This document shows, piece after piece, positions 1-64,000 of a stretch of DNA of 64,000 nt. The stretch is from Candidatus Scatovivens sp. Its GTDB lineage: Bacteria; Bacillota; Clostridia; TANB77; CAG-508. The position numbers and the translations under genes are program-made. The stretch lies in assembly GCA_045646345.1 (NCBI GenBank), contig JAZRKN010000009.1, positions 1 through 64,000 of the forward strand, written 5' to 3'. The notes beneath the pieces were generated by a model that was not told the origin of the DNA, ran no database searches, and worked only from the letters and a program-made list of their open reading frames with translations. Within the stretch, counting starts at the first letter, position 1, and every line of letters starts with the position of its first letter.

Positions 1-735
1 AAGAAGAAGCAATAGATATTGAAGGATACAATAAAGTAGATCCAACAAGTCAAACAATTACAATAAAAGTTAGTGGAAATGTAATAAACTTCTATTATAC
101 AAAGAGAACAGATTTAAGTTACACAGTAAATTACTTAGAACAAGGAACAAACAAATCTTTAGCAACTGCGAAAGTTGCAAATGGTCAAGTATTTGGTGCA
201 GAAGTAAAAGAAGAAGCAATAGATATTGAAGGATACAATAAAGTAGATCCAACAAGTCAAACAATTACAATAAAAGTTAGTGGAAATGTAATAAACTTCT
301 ACTATACAAAGAGAACTGATTTAAGCTACACAGTAAATTACCTAGAAAAAGGAACAAATATATCATTAGCGGATGCTAAAGTTGTAGATAACCAAGTATT
401 TGGAGCAAGTATAACAGAAACAGCAATAGCTATTACAGGATATAATGCAGTAGATCCAACAAGTCAAACAATCACAATAAAAGTTGAAGAAAATGTAATT
501 AATTTCTATTATGAAAGAGCAATATACAGCTATACTGTAAATTACTTAGAAAAAGGAACAAATACACCATTAAAAGCAGCAAAAGTTGTTGAAGATGTAG
601 TTGTTGGAACAGTCATTACATCAAGTGATGAAGTAATTGAAATTAGCGGTTACACTTATAATAGTGTAGACAAAAATACATTAACAATAACAAGAGTTGA
701 AGCCAATAATGTAATTAATATTTATTATGAAAGAG
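1..735 (+). repeat. Tandem ~207-bp (69-aa) MucBP-like domain repeats
   Basis: Sequence at 1 recurs almost exactly at 208; later copies diverge but keep YTVNYLE-GT and NVINFYY. Confidence 0.9.
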
Positions 736-2060
736 TAAATGTAAGTTTAACAAAAATGGCTGTAGATGCAAAAGGAAAAGAAGTAACTCCACTTTACAAA
801 TATTCAGAAGGAGAAACAGTAAGATATAAATTAACAATAAGAAACAATGGAACAAGCACATTAAATTCTTATACAGTAACAGATACATTACCAAATGAAT
901 TAAGATTTGATGGAACTCAACCTGCAGGAACAAGCGTAAATGGAAAAACTTTAACTTGGACAATTACAAACTTAGCTGGAGGAGCAAGTAAATCAATTAC
1001 AATAGTAACAAAAATAAATAACGATAGTTGGTCTTCGTCTCCACAAGATACATATCATTCAAGAGATGGTGTAATGCTTGCAAATGGAACTGAAAAGACA
1101 ATAAGACAAAGTGATTATAGAGGAGATACAAAAACAAAATATGATAATGATGAAAATTATATAAATTGTTCATTCTATCTTTACAATTCACAAAATGGAG
1201 AGGTACCATTTGAAAATGGATCAACACAATATACTGGTGGCTATACAGCAGTTGGATTTGGTAGAGTATCAGGTATAGCATTTAATTCATCTTTAACATC
1301 TATCGAAAATTTAAATAATGTTATAGATACACATAATTTAGTTCAAGATAAAATTGTTTATGCTCCAAACTATAATCCGGGTGATGGAAAAATAGTTTTG
1401 TGGTATGTATCTAAAACAATTAGAGGTACAGAAGAAACATTTAATGGAAAAACAGCTTATATTACATATCACGTTGATGGTATAGTTGTTGATTTAAATA
1501 ATGTTTATGCTGTAACAAATAGAATAACAGGTTCTGATGGAAAAACATCAAATGATATAGTTTTAGTAGTTGATGATTCATCAACATCTACAGGAATAAC
1601 TTCAAATGATACAGTAAGACCAATTACAACAACTTTAAAAATGGTAAAATCAATGAAACCTACAAATATTATAGAAAATGAAGAGGATAAAACATTAGTA
1701 GAAGATTCTTTAGAAAATGAAATTCCAGAGAATACAGTTCCAGAGAATACAGTTCCAGAGAATATAGTTCCAGAGAATAATGTTCCAGAGAATAATGTTC
1801 CAGAGAATAATGTTCCAGAGAATACAGTTCCAGAGAATAATGTTCCAGAGAATACAGCTCCAGAGAATAATGTTCCAGAGAATACAGCTCCAGAGAATAA
1901 TGTTCCAGAGAATACAATTCCAGAGAACAATGTTGTAGAGAATACTATTACAGAAATAATAGGAAATGCTGAAAATACAGTTGTTGAAAATCCTGTTATT
2001 GAAGAAGTAATTATTCCTAATACAGAAATAAAAGAATCAGAAGAAAATGCAAATGTTTAA
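1..2060 (+). CDS. 3' part of large surface protein: MucBP-like repeats, DUF11-like domain, acidic PEN-repeat tail (5' truncated by window)
   Basis: Frame of ORF 756..2060 is open back to position 3 (EEAIDIEGYNKVDPTSQTITIKVSGNVINFYYTKRTDLSYTVNYLE...). Repeats followed by GETVRYKLTIRNNG...VTDTLP...LTWTI (DUF11-like). Confidence 0.8.
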   Translation, partial: EEAIDIEGYNKVDPTSQTITIKVSGNVINFYYTKRTDLSYTVNYLEQGTNKSLATAKVANGQVFGAEVKEEAIDIEGYNKVDPTSQTITIKVSGNVINFYYTKRTDLSYTVNYLEKGTNISLADAKVVDNQVFGASITETAIAITGYNAVDPTSQTITIKVEENVINFYYERAIYSYTVNYLEKGTNTPLKAAKVVEDVVVGTVITSSDEVIEISGYTYNSVDKNTLTITRVEANNVINIYYERVNVSLTKMAVDAKGKEVTPLYKYSEGETVRYKLTIRNNGTSTLNSYTVTDTLPNELRFDGTQPAGTSVNGKTLTWTITNLAGGASKSITIVTKINNDSWSSSPQDTYHSRDGVMLANGTEKTIRQSDYRGDTKTKYDNDENYINCSFYLYNSQNGEVPFENGSTQYTGGYTAVGFGRVSGIAFNSSLTSIENLNNVIDTHNLVQDKIVYAPNYNPGDGKIVLWYVSKTIRGTEETFNGKTAYITYHVDGIVVDLNNVYAVTNRITGSDGKTSNDIVLVVDDSSTSTGITSNDTVRPITTTLKMVKSMKPTNIIENEEDKTLVEDSLENEIPENTVPENTVPENIVPENNVPENNVPENNVPENTVPENNVPENTAPENNVPENTAPENNVPENTIPENNVVENTITEIIGNAENTVVENPVIEEVIIPNTEIKESEENANV
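1722..1946 (+). repeat. 15-bp coding minisatellite, ~15 units encoding (V/A/I)PEN(T/N/I)
   Basis: Repeated ttccagagaatacag/ttccagagaataatg units in frame with the CDS. Confidence 0.95.
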
Positions 2061-2089
2061 TTATTGAATATTTGCAATCCTTATAAAAG

Positions 2090-2126
2090 TAAAAGCGAAA
2101 GATATACTCTTTCGCTTTTATTTTTT
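2090..2126 (+). terminator. Intrinsic terminator
   Basis: taaaagcgaaaga-tatac-tctttcgctttta followed by T tract. Confidence 0.85.
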
Positions 2127-2225
2127 ATATATGATTAATAATTAAAAATGTAATATTCTTGTTATAGCTAAAAAATATGAAATATGGTAAAGTACAATTA
2201 AGGATAAAAGGGATATTAGAAACTA

Positions 2226-3224
2226 ATGAAAAAATACAAATTATTAAATTCTGGAGTTAAAGTAAATAGAGAACTAGAAGAATATGAGAAAACTCATATT
2301 TGTCACAGAGTTGCGGATATTTTGAGAAGAAAATATCCTTATTTATCATGGAATTATTTACAGATAATTACTGACTTATATAATACAAAAATGTATGTTG
2401 TAAAAGATGAAAATAAAGTTTCTTTAGTTAATTATATTTATCAAGATCAATCAATTTATTTTGCAGAAGAAAAAGATTTAAAAAGAGTGGACGAGAATGT
2501 AATACATGAATGCATACATAAATTACAAGATAGAAGAAACAAGCATGGAAGACTTATGCAACTCGGTAATTGCGAGTTTACACTTTCTAAAGTAAAAGGG
2601 TTAGCATTTAATGAGGCTGCAAATCAATACATAGTCGCTGAACTTTTAAATAGAAAATATAAAGAAATAAATTTAAATAATATAAAATTGAAATTACCAA
2701 AAGATTCATATTATTTAATAACAGCTAATTTAATGAAACAAATTATGATGCTGATTGAAGAAGATGAAATATTAGTTAAAAGCACAATATCTGCTAATAA
2801 TGATTTTAATTACAAAATGATAGATTATTTTGGAGAAAAAGAATTTTATAATATTAGAGAAAATTTTGATAAAATAGAAAATCTTCAAATAAGAGGAAAT
2901 GTAAAAGAAGCTGAAGAAATCTATTTTAAAACTCAAAAAATAATTTATCAAAATTATTTTAATAAACAATTAAAATATATAGATTCACTAAGTGAAATAG
3001 ATGAAATAAAACAAAAATTAGAAAAATATTTTTCTTTTATAGAAACTACAGAACTTCTTAAAGAAGATAATGAAGAATACAAAATTTTTGCAGGAGCTAT
3101 TTTATTTAAAGAAGAAAGTATAAAAAATAAATATGCATTAGTGGTTGTAAAAAATAATAGTATAAGAAAAATGTTTAATAAATTGAGAGAATTTATAACA
3201 GTGGGTAAAAATAGTGAATATTAA
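2226..3224 (+). CDS. Hypothetical protein with zincin-like HEXXH motif
   Basis: 332-aa ORF; IHECIHK plus downstream GLAFNEAANQ (candidate third ligand Glu). Confidence 0.65.
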   Translation: MKKYKLLNSGVKVNRELEEYEKTHICHRVADILRRKYPYLSWNYLQIITDLYNTKMYVVKDENKVSLVNYIYQDQSIYFAEEKDLKRVDENVIHECIHKLQDRRNKHGRLMQLGNCEFTLSKVKGLAFNEAANQYIVAELLNRKYKEINLNNIKLKLPKDSYYLITANLMKQIMMLIEEDEILVKSTISANNDFNYKMIDYFGEKEFYNIRENFDKIENLQIRGNVKEAEEIYFKTQKIIYQNYFNKQLKYIDSLSEIDEIKQKLEKYFSFIETTELLKEDNEEYKIFAGAILFKEESIKNKYALVVVKNNSIRKMFNKLREFITVGKNSEY

Positions 3225-3260
3225 AAAAGATTATATTTATATAAATATAATCTTTTTTTT
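3223..3260. terminator. Bidirectional terminator between convergent genes
   Basis: Palindrome aaaaaagattatatttat/ataaatataatctttttt. Confidence 0.7.
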
Positions 3261-3432
3261 ATAAGAAAAATTTTAAAATATATAAAAACACAGTTGTAAT
3301 TAAAATCTTTAGTGAAATACTAAAAAACTTAACAGCAAAGTTTGAAAACCACATTTTCTTGTAATCATTTTCTAGATTAATTGCTAGACGATTAGCAGAA
3401 GGAATTTTAATTTTTTCTTCTTGATTGTTCAT
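3259..3432 (-). CDS. 57-aa small membrane protein (not in ORF track)
   Basis: AGGAGG RBS then ATG; MNNQEEKIKIPSANRLAINLENDYKKMWFSNFAVKFFSISLKILITTVFLYILKFFL*; hydrophobic C-terminus. Confidence 0.7.
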   Translation of the reverse strand: MNNQEEKIKIPSANRLAINLENDYKKMWFSNFAVKFFSISLKILITTVFLYILKFFL

Positions 3433-3530
3433 TACAAAACCTCCTAATATTAATTAAAGTATAACTTTATAAAATAAGAATATCAATTACAATTTAATTA
3501 CAATTAGCAATTTTGGGGCAAAATATTAAG

Positions 3531-3559
3531 TTGAAAAAAATCGAGACTTGTAATATAAT
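3531..3559 (+). promoter_or_regulatory. Sigma-A-like promoter with no downstream sense ORF
   Basis: TTGAAA-17 bp-TATAAT. Confidence 0.6.
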
Positions 3560-3565
3560 GCTTAT

Positions 3566-3654
3566 GGAGATTTTTATCTCTGACTCTAAAAAATAGAGTT
3601 TTAAAATAAAAAATGGGATGAAAAAACACACTATGAAAATCTAGTGTGTTTTTT
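3566..3654 (+). ncRNA. Candidate ~90-nt small RNA
   Basis: Follows the promoter; hairpins gagat-tttt-atctc and actcta-aaaaa-tagagt, then terminator aaaaaacacacta...tagtgtgtttttt; no ORF. Confidence 0.45.
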
Positions 3655-3823
3655 CTATTATATAAAATATGTTACTTTATAAGTAAAATATGAAATTGTT
3701 AAAAAGAAGAAATGAAGACACAATCTAAACAAAGGTTGTGCTTTCAGAATGTGCCTCTAAAAAATAAAATAAGAGCCACTATTCATCGGCTCTTAAGAAA
3801 ATTTTAAAATAAAAAAATGGGTA

Positions 3824-4144
3824 TTAATCATATTGACGACAAGCCTGAATGTAGATTCTTTCCATAAAGGCTTTTAAGACCATATTATAATGCCAGAACA
3901 GGGTATGATTCGATAAACTTTTCGATAAAAGTTTGGTGTCAAGAAATTTAGACACTTCGTGATATGAAGTTATTGCTATTCCAGTTAATTTGATTTCATT
4001 AAGATCATAAACTGTGCAAAGTGCTTCCATATATTCTTCGCCAAATGCTTTGAATTTTTGTGGATCGTCACTAACTTCAATTATTTTTGAACCTGCGCTT
4101 TTTAAAATTTTTTCTATTTTTTCAAATGTTTCTTTATTATTCAT
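3824..4144 (-). CDS. Hypothetical protein, 106 aa
   Basis: AGGAGG RBS, upstream promoter, downstream hairpin taagagcc...ggctctta (3770-3795). Confidence 0.75.
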   Translation of the reverse strand: MNNKETFEKIEKILKSAGSKIIEVSDDPQKFKAFGEEYMEALCTVYDLNEIKLTGIAITSYHEVSKFLDTKLLSKSLSNHTLFWHYNMVLKAFMERIYIQACRQYD

Positions 4145-4255
4145 AAGTTACCTCCTATAAAATATAATTAAAAATAAGAGGCACATAAGAATAGAGCCGA
4201 TTAAATATCTTCATTTCAATGTACAACAGTTCTCAAAATGAGAAAGTACATAAAT

Positions 4256-4284
4256 ATTTTACAACAATTAACATAAAAAGTCAA
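4256..4284 (-). promoter_or_regulatory. Sigma-A-like promoter for the 106-aa gene
   Basis: TTGACT-17 bp-TAAAAT on minus strand. Confidence 0.6.
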
Positions 4285-4387
4285 CAATGTGGTTATAAAA
4301 CATTTAAATTACATTTTTTAAAAATATGTATTTTTATTTTTATTTTTGTGGTAAAATCAAGTTGATTATATTAAAAGAGGTAATAAT

Positions 4388-5149
4388 ATGTTTAATGATG
4401 ATCCTATTAAAAGTTATGGAAAAAGTAAAGTTTCAAAAATTTTTGGAGAAGAAGATTTAAGTGGTGGAATTGAAAATAAATATGAATACGATGATAATGA
4501 AAATCTTGAAGATAATTATCAACCAGCATTTTTTGTTACAAAATATGGAATTAATAGAACTAGAGGGTTAAGTATTCAAACTGTATTTGTATCGTTTATA
4601 TTGATATGGATTGCGTTATGTTCATATGCATTATATACATATACACAAGATTTGAATGAGTTAAATCAAGAATCACAAAATGCAATTGCAGCAATGGAAG
4701 AAAATGAAATGACACAAGCACAAAAACAAAATGAAATTAAAAATGCAGAAGAAAGATTAAATCAATATGAGTTTAATGAATTGAAACAAATTGTTTTTGA
4801 GGATGGAGCGTCAATACCTACAATATATAATTCTGTAGATAAAGTGAAAAAAGTAAAAGAACAAAAATATAGATATTTGGATAAAAGATTTGGTGATGGA
4901 ATAACAACAATTGAAATAATATATGAAGAACCATTTACTGAAAATGAAATAGATAGTTATATATTTGATTTAATAAGCGAAAATTATATGGTAACTAAAA
5001 TGTCTTATTTAAATGAATATACATTTGTGAAAGAGATTGTAGGAACAGATAAGTTTCTTATGGTTATTATAGAGGATGATAGATTGGTATATGGTGCTGG
5101 TGTGGGAAATTCAGCAGAATATACTAGAGAAAATAAAAATATAAAATAA
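4388..5149 (+). CDS. Hypothetical single-pass membrane protein
   Basis: 253-aa ORF, GAGG RBS, one TM (VFVSFILIWIALCSYALY) followed by coiled-coil-like segment. Confidence 0.75.
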   Translation: MFNDDPIKSYGKSKVSKIFGEEDLSGGIENKYEYDDNENLEDNYQPAFFVTKYGINRTRGLSIQTVFVSFILIWIALCSYALYTYTQDLNELNQESQNAIAAMEENEMTQAQKQNEIKNAEERLNQYEFNELKQIVFEDGASIPTIYNSVDKVKKVKEQKYRYLDKRFGDGITTIEIIYEEPFTENEIDSYIFDLISENYMVTKMSYLNEYTFVKEIVGTDKFLMVIIEDDRLVYGAGVGNSAEYTRENKNIK

Positions 5150-5178
5150 TTTAAAGTGTAAATATGAAAGGAGAAAAA

Positions 5179-5874
5179 ATGGATTTTTTGATTGAAGGTT
5201 TTAATGATTTAATGCAAATTACAGAATTTGCGATGTTTTTTAAATTAGTGTTAATTGTAATTTTAGCAGGGATTGTAGGATATGAGAGAGAGTCTTGGAA
5301 AAAACCGGCTGGATTTAGAACTTATGTATTAGTTGGAATTAGTGCTGTTTTAGTAATGTCTTGCGGTGAATTTTTATATAAAGAATTAGGAGCAGATCCT
5401 ACAAGAATACCAGCACAATTGTTGTCTGGAATAGGTTTTTTAGGTGCAGGAACAATTTTAAGAGATGGATTTAATGTAAAAGGATTAACAACTGCTGCTG
5501 GACTTTTAGCTATTACTTGTATAGGTCTTATTGTTGGAGCCGGTTTTTATCTTCCTGCAGTTGTTGCAACATTTGTTGTATATTGTGTTTTATCTTATTC
5601 ACATGTATTATCTACAAATTTGGAACATTATTATTTTATAGATTTAAAAATTGTTTCACAAAAACCGAAAGATATATTAGAAGATATAAGAAAAGTATTT
5701 AATCATGAAAAATTAGAAATAATACAATTAAAAATAATAGACGACAAAGAAGCTGATGACTATATTAAAGTGGAAGTAAAATATAAAGAAAAAGTTGATA
5801 TAAACAAAATTTTCTCAAAAGTTATGGCTATAAGTACTGTAAAAGAAGTTTCTGAAATTAAAAAAGTAGACTAA
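5179..5874 (+). CDS. MgtC/SapB family membrane protein with C-terminal ACT-like domain
   Basis: GYERE...PAGFRT, DPTRIPAQLLSGIGFLGAG, GLTTAA motifs; AAGGAG RBS favours ATG 5179. Confidence 0.9.
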   Translation: MDFLIEGFNDLMQITEFAMFFKLVLIVILAGIVGYERESWKKPAGFRTYVLVGISAVLVMSCGEFLYKELGADPTRIPAQLLSGIGFLGAGTILRDGFNVKGLTTAAGLLAITCIGLIVGAGFYLPAVVATFVVYCVLSYSHVLSTNLEHYYFIDLKIVSQKPKDILEDIRKVFNHEKLEIIQLKIIDDKEADDYIKVEVKYKEKVDINKIFSKVMAISTVKEVSEIKKVD

Positions 5875-5897
5875 TAAAAAATGCAAAGGAAGTAGAA

Positions 5898-7148
5898 ATG
5901 GAAAATATAAAAGAAATTGCAAATGATTGTTTAAATTGTAAAGTAAAACCATGTAGTATAAAAGGGTGTCCAATTCAAACTAATATACCAGAATTTATAA
6001 AAGAAGTAAAAGATGATAATTATGAAAATGCATATAAAATTTTAAAAGAAAATAATATATGTTCTTATATATGCAGTTTAGTATGTCCTCAAGAAGAACA
6101 ATGTGAAGGGAGTTGTGTAAGAGGAATAAAATCAAATCCAGTTCATATTGGAGAACTTGAAAAAAGAGTAAATGAATGGGCAATTGAAAATAATTATAAT
6201 TATGAAATAAAAGCTAAAAATAGTAATGGAAAAAAAGTTGCAGTAATAGGATCAGGTCCAGCTGGAATTGCTTGTAGTACAGAATTATTAAAAGAAGGTT
6301 TTTCAGTAGATATTTATGAAAAAGATGAAATTCCTGGTGGAATATTAGTATATGGAATTCCTGATTTTAGATTATCTAAAGATAAAGTTGATAATTTAAT
6401 TAATGAAGTAAAACAATTAGGTGGAAAATTTATTACTGGAAAAACTTTTGGAAAAGATATTCTTATTGATGAACTTTTGCAAAAATATGATGCAGTATTT
6501 TTGGGAATAGGAGCTCCAAAATCTACAACCTATACTTTATCCGAAGATGAAGTACAAAATATTTTTAAATCAGATGAATTTTTAAAACTGTATAATGAGA
6601 AAAAAATTATAAAAAATCTTGGAACTGTAGTAGTTATTGGTGGAGGAAATGTTGCAATGGATTCTGCTAGAGCTGCAGTAAGAATGGGAGCAGATAAAGT
6701 AAAAATTCTATATAGAAGAGATAGAGCTCATATGCCAGCAAGAGAAGTTGAGCTAGATGAAGCTATAGAAGATGGTGTGGAATTTAAAGAACTTGTAAGA
6801 GTTATTTCTGCTAATACTGAAAACGGAAAAATTGATTGTGTAAATTGTATAGAAACAGAAATTGTTGAAGGAAAAGCTGTTGATAAAAAAGATGCAAAAG
6901 AATATAAAGAGAATGCAAATACTGTTATTTTTGCAATTGGATTAAAACCTGATAAAAATTTAATTCAAGAACAAGGAATTGAACTTGATGATTGGGGATA
7001 TATAAAAATAGATGAAAATGGAATGACTAATTTGAAAAATGTATATGCCGGAGGAGATAATACTGAGAGTAAAGCAACAGTCTGCAGAGCATTAGCAGCA
7101 GGAAAAAAAGCAGCTAATGGAATAATTAAAAATTTAATAAATGAATAA
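5898..7148 (+). CDS. GltD/SudA/NfnB-like FAD/NAD(P)H oxidoreductase with Fe-S clusters
   Basis: CxxCxxxxC...CP, VCPQEEQCEGSC, GSGPAG, YGIPDFRL, GGGNVAMD, AGGD. Confidence 0.85.
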   Translation: MENIKEIANDCLNCKVKPCSIKGCPIQTNIPEFIKEVKDDNYENAYKILKENNICSYICSLVCPQEEQCEGSCVRGIKSNPVHIGELEKRVNEWAIENNYNYEIKAKNSNGKKVAVIGSGPAGIACSTELLKEGFSVDIYEKDEIPGGILVYGIPDFRLSKDKVDNLINEVKQLGGKFITGKTFGKDILIDELLQKYDAVFLGIGAPKSTTYTLSEDEVQNIFKSDEFLKLYNEKKIIKNLGTVVVIGGGNVAMDSARAAVRMGADKVKILYRRDRAHMPAREVELDEAIEDGVEFKELVRVISANTENGKIDCVNCIETEIVEGKAVDKKDAKEYKENANTVIFAIGLKPDKNLIQEQGIELDDWGYIKIDENGMTNLKNVYAGGDNTESKATVCRALAAGKKAANGIIKNLINE

Positions 7149-7160
7149 TAAAAGGAAAAG

Positions 7161-7190
7161 CCCCGTATTCCACAAAAGTGGAATACGGGG
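7161..7190. terminator. GC-rich bidirectional terminator
   Basis: Perfect 13-bp stem ccccgtattccac-aaaa-gtggaatacgggg between convergent genes. Confidence 0.9.
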
Positions 7191-7212
7191 ATGTTTTTTT
7201 GAATTACAAATA

Positions 7213-9039
7213 TTAAAGTTCAGTGACAATGTCAAAAGCTCCCGGAAGGATAACATAGTTACCTTCAGAATCATAAGCCTTACGAGGAGTGAATGTGATG
7301 TTACCATCAGTGATTTCCTTGGTAAGATCTACCTGATGAGAAACAAACAATACAATTCTCTTCATATCCTTCTGACAGAAGTCAGACATGAACTTAAGGA
7401 CAGAGATTGCAGTGTTATCATCCAGTGCGTTGGTAGCTTCATCAAATACTACGATTTGATGGGTAGGGCTTAAGTTGTAGAGAACCTTGACGATGGCAAG
7501 TCTTTGTTTTTGCCCCGAAGAGTATTGTTCAATCGTTGTCCTATTAAGGTATTCTAAGACCTTTTCATCATTATTGATTGTAAGGCCTAAGTTTCTCATG
7601 ATATCTTCGTAGATGTGAGTACCATGAAGAACCTCGAGCATCTTAGCTCGATCGAATTTGGAAATATCGTTATTGAAAATGATTTCCTGAAGCACAGGAT
7701 TTGCACCCAATCTGCCGTTACTTTCGTGCATGATAGAGGCAAGGTATGCGTTTTGAGAAAGATTTCCAATGTAGGAAATCGGAGAAAGTAACATACGAAT
7801 CTTGCCAATTAAGATGTGCATAAAAGTAGACTTACCACAGCCAGTGTGACCGTATACAAGGTAGGAACATCCAGAAGTAAGTGTGAATCTGTAAGGGTTC
7901 CTTAACTTATAGACAGAAATTGCACCAGGGTAACTGAATTCGAAAGGTTCGACATTGATCTCTTCGATAGATTCCTTTTCTTCAATCTGAATATCATTTT
8001 CTTTTTCGAACACGGACATAATATTGTCAAAATCAGGCTTAATGCGTTCAGCATCTCTGACAGTATTAACGATAGTTTCCATGTCAGTTAAGATAGATGC
8101 AACTTTATCCAAAATGTTCGAATATACTGTGGAAACAGCAATGATATCGGTAAGGATTGCAAGAGAAAGGTTATCAATACCACCAGCAAAATTCAATTTG
8201 ATGATAATGATAAGAATCATGAAAAGACCAAGAACCAAACTTCTAAGGACTTGAAGACCATTAAGCTTGAAGACCTCTTTCTTCTCAAGGCCGCGCTTGT
8301 TTTGCAAATTTTTGATAAGCAATTTTACGCGATACATGAATTCACTTTTGATCAAAGGCTCAATGTTTTTTACATCATTCATCAAAACATCGTTTTCTTT
8401 TCGAAGAATACGGTGATTGTCCCTGAAGTTCTTTCTCACATGAAGTCTAATTCTAAAAAGAATAGCAAACAAAATGATACAAGAGAAAAGAATCAAAGAG
8501 AAAATGATGGTAAGCATCAAGTTACCTGTCTGAATGAACTCACTTACCAGAATGGCAAATGCCATAACTAAGGCAGTAATCGAATTGGCGATTGCGATAG
8601 GGACGTTTTGCCAGAAAACCCAGATGTAGTTAATGAATTCCTTTAAGTTGAAGATTACTTCAGCATTGGTCATGATTAGTGAATAGTCATTCTTGGTATG
8701 AAAAACTTTTCCTCTGACCGTATTGGAAATTTCGCTAATACTGGCAGTAATGTAAGCATCACTATCGCTGTTGAAAGTATTTTTTTCATTGTCGATGTAA
8801 GTTTGTACAGAACTTCTAAGAACTTGGCGTACAAAATAAAGAACCATAAGTCCAATAGCAAGCCAGTTCATGCCAACGGTTAATGCGGTTTGAGCCCCTT
8901 TGATTGCAAAGCTCAAAATGTCAAAAATAACAGTACTTACGATAGTGACAGCCAAAATGACATTTTTTCGATGCTTCATTGCTTCAGGCATTTCAGCAAC
9001 TTTGTGAGCATGCAACAATTCTTGTAGTTTGTTTAACAC
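7213..9039 (-). CDS. ABC exporter-type protein (fused TM domain + ATPase), atypical
   Basis: N-terminal TM helices; Walker A GHTGCGKST, signature YSSGQKQRL, Walker B VVFDEATNALD, VSH. AGGAGG RBS favours GTG at 9039. Confidence 0.85.
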   Translation of the reverse strand: MLNKLQELLHAHKVAEMPEAMKHRKNVILAVTIVSTVIFDILSFAIKGAQTALTVGMNWLAIGLMVLYFVRQVLRSSVQTYIDNEKNTFNSDSDAYITASISEISNTVRGKVFHTKNDYSLIMTNAEVIFNLKEFINYIWVFWQNVPIAIANSITALVMAFAILVSEFIQTGNLMLTIIFSLILFSCIILFAILFRIRLHVRKNFRDNHRILRKENDVLMNDVKNIEPLIKSEFMYRVKLLIKNLQNKRGLEKKEVFKLNGLQVLRSLVLGLFMILIIIIKLNFAGGIDNLSLAILTDIIAVSTVYSNILDKVASILTDMETIVNTVRDAERIKPDFDNIMSVFEKENDIQIEEKESIEEINVEPFEFSYPGAISVYKLRNPYRFTLTSGCSYLVYGHTGCGKSTFMHILIGKIRMLLSPISYIGNLSQNAYLASIMHESNGRLGANPVLQEIIFNNDISKFDRAKMLEVLHGTHIYEDIMRNLGLTINNDEKVLEYLNRTTIEQYSSGQKQRLAIVKVLYNLSPTHQIVVFDEATNALDDNTAISVLKFMSDFCQKDMKRIVLFVSHQVDLTKEITDGNITFTPRKAYDSEGNYVILPGAFDIVTEL

Positions 9040-9202
9040 TAAAACTCCTCCTTTTATATAATATTTGATTTTCAATGTACATCTATAGCTTTTTCAAATA
9101 GCCATTCTAAATATAGGTACTTGGCTTAAAAAGATATAGTTTACATAAGTATAACACAGATTAGCAGAAAAAACTACCTTTAAATTAAATAAAATTTAAT
9201 AA

Positions 9203-9231
9203 TTGAAAAATTATGTAAAGTGTGTTATAAT
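9203..9231 (+). promoter_or_regulatory. Sigma-A-like promoter
   Basis: TTGAAA-17 bp-TATAAT with extended TG. Confidence 0.7.
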
Positions 9232-9272
9232 TCAAAAGATACGAATATGTTCTTTTACATTAAGGAGGCAAC

Positions 9273-10133
9273 ATGACAAACAGAGACGTTAGCTATAAAC
9301 TTTACGATGATTTTACAACGGCAGAACGCCAAATGATGGGAGCTAAATCTGTGGCAACAACCCAAGCTATGGCTCATGCTGATCGTGTGGTGGTTGAGGA
9401 TGAACTTCTTGACTACTTGAGAGATTTCTTCAATGGAATCTACGATGGAGAGCCAATCCCGGAAGTGTTTTCCAATTCACTTATCGAATGGAATAATCCA
9501 CATGCGTTGGTAAGAATGTATGTGACATTTCCTAAAGATAAGCCTGATTGGGTTTTCATCGATGTCTTTATCGGTTGGAAATTCCTTGGAAAATTACTTT
9601 ATCCGAATGTTAAAATGGATGACAGTGAGAGAAATGAGGAAGGTCGATTTATGACTTATACTCCGTTTCTTACTGTACAAGAATTTCCAGCTGGTTTTTT
9701 GGAAAGCCTTATTCCTGCTGTTAAAGATATTTTCACTTATGCCTATTTGTATGTGCAAGCAAACAGAGAAGTGAAGGATATTTACAAGGAGGAGGCTATT
9801 CCTAAGTCAAAAGATGACAAGTCCGGAAAAAAAGGAAAGAAGAGCTCTGGTAGTAAGAAAAAGCACGATGGAAGTCCTAAAGTGGAACGAGATAAAGTGT
9901 ACGTTCCAACCAGAAGGATTTATACTGTGCGAAAGACAGAAATAACGGAACGCCGTTTAAGTGAGTATGTATATTCTCGCTGGAAAGTGAGAGGTTACTC
10001 ATACAGAAGAAAGGATGGACGAATTGTGAATGTCAAAGAACATTATGCATTCAGACATCTTCCTAATCAAGGTGTAGATAAGGAGGGAACAGATTTTATC
10101 CTTCGCAAACCGGAGAATAGTGAAAAAAAATAA
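9273..10133 (+). CDS. Hypothetical protein, paralogue A, basic C-terminal WxVRGY..RKDG..V..H motif
   Basis: 286-aa ORF, TAAGGAGG RBS, aligns along its length with the next gene. Confidence 0.85.
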   Translation: MTNRDVSYKLYDDFTTAERQMMGAKSVATTQAMAHADRVVVEDELLDYLRDFFNGIYDGEPIPEVFSNSLIEWNNPHALVRMYVTFPKDKPDWVFIDVFIGWKFLGKLLYPNVKMDDSERNEEGRFMTYTPFLTVQEFPAGFLESLIPAVKDIFTYAYLYVQANREVKDIYKEEAIPKSKDDKSGKKGKKSSGSKKKHDGSPKVERDKVYVPTRRIYTVRKTEITERRLSEYVYSRWKVRGYSYRRKDGRIVNVKEHYAFRHLPNQGVDKEGTDFILRKPENSEKK

Positions 10134-10156
10134 GTTGAAATGAAGCCTCAAACAGA

Positions 10157-10188
10157 GGGTCTGGTGCAATGCACTGGGCTCTTTTTTT
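10157..10188 (+). terminator. Intrinsic terminator of paralogue A
   Basis: gggtctggtgca-a-tgcactgggctc + T7 with G-U pairs. Confidence 0.8.
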
Positions 10189-10195
10189 ATAACAA

Positions 10196-10224
10196 TTGAC
10201 ATATTATGTAAATCGTTATATAAT
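10196..10224 (+). promoter_or_regulatory. Consensus sigma-A promoter
   Basis: TTGACA-17 bp-TATAAT. Confidence 0.85.
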
Positions 10225-10265
10225 ATAAAAGCAACTGTTGATAGTGTTTTATGAAGGGAGTATTC

Positions 10266-11123
10266 ATGACAAGCAGCGATATTTTTAAAAAGTTACAAAA
10301 AGATTTTGATGAAACAGAAGGTGAACGGTTAAGGAAGTATCCTATTGACAATGTTATGACAATGTCTAAAGTAGACAAAATAATCATGGATGATGATTTA
10401 ATAAACTACTTAAGAAATGAATTTTATGGCATTTATATGGGAGAACCTATACCAAAAGTATTTTCGAAAGCACTTATTGAGTGGAGAAGGCCTGGTGGAT
10501 TAGTTAGATTATATGTGACATTTCCAGAGGATAAACCTGAATATGTGTATGTTGATGTATTTTATTTGTGGGAATATATTGGAAAGCTTATTTTTCCTAA
10601 TATAATGCAAGATGATTACATTGATATAGAAACCGGCAAGTTTTATCATGCTACAAGAATTGAAGCACCAACTAAAGACTATACTAAATTTAATCCACAA
10701 GGAATTGATGAAGTGTTATTGGCTTCTATTGGCGCTTTTTGTTTTGCTTATACATATGTTGCAGCAAACAAAGATGTGAAAAATATTTACAAAGAAGATA
10801 CCATTTATCAAGAAGCCAAAAAATCTGAAGAAGAAACTGAAAAAACTAAATATCGCAAAAAGAAGAATCCTCATAAGAGAGATGTTGTTTTTGTCCCCAG
10901 AAAGAGAAGAACTTATACAATAAAAAGAACCGAAGTAACTGAAAACAATCTTCGGGAGTACATTTATTCACGATGGAAAGTTAGAGGTTATACTTATACC
11001 AGAAAAGATGGGAAGGTAATTACAGTAAAAGAACATTTTAAACATAGGCATTTACCAAACCAAGGTATAGAAAAAGAGGGAAAAGATTACATCTTAAGAA
11101 AAAAGGATGAAGATTTTAATTGA
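10266..11123 (+). CDS. Hypothetical protein, paralogue B
   Basis: AAGGGAG RBS before ATG 10266; shares GEPIP.VFS..LIEW, YVTFP.DKP and RWKVRGY..RKDG..RHLPNQG blocks with paralogue A. Confidence 0.85.
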   Translation: MTSSDIFKKLQKDFDETEGERLRKYPIDNVMTMSKVDKIIMDDDLINYLRNEFYGIYMGEPIPKVFSKALIEWRRPGGLVRLYVTFPEDKPEYVYVDVFYLWEYIGKLIFPNIMQDDYIDIETGKFYHATRIEAPTKDYTKFNPQGIDEVLLASIGAFCFAYTYVAANKDVKNIYKEDTIYQEAKKSEEETEKTKYRKKKNPHKRDVVFVPRKRRTYTIKRTEVTENNLREYIYSRWKVRGYTYTRKDGKVITVKEHFKHRHLPNQGIEKEGKDYILRKKDEDFN

Positions 11124-11147
11124 TTTGAAATGAAGTATTTAATGAAT

Positions 11148-11183
11148 GGTCTGGTGCAGTGCACCAGGCTTTTCGCTTTTTTT
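11148..11183 (+). terminator. Intrinsic terminator of paralogue B
   Basis: ggtctggtgca-g-tgcaccaggct + T tracts; homologous to 10157 hairpin. Confidence 0.8.
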
Positions 11184-11194
11184 GAAAACTAATA

Positions 11195-11224
11195 TTGACA
11201 AAATTATGTAAATGGTGATATTAT
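11195..11224 (+). promoter_or_regulatory. Sigma-A-like promoter of T-box operon
   Basis: TTGACA-18 bp-TATTAT with extended TG. Confidence 0.7.
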
Positions 11225-11239
11225 ATATGCAGAAATTTT

Positions 11240-11493
11240 AAAGATAAAAACTTTGAAAAGGACAAGATAAATAAAGTAAAACCTTAAAAGAGAGCTGGGA
11301 AAGGTGAAAGCCAGTAGGACAATAATTTATTTATTATCACCTTAGAGTTAATTATTCGAAATGTTTTAAAAGTAGAGTGATTCGCATTGCCTTGCGTTAA
11401 AAGGAAAAGAGATAATTATTAAAAAATAATTAATATTAGGTGGTATCGCGATAACGAGTCGTTTCGTCCTTTTAGGATGGAAACGACTTTTTT
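11240..11493 (+). promoter_or_regulatory. T-box riboswitch, Ile (AUC) specifier
   Basis: Stem I AGAGA and GGTGAAA motifs, ATC at 11336-11338, T-box AGGTGGTATCGCG (11438-11450), terminator gagtcgtttcgtcct...aggatggaaacgac-T6; upstream of ileS. Confidence 0.92.
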
Positions 11494-11530
11494 GTTTTTA
11501 AAGTTTTGTCAAAATAATAAGGAGGTATAT

Positions 11531-12016
11531 ATGAAAGAAAAAGTATTAAACAAATTGAATGAATTAAACATTAACTATAAGGAAATTGAACATACCCCCG
11601 TTTACACTATTGAAGATATGGACAATTTAGGTGATGTATTTGAAAATGCAAAAATTTGTAAAAATTTATTTGTAAGAGATCAAAAAGGAAAAAGACATTT
11701 CTTAGTAGTTTTGCCTGAAGAAAAAAGAGCACCGTTAGCGGATATTGCTACAAAAATTGGAAGTACAAAACTAAGTTTTGCTTCACCAGAAAGATTGATG
11801 AAATATTTAAAATTAGAACCAGGAGCTGTGACACCATTATCAGTTGTAAATGATGAAACAAATGAAGTTGAAGTTGTATTTGATGAAGATTTAAAAAAAG
11901 AATCTTTATTAGGAGTTCATCCATGTGTAAATACAGCAACAATATTGCTTACACCAACAGATTTAGAAAAATATGTTGTTTCAAATAATAACAAATTAAA
12001 ATATATTAAAATTTAA
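11531..12016 (+). CDS. YbaK/ProX family aminoacyl-tRNA trans-editing protein (PrdX-like)
   Basis: EHTPVYT, CKNLFVRD, LSFASPERL, PGAVTPL, HPCVNTAT; TAAGGAGG RBS favours ATG 11531. Confidence 0.88.
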   Translation: MKEKVLNKLNELNINYKEIEHTPVYTIEDMDNLGDVFENAKICKNLFVRDQKGKRHFLVVLPEEKRAPLADIATKIGSTKLSFASPERLMKYLKLEPGAVTPLSVVNDETNEVEVVFDEDLKKESLLGVHPCVNTATILLTPTDLEKYVVSNNNKLKYIKI

Positions 12017-12066
12017 GTTATTAATAATGTTAATTATAAAAATAAAATATAAAGGAGAGTTTTAAA

Positions 12067-14853
12067 ATGTGTAAAGATTGCGAAGAGAAAAAAGATTATA
12101 GCAAAACATTGAATTTGCCAAAAACAGATTTTCCAATGAGAGCTAGTCTTCCAGAAAATGAACCAAAAATCCAAGCAAGAGTGTTTGATCAAGGTTTATA
12201 CGAAAAAATTCTTAAGAAAAATGAGGGGAACACACCATTTGTATTACATGATGGACCACCTTATGCAAATGGAGAAATTCATATAGGACATGCTTTAAAT
12301 AAAGTTTTAAAAGACACTATAGTAAGATATAAAAACTTACAAGGTTTTTATACTCCATTTATACCTGGATATGATACACATGGTATGCCAACAGAGAAAA
12401 AAGCAATTGAAAAATTAGGATTGAATAGAGATGAAATTCCAGTAAACACATTTAGAGATACATGTAAAGAATTTACAATGAATTACAAGGATAAACAAAC
12501 TGAAGGTTTTAAACGTTTAGGTGTTTTAGGTGATTGGGAAAATCCTTATATAACATATCAACCTCAAATGGAGGCAAAACAAATAGGTGTGTTTGCTGAT
12601 ATGTATAAAAAAGGATATATCTATAAAGGTTTAAAACCTGTTTATTGGTGTACTGATTGTGAAACAGCTTTAGCTGAAGCTGAAATTGAATATAAAGATA
12701 TAAATTCTAATACAGCATATGTTAAATTCCCTGTAGTAGATGGAAAAGGATTAGTTCAAAGAGATAATACTTATGTTGTAATTTGGACAACAACTCCTTG
12801 GACTTTACCAGGAAATACAATGATAGCTGTTGGTGAAGATTTTGATTATGCTGTTGTAAGAGTTGGAACAGAAAGATTAATTTTTGCTAAAGATTTAGTA
12901 GAGCAAGTTATGAAAAAAGCAGGAATCGAAGAATATGAAATCGAAGAAGATTTTAAAGGAAAAGCTTTAGCAGGAATAGTTTGTAAACATCCATTTTTAG
13001 ATAGAACTTCTACAGTTGTTACAGGAACAGAAGATTCTGTTAATGTAGAATTAGGAACAGGTTCTGGATGTGTTCACTGTGCACCAAGTTATGGTAAAGA
13101 AGACTACTTATTAGGTTTAAAACATAATAGCGATATAATAGTTACAGTAGATTCTAAAGGTGTTCAAAGAGGAGAAGGTGCTGGACCATTTAAAGATATG
13201 TATTATGCAAAATCTGATAAAGAAATAATTAAATGGTTAGAAGAAAATAATTTATTATTAGCAAGTGAAGTTGTAAATCACTCATATCCACATTGCTGGA
13301 GATGTAAAAAACCAGTAATCTTTAGAGCAACAAGCCAATGGTTTGCTTCAGTGGATGGATTTAGAAAAGAATCTTTAGAAGCAATAAAATCAGTAAAATG
13401 GTATCCTGCTTGGGGAGAAGAAAGAATTTCAAAAATGATAGAAGATAGAAATGATTGGTGTATCTCTCGTCAAAGAACATGGGGTGTTCCAATACCTGTA
13501 TTCTATTGTAAAGAATGTGAAAAAGAATTTGTTACTGCTGAAAGTTTAGAAAAAGTTCAAGAAATAGTTAAAGAACAAGGAACAAATGCTTGGTTTGGTC
13601 TTTCTGAAAAAGAATTAATGCCAGAAGGTGCAAAATGTTCATGTGGATGTACTGAATTCAAAAAAGGAACAGACATTATGGATGTTTGGTTTGATTCTGG
13701 TTCTACACACGAATCTGTTCTTGCTGAAAGAGGTCTTCCAGAAGCAGATTTATATTTAGAAGGAAGTGATCAATATAGAGGTTGGTTCCAATCTTCATTA
13801 TTAACTTCAGTTGCTGTAAAAGGAAAAGCTCCTTATAAAGAAGTTTTAACACATGGATATACAGTTGATGAACAAGGAAGAAAAATGTCTAAATCAATTG
13901 GAAACGTTGTAGCACCTCAAGAAATAATCAAAGAATCTGGCGCTGATGTTTTAAGACTTTGGGTTTTAGCATCTGATTATAAATCAGACGTTAGTGTTTC
14001 AAAAAACATTATAACACAAGTAACAGAAGTTTATAGAAAAATAAGAAATACAGCTAGATATATATTAGGAAATACATGTGATTTTGATGTTAATAATCCT
14101 GTTAGCTATGAAGATTTACAAGAAATAGATAAATGGGCTTTAACAAGATTAAACAGATTAATTGCTACTTGTACAAAAGCTTATGATACTTATGAATTCC
14201 ATGAAGCATATCAAGCAATAAATCAATTCTGTGTTGTTGATATGAGTCAATTCTATTTAGATATAATAAAAGATAGATTATATACATCTAGACCAGAAAG
14301 TTTAGAAAGAAGAGCTGCTCAAACTACAATGTATGAAATATTATCTGCTTTAGTTAGAATATTAGCTCCAATGACTTGTTTTACAGCTGAAGAAATATGG
14401 AGTTATATGCCTCATAGAGATGGAGAAAACACTGAAAGTGTAATGCTTGAAAAATATCCTCAAGTAAATCCAAAATATGAAAATGAAGAATTATCATTAA
14501 GTTGGGCAAAATTAATAAAAGTAAAAGAAGAAGTTGCTAAAAAATTAGAAGTAGCAAGAGCAAATAAAGAAATAGGATTATCTTTAGAAGCTAAAGTTAC
14601 ATTATTTGCAGAAACAGATGAATATGAATTCTTAAAAGGAAAAGAAAATTTATTAAAAGAGATTTTTATAGTTTCTGATGTTGTAGTTAATGAAAACAGA
14701 AGAAATGCTGATGAAGAAGTTGCAATTGGTGTAAAAGTAGAAAGAGCTGATGGAGAAAAATGTGAAAGATGCTGGATGTATTCTACTACTGTTGGTGAAA
14801 GTGCAGAATATCCAACACTATGCGAAAGATGTAGAGATAACATAATTGAATAA
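12067..14853 (+). CDS. ileS: Isoleucine--tRNA ligase (type 1)
   Basis: LHDGPPYANG, HIGH, WTTTPWT, WCISRQR, KMSKS, C-terminal CERCW...CERC zinc finger. Confidence 0.98.
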   Translation: MCKDCEEKKDYSKTLNLPKTDFPMRASLPENEPKIQARVFDQGLYEKILKKNEGNTPFVLHDGPPYANGEIHIGHALNKVLKDTIVRYKNLQGFYTPFIPGYDTHGMPTEKKAIEKLGLNRDEIPVNTFRDTCKEFTMNYKDKQTEGFKRLGVLGDWENPYITYQPQMEAKQIGVFADMYKKGYIYKGLKPVYWCTDCETALAEAEIEYKDINSNTAYVKFPVVDGKGLVQRDNTYVVIWTTTPWTLPGNTMIAVGEDFDYAVVRVGTERLIFAKDLVEQVMKKAGIEEYEIEEDFKGKALAGIVCKHPFLDRTSTVVTGTEDSVNVELGTGSGCVHCAPSYGKEDYLLGLKHNSDIIVTVDSKGVQRGEGAGPFKDMYYAKSDKEIIKWLEENNLLLASEVVNHSYPHCWRCKKPVIFRATSQWFASVDGFRKESLEAIKSVKWYPAWGEERISKMIEDRNDWCISRQRTWGVPIPVFYCKECEKEFVTAESLEKVQEIVKEQGTNAWFGLSEKELMPEGAKCSCGCTEFKKGTDIMDVWFDSGSTHESVLAERGLPEADLYLEGSDQYRGWFQSSLLTSVAVKGKAPYKEVLTHGYTVDEQGRKMSKSIGNVVAPQEIIKESGADVLRLWVLASDYKSDVSVSKNIITQVTEVYRKIRNTARYILGNTCDFDVNNPVSYEDLQEIDKWALTRLNRLIATCTKAYDTYEFHEAYQAINQFCVVDMSQFYLDIIKDRLYTSRPESLERRAAQTTMYEILSALVRILAPMTCFTAEEIWSYMPHRDGENTESVMLEKYPQVNPKYENEELSLSWAKLIKVKEEVAKKLEVARANKEIGLSLEAKVTLFAETDEYEFLKGKENLLKEIFIVSDVVVNENRRNADEEVAIGVKVERADGEKCERCWMYSTTVGESAEYPTLCERCRDNIIE

Positions 14854-14861
14854 AAAAATAG

Positions 14862-14895
14862 AAAAACAGTTTGCAAAAATTGCAAACTGTTTTTT
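14862..14895. terminator. Bidirectional terminator
   Basis: aaaaacagtttgcaa/ttgcaaactgttttt. Confidence 0.9.
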
Positions 14896-14905
14896 GTAGG
14901 AAAAA

Positions 14906-15595
14906 TTAATACGATATAAGATTAGAAAGTACATTGATAACAAGCTTTGGAGTAGGCTTTTTTGGATATTCTACAGGTAAATATTTTTCAAGTGTTATAT
15001 AAGATTCTTTTGTAAGTGATTCATGTAAGTATCTAATACTTCTTTCAATAGACCATTTTACTATTTTTGGTGTTGTTTTATGTTTGTTTGCGACATATGT
15101 ATATACGTCTTTTTCTAATTTTTCATAAGAATATTCATCTTTATAAATATTGGCATAAAGAATTGATTCTATTAAATATAATGTTCCTGATAATTTTAAA
15201 TTAAATCCAATTTCGAATAATATTTTTTGTAACATATCTTTTTTTGAAACATATAAATATTCATTTATAAATTCATTAATTTGATTTTTCATTGATTCAT
15301 TATCTAAATTATATGGAATGGTCAATAAATACCTATAAGAAATGTTGGGATTAGCATCTTTTGAAATTAATATAATTCTAGGTAAATAACTCTGTGGTCC
15401 ATGTTTTATTAATGAAAAGATTATTTTATTAGAGCTTATTATTAAATTAGGTTTTGTTTCTTCCAACATTTTTTGTGCTTCAATTTGATTATTAGCAACA
15501 CCTACTATACGTAAAACACTTATTTTTGAAATGATAGCATTAATTAAAAATTTAGTTGTTTCATTTTTCCTACATAAAATTAAAACTTTAACCAT
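14906..15595 (-). CDS. Spo0A C-terminal-domain protein with degenerate receiver
   Basis: G..YL..SI, Y..VA.KH.TT...V...I..SI, KPT resemble the Spo0A DNA-binding domain; receiver-like N-terminus lacks acidic residues. Confidence 0.75.
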   Translation of the reverse strand: MVKVLILCRKNETTKFLINAIISKISVLRIVGVANNQIEAQKMLEETKPNLIISSNKIIFSLIKHGPQSYLPRIILISKDANPNISYRYLLTIPYNLDNESMKNQINEFINEYLYVSKKDMLQKILFEIGFNLKLSGTLYLIESILYANIYKDEYSYEKLEKDVYTYVANKHKTTPKIVKWSIERSIRYLHESLTKESYITLEKYLPVEYPKKPTPKLVINVLSNLISY

Positions 15596-15721
15596 TTTTT
15601 ATACCCCCTCACTTAATAAATCAATTGAGAGGGTCAAAAGGTGACAAAAATTTGAAAAAAAATTAAAATTTTTTAAAAAAATTAAAAAAAGTATCACTAA
15701 ACGAGTTAGTGATACTTGATT

Positions 15722-16099
15722 TTACATCGTTTGTTCTCCTGGCATTATATAATCAATAACTCCATAAATTAATGCTCCGATAATAGCAGACATCCAAGAT
15801 ATTGAATAACCGGCTACAAAAAATTGAGTTGCATATAATATAACAACTGCTAAAACAAAACCTACAAATCCTTTACCAAAAGCCATAGCATGAAGACCTG
15901 TAAATTTTACGATAAGATAATCCATCGCTGTTAATACAAGTGCTGATATAGCAAGTGCCCATATATTATTTATAGAGAAACCAGGTGTGAAAAAAGCAGT
16001 GATTCCTAAAATAATAGCAGCAACAACAAATCTACCAATAAGTTGTCCCATGGTTCCCATTGTACTACTAGATTGAGTTCTTGAATTATTATTTTCCAT
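15722..16099 (-). CDS. 4-TM phage-holin-family (YvlD-like) membrane protein
   Basis: AGGAGG RBS; TAFFTPGFSI, four hydrophobic helices. Confidence 0.75.
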   Translation of the reverse strand: MENNNSRTQSSSTMGTMGQLIGRFVVAAIILGITAFFTPGFSINNIWALAISALVLTAMDYLIVKFTGLHAMAFGKGFVGFVLAVVILYATQFFVAGYSISWMSAIIGALIYGVIDYIMPGEQTM

Positions 16100-16263
16100 T
16101 GGTTTTACCTCCTTGATTTTTAAGATATATTTGATTAAAAAAATAAAATTAAGTATTAATTATTTAAATAAACAAATATAAGTATATTTTAATGAATTTT
16201 GCAAAAAATATTCATATAAAATTTGTATATGAACATTTGAAAATTTTGGAGATATAAAAGTAT

Positions 16264-16941
16264 ATGATTTTAATATTTGTAAGAACAATAATTATATATA
16301 TATTGGTGTTGTTTGTGATGCGATTTATGGGAAAAAGAGAAATAGGACAAATGCAACCATTTGAACTTGTAATAGCAATGATGATTGCTGATTTGGCTGC
16401 AACTCCAATGTCAGATGTTGGAACACCAATATTATATGGAGTAATTCCTATTTTAAGTTTACTTATGATGCATATCATAATTTCGGTGATAAATTTAAAA
16501 AGTATAAAAATGAGAGAAATCATTTGCGGCAAACCTAGAATATTAATTTATAGAGGAAAAATTGACGAGGAAGCGTTAGTAAAAGAAAATTTTACAATTA
16601 ATGAATTACAAGAAAGATTAAGAGGAAATAATATAAATAATTTAGGGGATGTAGAATTTGCAATATTAGAAACAAGTGGACAAATAAGTGTTGTGCAAAA
16701 ACCAGAAAAAAGACCTCTAAGACCAGAAGATTTTAATATAGAAGCTAAATATGAAGGAATAGCTTTTGATTTAGTAATAGATGGAAAAATTATGGGGGAT
16801 AATTTAAATAAGATTGGAAAAAATTATAAATGGCTCGAAAAAGAAGTTGGAAAATTTAATATGAAACCAGAAGATGCTTTGGTAGTTGTATTAAATGGAG
16901 ATGGTACTATTTTTTGCCAAAAAAAGGAAGATAGAAAATGA
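16264..16941 (+). CDS. DUF421 (YetF-like) membrane protein
   Basis: RFMGKREIGQMQPFELV, AILETSGQISV, LVIDGKI. Confidence 0.9.
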   Translation: MILIFVRTIIIYILVLFVMRFMGKREIGQMQPFELVIAMMIADLAATPMSDVGTPILYGVIPILSLLMMHIIISVINLKSIKMREIICGKPRILIYRGKIDEEALVKENFTINELQERLRGNNINNLGDVEFAILETSGQISVVQKPEKRPLRPEDFNIEAKYEGIAFDLVIDGKIMGDNLNKIGKNYKWLEKEVGKFNMKPEDALVVVLNGDGTIFCQKKEDRK

Positions 16942-17349
16942 GATTAAAAAAAGATATTATTATAGTTCTTGTTATTACTATTTTTATAATTTTATTAGAA
17001 ACAATAACTAATTATACAACAAAAAAATTATCTCGGTGAAATAGAAGATGAAATAAAGATATTAATATCAAAGATTGAAAATTTAAATAAAGAACAAAAT
17101 GAAATAAAACAAGAAGAAGTACAAAAAAATACTGAAAAATTAAAAAAGAATTGGTTTGGAAAGCAAAACAAACTATCATTTTTTATAGAACATGATGAAT
17201 TAGAAAAAGTAAGTGAAAGCTTGATAGTAATGGAAGAAAATTTGAAAAATCAAGAGTATACAATGGCACTGCAAGAAAGCAAAGAATTTTTATATTGGTT
17301 AGATCATTTTAAAGAAAAAAATAAATTGAAGTTGAAAAATATATTTTAA
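16938..17349 (+). pseudogene. DUF4363-family gene interrupted by a +1 frameshift (pseudogene, recoding or sequence error)
   Basis: ATGA overlap with DUF421 gene; frame 0 gives 33 aa ending TCT CGG TGA (17031-17039); +1 frame continues GEIEDE...W...FIEHDELEKV...LKNIF* to 17349. Confidence 0.8.
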
Positions 17350-17397
17350 TATAAAAAGGACAAATAAGAAATTATTTGTCCTTTTATATTTAATTTA

Positions 17398-18339
17398 TTA
17401 TTTTGTTTCAATATTTGTATCCTTTATAAAATATAAAGGTCTTTGTTTGATTTCTAAATAAGTTTTTGATAAGTATTGTCCTATTATTCCTAAAGAGAAT
17501 AATTGAATTCCACTAACCATAAATATTATACAAACAAGAGATGGCCATCCGCTTGTAGGATCTCCTAAAATTAATGTTTTAAAAATTATTACTAAAATTA
17601 ATAAGAATGATACTATACAGAAAAATAATCCTATTGCTGATGAGATTAAAAGTGGTGTTGTAGAGAATGCAGTAATTCCTTCTAAAGCGTATTTAGTTAA
17701 TTTCCAGAAAGACCATTTTGTGGTTCCGGCAACTCTTTGGATATTCGTATATTCAAGCCATTTTACATCAAAACCAACAAAACTAAATAATCCTTTTGAA
17801 TATCTATTATATTCTTTTAATGAAAGTAGAGCGTCTACTACAACCCTTTTCATAAAAACAAAATCCCTAGCTCCATCAACCATTTCAAAAGGTGTCATTT
17901 TATTTATTATTTTATAGAATAGTTTTGCAAAAAAACTTCTTATTATAGGTTCGCCTTTTCTATTAACACGTCTAGTTCCAACTGCATCGTATTTTTCTTC
18001 AGTTACTAATCTATACATTTCTTTTAAAAGAGATGGTGGATCTTGAAGATCTGCATCCATTAATGTCACATAGTCACCAGTAGAATTTTCTAAGCCTGCA
18101 TAAATTGCAGATTCTTTTCCGAAATTTCTTGAAAAAGATATGAATTTAACAGAAGAATCTTTTTTGGCTAAATCTTTGATAACATTTAATGTATGATCTT
18201 TGGAACCATCATTTATAAATAAAATTTCAAAACTAACATCTTCAGGAAATGTTTTGATATTTTTTTGCAATTCTTCATAAAATAAAGGTAATGCTTTTTC
18301 TTCATTATAACAAGGTACAACTATTGATATTTTTTTCAT
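17398..18339 (-). CDS. GT2 polyprenol-phosphate glycosyltransferase (GtrB/YkoT-like)
   Basis: VVPCYNEE, INDGSKD, SRNFGKE, MDADLQDPP, two C-terminal TMs. Confidence 0.93.
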   Translation of the reverse strand: MKKISIVVPCYNEEKALPLFYEELQKNIKTFPEDVSFEILFINDGSKDHTLNVIKDLAKKDSSVKFISFSRNFGKESAIYAGLENSTGDYVTLMDADLQDPPSLLKEMYRLVTEEKYDAVGTRRVNRKGEPIIRSFFAKLFYKIINKMTPFEMVDGARDFVFMKRVVVDALLSLKEYNRYSKGLFSFVGFDVKWLEYTNIQRVAGTTKWSFWKLTKYALEGITAFSTTPLLISSAIGLFFCIVSFLLILVIIFKTLILGDPTSGWPSLVCIIFMVSGIQLFSLGIIGQYLSKTYLEIKQRPLYFIKDTNIETK

Positions 18340-18602
18340 ATTTTTACTTCCTTTAAAAAATATTATATTCTAATCAAAAGTATTATAACACAAGTGAAAT
18401 TTGAATACAAACAAATTGTTTATTTTTGTAAAAATCTTAGAATTAATTATAAAAAAATAGATAAAATATATAATAAAAAAGTTATAAAAAATAAATTAAT
18501 TTAATTTTAAAAAGGGTTGATATTTGAAGATAAATGTAATATAATCGTAATGCAAATGTAATATATATTGCCTACCAAAAAAACTTAAAGGAGAGATTGT
18601 TG

Positions 18603-19598
18603 ATGTTTGGACAAGATATTGGGCTTGATTTAGGAACAGCTTCTGTAATTGCATATGTTAAAGGCAAAGGAATCGTTTTAAGAGAACCTTCTGTAGTTGC
18701 TGTAAACAACTTAACTGGCGAAGTTTTAGCTGTCGGTCATGAGGCGAGAAGAATGCTTGGAAGAACACCAGGTAATATTGTGGCAACAAGACCTTTAAGA
18801 GATGGGGTAATATCAGATTATACAGTGACAGAGAAAATGCTTAAATATTTTATTGGGAAAATAGGAGGAAGATTCTTATTTGCTCCAAGAATTATGATTT
18901 GTATTCCTTCTCAAGTTACTGAAGTAGAAAAAAAAGCAGTAATAGATGCTGCATCAAATGCTGGAGCAAGAAAAGTTTATTTGATAGAAGAGCCAATAGC
19001 TGCCGCAATTGGTGCTGGAATAGATATATCAAAACCTTGTGGAAATATGATAGTAGACATAGGTGGAGGTACAACAGATATAGCAGTTATATCTCTTGGT
19101 GGTTCTGTTGTTAGTTCTTCAATAAAAGTAGCTGGTGATAAATTTGATGAATACATCATTAAATATTTGAAGAAAAGACATAATGTTATGATTGGAGAAA
19201 GAACAGCTGAAGAACTAAAACAACAAATTGGTTGTGTGTTTCCAAAAATTCAAGATATGGAAATGGATGTTAGAGGAAGAGATTTGATAACAGGCCTTCC
19301 AAAAACAATAACAATATATTCAAGTGAAATGATGGAAGCTTTAGAAGAACCAGCAATGCTTATAGTAGATGCGGTTCATTCAGTATTAGAAAGAACTCCT
19401 CCAGAATTAGCAGCAGACATCAGTGACAAAGGTATTTATATGACTGGTGGAGGTTGTTTAATAGATGGTTTAGATAGATTATTGCAAGAAAAAACAGGTA
19501 TAAATGTAATGATCGCAGAAGATGCTATTTCATGTGTTGCAAAAGGAACTGGTAAAGCATTAGATAACTTAGATAGTATCGATAGAATGAGAAAGTAA
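18603..19598 (+). CDS. mreB: Rod shape-determining actin homologue (MreB/Mbl)
   Basis: DLGTAS, EPSVVA, RPLRDGVI, IEEPIAAAIG, DIGGGTTD, TGGG; may be the mbl paralogue. Confidence 0.93.
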   Translation: MFGQDIGLDLGTASVIAYVKGKGIVLREPSVVAVNNLTGEVLAVGHEARRMLGRTPGNIVATRPLRDGVISDYTVTEKMLKYFIGKIGGRFLFAPRIMICIPSQVTEVEKKAVIDAASNAGARKVYLIEEPIAAAIGAGIDISKPCGNMIVDIGGGTTDIAVISLGGSVVSSSIKVAGDKFDEYIIKYLKKRHNVMIGERTAEELKQQIGCVFPKIQDMEMDVRGRDLITGLPKTITIYSSEMMEALEEPAMLIVDAVHSVLERTPPELAADISDKGIYMTGGGCLIDGLDRLLQEKTGINVMIAEDAISCVAKGTGKALDNLDSIDRMRK

Positions 19599-19626
19599 TA
19601 ATAAAATCCTTATACTTATACAACTC

Positions 19627-19664
19627 TTAAAAGAAGCACTTAAGATCTTAAGTGCTTCTTTTAA
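19627..19664 (+). terminator. Palindromic terminator
   Basis: ttaaaagaagcacttaaga/tcttaagtgcttcttttaa. Confidence 0.8.
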
Positions 19665-19683
19665 AATGTATCAAAAACACAAG

Positions 19684-19711
19684 TTGACATAAGCTTTAAG
19701 TGTGATATAAT
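19684..19711 (+). promoter_or_regulatory. Sigma-A promoter of mtaB
   Basis: TTGACA-16 bp-TATAAT with extended TG. Confidence 0.75.
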
Positions 19712-19746
19712 ATTTACAGTTAATAGATTTTAGAAAGGAAAACTAT

Positions 19747-21045
19747 ATGGAAAAAAGAAGTGTTGCTTTTTTAACGTTAGGATGTAAAGTAAATCAATAT
19801 GAAACAAATGGAATGATTCAATCGTTTCAAAATTGTGGTTATGAAATTGTTGAATTCGATTCAAAAAAAGCAGATATTTATGTAATAAATACTTGTACAG
19901 TAACGAATATGTCTGATAGGAAATCTAGACAAATGTTAAGACAAGCGAAGAAAAACAATAAAGATGCTATAGTTGTTGCTGTTGGGTGTTATGTTCAAGT
20001 GGCAAAAGACGAATTAGAAGCAATCCCAGAAATTGATTTAGTTCTTGGAACTAATGAAAAAATAAATGTAGTAAATTATGTTGAAGAATTTATAAAACAA
20101 AAAGAAAAATTGAATAAAATAGATGATGTTATGCAAAATAAAGAGTATGGTGATTTTGGAAGTGTAACATATACAGAAAAAACTAGAGCAGTAATTAAAG
20201 TTCAAGATGGATGTGATAGATTTTGTTCTTATTGCATTATTCCATATGCTAGAGGAAGAGTTAGAAGTAGAAAACCAGAAAGCGTTATAAACGAAGTGAC
20301 TGAAATAGCAAAAAATGGAATAAAAGAAGTTGTAATAACAGGAATTCATGTTGCGTCATATGGAAAAGATTTTAAAGAAGAATATAGATTAATTGATTTG
20401 TTAGAAGAAATTAATAAGATTGATGGAATTGAAAGAATAAGATTAGGTTCTATAGAACCATTATTAATTACAGAAGAATTCATATCAAGACTTGTGAAAT
20501 TAAATAAAATTTGTCATCATTTCCATTTATCATTACAAAGCGGTTGTACAGAAACATTAAAAAGAATGAATAGAAGATATACAATCGAAGAATTTGAAGA
20601 GATTGTTGAAAGATTAAGAAGAAATTATGATGATGTTATTTTAACTACTGATATAATAGTTGGTTTTCCGGATGAAACTGAAAATGAATTTGAAGAAACA
20701 TATAAATTTTTAAAAAAAATAAAGTTTTATAAAATGCATATATTTAAATATTCTCCAAGGAAAGGAACTAAAGCAGAATCATTGAAAAATCAAATACCTG
20801 GTGACATTAAAGAAGAAAGAAGTAAAAAACTTTTAGATTTGTCTGACAAAAATGAAAATGAATATCTAGATACATATATAGGAAAAAATGTTGAAGTTTT
20901 ATTTGAAGAAAATGATGGAGAGTTTTATAAAGGACATACTGCAAATTATATTATGGTAAAAATGAAAACACGTGAAAACATGGAAAATCAAATCAAAAAA
21001 GTTGAAGTAATAGGTAAAGAAAATCTAATATTAATAGCTAGATAA
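19747..21045 (+). CDS. mtaB: tRNA t6A37 methylthiotransferase MtaB
   Basis: TLGCKVNQYE, INTCTVT, radical SAM CDRFCSYC, HLSLQSG. Confidence 0.95.
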   Translation: MEKRSVAFLTLGCKVNQYETNGMIQSFQNCGYEIVEFDSKKADIYVINTCTVTNMSDRKSRQMLRQAKKNNKDAIVVAVGCYVQVAKDELEAIPEIDLVLGTNEKINVVNYVEEFIKQKEKLNKIDDVMQNKEYGDFGSVTYTEKTRAVIKVQDGCDRFCSYCIIPYARGRVRSRKPESVINEVTEIAKNGIKEVVITGIHVASYGKDFKEEYRLIDLLEEINKIDGIERIRLGSIEPLLITEEFISRLVKLNKICHHFHLSLQSGCTETLKRMNRRYTIEEFEEIVERLRRNYDDVILTTDIIVGFPDETENEFEETYKFLKKIKFYKMHIFKYSPRKGTKAESLKNQIPGDIKEERSKKLLDLSDKNENEYLDTYIGKNVEVLFEENDGEFYKGHTANYIMVKMKTRENMENQIKKVEVIGKENLILIAR

Positions 21046-21176
21046 TTTCCAATTGTTACAAATTAGTAATTAAAAATTAACATAAACTTAACTGAAATAA
21101 TATTGATAAAAGTTTTGTTATATAGTATAAAATATGTAAGTAGAAATACTTTTGTACTAGGGAGGAAATTATAATA

Positions 21177-21428
21177 ATGAAAGAATATAAATTAGTAGAA
21201 ACAGAAAATGCTGGAAATTTACCAATGGTTGTTGGAACATGGGGAAAAATGAAAAAATTCTTTAACGAATTAGATTGGAATAAACCAATTGTTTTAGAAT
21301 TAACACCAAAAGAGGAAAAAGTGTTAACAGAGGTTCATGACTTTTTATTCCAAGAAGTTAAATTCCCAGAATTACATGATTTCTTATTCCAAGAAGTTAA
21401 CATATTTAATTGGTTTAAAAAGAAATAA
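21177..21428 (+). CDS. Hypothetical 83-aa protein with internal duplication
   Basis: GGAGG RBS, own promoter-like region, downstream hairpin; HDFLFQEV occurs twice. Confidence 0.75.
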   Translation: MKEYKLVETENAGNLPMVVGTWGKMKKFFNELDWNKPIVLELTPKEEKVLTEVHDFLFQEVKFPELHDFLFQEVNIFNWFKKK

Positions 21429-21610
21429 AAATAAGTAAAAATGTATAAGGATTAGTTCGCTCGAATTGTCGTATTTGAGCGAACTTTTTTGTTACAAAAA
21501 AGTAAAAAAGTAACAAAAAAGATATATATCATATTTGTTATAATTATTTACAAAAAAATGGCACTATGATAGCATAATTGGTGAATAGTGCTATAAAAAG
21601 GAGAAAAAAG

Positions 21611-22207
21611 GTGCAGAAATTTAAAAAGATTTTAAGTATAGTTGTTTTAATCGCGCTATTACCTGTATTAGTAGTTAATTCGGTAATTTTGATTAATTCA
21701 ATTAGAAATCCAGAAGAAATACCATCATTTTGTGGATGGAAGCCATTTATTGTATTATCTGGATCAATGGAAACAGAAATATTTCCAGGGGATTTGGTAA
21801 TTGTAAAAGAAGTGGATGCAGATACATTAAAAAAAGATGATATTGTTGCATTTCAAGAAGACAATATAGTAATAACTCATAGAATTGTTGATATTGTTGA
21901 AGTTAATGGCGAAAAGAGATACATAACTAAAGGTGATAATAACAACACAAAAGATAATGGTTTTGTAGTAGAAAAACAAATAGAAGGTTTATATCAGTTT
22001 AAAATATCTGGACTTGGAAACTTAGCAGTATTTATACAAACACCAATTGGAATGGTAGTTTCTTTATCGATTCCAATATTATTGCTTATATTAGTTCAAA
22101 GAGCTGAAAATCAAAAAATACAAAAGGAAAAAGACAAAAAAGAACAAAATTTAGAAAAAGAAATTGAAAAACTAAAGAGAGAAAAAGAAGAACTAATGAA
22201 AAAATAA
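21611..22207 (+). CDS. sipW: Signal peptidase I, SipW/S26B type
   Basis: VLSGSME, ITHRIV, TKGDNN; AGGAG RBS favours GTG 21611. Confidence 0.9.
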   Translation: MQKFKKILSIVVLIALLPVLVVNSVILINSIRNPEEIPSFCGWKPFIVLSGSMETEIFPGDLVIVKEVDADTLKKDDIVAFQEDNIVITHRIVDIVEVNGEKRYITKGDNNNTKDNGFVVEKQIEGLYQFKISGLGNLAVFIQTPIGMVVSLSIPILLLILVQRAENQKIQKEKDKKEQNLEKEIEKLKREKEELMKK

Positions 22208-22278
22208 AGTTAATAATGACTATAATGTCTTTATTATAAATTTACATTAAAAGATAAAAGAAAGGGGGAAATAAACAT

Positions 22279-22881
22279 ATGAAAAACGAAAGCAGAATTG
22301 TTAAATTTACAGCATTTGTATTATTATTAACAATGATCGTATTATGTTTAGTTTCAGGAACATTTGCAAAATATACTTCTCATTTTGCAGGTACAGATAC
22401 AGCTATAGTTGCTGTTTGGGATGTTAGTGATGGTGATATCGAAGAAAAATTTGATATTTTTGATCATTCAAAAATCTATGATTTGGAGAATGCAAATTTT
22501 GATGCTCCAGTAGCTGACGCTGATGTATATCAAGATGCTAGTGAAGAAGCAAAAATTGCACCAGGTACATGGGGAAGCTTTACATATGAATTAACAAATG
22601 GTTCAGATGTTACAACTTTATACAAGATTGCGTATACTGCAGATGAAGCTGGAATTCCATTAGAATGGTCATTAAATGGATCTGATTGGGAAAATGATGT
22701 TGCAGCATTAGATGTAGATGAAACTGTATTTACAGAATCAGAAGAATTAATTACATTATACTGGAGATGGGTATTTGAAGGTGGAAATCTATCAACAGAT
22801 GAAGCTGATACAGCTTTAGGTAAAGCTGGTGTAGCTGCTCCATCAATTAAAATTGATGTAACATTCACACAAAAAGATTAA
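22279..22881 (+). CDS. SipW-processed TasA/camelysin-like subunit (probable major subunit)
   Basis: Signal ending GTFA|KY, IAPGT.GSF, LYWRW, D..DT..G; strong RBS; followed by hairpin 22898-22933. Confidence 0.7.
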   Translation: MKNESRIVKFTAFVLLLTMIVLCLVSGTFAKYTSHFAGTDTAIVAVWDVSDGDIEEKFDIFDHSKIYDLENANFDAPVADADVYQDASEEAKIAPGTWGSFTYELTNGSDVTTLYKIAYTADEAGIPLEWSLNGSDWENDVAALDVDETVFTESEELITLYWRWVFEGGNLSTDEADTALGKAGVAAPSIKIDVTFTQKD

Positions 22882-22993
22882 TAAAAAACAAGATAGATAA
22901 AAGCTCTATGACGTAATGAAAATAGGGCTTTTATTTAAATATATTGACAAAAGGTTTTAACTTTTTGTGAGTATATTTAAGGAAAGAGTAAAT

Positions 22994-23710
22994 ATGGAAG
23001 AAAAAAATAATAAGAAACCAGAGAAAAAAATTAATATTGAAGAATTAGAAAAAGAAGTAGATGTTGATGAAGAGTTAGATGACGATGAAGAATACTATGA
23101 TATTGACGATTATGAAAGAAAAATTAGAAAAGATAGAAGAGATAAAATTGTTTTAATTATAATAATTATAATTTTATTACTTTTACATTTGTTATGTCAT
23201 AAATTAGGAAAAATAGGTTACAAAAAAGAAGTATCAACAAATGCTGGAGATTTAACAGATGTTGTAAGATTTGATGTAATAGAAATTTTAGATGGAGATG
23301 TAAAAAAGATAAAGGATACGCAATTAAATATATTCAATAATAAAGATTTTAATGGAGAAAAAATAATTGCTCCAAGATCAAGTGGTGAATATAGATTTTG
23401 TGTTGAAAACTTAGTAAAAGGAGATTTGACATATAGTATAGAATTTTTAGATGAAATGACAAATCCTATAAATATGAAATATAGGTTGAAAATTGATAAT
23501 ATCTATATAAGAGGAAACCAAAAAGAATATGTAGATATAGAAGAATTAAAAGTAGATGATATAGTTGTTTTGGAAAATTCTAACAATATATATACACTAG
23601 AGTGGAAATGGGAAGATGATGATAAAGCTGATACATTTGTAGGATCACGAAAAGAAACACAATCATATACTTTAAAACTAAAGATAAATGCAGATAATTC
23701 TCAAAAATAA
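22994..23710 (+). CDS. Membrane-anchored TasA-like domain protein
   Basis: Acidic N-tail, TM, then IIAPRSSGEY.F, LEWKW, DKADT..G, similar to the preceding gene. Confidence 0.65.
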   Translation: MEEKNNKKPEKKINIEELEKEVDVDEELDDDEEYYDIDDYERKIRKDRRDKIVLIIIIIILLLLHLLCHKLGKIGYKKEVSTNAGDLTDVVRFDVIEILDGDVKKIKDTQLNIFNNKDFNGEKIIAPRSSGEYRFCVENLVKGDLTYSIEFLDEMTNPINMKYRLKIDNIYIRGNQKEYVDIEELKVDDIVVLENSNNIYTLEWKWEDDDKADTFVGSRKETQSYTLKLKINADNSQK

Positions 23711-23731
23711 AGTTTATTTGAAAGGGTACAA

Positions 23732-24358
23732 ATGAAATTAACAGAAGCAGCTGTTTGGAATAGGAAAAAGAACTCTAATAAAATAAAAAAAAGACTAAAT
23801 ATAATGTTTTACGTTATATTAATTCCTTTGCTTGCTTATAATATGGCTTTGATTGTACAAGCTGTAGTAAGGCCAAATGAAACACCAGCTTTTTTAGGAT
23901 ATAAGATGTATGTCATAATATCTGGAAGTATGCAACCAGAATTAGAAGTGGGAGATATTGTTGTTGTAAAGAAAATTAATCCAAATGATTTAAAAAAAGA
24001 TGATGTGATTTCTTTTAGAAAAGGTCAAACAATAATAACTCATAGAATTGTAGAAGTAAAAAACGCAGAGGAAAAACTACAGTTTTTAACCAAAGGAGAC
24101 AATAACAACACTAATGATAAAGACTTAGTTTCTGACAAAGAAATCGAAGGAATTGTAGTAAATAAAATACAAAAAATAGGAAAAATTGTATTGAAATTGA
24201 GAGATAAAACATTAATTATTGTGATAATTCTTATATATTATATATTCTTAATGTATGATCAATCAGTTCAAAAAAGAAAGAACTTAAGAAGAATAAAAAG
24301 AGAAGAATACGAAGAGAAAAAGAGAAAGGAAAACTTGGATGAAGGAGCGAAAGATTAA
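23732..24358 (+). CDS. sipW: Second SipW/S26B signal peptidase I
   Basis: IISGSMQP, ITHRIV, TKGDNN. Confidence 0.9.
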   Translation: MKLTEAAVWNRKKNSNKIKKRLNIMFYVILIPLLAYNMALIVQAVVRPNETPAFLGYKMYVIISGSMQPELEVGDIVVVKKINPNDLKKDDVISFRKGQTIITHRIVEVKNAEEKLQFLTKGDNNNTNDKDLVSDKEIEGIVVNKIQKIGKIVLKLRDKTLIIVIILIYYIFLMYDQSVQKRKNLRRIKREEYEEKKRKENLDEGAKD

Positions 24359-24854
24359 ATTACATAATTTAATTTTTATATATGTTATAACAACTATAAT
24401 TGTAACAGTATTTTCGTTTTCGAAATATGTTACAACAGTTTCTGCTGAGAATAAAGCTACACTTGCAGCTATGGCAACTAATATGTCTGTAAATATAGCG
24501 TTAACTCAAGAAGCATATCCAGGTTTTTCAATGGTTTTTCCAGTAGAGATATCAAATAAAGAAAACGATAAGATTTGTGAAGTTTCACAAGAATATGTTT
24601 TAAGAATAGATAGAGCTGACATGGAAAACTTGCCACTTGAATTTTCATTATATAATGATGAATTTTGCACAAGTGAAATTGAAGAAATACAAAAAGATAC
24701 TTTTTTATCTGAAAGTTTTAAATTTACTGCAGGTGTTGAAGATACACAAACATATTATTTAAAAGTTTATTGGCCAGAGAATGAAAAAAATGAATTATTA
24801 GCATTTGAAATTGGCTATTTTTCAGTAGAAATAATTGCGACACAAGTAGATTAA
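24339..24854 (+). CDS. Putative SipW substrate (minor subunit)
   Basis: Signal ending SFS|KY; YPG; LKVYWPE; ends TQVD like TQKD in the 22279 gene. Confidence 0.65.
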   Translation: MKERKIKLHNLIFIYVITTIIVTVFSFSKYVTTVSAENKATLAAMATNMSVNIALTQEAYPGFSMVFPVEISNKENDKICEVSQEYVLRIDRADMENLPLEFSLYNDEFCTSEIEEIQKDTFLSESFKFTAGVEDTQTYYLKVYWPENEKNELLAFEIGYFSVEIIATQVD

Positions 24855-24873
24855 AATTTGGAAAGGACGTAAA

Positions 24874-25641
24874 ATGAAAACTAAAAAAATTAAATCTAGA
24901 TTTAATTTTAATAAGTTACTTTTATTAATTATTCCAATTATATTTTTAACAGGTTCTGTTGCTAAATATATTAAAGAAAAAAATGCAGAACTTGTATATG
25001 AGGCTAAAAGTTTCTATTTTGAAAGTGATTTGCTTTCTAATAATACTAAGGCATTAGCTTATACATATGATGTTGGAAATGATGAAATAACAATTAATTT
25101 AAATAATAATATTGATGACTTAAGATATTCAGATGTTGATATTAAATATACTGTATCTATAAAAGATGCTCAAGGTAATCAAGTAAAAGATAAAAACGGA
25201 GATATATTAGAAGATATAACAGGTAAATTATCAAATAACAGTATAGATTCAAAAAAAATAACATTTGAAAATTTACCAGCGGGAAAATATATTGTTGTAG
25301 CAAAGGCAACAGAACCGTATGAGAAAACCTTGCAAGCATCATTTGTATTAAAATCAAGAAATGATGCGGTGGAGTACAATGTAAGTGATTCAGCTAATAG
25401 TCCAGTATTACAACTAACAGTAAAAACGACAGATTATAAAGGTGATGTAAAAATAACATGGCCAGCTAACATTGTGCCAGATAATACAGATTCTAAATTT
25501 GCAAATGTAAATTCTGGTTATAGTGGTGGAAATATAATAATTCCTTTTGAAGCTAATTCAGAATATACATTTCAATTTTTTAAAAAACAACCTAGTATGA
25601 GTTATGGTAAAACAAGCTTTGTGGTAGAAAGGAGCGAATAA
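24874..25641 (+). CDS. Putative SipW substrate
   Basis: Signal ending GSVA|KY; FYFESDLL; beta-rich. Confidence 0.65.
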   Translation: MKTKKIKSRFNFNKLLLLIIPIIFLTGSVAKYIKEKNAELVYEAKSFYFESDLLSNNTKALAYTYDVGNDEITINLNNNIDDLRYSDVDIKYTVSIKDAQGNQVKDKNGDILEDITGKLSNNSIDSKKITFENLPAGKYIVVAKATEPYEKTLQASFVLKSRNDAVEYNVSDSANSPVLQLTVKTTDYKGDVKITWPANIVPDNTDSKFANVNSGYSGGNIIIPFEANSEYTFQFFKKQPSMSYGKTSFVVERSE

Positions 25642-25643
25642 TA

Positions 25644-28600
25644 ATGAGAAATAATTCAAAAAATAATATAAAATTATTACTTATACTTATTATTGTTTTA
25701 GCTTTCATACCATATAAGCTTATTTTTTCGAAAGCGGAAGAAACTAATAATGAAGTAGAAAAAAATACAATTATTGAATCTAATATAGAAACGACAAATT
25801 TGAATTTAGGTCAAGAAGAGAATATTGTATCAAATGAAGTACAAATTTCAAATGATAGAGAAACAGAAAATATTGTAAGTGAAAAATCAAATACAGAAAC
25901 AAATACAACTGTAGAAAATGTGGTTACAGAAAAAAACAACGAAAATCAGGTTGTCGAAAATGAAGTAAATGAGAATACTATAAATCAAAATACTATAAAT
26001 CAAAATACAGTAGAGAATATTGTTTCAAAAGATGAATATGAAAATAAAGTTGCAACAAATGAAATATCAAATACAGTTGCTACATCAAATGAGAACGTTG
26101 CTATCGGAAATTTTGTTGTTAGTCAAGAAATGCAAGAATTATTAGGTGCTATGGCAGAACCAGTTGATGAACCGGAAGTACAAGAGATTTCTGAAATTGG
26201 GTTAAAAGCAACTCTTTGGGATTCTGAACAATATAGTGCAGGAACTGGAACAGAATTAACAGAAGTTGGAGCAACAGTTAATAATTGGCAATTTGAAACA
26301 AATAAATATTTACAAATTGATCCAAAAGTAGTTGCTGATGGTAATACATACATTATAACGGTTGAACTACCACAAGAATTTTATATAATAGGATCAGAAT
26401 TATCTGTACCAACAGGATATCAAAATGTTAACTTTACAAAAAATGCAGAAATTGTGATAAATGATTCCCAAAAGTATGAATTAAAACCATATAGTGGAAC
26501 AGCTGAATATACATTAAATAATATGGTTGAAAGTGGAACTATACAAATTGGTATAGGATATGATGTTGTTTTGTGGGATAAACAAGAAAATTCTTCATTA
26601 ACTCCGGATGGGGTTAATCCAATAACAGTTAAACTTTCAAAAAAAGAATCTGATGGAACACTAACAGAATTAAATAGAGTACTAATTTCAAAAGCTTTTT
26701 CGGGAAGTAAAAATCAAGATGCGGTTAATGTAAATGGAATGTTAGAAGGGGAATCTTCAGGATTATCAACTATTGTTGCAAATAAAGATGATAGAATTAA
26801 ATTTGTAAAATCTATTAATAATAATGATGGTATGGTTAGATATAAATATTATAAATCAGCAAAAATTACTGTAAAATTACCAAGCTATACTGATACTAAT
26901 GGAAAAATACATTATTTATCTTTTGATGAATCAACTTTAGATTTATCAAAAGTTGCACATACTTCCAAAAATGTGGATTTATCGCAAGCTGATGCTGGTA
27001 TAGTTACAATTGATTTAGTAAATCCTTACTGGAATTCTGGAACGTTAGTTGGATTTGTTGTAGGCCCGCTTCCAGAAGAATTATTAGAACAAAATATAAA
27101 TTCTTTTATATTTAAAAATGGAACTATAACAACTGTTGTTAATGGAAAAAATGGAAATAATAATATAACATATCGTACTTGTTCAATTCCATCAGTAGAA
27201 TATCAAAAAGAAAGTTTAGAAAATGTAGTAATATCTTCACAAAATAAAGGTGTTACTATAGTTGAAAGACCAAATGACGCAGTGTCAATTTTGGGAGGAA
27301 TATATTTAGAAAACAAAGGTACTGGTGTAAGTTGTCCAAAAAATATTGATTTGAAATTCGACATTAATAATACAAATTTAATAAAAGTTACAACAATAAA
27401 TATATTTGCTGACACGATACAAGAATATATAGATGTTACATATACATTGGTTGATGAAAATGGAAATAGAGTATTTTTGGATAATAATGGAAATAGAGTT
27501 TCAGAAGGTTCTAATGAGGCGATTGGAGAATGGGTATATTCACTAAAAAATACATATAAAAATTCAACAAAGAAAGAAAATTTAAAAAATACAATAACAA
27601 GAGGAAAATTACCTGAAGCACATAGACAATATTATTTTAAATCTGTAAATTATAATTTAGAATCAATAAATGAACAAACTAGATTATATGCACCATCTTC
27701 AGTTTTAACTCTTACAGCTGCTGGTAATTTTTTAGGATATGTTGATGATTCAAGTGGAAATAATGAAAAAACAGCAGCTTCAAAAATGGTTGTTACATCA
27801 TTAGATGCAGGTATTACTAATCTAGAAAGAACTGTAACTACAACACTTCAAAATACAAGTACGCCAACATATATAATTGATAATGCAACTATAAATAAAA
27901 CAAAAATACAAGCTGGAGAATCATTTAATATTTCTGGAAAAGTAGTTACTCCTTCTTATCCATATGGAAATAGTACATGGTTAAAAAGAATAACTTTAGC
28001 TGTTAAACTTCCAAAAGATATTACAATAAATGAACAAGCAATTGTATTGAAAAATGCGAAAGGACTATTAATAAGTGGTTCTACTGTTACAACTCAAGAT
28101 ATAGGTAATGGAAATATTTTATGGAAAATAAAATTACCAGAAGATATATGTATAGGAAGAGCTTCTGAAGATATAGGTACGTTACCTTCTGGAGATACAA
28201 TATCATTTGATTTACAATTAGATACTTCATATACAATGAATGCAGTAACAATATTTGTTAAAGATTTAGTAACTGTAGGTGCTTATAAACAATTGAATAA
28301 TGCAAGCGGATCATATTCGTGGGCTTCTAAAGCGGATATATATGATATAAACGAAAATGGATCTACAACAGATAATATAGGTGGTATAAAATCAAGTAAC
28401 GCTAGTGCATGTCAAATTATTTCTCAAACAGCTACGTTGGAAATTCAAGATTCTATAAGTGTTGAATCAAATGGAATTGTTTCAGAGGAATCAAATGTCG
28501 GTAAGATTTTTTCAGTAGAAGATACTATCAATTATAATTTAGATATAGGATGTTTTAGTGGTGGTAGAGCAGAAGGGTTTGTTTATTACATACCAATTCC

Positions 28601-30749
28601 TAAAAAAACAACAATTACAGATAATTTCTTAATTGAAAATAGTAAGAATGGTAAATTCGAACTTGAATTAACAGAAGAACCGATATATACAGGAACTAAC
28701 ATATTTGATTTAAGTTATGTTATGCAAGATGGAATTACATATGCTTCAGCTCCAAGTGTAACTAATTGGTACACAGCAGAACAAATAAATAATGATGATT
28801 CTTTAAATTTTGAAGATGTTACAATGATAAAATTAACAGTTAAAGATGCTGCTATAAAAAATGGTGATAAAGTAAGAATTACATTAAAATTGAAATATGT
28901 AGGTGAAAGTTTTAGAGAAGAAGCTGGTAAAGAAAATATCTGGCATAGTGGTGGATATTATAGATTTATAAACAGTGACAGAGAAAGTGCAGGAAATTTT
29001 GCAACAGAAGGTGTTTCTATAAAATTAAATTGTGAAGATATTGAACTTGATGAAATAACATTAACTGCAGCAAGAGGTATGGTTCCAACTGGTGTGGGAA
29101 ATGTTAATGTAGTAAATATATCAGAAACAGAATTCCCAATTTTTGAAAATGCTCACACATTTGAAATAACAGATGTAGAAACTTACAATGTAATTTTAAA
29201 ATCAAAAGATTATATGCTTGCTAATCCAGATATGCCGGGTATAGATGCAAATCAAAATTTTGCTATAACGGTAAATATGGGAACAAAAGAAGTAAATATA
29301 TTAGAAAGTGCAAAAGAAAATCCTATTGAAATAGGAACTATTTCAGCAAATTCGTCACCAAGCTTCACTTACCAAATATATAATGCAGATGCTTTAAATG
29401 ATAATTCGCAAATAAGATATATAATTGTAACGTTACAAAGTGAAAATGGAATAACATTAAAACAAAAAATTAATATAAATAGAGAGGTTGTTCAAGCTTC
29501 AGATCCACAAATTGCTATAGTAGCAGGAAAAAGATATGTGACATTTGATGATTTAACGACAGATACAGTAATAAGTCAAGATTCATCATTTACAGCACAA
29601 TTTATATTAGAATATATACCAAATACATATAAAGATGAGAGAATTACTTTTTCAAATGCTTTACCTGTCGGAACAAAAATAATATTAGAAAATTTTACTG
29701 ATGAGGCAAATCCAACATATTGGTATTATTCAGTGAATTCTGCTATTTCTACAATTAAATTAGAAGATTTTGTTGCAATGGGAAGAACTGGAAGTGATAA
29801 TTACAATATGCCAAACGATTTGGATATTATAAAAGAAAAACTTTTAGTATTAGTTGATTTCTCTCAATGTTCAAATTGTCTTTCATCAGAAACATATTCA
29901 ATAAAATTACAATTAACAGGAACAACTACAGATGTTGAAGATTTTGATTCAAATGAATTGAAATTTTCGCTAAGAAATAAAAATACTTTTGTGTTAAATG
30001 AAATTTCAAATGCAAAAATGGGAGAAAAATTTAATATAAATTATACAATGAACTTGACCCAAGGTGCAGACACTAAATATGGAGGAAGAAAAGCTTCTTT
30101 GGTAATAACTGCTCCGGATAATATTCCATCAGATACTATGCTAACAATTCAAAATAATGTGTATAATTTGAATGCTGAAAAGCAATTTATAGTATCGCTT
30201 GGAGATATAAAAACACAAACAAGTTCATTAGAAATGAATATCTTTTCTAATATGCAACCAGATGTGGAAACGATATATGAATTTGATATAGCATTATGGA
30301 TTTCAGCAACTGCTAATGCTGATGCTCCAAAATTAGGAGAATTAATTTCTGCTAAAAAAATAAATATAACAACTAATAATGAGTTGAATCCTGCTCTTAA
30401 AGTAACAAATATAAGTTCAAGAATTATTAAAAAAGATGAACTAAATCAATTATATACACTTGATTATAAGTACAAGCCGGATGCTAATTGCAAAGTAACT
30501 GTAGAATTACAACAAAAAATTGGTAGTGCTTATAAGAAAGTAACTGATAAATTAAATCAAGTAAATGGATCAACGGCTCATACAATGGGAACATTTGATA
30601 TAAATCCTGATTCAGGAAATAATATATTAGAATTTAGATTGTCATCAATAACAGAAAAAGCAACATATAGAATTGTGTTTAAAGTTTGTGACGATGCAGG
30701 AACAACAATATTAGAAGTTCCATATAATTTTATAGTGTTAGACAAATAA
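25644..30749 (+). CDS. Large secreted beta-rich protein (putative adhesin), 1701 aa
   Basis: N-terminal signal/anchor, E/N/T-rich linker, Ig-like beta-rich composition, no LPxTG seen. Confidence 0.75.
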   Translation: MRNNSKNNIKLLLILIIVLAFIPYKLIFSKAEETNNEVEKNTIIESNIETTNLNLGQEENIVSNEVQISNDRETENIVSEKSNTETNTTVENVVTEKNNENQVVENEVNENTINQNTINQNTVENIVSKDEYENKVATNEISNTVATSNENVAIGNFVVSQEMQELLGAMAEPVDEPEVQEISEIGLKATLWDSEQYSAGTGTELTEVGATVNNWQFETNKYLQIDPKVVADGNTYIITVELPQEFYIIGSELSVPTGYQNVNFTKNAEIVINDSQKYELKPYSGTAEYTLNNMVESGTIQIGIGYDVVLWDKQENSSLTPDGVNPITVKLSKKESDGTLTELNRVLISKAFSGSKNQDAVNVNGMLEGESSGLSTIVANKDDRIKFVKSINNNDGMVRYKYYKSAKITVKLPSYTDTNGKIHYLSFDESTLDLSKVAHTSKNVDLSQADAGIVTIDLVNPYWNSGTLVGFVVGPLPEELLEQNINSFIFKNGTITTVVNGKNGNNNITYRTCSIPSVEYQKESLENVVISSQNKGVTIVERPNDAVSILGGIYLENKGTGVSCPKNIDLKFDINNTNLIKVTTINIFADTIQEYIDVTYTLVDENGNRVFLDNNGNRVSEGSNEAIGEWVYSLKNTYKNSTKKENLKNTITRGKLPEAHRQYYFKSVNYNLESINEQTRLYAPSSVLTLTAAGNFLGYVDDSSGNNEKTAASKMVVTSLDAGITNLERTVTTTLQNTSTPTYIIDNATINKTKIQAGESFNISGKVVTPSYPYGNSTWLKRITLAVKLPKDITINEQAIVLKNAKGLLISGSTVTTQDIGNGNILWKIKLPEDICIGRASEDIGTLPSGDTISFDLQLDTSYTMNAVTIFVKDLVTVGAYKQLNNASGSYSWASKADIYDINENGSTTDNIGGIKSSNASACQIISQTATLEIQDSISVESNGIVSEESNVGKIFSVEDTINYNLDIGCFSGGRAEGFVYYIPIPKKTTITDNFLIENSKNGKFELELTEEPIYTGTNIFDLSYVMQDGITYASAPSVTNWYTAEQINNDDSLNFEDVTMIKLTVKDAAIKNGDKVRITLKLKYVGESFREEAGKENIWHSGGYYRFINSDRESAGNFATEGVSIKLNCEDIELDEITLTAARGMVPTGVGNVNVVNISETEFPIFENAHTFEITDVETYNVILKSKDYMLANPDMPGIDANQNFAITVNMGTKEVNILESAKENPIEIGTISANSSPSFTYQIYNADALNDNSQIRYIIVTLQSENGITLKQKININREVVQASDPQIAIVAGKRYVTFDDLTTDTVISQDSSFTAQFILEYIPNTYKDERITFSNALPVGTKIILENFTDEANPTYWYYSVNSAISTIKLEDFVAMGRTGSDNYNMPNDLDIIKEKLLVLVDFSQCSNCLSSETYSIKLQLTGTTTDVEDFDSNELKFSLRNKNTFVLNEISNAKMGEKFNINYTMNLTQGADTKYGGRKASLVITAPDNIPSDTMLTIQNNVYNLNAEKQFIVSLGDIKTQTSSLEMNIFSNMQPDVETIYEFDIALWISATANADAPKLGELISAKKINITTNNELNPALKVTNISSRIIKKDELNQLYTLDYKYKPDANCKVTVELQQKIGSAYKKVTDKLNQVNGSTAHTMGTFDINPDSGNNILEFRLSSITEKATYRIVFKVCDDAGTTILEVPYNFIVLDK

Positions 30750-30751
30750 AT

Positions 30752-30787
30752 AAAAAAGAAGAAGTTGTTTTAACTTCTTCTTTTTTT
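30752..30787. terminator. Bidirectional terminator
   Basis: aaaaaagaagaagtt-gtttt-aacttcttctttttt. Confidence 0.85.
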
Positions 30788-30789
30788 AT

Positions 30790-31719
30790 TTAAATTTTAT
30801 TATTTGTTCTTCTTTTTGGAAGTGGCTTTGAAGAGATTACTGTTGGCGAAACTTCAAAAACAATATTAAAACAATCAAATTTATACATTTCATTATTATC
30901 TAAATAATCTAAGTAAATATCAAGTTCATCAATATTTCTACAAGCCGCTATAATTGCTGGATGTAGGTTGTAATTGAAAAATAATTCAACTCCTAATTCT
31001 AGTCCGTCTTTTGTTGATAGATTTTCTTTGTTCTTTATCAATTTAAAGGCTTCTTTAAATCTAGATATTGAAGCATTTTTGAAGAACGATAATGGAATTG
31101 TATAATGTGTTTGAATAATTTCTTCATATGATGAAAATTTATTTTTATTAGCAGAAAAGATTTGCTCTAATTCATGATATGTATATGGTAAAAAAACAGT
31201 TTGTTTTGTTTCTGAAATTACTAGAGTGTTTTCTCTTTTTAAGTCTTCTGGTAAATTATTTTTTAATTCTTCGAAATTGACAATAGGATCAGCTTCAGTT
31301 AATTCTAATTTTATATTTATGTTTTGGTCTGAAAATTGATTTAATGCTTTTTCAATTTGTAGAGTATTTAATTGAACAGTACTATAAGCTTCCGAAAAAG
31401 TAGAATTAAAGTTGTTAATTTTTTCTTCAGTTAGTGAATTCATGTTATTCTCTTTTATTGCATTTGTTAGAATTGTAAGCAATAGGTTTAATTTATTTAA
31501 AATTGCAATATTAGAATTAGAAACTTCAAGAGTTTCTTTTAGAAAATTTACTATTTCTGGGGTTGAATTATTTTTTTGAAATTTATCAAGATATTTTGAA
31601 ATAGTTTCTTTTTTTATGTTTTGTACATCTAACATTGATGATAAAATCTTTTTTTCATAATCCAAAAGCATATTAAATTTTTCATGATTTTTAATTAATT
31701 CTTCTGTAAAAAATATCAT
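30790..31719 (-). CDS. Hypothetical protein, 309 aa
   Basis: GAGGTG RBS, long ORF. Confidence 0.75.
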   Translation of the reverse strand: MIFFTEELIKNHEKFNMLLDYEKKILSSMLDVQNIKKETISKYLDKFQKNNSTPEIVNFLKETLEVSNSNIAILNKLNLLLTILTNAIKENNMNSLTEEKINNFNSTFSEAYSTVQLNTLQIEKALNQFSDQNINIKLELTEADPIVNFEELKNNLPEDLKRENTLVISETKQTVFLPYTYHELEQIFSANKNKFSSYEEIIQTHYTIPLSFFKNASISRFKEAFKLIKNKENLSTKDGLELGVELFFNYNLHPAIIAACRNIDELDIYLDYLDNNEMYKFDCFNIVFEVSPTVISSKPLPKRRTNNKI

Positions 31720-31932
31720 ATATTTACACCTCGAATATATTATATATTAAAAAATTTTAAAAATCAGTATTTTAATATAAATTTAATATAAGAGATATTT
31801 TGATAAATAAAAGGAGTTTAACTTTCGTGAAAAAATAATTTAAAAAAGTATAAATGATACATAAAAGTTATTGTAAAAAAAATATATTATTTGTAAAATA
31901 TTGTTATAAACAAAAGATAATGGGAGGTTTCT

Positions 31933-34900
31933 ATGACTAGAAAAAAAGTAGGAAAATTTTTATTATATATAATAATTGCTATGCTTATTATTTCTTCATG
32001 TTACTGTTTTTGGTCTTATTTTTCCAAAGGTAAACAAAAAATAACAGTAAAAACAAGTAACAATTGTTATAGTGGTGAAAGTATTAATGCTACTATTGCT
32101 GTAATGAATGTTAAAACTAATAAAGCGATAGATGCAAAAATCACAGCAACATTATATGATAGTGATGACAAGAAAGTAAAAGATGTTGTTACTAAAATGG
32201 AAATTGAAAAAGGAGAAGCTGGAGAATTAGCTTTAAATGTACCGGAAGACTTAAAAAGTGGAAAGTATACTTTAAAGATAAAATCTAATTCGGGATTTTA
32301 TTCCGATACAGCAGAAATTCCAATTAATGTTAAAAATGATAAAAAGTCAAATGTGATAATTTCTTTTGATAAAGGGATTTATAAACCTGGAGATGAAATT
32401 AATTATAGAATTTTAATGCTTTCTAAAAGAGATGAAACTCCTTTGAGTCAGAATATTAAAGTTTCAATATATGATGGAAATGATAATAGAGTTTATATAG
32501 AAGAAGCTGTGACTTCTGAATATGGTATTATTTCAGGAAAGTTTAAATTAGCAGATGAGGTTAATAGTGGTACTTATAAATTAAAAGTTGAATCTGATAG
32601 ACAGGAAGTTACAAAAACTTTTAATGTAAATCCATATATAATTCCAACCTTTGAAGTTGAAGTTTCATCAGATAAAGATAATTATATTGTTGGAGATGTG
32701 GCTAAAATAAAGGTAGATGCTAAATACTTTTTTGGAGAGCCTGTAAAAAAAGCTGAAATAAAAGGAACTGTTGACGGAAAAGAAGTTGTTGGATTGACAG
32801 ATGAAAACGGAAGTTTTACATACGAATATAAATTTGGAAAAGCTTCTAAAATAGTTGCAGATTTTACTGTGGTAGATTCATCTAATTATTTGATAGAGGC
32901 GTCAAAAATATTATGTTGTGGAACAGCATTATATGAAGTTGAAGTTATTCCAGAATATTCAGATATAGCTTATGGATTTGATAATGATATATATGTAATT
33001 ACTAAAAAAATAGATGGAACTCCAGTTAAAACTTATTCAACATTAAAAATAGGAAAAATTTCAAAACAAGTAATTTCTGATGAAAATGGAATCGGAAAAG
33101 TTACAATAACATCTAGCGAAACAGAAGAATTACCAAAAAAAGAAATGCTATCTGTTAAAGTTGAATCTGAAGATATGGAGTCAAACAAAGTAACAAAAAC
33201 ACATCAATTATTAATTCATGATGCATTTCCTAATTTAATAAAAACGAACAAAACAAAATACAATGCTGGAGAAGATATTGAAATAAAATTAAATTCAAAA
33301 GTGAATACAAATACCAAAAATATATATGTCTTCAAAAGTAATGAACTTATTAAAACTATTGTTACAGATGATGATAATGTGAAAATTAATTTAGGCGATG
33401 TCTCAGGGTTAGTTGATTTATATATTCCAAATCAAAAAAATATGTCAACAATATATAATTATTATGATGATTTTTATGAAACTTATAAAGTTAATATAGA
33501 TTATTCTAAAAAGACAATTTTTATAAAACCAGAGAAAGAACTAAATATTTTAGTAGAACCGGTAAAAGATGAATATAAACCAGGAGATACTTTAGATGTT
33601 AAGTTCACTACAACTAATGAACAAAATGAGTTGGTAAATTCTGCTTTATTAGTGAGTATTTTAGATGAAGCGATACTTGCGTTAGCTGATAATGATTTGT
33701 CTATTGATAATATAAAATTAGCGTTAGAAGATATTGTTTTAGAACCAGGTATGACTGCTGCAGATTTATATGTAATGGCACTAGACGAATCTTCAGATCT
33801 TGCTTTTAATTCTGTATTATTAAAACAAAAAGTAACAAATCCAGATATTTATACTAAAAATTATAGAAATTACGAAACAGAAATATATTTGATGTTTGGA
33901 ATTATAGCTATTATAGTAGCTGCAATTTTAATAGCTTTAAGTTATATTGCTAAGAATAAAGAAAAAGTAGCTAAAGTGATAATTCCGGTAATAGATGTTT
34001 TGGCAATATTTATTTTAATGTATATATATGCTGAGGAAGTATTCGGTTTAATAGATAATTTATTTATGGTATTTGCAACATTTATTCTTTCAATAATTGC
34101 GTATTTGTTGTTCTTGTATAAAGAACGTGACTTTATATTTAAATTAGTATCAGAAATGATTGTAATTCCAATTGTCTCAATAATAGGAATATTCTTGATT
34201 TCTATATTAGTATCTTTGGTATTTGATATATATATACCAAAAATATTTGCTTTAGTTTTAGGTGTAGTCGTTTTATTAATATTATTAGAGTTTGCTATAT
34301 TAAAATCATTACAAAGAAAAAGAGGATTAAATAAAGTTTTAACAAAGATTTTTGAGTTTTCAAAACTAATTTCAAGAGCTGTTGTATTTTGGTTTTTAAC
34401 AATAGTATTAACAGAAATTACAGAATTTGGATTACTAATAGTTCTTGCTCTTTATTATTTATATAGAAAATTTATATTAAAAGAAGCAAAAACTAAAGTA
34501 GAAGATGGGAAAATAGTATTAAATTTAAATGTTTCTGAATTAGTGGGAATGCTAATAGGAATGTTATTAATTATAATTGTTATAGTAATAGTAATTTCTT
34601 CTAATTTAAATGATTATAGAGTAATGAATGATTCTGTAACTTCAGATGTTACGGCTCCTAGTTTACCTATGAAGGATTCGACAACAAATTCAAGTACTGT
34701 AACATTAGATTTTAGTCAAGTTACAGAGGATATGATAATCTCAGGAGCGTCTGATGCTACAGGAGCGGGAAGTAGCATAAATAATTCATTCGGTTCAATG
34801 TTTGATTTTGATTTGAATATTATGCAAGATTCAAAAGCCGAATCATCTGTTGAGATGTCTACAGAAGATTTTGTTTCAGAAGGTGATAATTCAAATGAAA

Positions 34901-36990
34901 TAGAAAATGAAATAGAAGAAAATGTTAGAAATGTATTTTTAGAAAGCTTAGCATTTATTCCAGAATTAGTTACAGAAAATGGTGTAGCAAATTTTAAAAC
35001 AGAGATTAGTGATAATATAACAACTTGGAATATTCAAACAATAGGAAATACAAAAGAAGGAAATGTAGGATTTGGTTCAGGAAGTTTTAAAGTATTTAAA
35101 GAATTTTTTGTAGAATATACTCTTCCGGCAAATTCGGTTGTTACAGATAAAGTAAGTATTCCAGTAACACTACATAATTATACAGAAAAAAATCTAATAA
35201 TTGATTTATTAGTAAAAGAAAATGATTGGGCGATTATTGGTGATTATGAAAAACAAAATGTAGTTGAAGCTAAATCAACAAAAATGATATATGTACCAAT
35301 TGAAATTTTAAAAGATGGAAACAATACATTAAGAATAGAAGCGAATTCAGGAAAAAAATCAGATATAGTTGAAAAAACGTTAGTTGTTAAACCTAATGGT
35401 TTAGAAAAAAATGTAGTAGTTTCAAGCGGAATGATTGAAAATAAATATTCTCAAGATATCATATTTAATGAAAAAGCGATTGAAAAAACTGAAAAAATAA
35501 AAGTAAAATTATATGCATCGCCAGTTGTTCAAGCGATAGAAAATATAGATGCTATGTTAAGAATGCCAACAGGATGTTTTGAACAAACTTCTTCTTCGTT
35601 ATATCCAGATATTTTAGTTTTGAAATATTTAAGAGAACATGATTTAAGTAATAAAGAATTAGAAGAAAAAGCGTTAAATTATATATCTAAGGGATATCAA
35701 AAGTTATTAACTTATGAAGTAAAAACTAAAAAAGGTGGATATTCATTGTATGGATATGCACCAGCAGAACCTGTAATAACAGCCTTTGGGTTAATGGAAT
35801 TTAATGAACTTTCAGAAGTTTATGAAGTTGAAGAAAAAGTTATTGATAATATGGTTGAGTATTTATTTGATGTTCAAAATGTAAATGGAAGTTTTGATTA
35901 TAATACTGTTTATATTGGTGGAACTGCTAGTAGAGATGATTTAGCAATGAATGCATATATTATTTGGGCTTTATCAGAGGTTGTTCCAAATGATAAGAGA
36001 TTAGAAAAATCAATAAGTTATTTAGAAAATAAATTAGATAAAATTAAAGATAACTATACATTAGCATTAATTGCAAATATTTTTGCTAATACTGATAATA
36101 AGAATTCAGCAAATGAAGTTTTAAAAATGATAAATCAAAATATTAAAGTAACAGAAAATGGTGCTTATATTGCTTCAAATATTTCGGATTATTATGGAAC
36201 AAGAGGTAATCATCAAAATAACCAAGCGACAGCACTAACATCAATGGCTTTGACTAAACTAAATTCAAATCAAAAAAATAATGAAGAATTTGTAAAATTC
36301 TTAGTAAGTCAAAAAGATAAATATGGAAGTTGGGGAACAACACAAGCAACAGTACTTGCATTAAAAGCAATTAATAGCTTTACTCAAAATTCTGATATTA
36401 AAGATCAAACAATAACTATAAAATTAAATGATAAAGAAGAAAAAATAGAAATAAAAGAAAATGCTTTAGATGTTTATGAAGTAGAGTTTGATAATGTATC
36501 AAAAGAAAATAGATTATTAATTGATATGAAAAAAGGTAAAATAACATATGAAGTAATTAAAAATTATTATCAAAGTTATGCAGAAATAGATGATGATTTA
36601 CAAAATGAGAATAAATTAAGTGTAGTACAGAACTTAAGTAGTGTAGCAAAAGTAAACGATATAATTACTCAAAACATATCAATAAAAAATAATAAAACAT
36701 ATATTGAAAATGGATTGATAGAAATTAATATACCACAAGGAACTACTCCGGTAGAAGCTTCATTAATGAATTTGAAATATAATGGAATAATTGAAAAATA
36801 TGAATATAATTATAATAAAATTAATCTTTATATAAGGGGATTTGAACCTGGAGAAGAAGTATTATTGGATATTCAATATAGAGCATTATATCCAGAAAAT
36901 ATTACTGGTGGAGCAATAAGATTTTTTGATTATTATAATCCAGAAATTGAAGAAATTTGTTACCCAAAAGTTCTTATAGTAGAAGAATAA
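31933..36990 (+). CDS. Alpha-2-macroglobulin family thioester protein with internal multi-TM block
   Basis: DKGIYKPGDEINYR (MG2), YKPGD, VRNVFLESLAF, DNITTW, PTGCFEQT thioester, WGTTQATVLALKA, FDYYNPE. Confidence 0.92.
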   Translation: MTRKKVGKFLLYIIIAMLIISSCYCFWSYFSKGKQKITVKTSNNCYSGESINATIAVMNVKTNKAIDAKITATLYDSDDKKVKDVVTKMEIEKGEAGELALNVPEDLKSGKYTLKIKSNSGFYSDTAEIPINVKNDKKSNVIISFDKGIYKPGDEINYRILMLSKRDETPLSQNIKVSIYDGNDNRVYIEEAVTSEYGIISGKFKLADEVNSGTYKLKVESDRQEVTKTFNVNPYIIPTFEVEVSSDKDNYIVGDVAKIKVDAKYFFGEPVKKAEIKGTVDGKEVVGLTDENGSFTYEYKFGKASKIVADFTVVDSSNYLIEASKILCCGTALYEVEVIPEYSDIAYGFDNDIYVITKKIDGTPVKTYSTLKIGKISKQVISDENGIGKVTITSSETEELPKKEMLSVKVESEDMESNKVTKTHQLLIHDAFPNLIKTNKTKYNAGEDIEIKLNSKVNTNTKNIYVFKSNELIKTIVTDDDNVKINLGDVSGLVDLYIPNQKNMSTIYNYYDDFYETYKVNIDYSKKTIFIKPEKELNILVEPVKDEYKPGDTLDVKFTTTNEQNELVNSALLVSILDEAILALADNDLSIDNIKLALEDIVLEPGMTAADLYVMALDESSDLAFNSVLLKQKVTNPDIYTKNYRNYETEIYLMFGIIAIIVAAILIALSYIAKNKEKVAKVIIPVIDVLAIFILMYIYAEEVFGLIDNLFMVFATFILSIIAYLLFLYKERDFIFKLVSEMIVIPIVSIIGIFLISILVSLVFDIYIPKIFALVLGVVVLLILLEFAILKSLQRKRGLNKVLTKIFEFSKLISRAVVFWFLTIVLTEITEFGLLIVLALYYLYRKFILKEAKTKVEDGKIVLNLNVSELVGMLIGMLLIIIVIVIVISSNLNDYRVMNDSVTSDVTAPSLPMKDSTTNSSTVTLDFSQVTEDMIISGASDATGAGSSINNSFGSMFDFDLNIMQDSKAESSVEMSTEDFVSEGDNSNEIENEIEENVRNVFLESLAFIPELVTENGVANFKTEISDNITTWNIQTIGNTKEGNVGFGSGSFKVFKEFFVEYTLPANSVVTDKVSIPVTLHNYTEKNLIIDLLVKENDWAIIGDYEKQNVVEAKSTKMIYVPIEILKDGNNTLRIEANSGKKSDIVEKTLVVKPNGLEKNVVVSSGMIENKYSQDIIFNEKAIEKTEKIKVKLYASPVVQAIENIDAMLRMPTGCFEQTSSSLYPDILVLKYLREHDLSNKELEEKALNYISKGYQKLLTYEVKTKKGGYSLYGYAPAEPVITAFGLMEFNELSEVYEVEEKVIDNMVEYLFDVQNVNGSFDYNTVYIGGTASRDDLAMNAYIIWALSEVVPNDKRLEKSISYLENKLDKIKDNYTLALIANIFANTDNKNSANEVLKMINQNIKVTENGAYIASNISDYYGTRGNHQNNQATALTSMALTKLNSNQKNNEEFVKFLVSQKDKYGSWGTTQATVLALKAINSFTQNSDIKDQTITIKLNDKEEKIEIKENALDVYEVEFDNVSKENRLLIDMKKGKITYEVIKNYYQSYAEIDDDLQNENKLSVVQNLSSVAKVNDIITQNISIKNNKTYIENGLIEINIPQGTTPVEASLMNLKYNGIIEKYEYNYNKINLYIRGFEPGEEVLLDIQYRALYPENITGGAIRFFDYYNPEIEEICYPKVLIVEE

Positions 36991-37002
36991 GTATGTAAAA
37001 CT

Positions 37003-37035
37003 GAAGGAGTCATAAATAAAAGACTCCTTCTTTTT
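37003..37035 (+). terminator. Intrinsic terminator
   Basis: gaaggagtc...gactccttc + T5. Confidence 0.8.
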
Positions 37036-37115
37036 ATGGTTATGATTTTTGGGAGAAAAAATTAAATCTAATTATGAAAAAAGATTTGATAATGTAACAA
37101 AATTGTAAAAAGTAC

Positions 37116-37144
37116 TTGAAAAGTTCGATAAAATATTATAGAAT
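37116..37144 (+). promoter_or_regulatory. Sigma-A-like promoter of gap operon
   Basis: TTGAAA-17 bp-TAGAAT. Confidence 0.65.
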
Positions 37145-37221
37145 GTCTTTGGTCAAAAGTAGGCCAAAATAAAAGAGATACTAAAAGACATTTAAGTATC
37201 AGAAGTGGAGGAATTTATATT

Positions 37222-38241
37222 ATGTCAGTAAAAGTAGCTATAAATGGTTTTGGACGTATTGGACGTCTAGCATTTAGACAAATGTTTGGAGCAGAAGGGT
37301 ATGAAATCGTTGCAATTAACGATTTAACAAGTCCTGTTATGTTAGCTCACCTTTTAAAATATGATTCTGCACAAAAAAGATATGATAAAGCAGATACAGT
37401 AGTAGCTGGAGAAGGATCTATTACAGTAGATGGAAAAACAATCAAAATTTATGCAGAAAAAGATGCGGCTAATTTACCTTGGGGAGAAATAGGAGTTGAT
37501 GTTGTTTTAGAATGTACAGGATTCTATACATCTAAAGAAAAAGCAGCAGCTCATATTACAGCAGGAGCTAAAAAAGTAGTTATTTCTGCACCAGCTGGAA
37601 AAGACTTACCAACAATCGTTTATGGAGTAAACGAAGGAACATTAACAGCAGAGGATAATATTATTTCTGCAGCATCTTGTACAACAAACTGTTTAGCACC
37701 TATGGCTAAAGCATTAAATGATTATGCACCAATCCAATCAGGAATTATGACAACAGTTCATGCTTATACAGGAGATCAAATGGTACTTGATGGACCACAT
37801 AGAAAAGAAGATTTAAGAAGAGCTAGAGCAGCAGCAGTAAATATCGTTCCTAACTCAACAGGAGCAGCAAAAGCTATCGGATTAGTTATTCCAGAATTAA
37901 ATGGAAAATTAATCGGATCTGCACAAAGAGTTCCAGTTCCAACAGGATCTTCAACAATATTAGTAGCAACAGTTAGATCAAATGAAGAAGTTACAGCTGA
38001 TTCTATCAATGCAGCTATGAAAGCAGCTTCAAATGCATCTTTCGGTTATACAGAAGAACCATTAGTTTCTTCAGATATTATCGGTATTACACACGGTTCT
38101 TTATTTGATGCAACACAAACAATGGTTGCTAAAGTAGAAGAAGGATTATACCAAGTACAAGTTGTATCATGGTATGATAACGAAAATTCTTACACAAGCC
38201 AAATGGTAAGAACAATAAAATATTTTGCTGAATTAGGATAA
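37222..38241 (+). CDS. gap: Glyceraldehyde-3-phosphate dehydrogenase
   Basis: [25 protein letters not shown]. Confidence 0.98.
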
Positions 38242-38284
38242 TAATTGTATAAAAGATAGCAATTATGTTTAATATATGAGCAAT

Positions 38285-38328
38285 AAAGAGCTAGTGGTGG
38301 AGGTCGGACCTTTATTGCTAGCTCTTTT
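38285..38328 (+). terminator. Long G-U-rich stem-loop between gap and pgk
   Basis: aaagagctagtggtggaggtc/gacctttattgctagctcttt. Confidence 0.75.
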
Positions 38329-38368
38329 GTATTAAAATAAAACTTATTTTTAAGAAAGGAAAATAAAA

Positions 38369-39553
38369 ATGAATAAGAAAACAGTAAGAGATATTGATTT
38401 AAAAGGAAAAAAAGTATTAGTTAGATGTGACTTTAACGTACCATACAATGATGAAAGAGTTATTACAGATAACAGAAGAATAGTAGCAGCTTTACCTACA
38501 ATTAAATATTTATTAGAAAATAATTGTAAAGTAATATTATGTTCTCACTTAGGAAGACCAAAGGGACAAGTTAAACCAGAGTTTTCTCTAGATATAGTAG
38601 CTGCTGAATTATCAAGACTATTAGGGTTAGAAGTAAAATTAGCTAAAGATGTAGTTGGAGAAGATGCAAAAGCTTTAGCTGCTGATTTACAAGAAGGAGA
38701 AGTTATGCTTCTTGAAAACGTAAGATATGAAGCTGGAGAAGAAAAAAATGATGAAGAATTATCAAAAGCATTTGCTTCTTTAGCAGAAGTTTTTGTAAAT
38801 GATGCATTTGGAACAGCTCATAGAGCACACAGTTCAACAACAGGTGTTGCAAGTTATTTACCAGCAGTTTCTGGATTCTTAATTGAAAAAGAATTAAATT
38901 TCTTAGGAACAGCTTTAGAAAATCCTGAAAGACCATTCATGGCTATTTTAGGTGGTAAAAAAGTTTCTGATAAAATTGGTGTTATAGAAGCATTAATTGA
39001 AAAAGTTGATGTATTAATGATTGGTGGAGCTATGGCATACACATTCTTTAAATCAATGGGTTATAGTGTTGGAAATTCAATTTGTGAAGAAGATAAATTA
39101 GATTTAGCAAAAGAATTAATGGCAAAAGCTGAAGCTAAAGGTGTTAAATTAATGTTACCAGTTGATACAAAAGTTGGTAAAGAATTTGATGCTAATACAG
39201 AAAGCAAAACAGTTAAATATACAGAAATTCCTGATGGATGGGAAGGATTTGATATTGGTCAAGAAACAATTGAACTATATGCAAATGAACTAAAAAATGC
39301 AAAAACAGTTATCTGGAACGGACCGGTTGGATTATTCGAATTTGATCAATTTGCTATTGGAACAAATAGTATTGCAAAAACATTAGCTGATATTGATGCA
39401 GTTAAAATAATCGGTGGTGGTGATTCTGCAGCTGCTGTTGAAAAAGCAGGATTAGCTGAAAAATTTACACACATCTCTACAGGTGGTGGAGCTTCACTTG
39501 AATTTTTAGAAGGTAAAAAATTACCAGGAATTGAAGCTTTACAAGATAAATAA
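38369..39553 (+). CDS. pgk: Phosphoglycerate kinase
   Basis: [33 protein letters not shown]. Confidence 0.98.
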
Positions 39554-39638
39554 ATTTCAGAAAAGTAAAAGTGGGAAATATAAATCTCCCACTTTGAATA
39601 TATTTTTATAAGATTAAAAAATCTAGAAGGAGATTTTT

Positions 39639-40391
39639 ATGAGAAGAAAAGTTATTGCAGGAAACTGGAAAATGAACATGCTTCCAAATGAAGCAATTGA
39701 TTATATTCAAGCATTTGAACCATTAGTTAAAGATGCTGAAGCAGAAGTTATTTTATGTGTTCCATATACAGATTTATTTTATTGTTTAATGAACGCACAA
39801 GGAACAAATATTAAAATAGGTGCTCAAAACATGCACTTCGCTGAAACAGGAGCATATACTGGAGAAGTTTCAGCTAAAATGTTAAAATCAATTGGAGTTG
39901 AATATGTAATCATAGGACACTCTGAAAGAAGACAATATTATAATGAAACTGATGAAACAGTAAATAAAAAATTAAAAGCTGCTTTTGAAAATGAATTAAA
40001 ACCAATTGTTTGTGTTGGAGAAAGTTTAGAAGAAAGAGAAGCTGGAAAAACAGAAGAAATTATTACTTCTCAAACAAGACTTGCTTTAGAAGGATTAACA
40101 AATGATCAAGTTAAAGCAACAATTATAGCTTATGAACCAATCTGGGCTATTGGAACAGGAAAAACAGCAACTTCAGAAGATGCTAATAATTCAATAAAAG
40201 CAATAAGAGCTGAAGTAAAAAGAATTTACGGAGAAGAAGTAGCTGAAGAAGTTATTATTCAATATGGTGGAAGTGTTAAATCTTCAAATGCAAAAGAATT
40301 ATTCTCAACATCAGATATTGATGGAGGATTAGTTGGTGGAGCAAGTTTAAAACCAGATGAATTCAGTAAAATAGTAAATTATAATAAATAA
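39639..40391 (+). CDS. tpiA: Triosephosphate isomerase
   Basis: AGNWKMN, GHSERR, AYEPIWAIGTG, LVGGASL. Confidence 0.98.
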   Translation: MRRKVIAGNWKMNMLPNEAIDYIQAFEPLVKDAEAEVILCVPYTDLFYCLMNAQGTNIKIGAQNMHFAETGAYTGEVSAKMLKSIGVEYVIIGHSERRQYYNETDETVNKKLKAAFENELKPIVCVGESLEEREAGKTEEIITSQTRLALEGLTNDQVKATIIAYEPIWAIGTGKTATSEDANNSIKAIRAEVKRIYGEEVAEEVIIQYGGSVKSSNAKELFSTSDIDGGLVGGASLKPDEFSKIVNYNK

Positions 40392-40478
40392 ATTATGCAA
40401 AATTAAAATATGGAATAGCAATATCATATTGCTATTCTATATGAACTTTTTTAGGAGAAATGAGGACGAAATAATATT

Positions 40479-42011
40479 ATGGGAAAACTTACAATGTTAA
40501 TGATACTAGATGGTTTTGGTGTCAATGAAAAAGAAGAAGGAAATGGAGTAAAACAAGCTAATATCCCACATTTAAATGAAATATTTACAAAAAATCCAAA
40601 TACAATAATTCATACAAGTGGATTAGAAGTTGGATTACCAGAAGGCCAAATGGGAAATTCAGAAGTTGGTCATACAAATATAGGTGCAGGAAGAATTGTA
40701 TATCAAGATTTAGCTAAAATAACAAAAGCTATTGAAGATGGAGATTTCTTTAGTAGACCAGAATTTGTAAAAGCAATTGAAAATTGTAGAGCTAATAATT
40801 CAAAATTACATTTAATGGGATTATTATCTGATGGTGGTGTACATAGCCATAATCGTCATTTATATGGACTTTTAGAATTAGCTAAAAGAAAAGATTTTGA
40901 AAATGTATATGTACATTGTTTTATGGATGGAAGAGATACTCCACCAGCTTCAGGAGAAGGTTACATTGCAGAATTAGAAGAAAAAATGAAAGAAAAAGGT
41001 GTAGGTCAAATTGCAACTATTTCTGGAAGATTCTATGCAATGGATAGAGATAAAAGATGGGAAAGAGTTCATGAAGCTTATAATGCAATGGTAAATGGTA
41101 TAGGAGAAAAAGCTAATTCAGCTGTTTCTGCTATTGAAGAATCATATCAAAAAGAAGTTTTTGATGAATTTGTTAAACCAACAGTTATAACAAATAAAAA
41201 CGGAGAACCAATTGCAAAAATTGAAGATGGAGATTCTGTAATATTCTTTAATTTCAGACCAGATAGAGCTAGAGAAATAACAAGAACAATTGTTGATAAA
41301 GAGTTTGACTGTTTTGAAGTGAAAAATATTAATACATATTTTGTTTGTATGACTCCTTATGATGAAACAATGCCAAACGTAGATGTTGCTTATAGAAAAG
41401 AAGAAATTAGAAATACTTTTGGAGAATATATTAGTAGAAGAGGATTAAAACAATTAAGAATTGCAGAAACAGAAAAATATGCACACGTAACATTCTTCTT
41501 TAATGGTGGAGAAGAAAAACAATATGAAGGTGAAGATAGAATTTTAGTGCCATCACCTAAAGTTGAAACATATGATTTAAAACCTGAGATGAGTGCTTGC
41601 GAAGTTTGTGAAAAAGTTGTTGAAGCAATAAAATCAGAAAAATATGATTCTATTATATTAAACTTTGCTAACCCTGATATGGTTGGACATACAGGAAATA
41701 TTGATGCTGTAATTAAAGCTTTAGAAACAATTGATGAATGTGTTCAAAATGTTGTTGATGCTGTAAAAGAAGTAAATGGTACTTTATTAATAACAGCAGA
41801 TCATGGAAATTGCGAGCAAATGATTGATTATAAAACTGGAGAACCACAAACAGCTCATACAACAAACCCAGTTCCGCTTGTAATTGTTGGATTACCAAGT
41901 AATAAAAAAATTAAAGAAGGTCGTTTAGCAGACTTAGCTCCAACAATGTTGGATATCATGGGATTAGAAAAACCAGATGAAATGACAGGAGAAAGTTTAA
42001 TTCAAAACTAA
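40479..42011 (+). CDS. gpmI: 2,3-bisphosphoglycerate-independent phosphoglycerate mutase
   Basis: ILDGFG, GQMGNSEVGH, NPDMVGHTG, TADHGN. Confidence 0.98.
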   Translation: MGKLTMLMILDGFGVNEKEEGNGVKQANIPHLNEIFTKNPNTIIHTSGLEVGLPEGQMGNSEVGHTNIGAGRIVYQDLAKITKAIEDGDFFSRPEFVKAIENCRANNSKLHLMGLLSDGGVHSHNRHLYGLLELAKRKDFENVYVHCFMDGRDTPPASGEGYIAELEEKMKEKGVGQIATISGRFYAMDRDKRWERVHEAYNAMVNGIGEKANSAVSAIEESYQKEVFDEFVKPTVITNKNGEPIAKIEDGDSVIFFNFRPDRAREITRTIVDKEFDCFEVKNINTYFVCMTPYDETMPNVDVAYRKEEIRNTFGEYISRRGLKQLRIAETEKYAHVTFFFNGGEEKQYEGEDRILVPSPKVETYDLKPEMSACEVCEKVVEAIKSEKYDSIILNFANPDMVGHTGNIDAVIKALETIDECVQNVVDAVKEVNGTLLITADHGNCEQMIDYKTGEPQTAHTTNPVPLVIVGLPSNKKIKEGRLADLAPTMLDIMGLEKPDEMTGESLIQN

Positions 42012-42027
42012 CTTTTAGGAGAAATTT

Positions 42028-42765
42028 ATGATAAGTTTACCAGAAGAAAAAATTTTGTATTCAGAAATACAAAAAAAGTTGTTTTATATAATACCTGAGA
42101 AATGGGAAAGTATATATTTATATGCTTCTGTAATTGATATGCCAAATCAAAAACCTGTTGGAGAAATGTATTTTTACTACTTACCAAAAGGTATAATAAA
42201 AAAGAAATTTGTTAATGGCTATGAGATTCCATCAATTTTTAATATTGATGAAGAACAATATTCTAAATTAATTACAGATGTTTATAATTTAATAAAATTA
42301 TTACGTGAACGTGCTGTAGAAACAAAAAGAAAAGTTTGGAGTAATATAAATATCACAATTGAGAATTTTAAATTTAAAATAGAGTTTGATTACGAAGATT
42401 TAAAAAAATCTGAATTTGATTCTTATGAACGTCATGTAATATGGAGATATAATTATTTAAAAGAGGATTCGGAAGTTTTAAGTAGAAAAGATAGAAAGAT
42501 AATTGATAAATATTTAAAATATACAGAAACAAGAATCCCGTTAAAGAAAGATTCTTATATTGAAGGAATATATAAACAACCTGTTAAAAATATTATAGAT
42601 TTTGAAAAGACTTTAACAGTTGAAGAAGCTATAGCTCAATCTAATGAACCGAAAGAGAAAAAGAAAAAAAGAATTTTTGGTAACAAGAATAAAATAGATG
42701 ATGTTATTGACGAGGATGATGAAAATCAAACATATAATAATCAGATATTAAATTGGAAAAAATAA
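42028..42765 (+). CDS. YezG/DUF600-like immunity protein
   Basis: IPEKWESIYLYA, MYFYY, W..INI, FKIEFDYED, ERHVIWRY pattern. Confidence 0.65.
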   Translation: MISLPEEKILYSEIQKKLFYIIPEKWESIYLYASVIDMPNQKPVGEMYFYYLPKGIIKKKFVNGYEIPSIFNIDEEQYSKLITDVYNLIKLLRERAVETKRKVWSNINITIENFKFKIEFDYEDLKKSEFDSYERHVIWRYNYLKEDSEVLSRKDRKIIDKYLKYTETRIPLKKDSYIEGIYKQPVKNIIDFEKTLTVEEAIAQSNEPKEKKKKRIFGNKNKIDDVIDEDDENQTYNNQILNWKK

Positions 42766-42770
42766 AGTTT

Positions 42771-42802
42771 AAAGAGTACTTAGAAATAAGTACTCTTTTT
42801 TT
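42771..42802 (+). terminator. Intrinsic terminator
   Basis: aaagagtactta-gaaa-taagtactcttt + T. Confidence 0.85.
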
Positions 42803-42863
42803 GTTCTAAATAAAAAAATGTTGAATATATATTATTATATTAAAATGTGAAAGGTTATATTAT

Positions 42864-43862
42864 ATGGATCGAATTTTAAAATATTTTCCTATAAATATAA
42901 AAGTGATTTTAGAAAAAGAAATTGGAGAGAAAAAGAACAGTTTAGAAGAAATTAGAATAAGAGTACAAAAACCAATTATTTTAAAATTTAATTCTGGTGA
43001 AAAAATTGTAAGATATTTTATAACTCAAGAAGAAATTTTAAATATATTGCAATATGTTTGCGAAAATTCAATATATAGTTATCAAAAACAAATTTCTGAA
43101 GGATTTGTAACTGTTACTGGTGGACATAGAGTGGGAATATCGGGCTCTTGTGTGATGGAAAATGGTAAAGTTATAAATATTAATTATATAAATGGCTTAA
43201 ATTTTAGAATAGCGAGACAAGTTATAGGTGCTAGTGAAAAAATATTAGAAAGTATATTAGACGTTGATAAAAATTCTATTCGAAATACATTAATAGTGTC
43301 TCCTCCAGGATGTGGTAAAACTACTATTTTAAAGGATTTAGTAAAACAAATATCAAGTGGAATAAGGCAAAAAAAGTTTAAAGGAATTGATGTTGGAGTT
43401 GTTGATGAAAGAGGAGAAATTGCAGCACTATATAAAGGAGTTCCTCAAAATGAAATTGGAATAAAAACAGATGTAATGTCTAATGTTACTAAAAGTATTG
43501 GATTAAAAATGTTAATAAGAAGTATGGCACCACAAATTGTTGTTGCAGATGAAATTGGAACGAAAGAAGATGTTGATATTATAAATTATGCGATGTGTTC
43601 AGGATGTAAAGGGATATTTACGGCTCATGGTTCAAATTTTGATGAGTTGTATTTGAATCCTATAATAAAAGAATTAATAAATAATCACATATTCGAACTG
43701 ATTGTTTTTTTAGATGAAAAAATCAAAGGAGAAATAAAAGAATTATATATTCTTGATAAGAAAATGACACAGTATAAAAAAGAAGAAAAAAGAAAAATTA
43801 AAGATAATGTAGGGTTAGATTTTTTATTAGGTGAAAATGATGGAATTGATAAAATGTTTTAA
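42864..43862 (+). CDS. spoIIIAA: Stage III sporulation protein AA
   Basis: LEEIRIR, GGHRVG, SPPGCGKTT, VDERGEIA, RSMAP, DEIG. Confidence 0.95.
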   Translation: MDRILKYFPINIKVILEKEIGEKKNSLEEIRIRVQKPIILKFNSGEKIVRYFITQEEILNILQYVCENSIYSYQKQISEGFVTVTGGHRVGISGSCVMENGKVININYINGLNFRIARQVIGASEKILESILDVDKNSIRNTLIVSPPGCGKTTILKDLVKQISSGIRQKKFKGIDVGVVDERGEIAALYKGVPQNEIGIKTDVMSNVTKSIGLKMLIRSMAPQIVVADEIGTKEDVDIINYAMCSGCKGIFTAHGSNFDELYLNPIIKELINNHIFELIVFLDEKIKGEIKELYILDKKMTQYKKEEKRKIKDNVGLDFLLGENDGIDKMF

Positions 43863-44343
43863 TTTGATAGGAATATTTTGTTTATGTTCTTATATTGGTG
43901 TAATTAAAGCTCAAAAATATGAAATAAGAGTTATAGAATTAAATAGATTTAAAAATGCACTTTATGTGTTTAAATCAAAAATAGAATTTACTTATGAACC
44001 TATCAAAAATATCTTTGAAGAAATATCAAAAATAATATATAAAGAAGAAAAAAATATTTTTAAAGAAGCTATAAAATGTGAAGAAAAAATAAATGAAAAT
44101 TGGGAATTGGCAGCAGAAGAATTAAATGACAAATTAGATAAAGAAGATATATATGCAATTAAAACATTAGGAAAATTATTGGGAAAAACAGATGTAAAAG
44201 GACAAGTTAGTGAGATTTTGTTAGTAGAAAGTTTGATTGAAAAACAAATTAGTAAAGCTGAATGTGAAAAACAAAAAAATTCAAAATTATGTAAAAATAT
44301 GGGGATTATTATAGGATTAGGAATTTGTATAATGTTTGTTTAG
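43831..44343 (+). CDS. spoIIIAB: Stage III sporulation protein AB
   Basis: Operon position; LGKTD..GQ; N- and C-terminal TMs. Confidence 0.88.
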   Translation: MKMMELIKCFNLIGIFCLCSYIGVIKAQKYEIRVIELNRFKNALYVFKSKIEFTYEPIKNIFEEISKIIYKEEKNIFKEAIKCEEKINENWELAAEELNDKLDKEDIYAIKTLGKLLGKTDVKGQVSEILLVESLIEKQISKAECEKQKNSKLCKNMGIIIGLGICIMFV

Positions 44344-44352
44344 GAGTTTTTT

Positions 44353-44547
44353 ATGAATATAGAGTTATTATTTAAGATTGCTGGAATTGGAATATTAGTT
44401 GCTGTTCTTCATCAAGTATTATCGAAAGCTGGAAGAGAAGATCAAGCGATGATGACAACTTTGGCTGGAATCGTTATTGTATTAACTGTTGTTGTTAAAG
44501 AAATTAGTACCTTATTTGAAACAGTAAGGACGGTGTTTAATTTATAA
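44353..44547 (+). CDS. spoIIIAC: Stage III sporulation protein AC
   Basis: FKIAGIGILVAVL..VL..AGREDQA. Confidence 0.95.
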   Translation: MNIELLFKIAGIGILVAVLHQVLSKAGREDQAMMTTLAGIVIVLTVVVKEISTLFETVRTVFNL

Positions 44548-44927
44548 TGGACATCTTAAAAATAATTGGAATTGGTTTTTGTAGTTTGATTATATCTATA
44601 ATTTTAAAAGAATATAAAAAAGAATATGCGGTTTATAGTATGCTAATAGGCGGAGCGATAATAATTTTTTTTTCTTTGGAAACAATAAATATTATTATAA
44701 ATTTTATAAGGCATTTTTCTAAAAATTATAATAACGGATTTATTGAAATTTTATTAAAAATTACAGGAATATCGATACTTGCAGAATATGCAACATCTAT
44801 ATGTAAGGATTCGGGAGAGGTTTCGATAGCTAATAAGATTGATTTTGCATCTAAGATTATTGTTGTTTCAATGTCAATTCCAATAATATCAAGTACATTG
44901 TCTTTATTACTCAAATTATTACCATAG
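44547..44927 (+). CDS. spoIIIAD: Stage III sporulation protein AD
   Basis: LLKITGI...EY...ICKDSGE..IA.KI. Confidence 0.93.
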   Translation: MDILKIIGIGFCSLIISIILKEYKKEYAVYSMLIGGAIIIFFSLETINIIINFIRHFSKNYNNGFIEILLKITGISILAEYATSICKDSGEVSIANKIDFASKIIVVSMSIPIISSTLSLLLKLLP

Positions 44928-44938
44928 GAGTAGTTTTT

Positions 44939-46015
44939 ATGAACGAAATTTTAACCACAGAGATAAATGTATTCGGAATAGATGAATTTTTGTATCAAGC
45001 AGAAAAATATACAAAAGAAGTGTTTCCAAATCTAGAAATAAAAGAATTTTTTAAAGAAAGTTTAACTGGAAATTTAGGAGATTTTTTTTCTACTAGTAAT
45101 ATAAGTAATGTATTAACAAAAGAATTGCAAGAAACTCTAAATATATTAGCGAGTATATTAATAATTATTATTATACATAGCATATTGAAATCTATTGTAG
45201 AAAGTTTAGGAAATTCTTCATCAAGTCAGATTGTATATTTTGTTCAATATATTGCAATTGTAACAGTTATTGTTAATTCATTTGTTAATATTTTGGACAT
45301 TACAAAAGAAGCTATAAATGAAATTATAAATTTTATGAATTTACTTACACCTATTTTTATAACTTTACTTATAACTACAGGAAATTTAGTAACAAGTAAT
45401 ATTGTACAACCAGTATTACTGTTTATAGTTAATTTTATAGGAAATTTTACAAATGTTTTTTTAATACCTCTATTATTAATTTCTATTACTTTATCTATAA
45501 TTTCTAATATTTCTGATAAAGTTCAAGTAAATAAATTATCAAAATTTTTTAAAACTTCAATTGTTTGGATTTTGGGGATAATATTAACTATATTTGTAAG
45601 TGTACTCTCAATAGAAGGTACTTTAAGTAGTAGTGTTGATGGAATAACTAGTAAAACAGCTAAAGCTGCTGTTTCGAATTTTATTCCTGTTGTTGGTAAA
45701 ATAATGGGAGATACAGTTGAAACTGTATTGGGATGTACAAATATATTAAAAAATTCTGTTGGGATAGTTGGAGTAATAATTATTATAGGTATTGTACTAG
45801 TACCGATAATTAAAATATCTGTTTTATGGATTTCATTTAATATTACATCAAGTATTTGTGAAGTTATTGCAGATGAAAAGATTGTTAAATTGTTGGATAA
45901 TATTGCGGATAGTTATAAAATTTTATTTGCAATATTAGTTTCTATTTCAATAATGTTTATTATCGGAATAACTATAGTTATAAAAATTACAAATAGTTCA
46001 TTAATGTATAGGTAA
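44939..46015 (+). CDS. spoIIIAE: Stage III sporulation protein AE
   Basis: Multi-TM; KTAK..VSNFIPVVG, KNSVG. Confidence 0.92.
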   Translation: MNEILTTEINVFGIDEFLYQAEKYTKEVFPNLEIKEFFKESLTGNLGDFFSTSNISNVLTKELQETLNILASILIIIIIHSILKSIVESLGNSSSSQIVYFVQYIAIVTVIVNSFVNILDITKEAINEIINFMNLLTPIFITLLITTGNLVTSNIVQPVLLFIVNFIGNFTNVFLIPLLLISITLSIISNISDKVQVNKLSKFFKTSIVWILGIILTIFVSVLSIEGTLSSSVDGITSKTAKAAVSNFIPVVGKIMGDTVETVLGCTNILKNSVGIVGVIIIIGIVLVPIIKISVLWISFNITSSICEVIADEKIVKLLDNIADSYKILFAILVSISIMFIIGITIVIKITNSSLMYR

Positions 46016-46017
46016 AT

Positions 46018-46482
46018 ATGATATTAAAAATAAGAGTTTGGTGCGAAGAATTAATAATAGCAATAATTCTTTGTATAATAATTGAATGTTTAATTCCAAA
46101 TGGAAATAATAAAAAATATGCAAAAGTAGTAATTGGTGTTTTTATTATGTTTATAACTATCAATCCACTGTTAGAAATCTTGAATTATGAATATGACTTT
46201 GATGAAGTATTTGATATGAGATATGAGGAAACTTATAGTAGTTTAGATTATGATATAAAAGATGTGTATATTATTGGGATTAAAGAGGAAATAAAAAAAG
46301 AAATAATGAATCTTGGTTATAAAGTAAATGATATAAAATTTGAGTTTGATTATGGTTATGAAAAAATAAGTAAAATTAAAATTGAATTTTTAGAAAATGA
46401 AATAGATTATCAGAAGGTTTTGGATATGTTAAAAGAACGATATTTGGTTGAAAAAAATAATGTTATTATAACATTTAAGTAG
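46018..46482 (+). CDS. spoIIIAF: Stage III sporulation protein AF
   Basis: LIPNGNNKKY..VVIG...INP; operon position. Confidence 0.88.
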   Translation: MILKIRVWCEELIIAIILCIIIECLIPNGNNKKYAKVVIGVFIMFITINPLLEILNYEYDFDEVFDMRYEETYSSLDYDIKDVYIIGIKEEIKKEIMNLGYKVNDIKFEFDYGYEKISKIKIEFLENEIDYQKVLDMLKERYLVEKNNVIITFK

Positions 46483-46490
46483 GAGGAGTT

Positions 46491-47069
46491 ATGTTTGATA
46501 AATTAAAGAACATATTTGAAAATAAGGATAAAAAAATAGAAAATTTAGTGGTTTTTTTAATTATTTTGATAATAACTTTAATTGTTATTAATAAAATTTT
46601 AGATAAAGATGAAAATGATGTCACTGATTATGAAAATAAAACTGGAGTAGAACTAGCAACTGAAAAAAATATTGATATTAATTTAGAAAATACAAATTTT
46701 GAAAAAAGATTGGAAAATATATTAAGCAAGATTTCAGGAGTTGGAAAAGTTGCAGTTCTTCTTACATATACAGAATCAGATTCATTAGTTCCAATTTATA
46801 ATATTAATTCAAGTACAAGTGTTTCTGAAGAAAAAGGTAGTGATGGAATCAGCAAATTAACAGAATCAGAAAATGTTCAAAAAGATGTTGTTATGGATGA
46901 AAATGGTAGTCTTAGTGTTGAAAAGCAAATAAAACCAGTTGTAGAAGGAGCGATAATTATTGCAGAAGGTGCATCTAATGTAAGTGTTAAAAGTAATATA
47001 ATATCTGCTGTAGAAGCTGTAACTGGAGTTAAAACTCATAAAATTCAAGTTTTTGAGATGGAGGAATAG
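46491..47069 (+). CDS. spoIIIAG: Stage III sporulation protein AG
   Basis: LENILSKISGVGKV, P.VEGAIIIAEGA, HKIQVF. Confidence 0.93.
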   Translation: MFDKLKNIFENKDKKIENLVVFLIILIITLIVINKILDKDENDVTDYENKTGVELATEKNIDINLENTNFEKRLENILSKISGVGKVAVLLTYTESDSLVPIYNINSSTSVSEEKGSDGISKLTESENVQKDVVMDENGSLSVEKQIKPVVEGAIIIAEGASNVSVKSNIISAVEAVTGVKTHKIQVFEMEE

Positions 47070-47071
47070 GT

Positions 47072-47683
47072 ATGAAATATAATAAAGAAAGTGTAAAACA
47101 AGTTCTACTTATAACTGTTGCAATAATATTAATTTTTATGGGGTATTTTAATTATAGTTTGGATATAAATATTGATAAAGAAAATATAGCTAAGGAAGAA
47201 AGAAATGAACATTCATTAGGTGACGTGCAATTAGTAAATGCAGAACCGTCGCTTGTTGCTAATAATGATATTGTTCCGAATGAAGAGGTTAATGATAATG
47301 GAACGACAAAAGAAATTGTAAATAATGTAAATGAAAATAAGTATTATGAAGAAACAAAGTTGGAAAGAAATAGAATGTATTCTGAAATGCTTGAGTCATA
47401 TCAAAATTTAATTGATTCACCAGAAACGCCACAAGATCAAAAAGCGATTGCAGCTAAAGAAATTTCTAATATAAATAAAAGAAAAAATGGTTTGATGATT
47501 GCTGAAAACCTAATAAAAAATAAAGGTTTTGAAGATGTTGTTATTTTAGTAAATGATAACATAGTTAGTGTTGTTGTGAAATCATATATATTAAATCAAG
47601 AACAAATTTCTAAAATTCAAAATATTGTTGAACGAGAGTTGGATGTAGAAATTAAGAATATTAATATAAGTAATAGATATTGA
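47072..47683 (+). CDS. spoIIIAH: Stage III sporulation protein AH
   Basis: KLER...S, ENLIKNKGFEDVV; last gene of operon. Confidence 0.92.
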   Translation: MKYNKESVKQVLLITVAIILIFMGYFNYSLDINIDKENIAKEERNEHSLGDVQLVNAEPSLVANNDIVPNEEVNDNGTTKEIVNNVNENKYYEETKLERNRMYSEMLESYQNLIDSPETPQDQKAIAAKEISNINKRKNGLMIAENLIKNKGFEDVVILVNDNIVSVVVKSYILNQEQISKIQNIVERELDVEIKNINISNRY

Positions 47684-47777
47684 TTTCTCAAAAATTTCTT
47701 GAATATTTTTTTGCCGAAAACTAATAATAAGCTATATGAAATTAAATTTCATATAAATTATAAAAAAGAGGTATAAT

Positions 47778-48236
47778 ATGGCAAGAAAATCTATTATTTT
47801 TGTTCTAGCTATATTAATGCTTTCATTGTTTTCGAGTATTTGTTTTGCTGCTGATTCAGGAAACTCAATAAATTTGGGTAATGAAATAATGCAATCAATA
47901 GATAAAACAGAAAATAGTATGAAGAATGTGGTTTCTGGAAATGCAGTAAGAGATGCAGGAAATATGATGAAAGATGGAGTGAATAGTGTAGGAAATGGAA
48001 TAAATAATATGGGAAATTCTGTTAATAACGGTGTTAACCATATGGAAAATGGTATGAATGATGGAATGAATAGAATGGAAAACGGGGATGGTTATAATGC
48101 TACGAGAACAACTGCAGAAGCAACAACAGTTAATAACACAATGACAACAACAACTTGGATGTGGATTATACTAGCTCTTGCTGCAACAATTATTTTTGTT
48201 GCAATTTGGTATTATGCTACACAAGATAACGGCTAG
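47778..48236 (+). CDS. Hypothetical exported protein with N/G/M-rich repeats and C-terminal TM
   Basis: Signal peptide, NGxN repeats, WMWIILALAATIIFVAIWYY. Confidence 0.8.
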   Translation: MARKSIIFVLAILMLSLFSSICFAADSGNSINLGNEIMQSIDKTENSMKNVVSGNAVRDAGNMMKDGVNSVGNGINNMGNSVNNGVNHMENGMNDGMNRMENGDGYNATRTTAEATTVNNTMTTTTWMWIILALAATIIFVAIWYYATQDNG

Positions 48237-48268
48237 AAAAAAACGGCTTTATAAAAGCCGTTTTTTTT
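48237..48268. terminator. Bidirectional terminator
   Basis: aaaaaaacggcttt-ataa-aagccgttttttt. Confidence 0.88.
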
Positions 48269-48281
48269 ATATATTTATAAA

Positions 48282-48626
48282 TTATTTTGATAATCTAATT
48301 AAAAGAGCAATTGCAAATAAAATTAATAAAACTCCAATTGCGATCAAGATTATTGATAATATATTGTTTAATTGTAAGTTTGCTTGTTCATAACTATTTA
48401 TATTTGAAACTTTTGTAACAGAAGATGTAGATAGCGCATCTAAAGTAGATGTACTTGGATTGTCTGGAGTTGGTATACTATTTTCTTCTGTAGTTTCGGT
48501 ATTTTCTGAAATAGCATCTACTGTTTCTGGATTTTCTACATCAGAAGTAGCATGTACAAAGTTAAAATTTAAAGAAATTATTAACAATAAAAATAATATT
48601 AAACAAAATTTTATAGTTCTAGACAT
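48282..48626 (-). CDS. Hypothetical exported protein with C-terminal TM
   Basis: AGGAGG RBS; signal peptide, S/T/E-rich linker, terminal hydrophobic helix. Confidence 0.8.
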   Translation of the reverse strand: MSRTIKFCLILFLLLIISLNFNFVHATSDVENPETVDAISENTETTEENSIPTPDNPSTSTLDALSTSSVTKVSNINSYEQANLQLNNILSIILIAIGVLLILFAIALLIRLSK

Positions 48627-48858
48627 AATATCCTCCTAAATTGTACGATATAACTATAATATACAAAAATATAAAAAAAGTCTATAGATATTTATAAAAT
48701 ATATTATTGTAATATTAAAAATATATGTTGAAAAAAATTTTTTTATATGTGATAATTTATGTGTATATTTATGTATTTTATATTTAAAAATATGTATATA
48801 CATATGAAAAAAGTTTATAATTTTTAATAAAAATATATATAAAGAGGAGGAACAAAAG

Positions 48859-50013
48859 ATGGCAGAAAGATTTATTCTAAATGAAACATCTTATTTTGGA
48901 AGAGGTTCAAGAGTTGAACTTGCAAATGAAATTAAAACAAGAGGATTTAATAAAGTATTAGTAGTAACAGATCAAACTTTATTAGATTGTGGAGTAGCTG
49001 GAAAAGTTATTTCAGTATTAGAAGAAGCTGGTATTGCATTTGATGTATATGCTGATGTAAAACCAAATCCAACAGTAAAAAATGTACAAGATGGTGTTAA
49101 TAAATGTAGAGAAGTAGGTGCTGACGTAATCGTTACAATTGGTGGTGGTTCAGCTATGGATACTGCAAAAGGAATATCAATAATAATGACAAATCCAGAT
49201 AGATATGATGTTGTGTCATTAAATGGATTATCAAATACAGTAAACAAAGGAATGCCAGTTATAGCTTTACCTACAACACATGGAACTGCGGCAGAAGTAA
49301 CAATCAATTATGTAATAACAGATGAAGAAAGACAAATAAAAATGGTTTGTGTAGATCCACATGATATACCAGTTTTAGCTATAGTAGATTCAGAATTAAT
49401 GGAAACACTTCCAAAAGGAACAGCAGCTGCTACAGGTTTAGATGCTTTAACACATGCGGTTGAAGGATATATAACTAAAGCTCACAATACAATGTCTGAT
49501 ATGTTCCATATGAGAGCAATTGAATTAATATTTGAAAATTTACCAAAAGCAGTTAACGAAAAAGATTCAGCAGCTATTGAAAACATGGCTTTAGCTCAAT
49601 ATATGGCTGGAATGGGATTCTCAAATGTAGGATTAGGAATTGTTCACTCAATGGCTCACCAATTAGGTGCTGTTTATGATACACCACATGGAATTGCTAA
49701 CGCAATAATTCTTCCAACAGTAATGAGATTTAACGGAGAAGTATGTGCTGATAGATTTAGAGAAATTTTATGTCATATTGGAAGACCAGATGCAAAAGAT
49801 TTAAATGATCAAGATGTTATAAATACATTCGTATGGATGATACAAGAATTATCAAAATCAGTAGGAGTTACTCAAACTGTAAAAGATACTGGATGTAAAG
49901 AAGAAGATATAGAAATGCTTGCAGATAAAGCAATGGAAGATCCTTGTAAACCAGGAAATCCAAGAGAAGTAACTAAAGAAGATTTTATAAGATTATATAG
50001 AGAAGCAATGTAA
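48859..50013 (+). CDS. fucO: Lactaldehyde reductase / iron-containing alcohol dehydrogenase
   Basis: RFILNETSYFG, GGGSAMD, PTTHGTAAEVTINYVITD, DALTHAVE, HSMAH, PHG.ANA. Confidence 0.88.
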   Translation: MAERFILNETSYFGRGSRVELANEIKTRGFNKVLVVTDQTLLDCGVAGKVISVLEEAGIAFDVYADVKPNPTVKNVQDGVNKCREVGADVIVTIGGGSAMDTAKGISIIMTNPDRYDVVSLNGLSNTVNKGMPVIALPTTHGTAAEVTINYVITDEERQIKMVCVDPHDIPVLAIVDSELMETLPKGTAAATGLDALTHAVEGYITKAHNTMSDMFHMRAIELIFENLPKAVNEKDSAAIENMALAQYMAGMGFSNVGLGIVHSMAHQLGAVYDTPHGIANAIILPTVMRFNGEVCADRFREILCHIGRPDAKDLNDQDVINTFVWMIQELSKSVGVTQTVKDTGCKEEDIEMLADKAMEDPCKPGNPREVTKEDFIRLYREAM

Positions 50014-50057
50014 TAATAAAAAGAATCACCGCATATATAAATATGGGGTGATTCTTT

Positions 50058-50972
50058 TTGATATATATAGAACTTGAAGATTATTTGGAAAATGATGATG
50101 AAAGACGTGGATTTTTTTCTAAGAAAATACAGGCTATAAAAAATAAATTTTTAAAATTAAAAATTGAAAAATTTGAAGATATTGTCTTGATAAAAATTCC
50201 TAATACAGAAAAAAGTGTATTAGATAAGCTAGCTAAATATATAAAAATAAAATGTATTACAAGGGTTTGTTTGTCAAAAAAATTAATGAATAATTTTGAA
50301 TTTATAAATTTTATAGAAAATCAAAAAGTGAAAATTTTTGATGGAAGATGGTTGTTTAAATATTTAATAAATGATTGTATTCAATATATTTGTTCATCCA
50401 AAAAAGAAAATATGCAATATCAAGAAATATCTTTTGTAATAAATAAGCTTGATAGAGTGGGCTTTTTTAATATATTAGAAATAGCTCCTAAAGTAAAAGT
50501 GTTAAATATAATAACGTCTAATGTGAAACAATTTAAAAGAATTGAAAATATATTATATGAAGAAAGTGGGATTGTTTTAAATATCAATAATAACTATTCA
50601 AAGAGTTTAATAAAAAGTGATATTATATTTAATTTTGATTTTTCTGAAGAAGAATTTAATAAATATGAGTTGCCAAGAAAAGCTTGTATAATAAATTTAA
50701 ATCAAGAAATGAATATAAAATCTAAAAGTTTTGAGGGTATAAATTCTAATTTTTATGAGATTCAAATGCCGGTAAAGTATTTGAAAAATATATGTTTAAA
50801 AGATTTTTTCGATGAGATTTTATACGAAAGTTATATTTATAAAAATACTAATCCTGAAAATATAAAAAGGGAATTAAAACAAGATAATATTAGAATAAAT
50901 TTTCTTATAGGAAAGAATGAGCGAATAAGAAAAAATGAATATTTAAAATTATCAAAAAAAATGGTAAATTAG
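50058..50972 (+). CDS. Hypothetical protein, 304 aa
   Basis: Long ORF with TTG start; no motif recognised. Confidence 0.7.
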   Translation: MIYIELEDYLENDDERRGFFSKKIQAIKNKFLKLKIEKFEDIVLIKIPNTEKSVLDKLAKYIKIKCITRVCLSKKLMNNFEFINFIENQKVKIFDGRWLFKYLINDCIQYICSSKKENMQYQEISFVINKLDRVGFFNILEIAPKVKVLNIITSNVKQFKRIENILYEESGIVLNINNNYSKSLIKSDIIFNFDFSEEEFNKYELPRKACIINLNQEMNIKSKSFEGINSNFYEIQMPVKYLKNICLKDFFDEILYESYIYKNTNPENIKRELKQDNIRINFLIGKNERIRKNEYLKLSKKMVN

Positions 50973-50973
50973 C

Positions 50974-51002
50974 TTGACAAAACCTAAAATAAACCGTATT
51001 AT
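50974..51002 (+). promoter_or_regulatory. Sigma-A-like promoter of greA
   Basis: TTGACA-17 bp-TATTAT. Confidence 0.7.
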
Positions 51003-51043
51003 AATTTAAGTATAAAAGAAACAATTAAAGGAGGCCTTTTATA

Positions 51044-51520
51044 ATGGGAGAAAAAGAATATTTATTAACACAAGAAGGTTATGATAATTTAGAAAAAGAA
51101 TTAGAAAGATTAAAAACAGTTGAAAGATATGAGATTGCTGAAAGAATAAAAGTAGCTTTAGGATTTGGAGATTTATCAGAAAACTCTGAATATGATGAAG
51201 CAAAAAATGCACAAGCAAATAATGAAATAAAAATAGCTGAATTAGAAGAAAAAATCAAATATGCTAAAATTATAGATGAATCTGAAATTGATACAGAAGT
51301 TGTTCAAGTAGGAAATATTGTTAAAGTTTTAGATATAGAATTTGATGAAACAGTAGAATATACAATTGTTGGTTCAACAGAAGTTGATGTTGTTGCAAAT
51401 AAAATATCAAATGAATCTCCAATCGGAATGGCTTTATTAGGTAAAAAAAGAAATAACGTTGTAGAAGTTCAAGCTCCTGTTGGAATAATTAAATTAAAAA
51501 TATTATCAATAAAAAAATAG
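51044..51520 (+). CDS. greA: Transcription elongation factor GreA
   Basis: [25 protein letters not shown]. Confidence 0.97.
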
Positions 51521-51696
51521 AAAAATAAAAAAAGATATATGCGTGCATATATCTTTTTTGTTGTTTTATAAAGCTTTAAAATACTATAAATATCGAAAAA
51601 CTATGTAGACAAATTATAAAAAATTAGATATTCTTAATGTGTATTAAAAGTCAAAAAAATATAAACAAATATAAATAAAAAGAAAGGGATGAAATT

Positions 51697-52137
51697 ATGA
51701 AAAGAATAAGAGTTGCAGGTTTAGTAGAAATGGAAAATGGATATGCACTTATGCATAGAATGAATGTAAAGAAAAAAGAAAATTCTAATGCACCATATGG
51801 AGAGTATTATGTATTTCCTGGTGGAGGAATAGAAGGTGATGAAGCTTTCGAAGAAGGTGTTGCAAGAGAAGTTTTAGAAGAATTTGGAATAAATGTAGAA
51901 GTAAAAGAAAAACTATATTTTAGACAAATTGGTGAAGAATTAGATGAATATTTATATTTGTGCAAATATGTGAGTGGAACATTAGGAACTGGTACAGGGC
52001 CTGAATTTTCAGGGGATCCTAAATATGCTGATAGAGGACTTTATATTCCAACGATAGTTCCAAAAAATGAAATAAGAAACATAAGATTATTACCAGAAGA
52101 ATTTAAAGAAAAATTAGTAAAAGATTTTAATTTATAA
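51697..52137 (+). CDS. NUDIX hydrolase
   Basis: Nudix box GGGIEGDEAFEEGVAREVLEEFG. Confidence 0.92.
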   Translation: MKRIRVAGLVEMENGYALMHRMNVKKKENSNAPYGEYYVFPGGGIEGDEAFEEGVAREVLEEFGINVEVKEKLYFRQIGEELDEYLYLCKYVSGTLGTGTGPEFSGDPKYADRGLYIPTIVPKNEIRNIRLLPEEFKEKLVKDFNL

Positions 52138-52151
52138 AAAGAGGTATTTAA

Positions 52152-52679
52152 ATGAAAGTATATATTGTAAGACATGGGCAAACCGATTCTAATTTAGCTA
52201 AAGTGTATAATTTTCAAGGTGAAGATATAAATAAAAATGGAATTGAGCAAGCAAAAATTTTAAGTGAAAAAATAAAAGATTTAAAATACGATGTGGTTTA
52301 TTGTTCTCCATTTTTGAGAGCTAGACATACAGCAGAAATTATAAATAGAAACAACATTCAAACAATATATGATGAAAGAATTCAAGAAAGAAATCCAGGA
52401 AATCTAGAAGGAAAACCATGGGGGACTACAGATAGAAATGAATATTGGAATTATTATTCAAAGAATAAATTTGGAACTGAAGAATCAGTTGAGCATTTAT
52501 TTGAAAGAGTATATTCATTTTTAGAAGATTTGAAAAATAAAGATTATGAAAGTGTTTTAGTTGTTGCGCATAGCGGTGTATCTAAAGCTTTTTATGGTTA
52601 TTTTAATGGTATTCCAGAAGATGGCAATTTTTTGGAATTAGGACTAAAAAATGGAGAGATTGCAGAATATAAATTTTAA
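52152..52679 (+). CDS. Histidine phosphatase family protein
   Basis: VRHGQT, SPFLRARHT, VAHSG. Confidence 0.92.
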   Translation: MKVYIVRHGQTDSNLAKVYNFQGEDINKNGIEQAKILSEKIKDLKYDVVYCSPFLRARHTAEIINRNNIQTIYDERIQERNPGNLEGKPWGTTDRNEYWNYYSKNKFGTEESVEHLFERVYSFLEDLKNKDYESVLVVAHSGVSKAFYGYFNGIPEDGNFLELGLKNGEIAEYKF

Positions 52680-52865
52680 TGTAAGAGGGTTTTACTTTTC
52701 ATAAAATAAATAATAAAAAATTATGTTATCATAAGCGAAAAATGACGATTAAAAATATAAAAAATATGTAAAAAAATAGTGAAAAATAAAAACTTTTATG
52801 ATAGAATACAAAAAGTATAATTGTATACTTAATTAATAAAAATTAAATATAAAAGGAGAAGGATA

Positions 52866-53573
52866 ATGGTAGCCTATAAAAGAGTTCTATTAAAATTAAG
52901 CGGTGAAGCTTTATCTGGAAAAGAAGGTCATGGAATTGATCCAGAAGTAGTTGGTTCGATATGTGATAAAGTAAAAGAAATTGTAGATATGGGAGTTCAA
53001 GTATCAATTGTTGTCGGAGGAGGAAACTTCTGGAGAGGACTAAAAAATGGTAAAAAAATGAACGACAGAGCTACAGCTGATTACATGGGAATGCTAGCAA
53101 CAGCTATGAATGGATTAGCACTTCAAGATGCTTTAGAGTACAGAGGTTTATACACAAGATTACAAACTGCAATTGAAATGAGAGAAATTGCAGAACCTTA
53201 TATAAAAAGAAAGGCTGAAAAACATTTGGATAGAGGAAGAGTAGTAATATTCGCTTGTGGAACAGGTCATCCATTCTTCTCAACAGACACAGCAGCAGCT
53301 TTAAGAGCAGCTGAAACAGAATCAGAAGTAATATTACTTGCTAAAACAATAGACGGAGTATATTCTGCTGATCCTAAATTAGATCCAAATGCAGTAAAAT
53401 ATGATGAAATTTCATATAAAGATGTTTTAGATCAAGACTTAAAAGTTATGGATTCAACAGCAACAGCTCTTTGCAAAGATAATAATATTCCATTATTAGT
53501 ATTTGCAATAAGTGATCCAGAAAATATTGTAAGAGCTGTAAAAGGTGAAAATGTGGGTACAATAGTATCTTAA
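52866..53573 (+). CDS. pyrH: UMP kinase
   Basis: [36 protein letters not shown]. Confidence 0.98.
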
Positions 53574-53607
53574 AAAATAAAATATAAAAATGAAAGGAAG
53601 TTTTAAA

Positions 53608-54156
53608 ATGGATTTACAAGAATTAGAAGGAAGAATGATAAAATCAATAGATGTATTTAGTCAAAATTTATCAGAAATTAGAGCTGGAAGAGCAAACCCA
53701 GCAATATTAAACAAAATTAGTGTTGAATATTATGGAGTTCCAACTCCAATAAATCAAGTAGCTGGAATTTCAGTTCCAGAAGCTAGAACAATCGTTATTC
53801 AACCATGGGATGCAAGTGTTTTAAAAGCAATTGAAAAAGCAATTTTAGCATCAGATATTGGATTGAACCCAAATAATGATGGAAAATTAATTAGATTAAA
53901 TTTTCCTGAATTAACAGCTGATAGAAGAAAAGAATTAGCTAAAGATGTTAGAAAATTAGCTGAAGAAGCTAAAGTAAGTATTCGTGCTATAAGAAGAGAT
54001 GGTATGGATGTAATTAAAGATGAACTAAAAAAATCAGAAATAACAGAAGATGGAAAAGCTGATTTAGAAGATAAAATACAAAAATTAACAGATAAATATG
54101 TTGCTGAAATTGATAAATTAACTGAAAACAAAGAAAAAGAAATAATGAGTATATAA
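53608..54156 (+). CDS. frr: Ribosome recycling factor
   Basis: IRAGRANP, YYGVPTP, GLNPNNDG, IRAIRRD. Confidence 0.97.
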   Translation: MDLQELEGRMIKSIDVFSQNLSEIRAGRANPAILNKISVEYYGVPTPINQVAGISVPEARTIVIQPWDASVLKAIEKAILASDIGLNPNNDGKLIRLNFPELTADRRKELAKDVRKLAEEAKVSIRAIRRDGMDVIKDELKKSEITEDGKADLEDKIQKLTDKYVAEIDKLTENKEKEIMSI

Positions 54157-54167
54157 TTGGAGTAATT

Positions 54168-54875
54168 ATGGAAGAAAGAATAATGCCAAAACATATTGCC
54201 ATCATAATGGATGGCAATAGAAGATGGGCTAAACAAAGAAGTTTACCAGTAAAATTGGGACATAAACAAGGTGCTGAAACTCTAAAAAAAGTAGTAAGAT
54301 ATGCTAATGAAATTGGTATAAAATACGTTACAGTATATGCTTTTTCTACAGAAAATTGGAAAAGAAGCGAGGAAGAAGTTAGTGCATTAATGAATCTTTT
54401 AGAAACATATCTAGATGATTTTGCCAAAGAAGCTGATACAGAAAATATTGTAATTAGAGTTTTAGGAAATATGGCTCAATTGTCAGAATCTTTACAAGAA
54501 AGTATTAGAAAAACAATTGAGAGAACAGAAAATAATACAGGAACAATTTTTAATATAGCATTAAACTATGGTGGAAGAGATGAAATTACTAATGCAGCTA
54601 AGAGCTTAGCCAAAGATGTTAAAGAAGGAAATGTTGCATTAGAAGAAATTTCAGAAGAACTATTTGCTAAATATTTATATACAAAAAATGATCCTGATCC
54701 GGATTTATTAATAAGAACAAGTGGAGAATTGAGATTAAGCGGATTCTTGCCTTGGCAATCTACATATTCAGAGTTCTTGTTTTTAGATAAACTATGGCCT
54801 GATTTTTCTAAAGAGGATTTAGATAATGCGATAGAAGTATTTTCAAAAAGAAATAGAAAATTTGGAGCTAAATAA
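54168..54875 (+). CDS. uppS: Undecaprenyl diphosphate synthase
   Basis: IMDGNRRWA, AFSTENWKR, NYGGR, IRTSGE.RLS. Confidence 0.97.
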   Translation: MEERIMPKHIAIIMDGNRRWAKQRSLPVKLGHKQGAETLKKVVRYANEIGIKYVTVYAFSTENWKRSEEEVSALMNLLETYLDDFAKEADTENIVIRVLGNMAQLSESLQESIRKTIERTENNTGTIFNIALNYGGRDEITNAAKSLAKDVKEGNVALEEISEELFAKYLYTKNDPDPDLLIRTSGELRLSGFLPWQSTYSEFLFLDKLWPDFSKEDLDNAIEVFSKRNRKFGAK

Positions 54876-54895
54876 AATATATAACAAAGGATAGT

Positions 54896-55720
54896 GTGAG
54901 AAAAATGATGAAAAGAATTATTACAGCACTAATAGGTTTTCCTATTGTTGTTGCTGTACTTGCATTTGCTAACAAATATGTTGTTGATATAATAGTTGCA
55001 ATTGTTGCATTAATATCAATGAACGAATATATTAAATGTGTCGCACATAAAGATGTTCATGTAATAAAATGGGTTAGTTATTTATCTGTTTTAGGAATTG
55101 CATTAATACATGTGATACCACAAGCGTTATATTTGAATATTTTGATATTTGCAATGCCAGTATTACTTATGATTTTGTTTTTACATGTAATTGTAACTGA
55201 TATGAAAATAACATTTCAAGATGTTGCTTATACATTAATAGGAATAATATATATATATTCATTTTTAGTATTTTTAGCAGCAATTTTCGGAATTGAAGGT
55301 TCAGTTTCAGGAAGATTATTAATATGGTATGTATTTTGTGCTGCATGGGGAACTGATACATTGGCATATTTTGCAGGAATGAAATTTGGAAAACATAAAT
55401 TTAGCAAAGTAAGTCCTAAAAAGTCAATAGAAGGCTGCGTTGCAGGAGTGATTGGATCACTAGTTTTATGTTTGATATATACTTTTGCAATAAATACAAT
55501 TTTTGGATTAACAATACCATATGTATGGGTTTCAATTATGAGTGTAATACTAAGTGTAATTGGTCAAGTAGGTGATTTTTCAGCATCAGTTATAAAAAGA
55601 TATTTTGATGTTAAAGATTATAGCAATATCTTTCCAGGGCATGGTGGAATGCTAGACAGAATAGATAGCGCAATGTTTATATCACCATTTGCATATATGT
55701 TTATTATGATAATATTATAG
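54896..55720 (+). CDS. cdsA: Phosphatidate cytidylyltransferase
   Basis: SPKKSIEG, KR...VKD...PGHGGMLDRIDS. Confidence 0.96.
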   Translation: MRKMMKRIITALIGFPIVVAVLAFANKYVVDIIVAIVALISMNEYIKCVAHKDVHVIKWVSYLSVLGIALIHVIPQALYLNILIFAMPVLLMILFLHVIVTDMKITFQDVAYTLIGIIYIYSFLVFLAAIFGIEGSVSGRLLIWYVFCAAWGTDTLAYFAGMKFGKHKFSKVSPKKSIEGCVAGVIGSLVLCLIYTFAINTIFGLTIPYVWVSIMSVILSVIGQVGDFSASVIKRYFDVKDYSNIFPGHGGMLDRIDSAMFISPFAYMFIMIIL

Positions 55721-55730
55721 GAGGAAGAAA

Positions 55731-56738
55731 TTGACATTTTTAATTAATGCTTTCAAAATAATATTTTTATTAGGTTTTTTAGTATTTATACATGAAGGTG
55801 GTCACTTTCTAGCTGCTAGATTATTTAAAGTAAAAGTAGAAGAATTTTCAATTGGTTTTGGACCAAAGATATTTACCAAAAAAGGGAAAGAAACACAATA
55901 TAGTATTGGTTGTATCCCTTTTGGTGGATATGTAAAGATGTTAGGAGAAGAAGAAAGAAGCGAAGAAGAAGGAGCTTTTAACAAAGCTAGTGTTTTTCAT
56001 AGAATAATAATTGTTGCTGCTGGAGCAATTGTAAATATTGTTTTTGCAGTAATAGTATTTTTCTTTCTATCAATTTTTTCAGGTTATAACATTTCGACAA
56101 CAATTAGTGAAATAATGCCGGAAGCAAGAGAAAATTTAGCAGATATTGAAATTGGTGATAAAATAATAAAAATAGATAATCAAAAAATAAGATTAAAATC
56201 AGATATTTCAAATGCTTTGCTTGGTTCAGATGGATCTGAAGTTAAAGTGATTGTTGAAAGAGATGGAAAAGAATTAGAATTTGATGTAAAACCAATTGAA
56301 TATGCAGAAAATACTTATATATTAGGGATTCAAGTTGCTTTATTAGATGCAACTTGGCAAGAAAAAATTTACTATGGATATTGGGAAACAGTAAATTTTG
56401 TTGAGTCAATGTTTAAAACAGTAAAATTATTATTTACAGGAAATATAAAAATAGATCAAATGACAGGACCTATTGGAATTTCAGAGATAGTAGTAAAATC
56501 AAATGGAATATATAATTTTATATATTTACTTTGTTTAATTTCTTTATCACTAGGAGTAACCAATTTATTACCAATACCGGCGTTAGATGGAGGAAGAATA
56601 TTTTTACTAATTATTGAAGGAATTAGGGGAAAAGCACTAAAAGAAGAAATAGAATTAGGAATACAATCAGCTGGCTTTTTGCTATTAATTTTACTCTCAC
56701 TTTATGTGTCTTATAAAGATATTTTAAGAATTTTTTAA
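55731..56738 (+). CDS. rseP: RIP metalloprotease RseP (M50, PDZ)
   Basis: HEGGH, FSIGFGP, GGYV, NLLPIPALDGG. Confidence 0.95.
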   Translation: MTFLINAFKIIFLLGFLVFIHEGGHFLAARLFKVKVEEFSIGFGPKIFTKKGKETQYSIGCIPFGGYVKMLGEEERSEEEGAFNKASVFHRIIIVAAGAIVNIVFAVIVFFFLSIFSGYNISTTISEIMPEARENLADIEIGDKIIKIDNQKIRLKSDISNALLGSDGSEVKVIVERDGKELEFDVKPIEYAENTYILGIQVALLDATWQEKIYYGYWETVNFVESMFKTVKLLFTGNIKIDQMTGPIGISEIVVKSNGIYNFIYLLCLISLSLGVTNLLPIPALDGGRIFLLIIEGIRGKALKEEIELGIQSAGFLLLILLSLYVSYKDILRIF

Positions 56739-56756
56739 AAGAAAGAGTGAAGAATT

Positions 56757-57329
56757 ATGAAATGTAGAATTTGTGGAGCAAAATTAAAAAAAGATGGAGA
56801 TATATGTACAACATGTTACAAAGAATTCCAAGAAGAGGAAGATCTAAAAAAAGATACTAATGAAAGACTAAAAATTAAAAGAAAATATTCTATTAGTTAT
56901 GAAATCTCAAAATGTACAGAAATAATTATATTAGCAATACTTTCTATAATTTTATGTTTGTCAGCAGGAGGAATATTAGAAACATTAGGTGTTGTATTAA
57001 TATTTGCTGCAATTATTGGAATTGTGCTTTTTATAGATAAAAGATTAGCAATGGCAACAAAAGCGGTTTTTTATGATAAGAAAACAGTATATACATTTAA
57101 ATTTTTATTTTTTGATGTAACAAAAGTTGTAAAATATACGGATATTGCTGATGTTAGATATTTCCAAACACGTAGACAAAAGAAATATGGTTTTGGAGAT
57201 TTATGCGTATATGCAAAAGGAGTAATACCAGGAGCTGGCTTTTTAAATGGATATCAGATTAAAAATATTGAAAATGTAGAAGAAGTATTAAGTCAAATTG
57301 GTGAAATTGTAGGACCAATCGAGGAATAA
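56757..57329 (+). CDS. Zinc-ribbon + 2-TM + PH-like domain hypothetical protein
   Basis: CRIC...CTTC, two TMs, Q...QK.YGFGDL motif. Confidence 0.7.
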   Translation: MKCRICGAKLKKDGDICTTCYKEFQEEEDLKKDTNERLKIKRKYSISYEISKCTEIIILAILSIILCLSAGGILETLGVVLIFAAIIGIVLFIDKRLAMATKAVFYDKKTVYTFKFLFFDVTKVVKYTDIADVRYFQTRRQKKYGFGDLCVYAKGVIPGAGFLNGYQIKNIENVEEVLSQIGEIVGPIEE

Positions 57330-57344
57330 TGAGAAGAGGAAAAT

Positions 57345-60300
57345 ATGCCAAAATATATAAAAGAAGTTTTCAATGATTATGTGATTGATAATAATTTAAT
57401 AGAAGCAGAAATTGAGAATATAAATTTATATAAAAAAACGAATAAATTACAAATAAAATTAGCATCTTCAAAAGTTATAACTTTGCAAAACATAGAGAGT
57501 TTTGAGGAATATTTGGTAAAGACTTTTAAAGTAAATAAGGCTTCTATTGATATAAATTATAATGATGTAGTAATTGATCAAAATATATCAGAAAATTGGA
57601 ATAATATAATTAAATATATTGCCAAAAAAGAACCTTTTAGTAAAGCAATTTTAACAAATAGTAAAATTGAAATACAAGACTCTGATGTTGTTAAGGTAAA
57701 GTTAGCTATGAAAGGTGCTTCTTTTTTAGTTGCTCAAAAATTTGATAAAGGATTAGAGCATCTATTTAGTAACCTTTATAACAAACAATACGTTGTAGAG
57801 TTTATTGAAGATGTTTCGGAAAATTTTGAAAAAGAGTTAATTGAAAGAAGGAAACAAGAAGAAAAAGAAGCTTTAATGGAACTTGAAAGACAAGCTTTAA
57901 TTGAAGTAGAACAAGCAAAAGAAAGAAAGAAACAAGAAAAAGAAGCTGAAAAAGAAAGAAAACGTGAAGAAGATGAAAAACTAAAAGAAACTTTAAGACA
58001 ACAAAATCCAGAACTTGCTGCAAAAATTGAAGCTCATCAAAATAAAGACCCTGAAGTTAAGGACGAAGCATCACCTTTAATTTTAGGTAGAAGCATGATG
58101 ATAAGAACTGAACTTGTAAAAATAGAAAATATTCCAATGACAGAAGATGCGGATATAAGAGTTTGTGTTGATGGAGAAATTTTAGATGGTTCAATTGATT
58201 CGAGAGATATAAAAGATGAAAAAACAATCTTGATGTTTAATCTTTTTGATGGAACAAGTACTATTGGTTGTAAAGCTTTCTTGCCTAAAGATAAATTAAA
58301 AGAAGTAAAAGGAAGAATTTCATCTGCAAAAGGTTTAAGAATAGAAGGGCAAGCAAGATATAGTCCATACTCAAAAGAAGTTGAAATTATGGCGAATACA
58401 ATATTAGAATCAACTGGTTTCAAAAAAGAAAAGAGAATGGATAATAGTGAACAAAAAAGAGTTGAGCTTCATATGCATACTCAAATGAGCCAAATGGATG
58501 CTATTACTCCTTGTAGTGATTTGATAAAAAGAGCAATTTCATGGGGATGGAATTCAATTGCAATTACAGATCACGGTGTTGTTCAAAGTTTCCCGGATGC
58601 GCATAAGCTTTTGGGAAAAGTAGGAGATGTTATTAAAGTTATATATGGAGTTGAAGCTTATTTCTGTCCAGATAAAGATCCTGCTGTAATAAATTCAAAA
58701 GGTCAAGAAATAGATACAGAATATTGTGTATTTGACTTAGAAACAACAGGTTTATCACATATAACAGAAAAAATTACAGAGATTGGTATTATAAAAATAA
58801 AAAATGGTGAAGTAATTGATACTTTTGAGACATTTGTAAATCCAGAAAAACCAATACCACAAGAAGTTGTAGAAGTAACTCATATCACAGATGATATGGT
58901 AAAAGATGCAGAAACAATTGATAAAATAATGCCAAAAGTATTAGAGTTTATGAAAGGTTCTGTTTTAGTAGCTCATAATGCCGATTTTGATATTGGTTTT
59001 ATGAAATATAATTGTGAGCAATTAGGATTACCTTTTAACTTTACTCATATAGATACACTTCGTTTAGCGAAAGCTATATTCCCAGAATTTACAAGATATA
59101 AATTAGGATTTATAGCAGATAAATTAGGTATAAAAGTAGAAGTTGCACACCGTGCTTTAGATGACGTTAAAACTTTAGTTCAAGTATTTAACGAAATGAT
59201 TTTAAAAGCTAAAGACAGAGATGCAAAGACGATAGATGATTTTGATAATGTATTTGAAACTGATTTTAGAAAACTACCAGCATATCATATGATAATTTTA
59301 GCAAAAGACTATGTTGGACTAAAAAATCTTTATAAATTAGTATCTTATTCGCATTTGGATTATTTCTATAAAAAACCAAGGATATTAAAATCTATGCTTA
59401 ATCAATATAGAGAAGGGTTAATTATAGGAAGTGCGTGTGAAGCGGGAGAACTTTATAGAGCGATTGTTTCGGGAAAATCTGATGAAGATTTAGAAGAAAT
59501 AGCAAGTTACTATGATTATTTAGAAATTCAACCTTTGGCAAATAATGAATATATGATTCGTGAAGGTCAAGTTGAAAGTTGGGATACATTAAGAAACTTC
59601 AATAAAAAAATAGTTGAGCTTGGAGAAAAGATGAATAAACCTGTAGTAGCTACATGTGATGTTCATTTCATGGATCCTCAAGATGAAGTATATAGAAGAA
59701 TACTTCAAGCTGGTCAAAAATATGATGATGCAGATAATCAAGCTCCGCTTTATTTAAGAACAACAGAAGAAATGCTTGAAGAATTTAGTTATTTAGGAGA
59801 GGAAAAAGCATTTGAAGTTGTTGTAACAAATACAAATAAAGTTGCGGATATGTGTGAAAGAATAAGACCTATTTCACCTGAAAAATGTCCGCCACATATC
59901 CCGGGATGTGAAGAGGATATTAAAAGAATTACTTTTGAAAAAGCTCATGAACTATATGGTGATCCACTTCCAGAAATAATTCAAACAAGGCTAGATAAAG
60001 AATTAAATTCTATTATAAATAATGGATATTCCGTAATGTATATTATTGCTCAAAAGTTAGTTTGGAAATCAAATGAAGATGGATATATAGTAGGTTCCAG
60101 AGGATCTGTTGGTTCATCTTTGGTAGCATTTATGACGGGTATTACAGAAGTAAACTCACTTCAACCACATTATAGATGTCCAAAATGTAAATATTCTGAT
60201 TTTACAGATTATGGAATTGGAAATGGATATGATCTTCCGGATAAAGATTGTCCAGTATGTGGTGAAAAACTTGCTAAAGATGGAATGGATATACCGTTTG

Positions 60301-61772
60301 AAACTTTCCTTGGATTTAATGGAGATAAAGAACCTGATATCGACTTAAACTTCTCAGGAGAATATCAAGCAAAAGCACATAAATATACTGAAGTTATATT
60401 CGGAAAAGGTACTACTTATAAAGCTGGAACAGTTGGTACTGTTGCTGATAAAACTGCCTTTGGATATGCAAAAAATTATTTTGAAGAAAGAAATATAATA
60501 AAACCAAATGCTGAGGTTGCAAGAGTTTCTGCAGGTTGTGTTGGAGTAAAAAGAACTACTGGACAACACCCGGGAGGAATCATAGTTGTACCTAAAGGAA
60601 GAGAAATTTTTGAGTTTACTCCTGTACAACACCCAGCAGATGATGCAGGTTCTGATATCGTAACAACTCATTTTGATTATCACTCAATAGATGCAAATTT
60701 ATTGAAGCTTGATATTCTGGGTCATGACGATCCGACAGTTATTCGTATGCTTCAAGATTTGAGTGGAATAGCGCCAACTCAAATTCCACTGGATGATAAA
60801 GAAACAATGTCTATATTTAATTCTACAGATGCTCTTGGAGTGACTCCAGAACAAATAGGTTCAGAAGTAGGAACTTTTGGGATACCAGAATATGGTACAA
60901 AATTTGCTCGAGGGATGCTTGTGGACACTCGTCCAACAACATTTGATGAATTAATTCGTTTGTCTGGTTTATCACATGGTACAGACGTATGGCTTGGAAA
61001 TGCTCAAAGTTTAATTGAAGAAGGAGTGGTTACTCTTAAAGAAGCAATATGCTGTCGTGATGATATTATGGTTTATTTAATGAAAAGAGGATTACCACCA
61101 GATAAAGCATTTAAGATAATGGAAACAGTTCGTAAAGGAAAAGCTTTAAAAGATCCTGAAAAATGGGAAGGATTTAAAGCGGTTATGAAAGAGTTTGATA
61201 TACCAGAATGGTATGTAAAATCTTGTGAGAAAATAAAATACATGTTCCCTAAAGCCCATGCTGCAGCTTATGTAACAAATGCGTTTAGAATTGCTTGGTT
61301 TAAAGTACATATGCCACTTGCTTATTATGCTGCATATTTTACTATTAGAGCAAAAGCATTTGATGCTGAATTTATGATAAATGGAAAAAGAATTGTAGAA
61401 GATAAAATGAAAGAAATTACTGCACTTGGAAACAATGCTGCACCAAAAGATAAAGACATGTATGATGACTTAGAACTTGTGCATGAAATGTATGAAAGAG
61501 GATTAGAATTTTTACCAGTAGATTTATATAAATCGCATAGTACCAAATTCTTAATCGAAGATGGAAAACTTCGTCCACCTCTAAATTCAATTGCTGGTCT
61601 TGGAAATGTTGCTGCTGAAAGTATTTATGCGGCAAGATGTGAAGAACCATTCGAATGTATTGAAGACTTACAAGCGCGTTCTAAGATAGGAAAATCAATT
61701 ACTGAACTTTTAGAAAAGTTTGGTTGCTTAAAAGGAATGACTAAATCAAATCAAATGAGCTTATTTGTGTAA
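57345..61772 (+). CDS. polC: DNA polymerase III PolC-type alpha subunit
   Basis: ELHMHTQMS PHP, FDLETTG exonuclease, GSRGSVGSS, PDIDLNFSG, KYMFPKAHA. Confidence 0.98.
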   Translation: MPKYIKEVFNDYVIDNNLIEAEIENINLYKKTNKLQIKLASSKVITLQNIESFEEYLVKTFKVNKASIDINYNDVVIDQNISENWNNIIKYIAKKEPFSKAILTNSKIEIQDSDVVKVKLAMKGASFLVAQKFDKGLEHLFSNLYNKQYVVEFIEDVSENFEKELIERRKQEEKEALMELERQALIEVEQAKERKKQEKEAEKERKREEDEKLKETLRQQNPELAAKIEAHQNKDPEVKDEASPLILGRSMMIRTELVKIENIPMTEDADIRVCVDGEILDGSIDSRDIKDEKTILMFNLFDGTSTIGCKAFLPKDKLKEVKGRISSAKGLRIEGQARYSPYSKEVEIMANTILESTGFKKEKRMDNSEQKRVELHMHTQMSQMDAITPCSDLIKRAISWGWNSIAITDHGVVQSFPDAHKLLGKVGDVIKVIYGVEAYFCPDKDPAVINSKGQEIDTEYCVFDLETTGLSHITEKITEIGIIKIKNGEVIDTFETFVNPEKPIPQEVVEVTHITDDMVKDAETIDKIMPKVLEFMKGSVLVAHNADFDIGFMKYNCEQLGLPFNFTHIDTLRLAKAIFPEFTRYKLGFIADKLGIKVEVAHRALDDVKTLVQVFNEMILKAKDRDAKTIDDFDNVFETDFRKLPAYHMIILAKDYVGLKNLYKLVSYSHLDYFYKKPRILKSMLNQYREGLIIGSACEAGELYRAIVSGKSDEDLEEIASYYDYLEIQPLANNEYMIREGQVESWDTLRNFNKKIVELGEKMNKPVVATCDVHFMDPQDEVYRRILQAGQKYDDADNQAPLYLRTTEEMLEEFSYLGEEKAFEVVVTNTNKVADMCERIRPISPEKCPPHIPGCEEDIKRITFEKAHELYGDPLPEIIQTRLDKELNSIINNGYSVMYIIAQKLVWKSNEDGYIVGSRGSVGSSLVAFMTGITEVNSLQPHYRCPKCKYSDFTDYGIGNGYDLPDKDCPVCGEKLAKDGMDIPFETFLGFNGDKEPDIDLNFSGEYQAKAHKYTEVIFGKGTTYKAGTVGTVADKTAFGYAKNYFEERNIIKPNAEVARVSAGCVGVKRTTGQHPGGIIVVPKGREIFEFTPVQHPADDAGSDIVTTHFDYHSIDANLLKLDILGHDDPTVIRMLQDLSGIAPTQIPLDDKETMSIFNSTDALGVTPEQIGSEVGTFGIPEYGTKFARGMLVDTRPTTFDELIRLSGLSHGTDVWLGNAQSLIEEGVVTLKEAICCRDDIMVYLMKRGLPPDKAFKIMETVRKGKALKDPEKWEGFKAVMKEFDIPEWYVKSCEKIKYMFPKAHAAAYVTNAFRIAWFKVHMPLAYYAAYFTIRAKAFDAEFMINGKRIVEDKMKEITALGNNAAPKDKDMYDDLELVHEMYERGLEFLPVDLYKSHSTKFLIEDGKLRPPLNSIAGLGNVAAESIYAARCEEPFECIEDLQARSKIGKSITELLEKFGCLKGMTKSNQMSLFV

Positions 61773-61807
61773 TAGGCTCATTTGATTACAAATGAAAGGA
61801 AGAAAAA

Positions 61808-62101
61808 ATGAAAGCATTACTTGGATTAATTAATTGGAAATATGTTTTAATTTATTTACTTGCTATAAATGTTATTGGTTTTCTTGCAATGGGAATCGAT
61901 AAATTAAAGGCAAAAAAAGATTGGTGGAGAATTCCAGAAGGCACTTTAATGACAATATGTTTATTGGGTGGAGGAATTGGAACAATTGCTGGTATATATA
62001 CATTTAGACATAAAACAAAAAAATTAAAATTTACAGTAGGAATGCCAACAATTTTGATTTCTGAAATTGCTTTAGTGATATATTTGTTTATAAAATATTA
62101 A
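61808..62101 (+). CDS. DUF1294 membrane protein
   Basis: DK.KA....WRIPE..L, GG..G, FRHKTKK.KF. Confidence 0.92.
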   Translation: MKALLGLINWKYVLIYLLAINVIGFLAMGIDKLKAKKDWWRIPEGTLMTICLLGGGIGTIAGIYTFRHKTKKLKFTVGMPTILISEIALVIYLFIKY

Positions 62102-62234
62102 TACAAAAAATATTGTATTATATTATAAAAAACAGAAGAGGAATATTACATATTTTATACAAATACAGTAAGTATCTTGATTTTTAAACTAGTTGAGATA
62201 TAATTTTGTTGTAAAATATATTAGGATGTAGAAT

Positions 62235-64000
62235 ATGAAAAAATTAGTTAGTTTAACATATCCGCAAAAATCAATACTACTTACAGAGAAGTTTTACAAA
62301 AATGCTTCTATGAATAATATTTGTGGGACAGCAATTATCGATTCTGTTCTTGATTTTGATGCGTTAAAACAAGCAATAAAAGTTGTAATAAAGGAAAATG
62401 ATGTATTCCATATTCACTTATCTCAAAAGAAAAATGAAGTAAAACAATTTATATCATATAATGAAATTACTGATATAGAAATAATAGATATAAAAGATGA
62501 ATCAGAAGTATACTTAATAGAAGATGCATTGATGGCAAAACAATTTAATTTATATGAATCTGATTTATTTGAGTTTAAAATTTTTAGATTTGAAAATGGT
62601 GCTGGAGGTTTTTTATTAAACATTCATCACATTATTTCTGATGGTTGGACATTAGGTTTAACTTGTAGAAAAATTATGAAAGCATATTCAAATATTAAAA
62701 ATAATGAAAACGGAGAAGAAGAGACTTTTTCGTATATTGATTATGCAAAAAATGAAGAAGAATATTTTAATAGTTTAAAATTTCAAAAAGATAAAGAATA
62801 CTGGAATGAATTATTTTCAGAAAATATAAATCCAGCAATTTTACCTTCAGATAGTTCTGAGAAAAATACAGAATTTTCATGTTTAGGAGAAAGAATGACT
62901 TTCTCTATTCCAAAAGCCAAAATGAAAATAATTAATGAATATTGTAGTAAAAATAAATTGACTGTATTCAATTTTCTTATGGCAATTTATTCAGTTTATA
63001 TTTCAAAAATTATTGGTTCAGATGATTTTAGTATTGGAACACCAATATTAAATAGAACAAATTTTAAAGAGAAAAATATAATTGGTATGTTTGTAAATGT
63101 TGTTCCTTTTAAAGTAAAGGTAGAACAATCTGCAGACTTTATTAGTTTTGCAAGTAATCTTTCAAAAGATACTGTTTCATTATTAAGACATCAAAAATAT
63201 CCATATCAAATGTTATTAGAAGATTTGAGAAAAAAAGACTCTTCAATTCCAAATCTTTATAACGTTGTTTTGTCATATCAATTAACAAAAGCTAACAATG
63301 AAACTGAATACAAATATTCAACTAGATGGGCATTCAATAAGAATGTAACTGACGATATGACTATTCAATTTTTGGATTTAGATGAACAAGGAATATTAAC
63401 TGTTTGTTATGATTTTAAAAAATTAAAATATTCAAATGAATATGTGAAAAATATGCATTCTAGAATTTTAGAAATGATTAATAAAGTCTTAGAAACAGAA
63501 AATATATGTGTAAAAGATATAGAAATCATTACTAAAAATGAAAGAGAAAAACTTTTAGTTGATTTTAATAATACTGAAGTTAAATATGATAAAAATAAGA
63601 ATGTAATAAAAACATTTAAAGAAATGGTAAAAAAATACCCAGAGAAAATTGCTATAAGCTTTGAAAATAGACAAATGACTTATAAAGAATTGAATCAAAA
63701 ATCAAATATTTTAGCTAATAGTTTAATTAAAGAAGGAGCAAAAGCAAAAGATATAATTGCTATTTGTGTAAATCGTTCTTTGGAATTAGCTATTGGTCTT
63801 TTAGCAATATTAAAAGTTGGAGCAGCATATTTACCAATAGATCCAGAATATCCAGAAGATAGAATTGAGTATATGTTAACAGATAGTAATGCTAAAATGA
63901 TACTTTCAAATAAGAGAACTCAAAGTGCAATAAATGAAAAAATAAAAATAAAAAGAATTGATATTGGATTAGAATCTACTGTTTACAATAGAGAAAATAT
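62235..64000 (+). CDS. Non-ribosomal peptide synthetase, starter C domain + start of A domain (runs off window)
   Basis: Open frame from ATG 62235: LTYPQKSI, HHIISDGW, IGTPILNR, IGMFVN, HQKYPY, MTYKELN, LKVGAAYLPIDPEYPEDR. Confidence 0.93.
   Translation, partial: MKKLVSLTYPQKSILLTEKFYKNASMNNICGTAIIDSVLDFDALKQAIKVVIKENDVFHIHLSQKKNEVKQFISYNEITDIEIIDIKDESEVYLIEDALMAKQFNLYESDLFEFKIFRFENGAGGFLLNIHHIISDGWTLGLTCRKIMKAYSNIKNNENGEEETFSYIDYAKNEEEYFNSLKFQKDKEYWNELFSENINPAILPSDSSEKNTEFSCLGERMTFSIPKAKMKIINEYCSKNKLTVFNFLMAIYSVYISKIIGSDDFSIGTPILNRTNFKEKNIIGMFVNVVPFKVKVEQSADFISFASNLSKDTVSLLRHQKYPYQMLLEDLRKKDSSIPNLYNVVLSYQLTKANNETEYKYSTRWAFNKNVTDDMTIQFLDLDEQGILTVCYDFKKLKYSNEYVKNMHSRILEMINKVLETENICVKDIEIITKNEREKLLVDFNNTEVKYDKNKNVIKTFKEMVKKYPEKIAISFENRQMTYKELNQKSNILANSLIKEGAKAKDIIAICVNRSLELAIGLLAILKVGAAYLPIDPEYPEDRIEYMLTDSNAKMILSNKRTQSAINEKIKIKRIDIGLESTVYNREN

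Follow-up and report, generated by a model that had tools for sequence, protein, structure and literature searches.

The window analyzed here, a 64,000-nucleotide stretch of DNA from Candidatus Scatovivens sp., encodes a 1685-aa thioester macroglobulin (31933..36990, + strand; ORF call and Pfam) with a membrane insert of about eight predicted hydrophobic helices. We regard it as reasonably probable that this protein is a membrane-integrated covalent protease trap, a reading that draws on its anatomy and motifs, on a predicted topology, and, for the trapping itself, on its likeness to A2ML1 and the type I bacterial macroglobulins. A preliminary description of this DNA had proposed such a trap in a monoderm, and the proposal has gained from a conserved insert, from the predicted placement of both halves outside, and from intact thioester and trigger motifs. 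No description of a macroglobulin with an internal membrane bundle was found in the literature, which was covered mostly outside subscription journals, and the concern that the architecture had already been described was not borne out there. In the accessible part of a review from 2026, A2M is assigned to metazoans and Gram-negative bacteria, and the word "transmembrane" does not occur (PMC12939704); types I and II are presented without such a bundle in the accessible portion of the MagD paper (PMC5764988), and "macroglobulin" is absent from the available text of a paper on TANB77 pilins (PMC11680825).

Anatomy and predicted topology of the membrane insert

The ATG of the ORF is preceded by a Shine-Dalgarno-like GGGAGG (31922..31927), on the + strand like every feature of the gene given below. 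A promoter scan returned 6 sites against 4.9 expected by chance, and no terminator was found by scan at the gene. The Pfam matches (MG2 at residues 141-232, A2M_BRD at 436-584, A2M at 1006-1088, TED at 1199-1481) and the alignment to CD109 give the layout of the superfamily: an MG6 domain split by linker and bait, followed by MG7, CUB-TED-CUB, and MG8. PF07677 is precomputed on many homologs, and NCBIfam holds no named family for the protein. A homolog search returned 663 proteins, the best 120 of which (43-99% identity) were aligned with the query; all counts out of 121 below refer to this set of the best 120 and the query. A hydrophobic helix behind a basic N-terminus (aa 9-27; 31957..32013), missing from the preliminary description, is present in 120 of the 121 and is predicted to be either a signal anchor or a signal peptide. 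It is followed by the N-terminal MG domains through the first half of MG6 (aa 34-585, outer limits approximate; 32032..33687), recognized from Pfam MG2, MG3 (below cut-off), and A2M_BRD and from the model, with the YxxP motif of the MG2-MG3 linker at aa 235-238 (32635..32646). Next come a conserved, LNK-equivalent helical linker (aa 586-645; 33688..33867; 57% mean identity, helices in the models) and the bundle of eight hydrophobic segments (aa 651-890; 33883..34602), delimited by hydrophobicity, alignment, model, and flank charges. Directly after the bundle lie about 105 Ser/Glu/Asp/Thr-rich residues, the bait-like region (aa 891-998; 34603..34926), which is predicted to be disordered and, by alignment, model, and strain differences, is the least conserved part; its C-terminal end is the RxxF plug (aa 999-1002; 34927..34938). 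The helices had been placed at the bait region, which they do adjoin, but they sit between the linker and a bait that is itself retained. The remainder comprises the second half of MG6 with MG7 (aa 1003-1160; 34939..35412; Pfam A2M, 67% mean identity), the thioester domain (TED; aa 1199-1481; 35527..36375; PF07678, E 3.1e-39) with its CFEQ motif (aa 1215-1218; 35575..35586), and a C-terminal MG8 or receptor-binding-like domain (36613..36987, limit approximate) that aligns to the C-termini of CD109 and A2ML1. ORF, Pfam order, and motif coordinates agree with the thioester macroglobulin and intact CFEQ first reported, and the MG2, A2M, and TED domains expected on that basis are all found in the ORF.

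The insert is a conserved part of this family. Among the best 120 of the 663 homologs, the core averages 51-67% identity to the query, the bundle, which drifts faster than the core, 29-32%, and the bait 20%. We consider it very nearly negligible as a possibility that a chimeric assembly or a chance hydrophobic stretch explains the insert. Contigs from four runs of four studies, the best outside sources being bovine and unspecified animal gut metagenomes, cover the gene; the junction of linker and first helix is bridged at 33001-34159 in X4 and 33587-33990 in X3, and that from the helices through the bait into the core at 34327-36113 in X4 and 34281-35272 in X3. It may be said for a chimera that no single outside contig from the four runs spans the whole gene. 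Yet because the insert is kept across the homologs and its junctions are bridged by other sequencing runs, it is not chimeric, and the absence from close homologs that had been named as a warning sign is not seen in the 121 aligned proteins.

The eight segments (at about aa 651-673, 682-700, 709-729, 742-763, 771-790, 812-828, 830-844, and 869-890) are hydrophobic in 119, 121, 121, 118, 120, 102, 113, and 120 of the 121, respectively, in keeping with the eight or so helices claimed at aa 651-890. A net positive charge is found on loop 1 in 120 of these proteins, on loop 5 likewise in 120, and on loop 7 in 113; a net negative one is found on loop 2 in 117 and on loop 6 in 105. The short loop 4 is acidic in 47 and basic in 4. 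The alternation of basic and acidic loops first described is upheld by loops 1, 2, 5, 6, and 7, but is weaker at loop 3, which is net basic in 70 of the 121 and net acidic in 4. The basic character shared by loops 1, 5, and 7 predicts an even number of crossings, whether TM6 and TM7 span the membrane or dip into it; even crossings would therefore leave both A2M halves outside, where MG6 could assemble, and the bait is predicted to begin at the membrane surface. This accords with the original placement of both halves outside, and an odd count separating them did not emerge. The predicted cytoplasmic parts amount to about 8 N-terminal residues and loops of at most about 26 residues; the largest such element is the basic loop 7 (aa 845-868; 34465..34536), predicted from alignment and model to form a short beta-hairpin.

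Modeling supports this picture in part. An AlphaFold2 model of aa 586-906 from 63 sequences (pLDDT 82.5) has seven helices, as TM3 and TM4 are merged into one 55-residue helix, and a short beta-hairpin ahead of TM8; a greedy hydrophobic-window counter likewise gives 7 helices for the protein. A second model (aa 431-1160) shows beta-sandwich domains on either side of the insert and a disordered bait, at a pTM of 0.41 that puts the relative placement of the domains, and of the MG6 halves around the bundle, beyond its reach. The AlphaFold check that had been suggested accordingly bears out the domains on both sides and the disorder of the bait, but not the number of helices. Ahead of TM8 lie 12 residues that are neutral rather than basic, among them a conserved Glu. 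When flanks of 12 residues are tested for TM8, 66 of the 121 proteins give the wrong direction; with 25- and 30-residue windows, 116 and 121 give the right one. A first-helix flank test outside the gut family is mixed, with 17-40 right and 15-39 wrong of 67, depending on the setting. The 12-residue flank, the mixed first-helix test, the merged TM3/TM4, and the pTM all count against the trap. The bundle shows no conserved catalytic residues among the aligned homologs; conservation reaches ≥70% at 11 of its positions, which hold hydrophobic residues, Tyr, Pro, or Lys. The insert gave one weak row against Pfam, below cut-off, and no match in an Atlas search; Foldseek with the membrane-domain model gave none at E 0.001, the best fold match having a Z of 7.4 and an rmsd of 5.4 over 106 residues. 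Missing fold matches are no proof of a new fold.

Relation to known macroglobulins

The preliminary description had taken YfhM and MagD as its comparison class, but the best PDB sequence matches are instead CD109 (8s3o, E 4.8e-45) and A2ML1 (7q1y, E 6.1e-44), together with A2M, TEP1 (E 4.2e-39), and C3 (E 5.3e-27), and there are no bacterial proteins in the best 60 of 71. By sequence, the protein appears closer to animal CD109, A2ML1, A2M, and TEP1 than to E. coli A2M. A fold search with aa 431-1160 returned C5, CD109, C3, A2ML1, and A2M, with E. coli ECAM at rank 31 (E 7.6e-10). CD109 and A2ML1, monomeric thioester protease inhibitors, have the same domain order, split MG6, linker, and bait, and the same CxEQ, YxxP, and RxxF motifs, but have no membrane bundle between linker and bait. 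The C-terminus of CD109 carries a GPI anchor. Like the macroglobulin here, CD109 is a cell-surface protein according to the accessible part of PMC12927315.

The trigger and thioester residues are invariant: GCFEQ, Y235, P238, R999, and F1002 occur in 121 of 121 (the best 120 of 663 and the query), and the final Pro of RxxFP is replaced by Leu in 119. In A2ML1, per the available text of PMC9156758, linker and bait form one MG6 insert at the place where complement has its anaphylatoxin, and activation begins as an Arg-to-Pro plug moves out of a channel that the Tyr-to-Pro motif lines. At the level of sequence, the invariant residues match such a plug-in-channel mechanism. The variable, unstructured bait typical of A2M inhibitors is likewise present in alignment, model, and strain differences: besides its low identity, its length ranges from 69 to 126 aa and its pLDDT is under 50. 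Among the strain differences listed (38 entries in the ORF, with 19 further entries besides), its 105 codons show 10 amino-acid-changing versus 3 silent differences, and the other 1580 codons show 9 versus 16.

The protein differs from C3, C4B, and A2ML1 at the His that, in the accessible text of PMC7864068, directs their thioester to hydroxyls. In the 121 aligned proteins no C3/C4B-type catalytic His is conserved about 110 residues past the thioester, a position fixed by one pairwise alignment; the corresponding loop (35905..35922, from the CD109 alignment) has the consensus STYIGG. The position aligned to the CD109 His (aa 1328), again by that single pairwise alignment, is Ile in 110 of the 121, and any His at aa 1321-1336 is found in 8. 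Because there is no catalytic His, the thioester probably prefers amines.

C3 and C4 also carry a discrete module between linker and activation site (the anaphylatoxin in C3), as here, but C3, C4, and TEP1 lack this combination of a membrane bundle, a long bait, and no conserved His, and the CD109/A2ML1 alignment reaches the end of the protein, leaving no C-terminal complement-specific domain. These proteins suggest an alternative that we judge unlikely, namely a complement-like tether, in which a host, self, or predator protease would arm the thioester and this would glue an adjacent surface to the membrane without inhibiting the protease. Equally unlikely on our reckoning are the particular targets that might be envisaged, such as a mucus protein, another cell, or a phage or predator appendage. 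TEP1 and C3 are among the closest solved relatives, the insert lies where C3 has its anaphylatoxin, as given in the available text of PMC9156758, and in 6 of the 18 insert-less, soluble relatives scanned (4 above cut-off) that slot holds a pseudopilin-like T2SSG domain. Against such a tether stand the lack of the conserved His with which C3 and C4B target hydroxyls on surfaces (PMC7864068, accessible part), a long, variable, disordered bait of the kind that marks broad-spectrum inhibitors, and the wall of a monoderm, beneath which a membrane-held protein would presumably lie. Insect TEPs, about as close in sequence, are without demonstrated protease inhibition in the accessible text of PMC9156758, which counts against the trap.

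Type I bacterial A2Ms (ECAM/YfhM and Sa-A2M) resemble the protein in being prokaryotic, in their CxEQ, in N-terminal membrane attachment, and in a presumed role in envelope defense; they differ from it in its monoderm host, polytopic insert, and lack of an adjoining PBP1c gene. The N-terminal lipobox of type I proteins is found, by pattern, in 3 of the 121 (best 120 of 663 and the query). MagD, of type II, is membrane associated, as is the protein here, but in the accessible part of its description it has no CxEQ and no predicted transmembrane domain, is held by MagB, and has its gene in an operon of six (PMC5764988); the present macroglobulin has a thioester and its own helices and no mag operon. 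Archaeal A2M homologs (Makarova et al. 2021) have a TEP-like arrangement with CxEQ, and the available text of that survey names signal peptides and no internal membrane bundle (PMC8416519).

Distribution, gene neighborhood, and a probable four-base reading of CGG

Strong matches to the macroglobulin were found in 11 of the 36 same-genus genomes searched, a patchiness that counts against the trap; there were none in 24 genomes from other families of the order and none in 398 scored genomes from elsewhere in the class (2 more were unscored). Four of 400 genomes of the phylum had matches, at 23-24% identity only, and a plasmid collection yielded one weak match. Those relatives that carry names belong to uncultured Clostridia, among them Candidatus Scatovivens, whose placement we take to be the order TANB77. 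No further TED gene turned up in the same genome. Related families (L033-L038) and 23 of the 398 other genomes of the class (L050-L075) have a second, distant type of macroglobulin, about 1560-1750 aa long, which matches the window's protein only weakly (E 4e-7 or worse).

The immediate neighbors in the window are a divergent 309-aa ORF and a GAPDH-like gene, with no PBP1c gene adjoining. Downstream glycolysis genes are the same as in the window in 9 of the 11 relatives' loci, and an mtaB-like gene lies upstream in 8 of the 11; we take these names, and that of the GAPDH-like gene, from recognition of the sequences. Clustering of neighbors by BLAST revealed no partner gene common to the 11 loci, nor did BLAST clustering, with Pfam on some neighbors, reveal a common regulator-like gene cluster. 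The 309-aa ORF (30790-31719, minus strand) is separated from the macroglobulin gene by a 213-bp intergenic region, matched neither a Pfam nor an NCBIfam family above cut-off, and was not seen beside the relatives' copies. Between the mtaB-like and macroglobulin genes the window has a cassette (21578-30749) that encodes two signal peptidases of SipW-like type, a 1701-aa surface protein, and several small secreted proteins in which an "AKY/SKY" motif comes after the signal helix; its ORFs from 22279 onward have no match in the relatives' loci, and we take it to resemble a TasA/CalY-type fiber operon. After the glycolysis genes come a YezG-like immunity-family gene (42028-42765) and what is presumably a spoIIIA-like operon (42864-47683), which suggests that the host is a spore-former. 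In 3 of the 11 relatives a 280-330-aa unannotated family lies downstream of the macroglobulin gene (L023:5086-6006, L027:5126-5968, L030:4618-5616).

A separate observation concerns the genetic code of this genus, in which CGG plus any following base (CGG+N) is probably read as one glycine. When window ORFs were compared with their orthologs in 21 loci, 11 of 11 frame breaks were +1 with an in-frame CGG; these fall at five sites in two genes, several of them at glycines retained in the window's copy, and all in loci outside the window (L022-L031, L041, L045). The macroglobulin genes of two relatives, G029 and G002, seem split and open to 1706 and 1699 aa, respectively, with one CGG+N glycine step. 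A tRNA-Gly of genome G000 (C1:228598-228671, minus strand; L156) has the loop CTTCCGA with G37, which could pair as UCCG and hence with four bases; no tRNA-Arg(CCG) is among the 33 tRNAs called in that genome. The loop pattern recurs in 33 of 61 genomes of the order, and G002 and G029 have no match to it. In G000, an early stop together with a long +1 frame is seen at 16 of 180 in-frame CGG codons; the rate is 0-1.4% among ten control codons and 3% at AGG. It speaks against this reading that 72 of 90 in-frame CGG codons in ORFs of at least 200 aa lie more than 30 codons from the stop, although many of these ORFs may be antisense. We found no paper on a four-base CGG+N glycine case in the literature. 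If true, this would be a natural four-base reading across many genes, and it may be a larger surprise than the macroglobulin itself.

The linker-bait slot, the proposed mechanism, and its meaning

The macroglobulin belongs to a large prokaryotic clade with differing modules in the trigger slot. A search with the C-terminal half returned 7,350 representatives, 1,824 of them at E up to 1e-30 (animal proteins probably included), and the best 150 together with 80 metagenome loci gave 229 pooled proteins, 191 of which had both anchors and were counted. Of four crude settings, the most permissive finds no helices in the slot in 98 of these 191, two in 6, four in 8, six in 41, eight in 21, ten in 3, and an odd number in 14. 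Non-zero counts are even in 79 of 93 proteins with that most permissive setting and in 64 of 91 with the first (27 odd), and this prevalence of even numbers supports the trap. A DPWG-type motif is found in 54 of 100 insert-less proteins versus 1 of 91 with helices. In a tree of the core (187 proteins, 4 of the 191 without the core window being omitted), midpoint-rooted without an outgroup and giving no order of events, the insert state changes 4 times versus a mean of 62 in 200 shuffles, a low number that reflects kinship. The window's protein falls in a clade of 37 (support 1.0), all with 2 to 10 helices, whose named members, Thermoclostridium sp. and Acetivibrio alkalicellulosi (annotated as TYQ15130.1), have four each. 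Because two-helix versions are present in the same clade, the large bundle would be dispensable for the design. Profile comparisons favor a common origin of the inserts only for the eight-helix gut and four-helix Clostridia groups, which score 76% (6% reversed), and for two environmental groups, which score 96% (0.6% reversed), the other 13 of 15 subgroup pairs scoring ≤37%; by this measure the inserts of most subgroups appear not to be detectably homologous. One 2080-aa relative (P0164) combines a zf-HC2 finger and about eight helices with a YscJ/FliF ring-forming domain inside the bait position. An ARPP-1 gene (PF20208) lies downstream of insert-less relatives in four loci (L094, L105, L109, L111), two of which have SLH- or LysM-containing surface proteins upstream.

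An N-terminal anti-sigma-type zf-HC2 finger occurs in 5 of the 29 distant relatives scanned, all five with a membrane insert, and an ECF sigma gene comes next after 2 of the 16 insert-bearing metagenome loci scanned. Both observations favor a reading that we hold to be rather doubtful, that of a protease-activated receptor, in which a cut in the bait would undo the link from TM8 to MG6, letting the bundle rearrange and the loop 7 hairpin signal to an unlinked partner. TM8 is indeed joined directly to the bait, and loop 7 is partly conserved and a hairpin in the model. However, the window's protein has about 8 cytoplasmic residues ahead of a first helix that starts at aa 9, with no zf-HC2 finger by Pfam and no cytoplasmic output domain; its bundle drifts fast, and inserts of the gut family show no profile similarity to those of finger-bearing proteins above reversed controls. 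Both ECF genes precede an apparent anti-sigma gene of their own (judged by eye), and the 11 relatives' loci share no partner gene, 9 of them continuing into the same glycolysis genes. The preliminary suggestion of a receptor coupling bait cleavage to a membrane domain fares poorly in view of the short cytoplasmic parts, the lack of a partner gene, and the lack of conserved catalytic residues; on sequence features, such a receptor would fit some distant relatives better. A related and similarly doubtful view treats the slot of this clade as a place where effectors can be exchanged, equivalent to that of the anaphylatoxin in C3; the gut eight-helix version would then be a protease-activated receptor, capturing the protease while also signaling its attack across the membrane.

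In 8 of 87 insert-bearing proteins the last helix ends in a lipobox-like pattern; these include three two-helix members and one four-helix member of the window protein's clade and none of the eight-helix gut family. They provide the case for a two-chain maturation, in which TM8 is an internal signal peptide cut by signal peptidase, much as furin cuts C3, and the bundle is a processing device. We find this decidedly improbable, since the window's protein has no lipobox, any Cys at aa 885-900 occurs in 4 of the 121 (best 120 of 663 and the query), and a cut there might fire the trap early. TM8 was also considered as a prepilin-peptidase substrate and rejected, as the family examples listed have no Gly before the conserved Glu motif. 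Among the 87 proteins, 6 have a pilin-like last helix, and no eight-helix gut member is among the 6.

Under the favored reading of a covalent trap, the protein would be fixed on the outer face of the cytoplasmic membrane by its bundle of about eight helices. A protease that has passed the wall would cut the bait, upon which the RxxF plug would retract from the channel formed by MG2, MG3, and the linker; this retraction would expose the thioester, which would acylate an amine on the protease. Because the N-terminal half would remain embedded in the membrane and the thioester half bound to it through the split MG6, the protease would stay tethered to the membrane. Rather than an enzyme or a channel, the bundle would be an anchor that also pins the N-terminal end of the bait. 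Conservation of the bundle, loop charges, and GCFEQ across 43-99% identity (best 120 of 663 and the query) supports such a trap. Eight more helices look excessive for anchoring alone, because an N-terminal anchor already exists.

As far as the partly accessible sources go, the bacterial macroglobulins described to date are periplasmic, Gram-negative, and structurally distinct from those of animals. Here, a monoderm commensal of the gut has an animal-like thioester protein threaded through its membrane. The protein's membrane tether offers a test of how much the trigger shared by A2M and complement tolerates, and the four-helix relative from Acetivibrio alkalicellulosi may be easier to work with. 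For uncultured gut Clostridia, the trap is a possible means of surviving host or microbial proteases.
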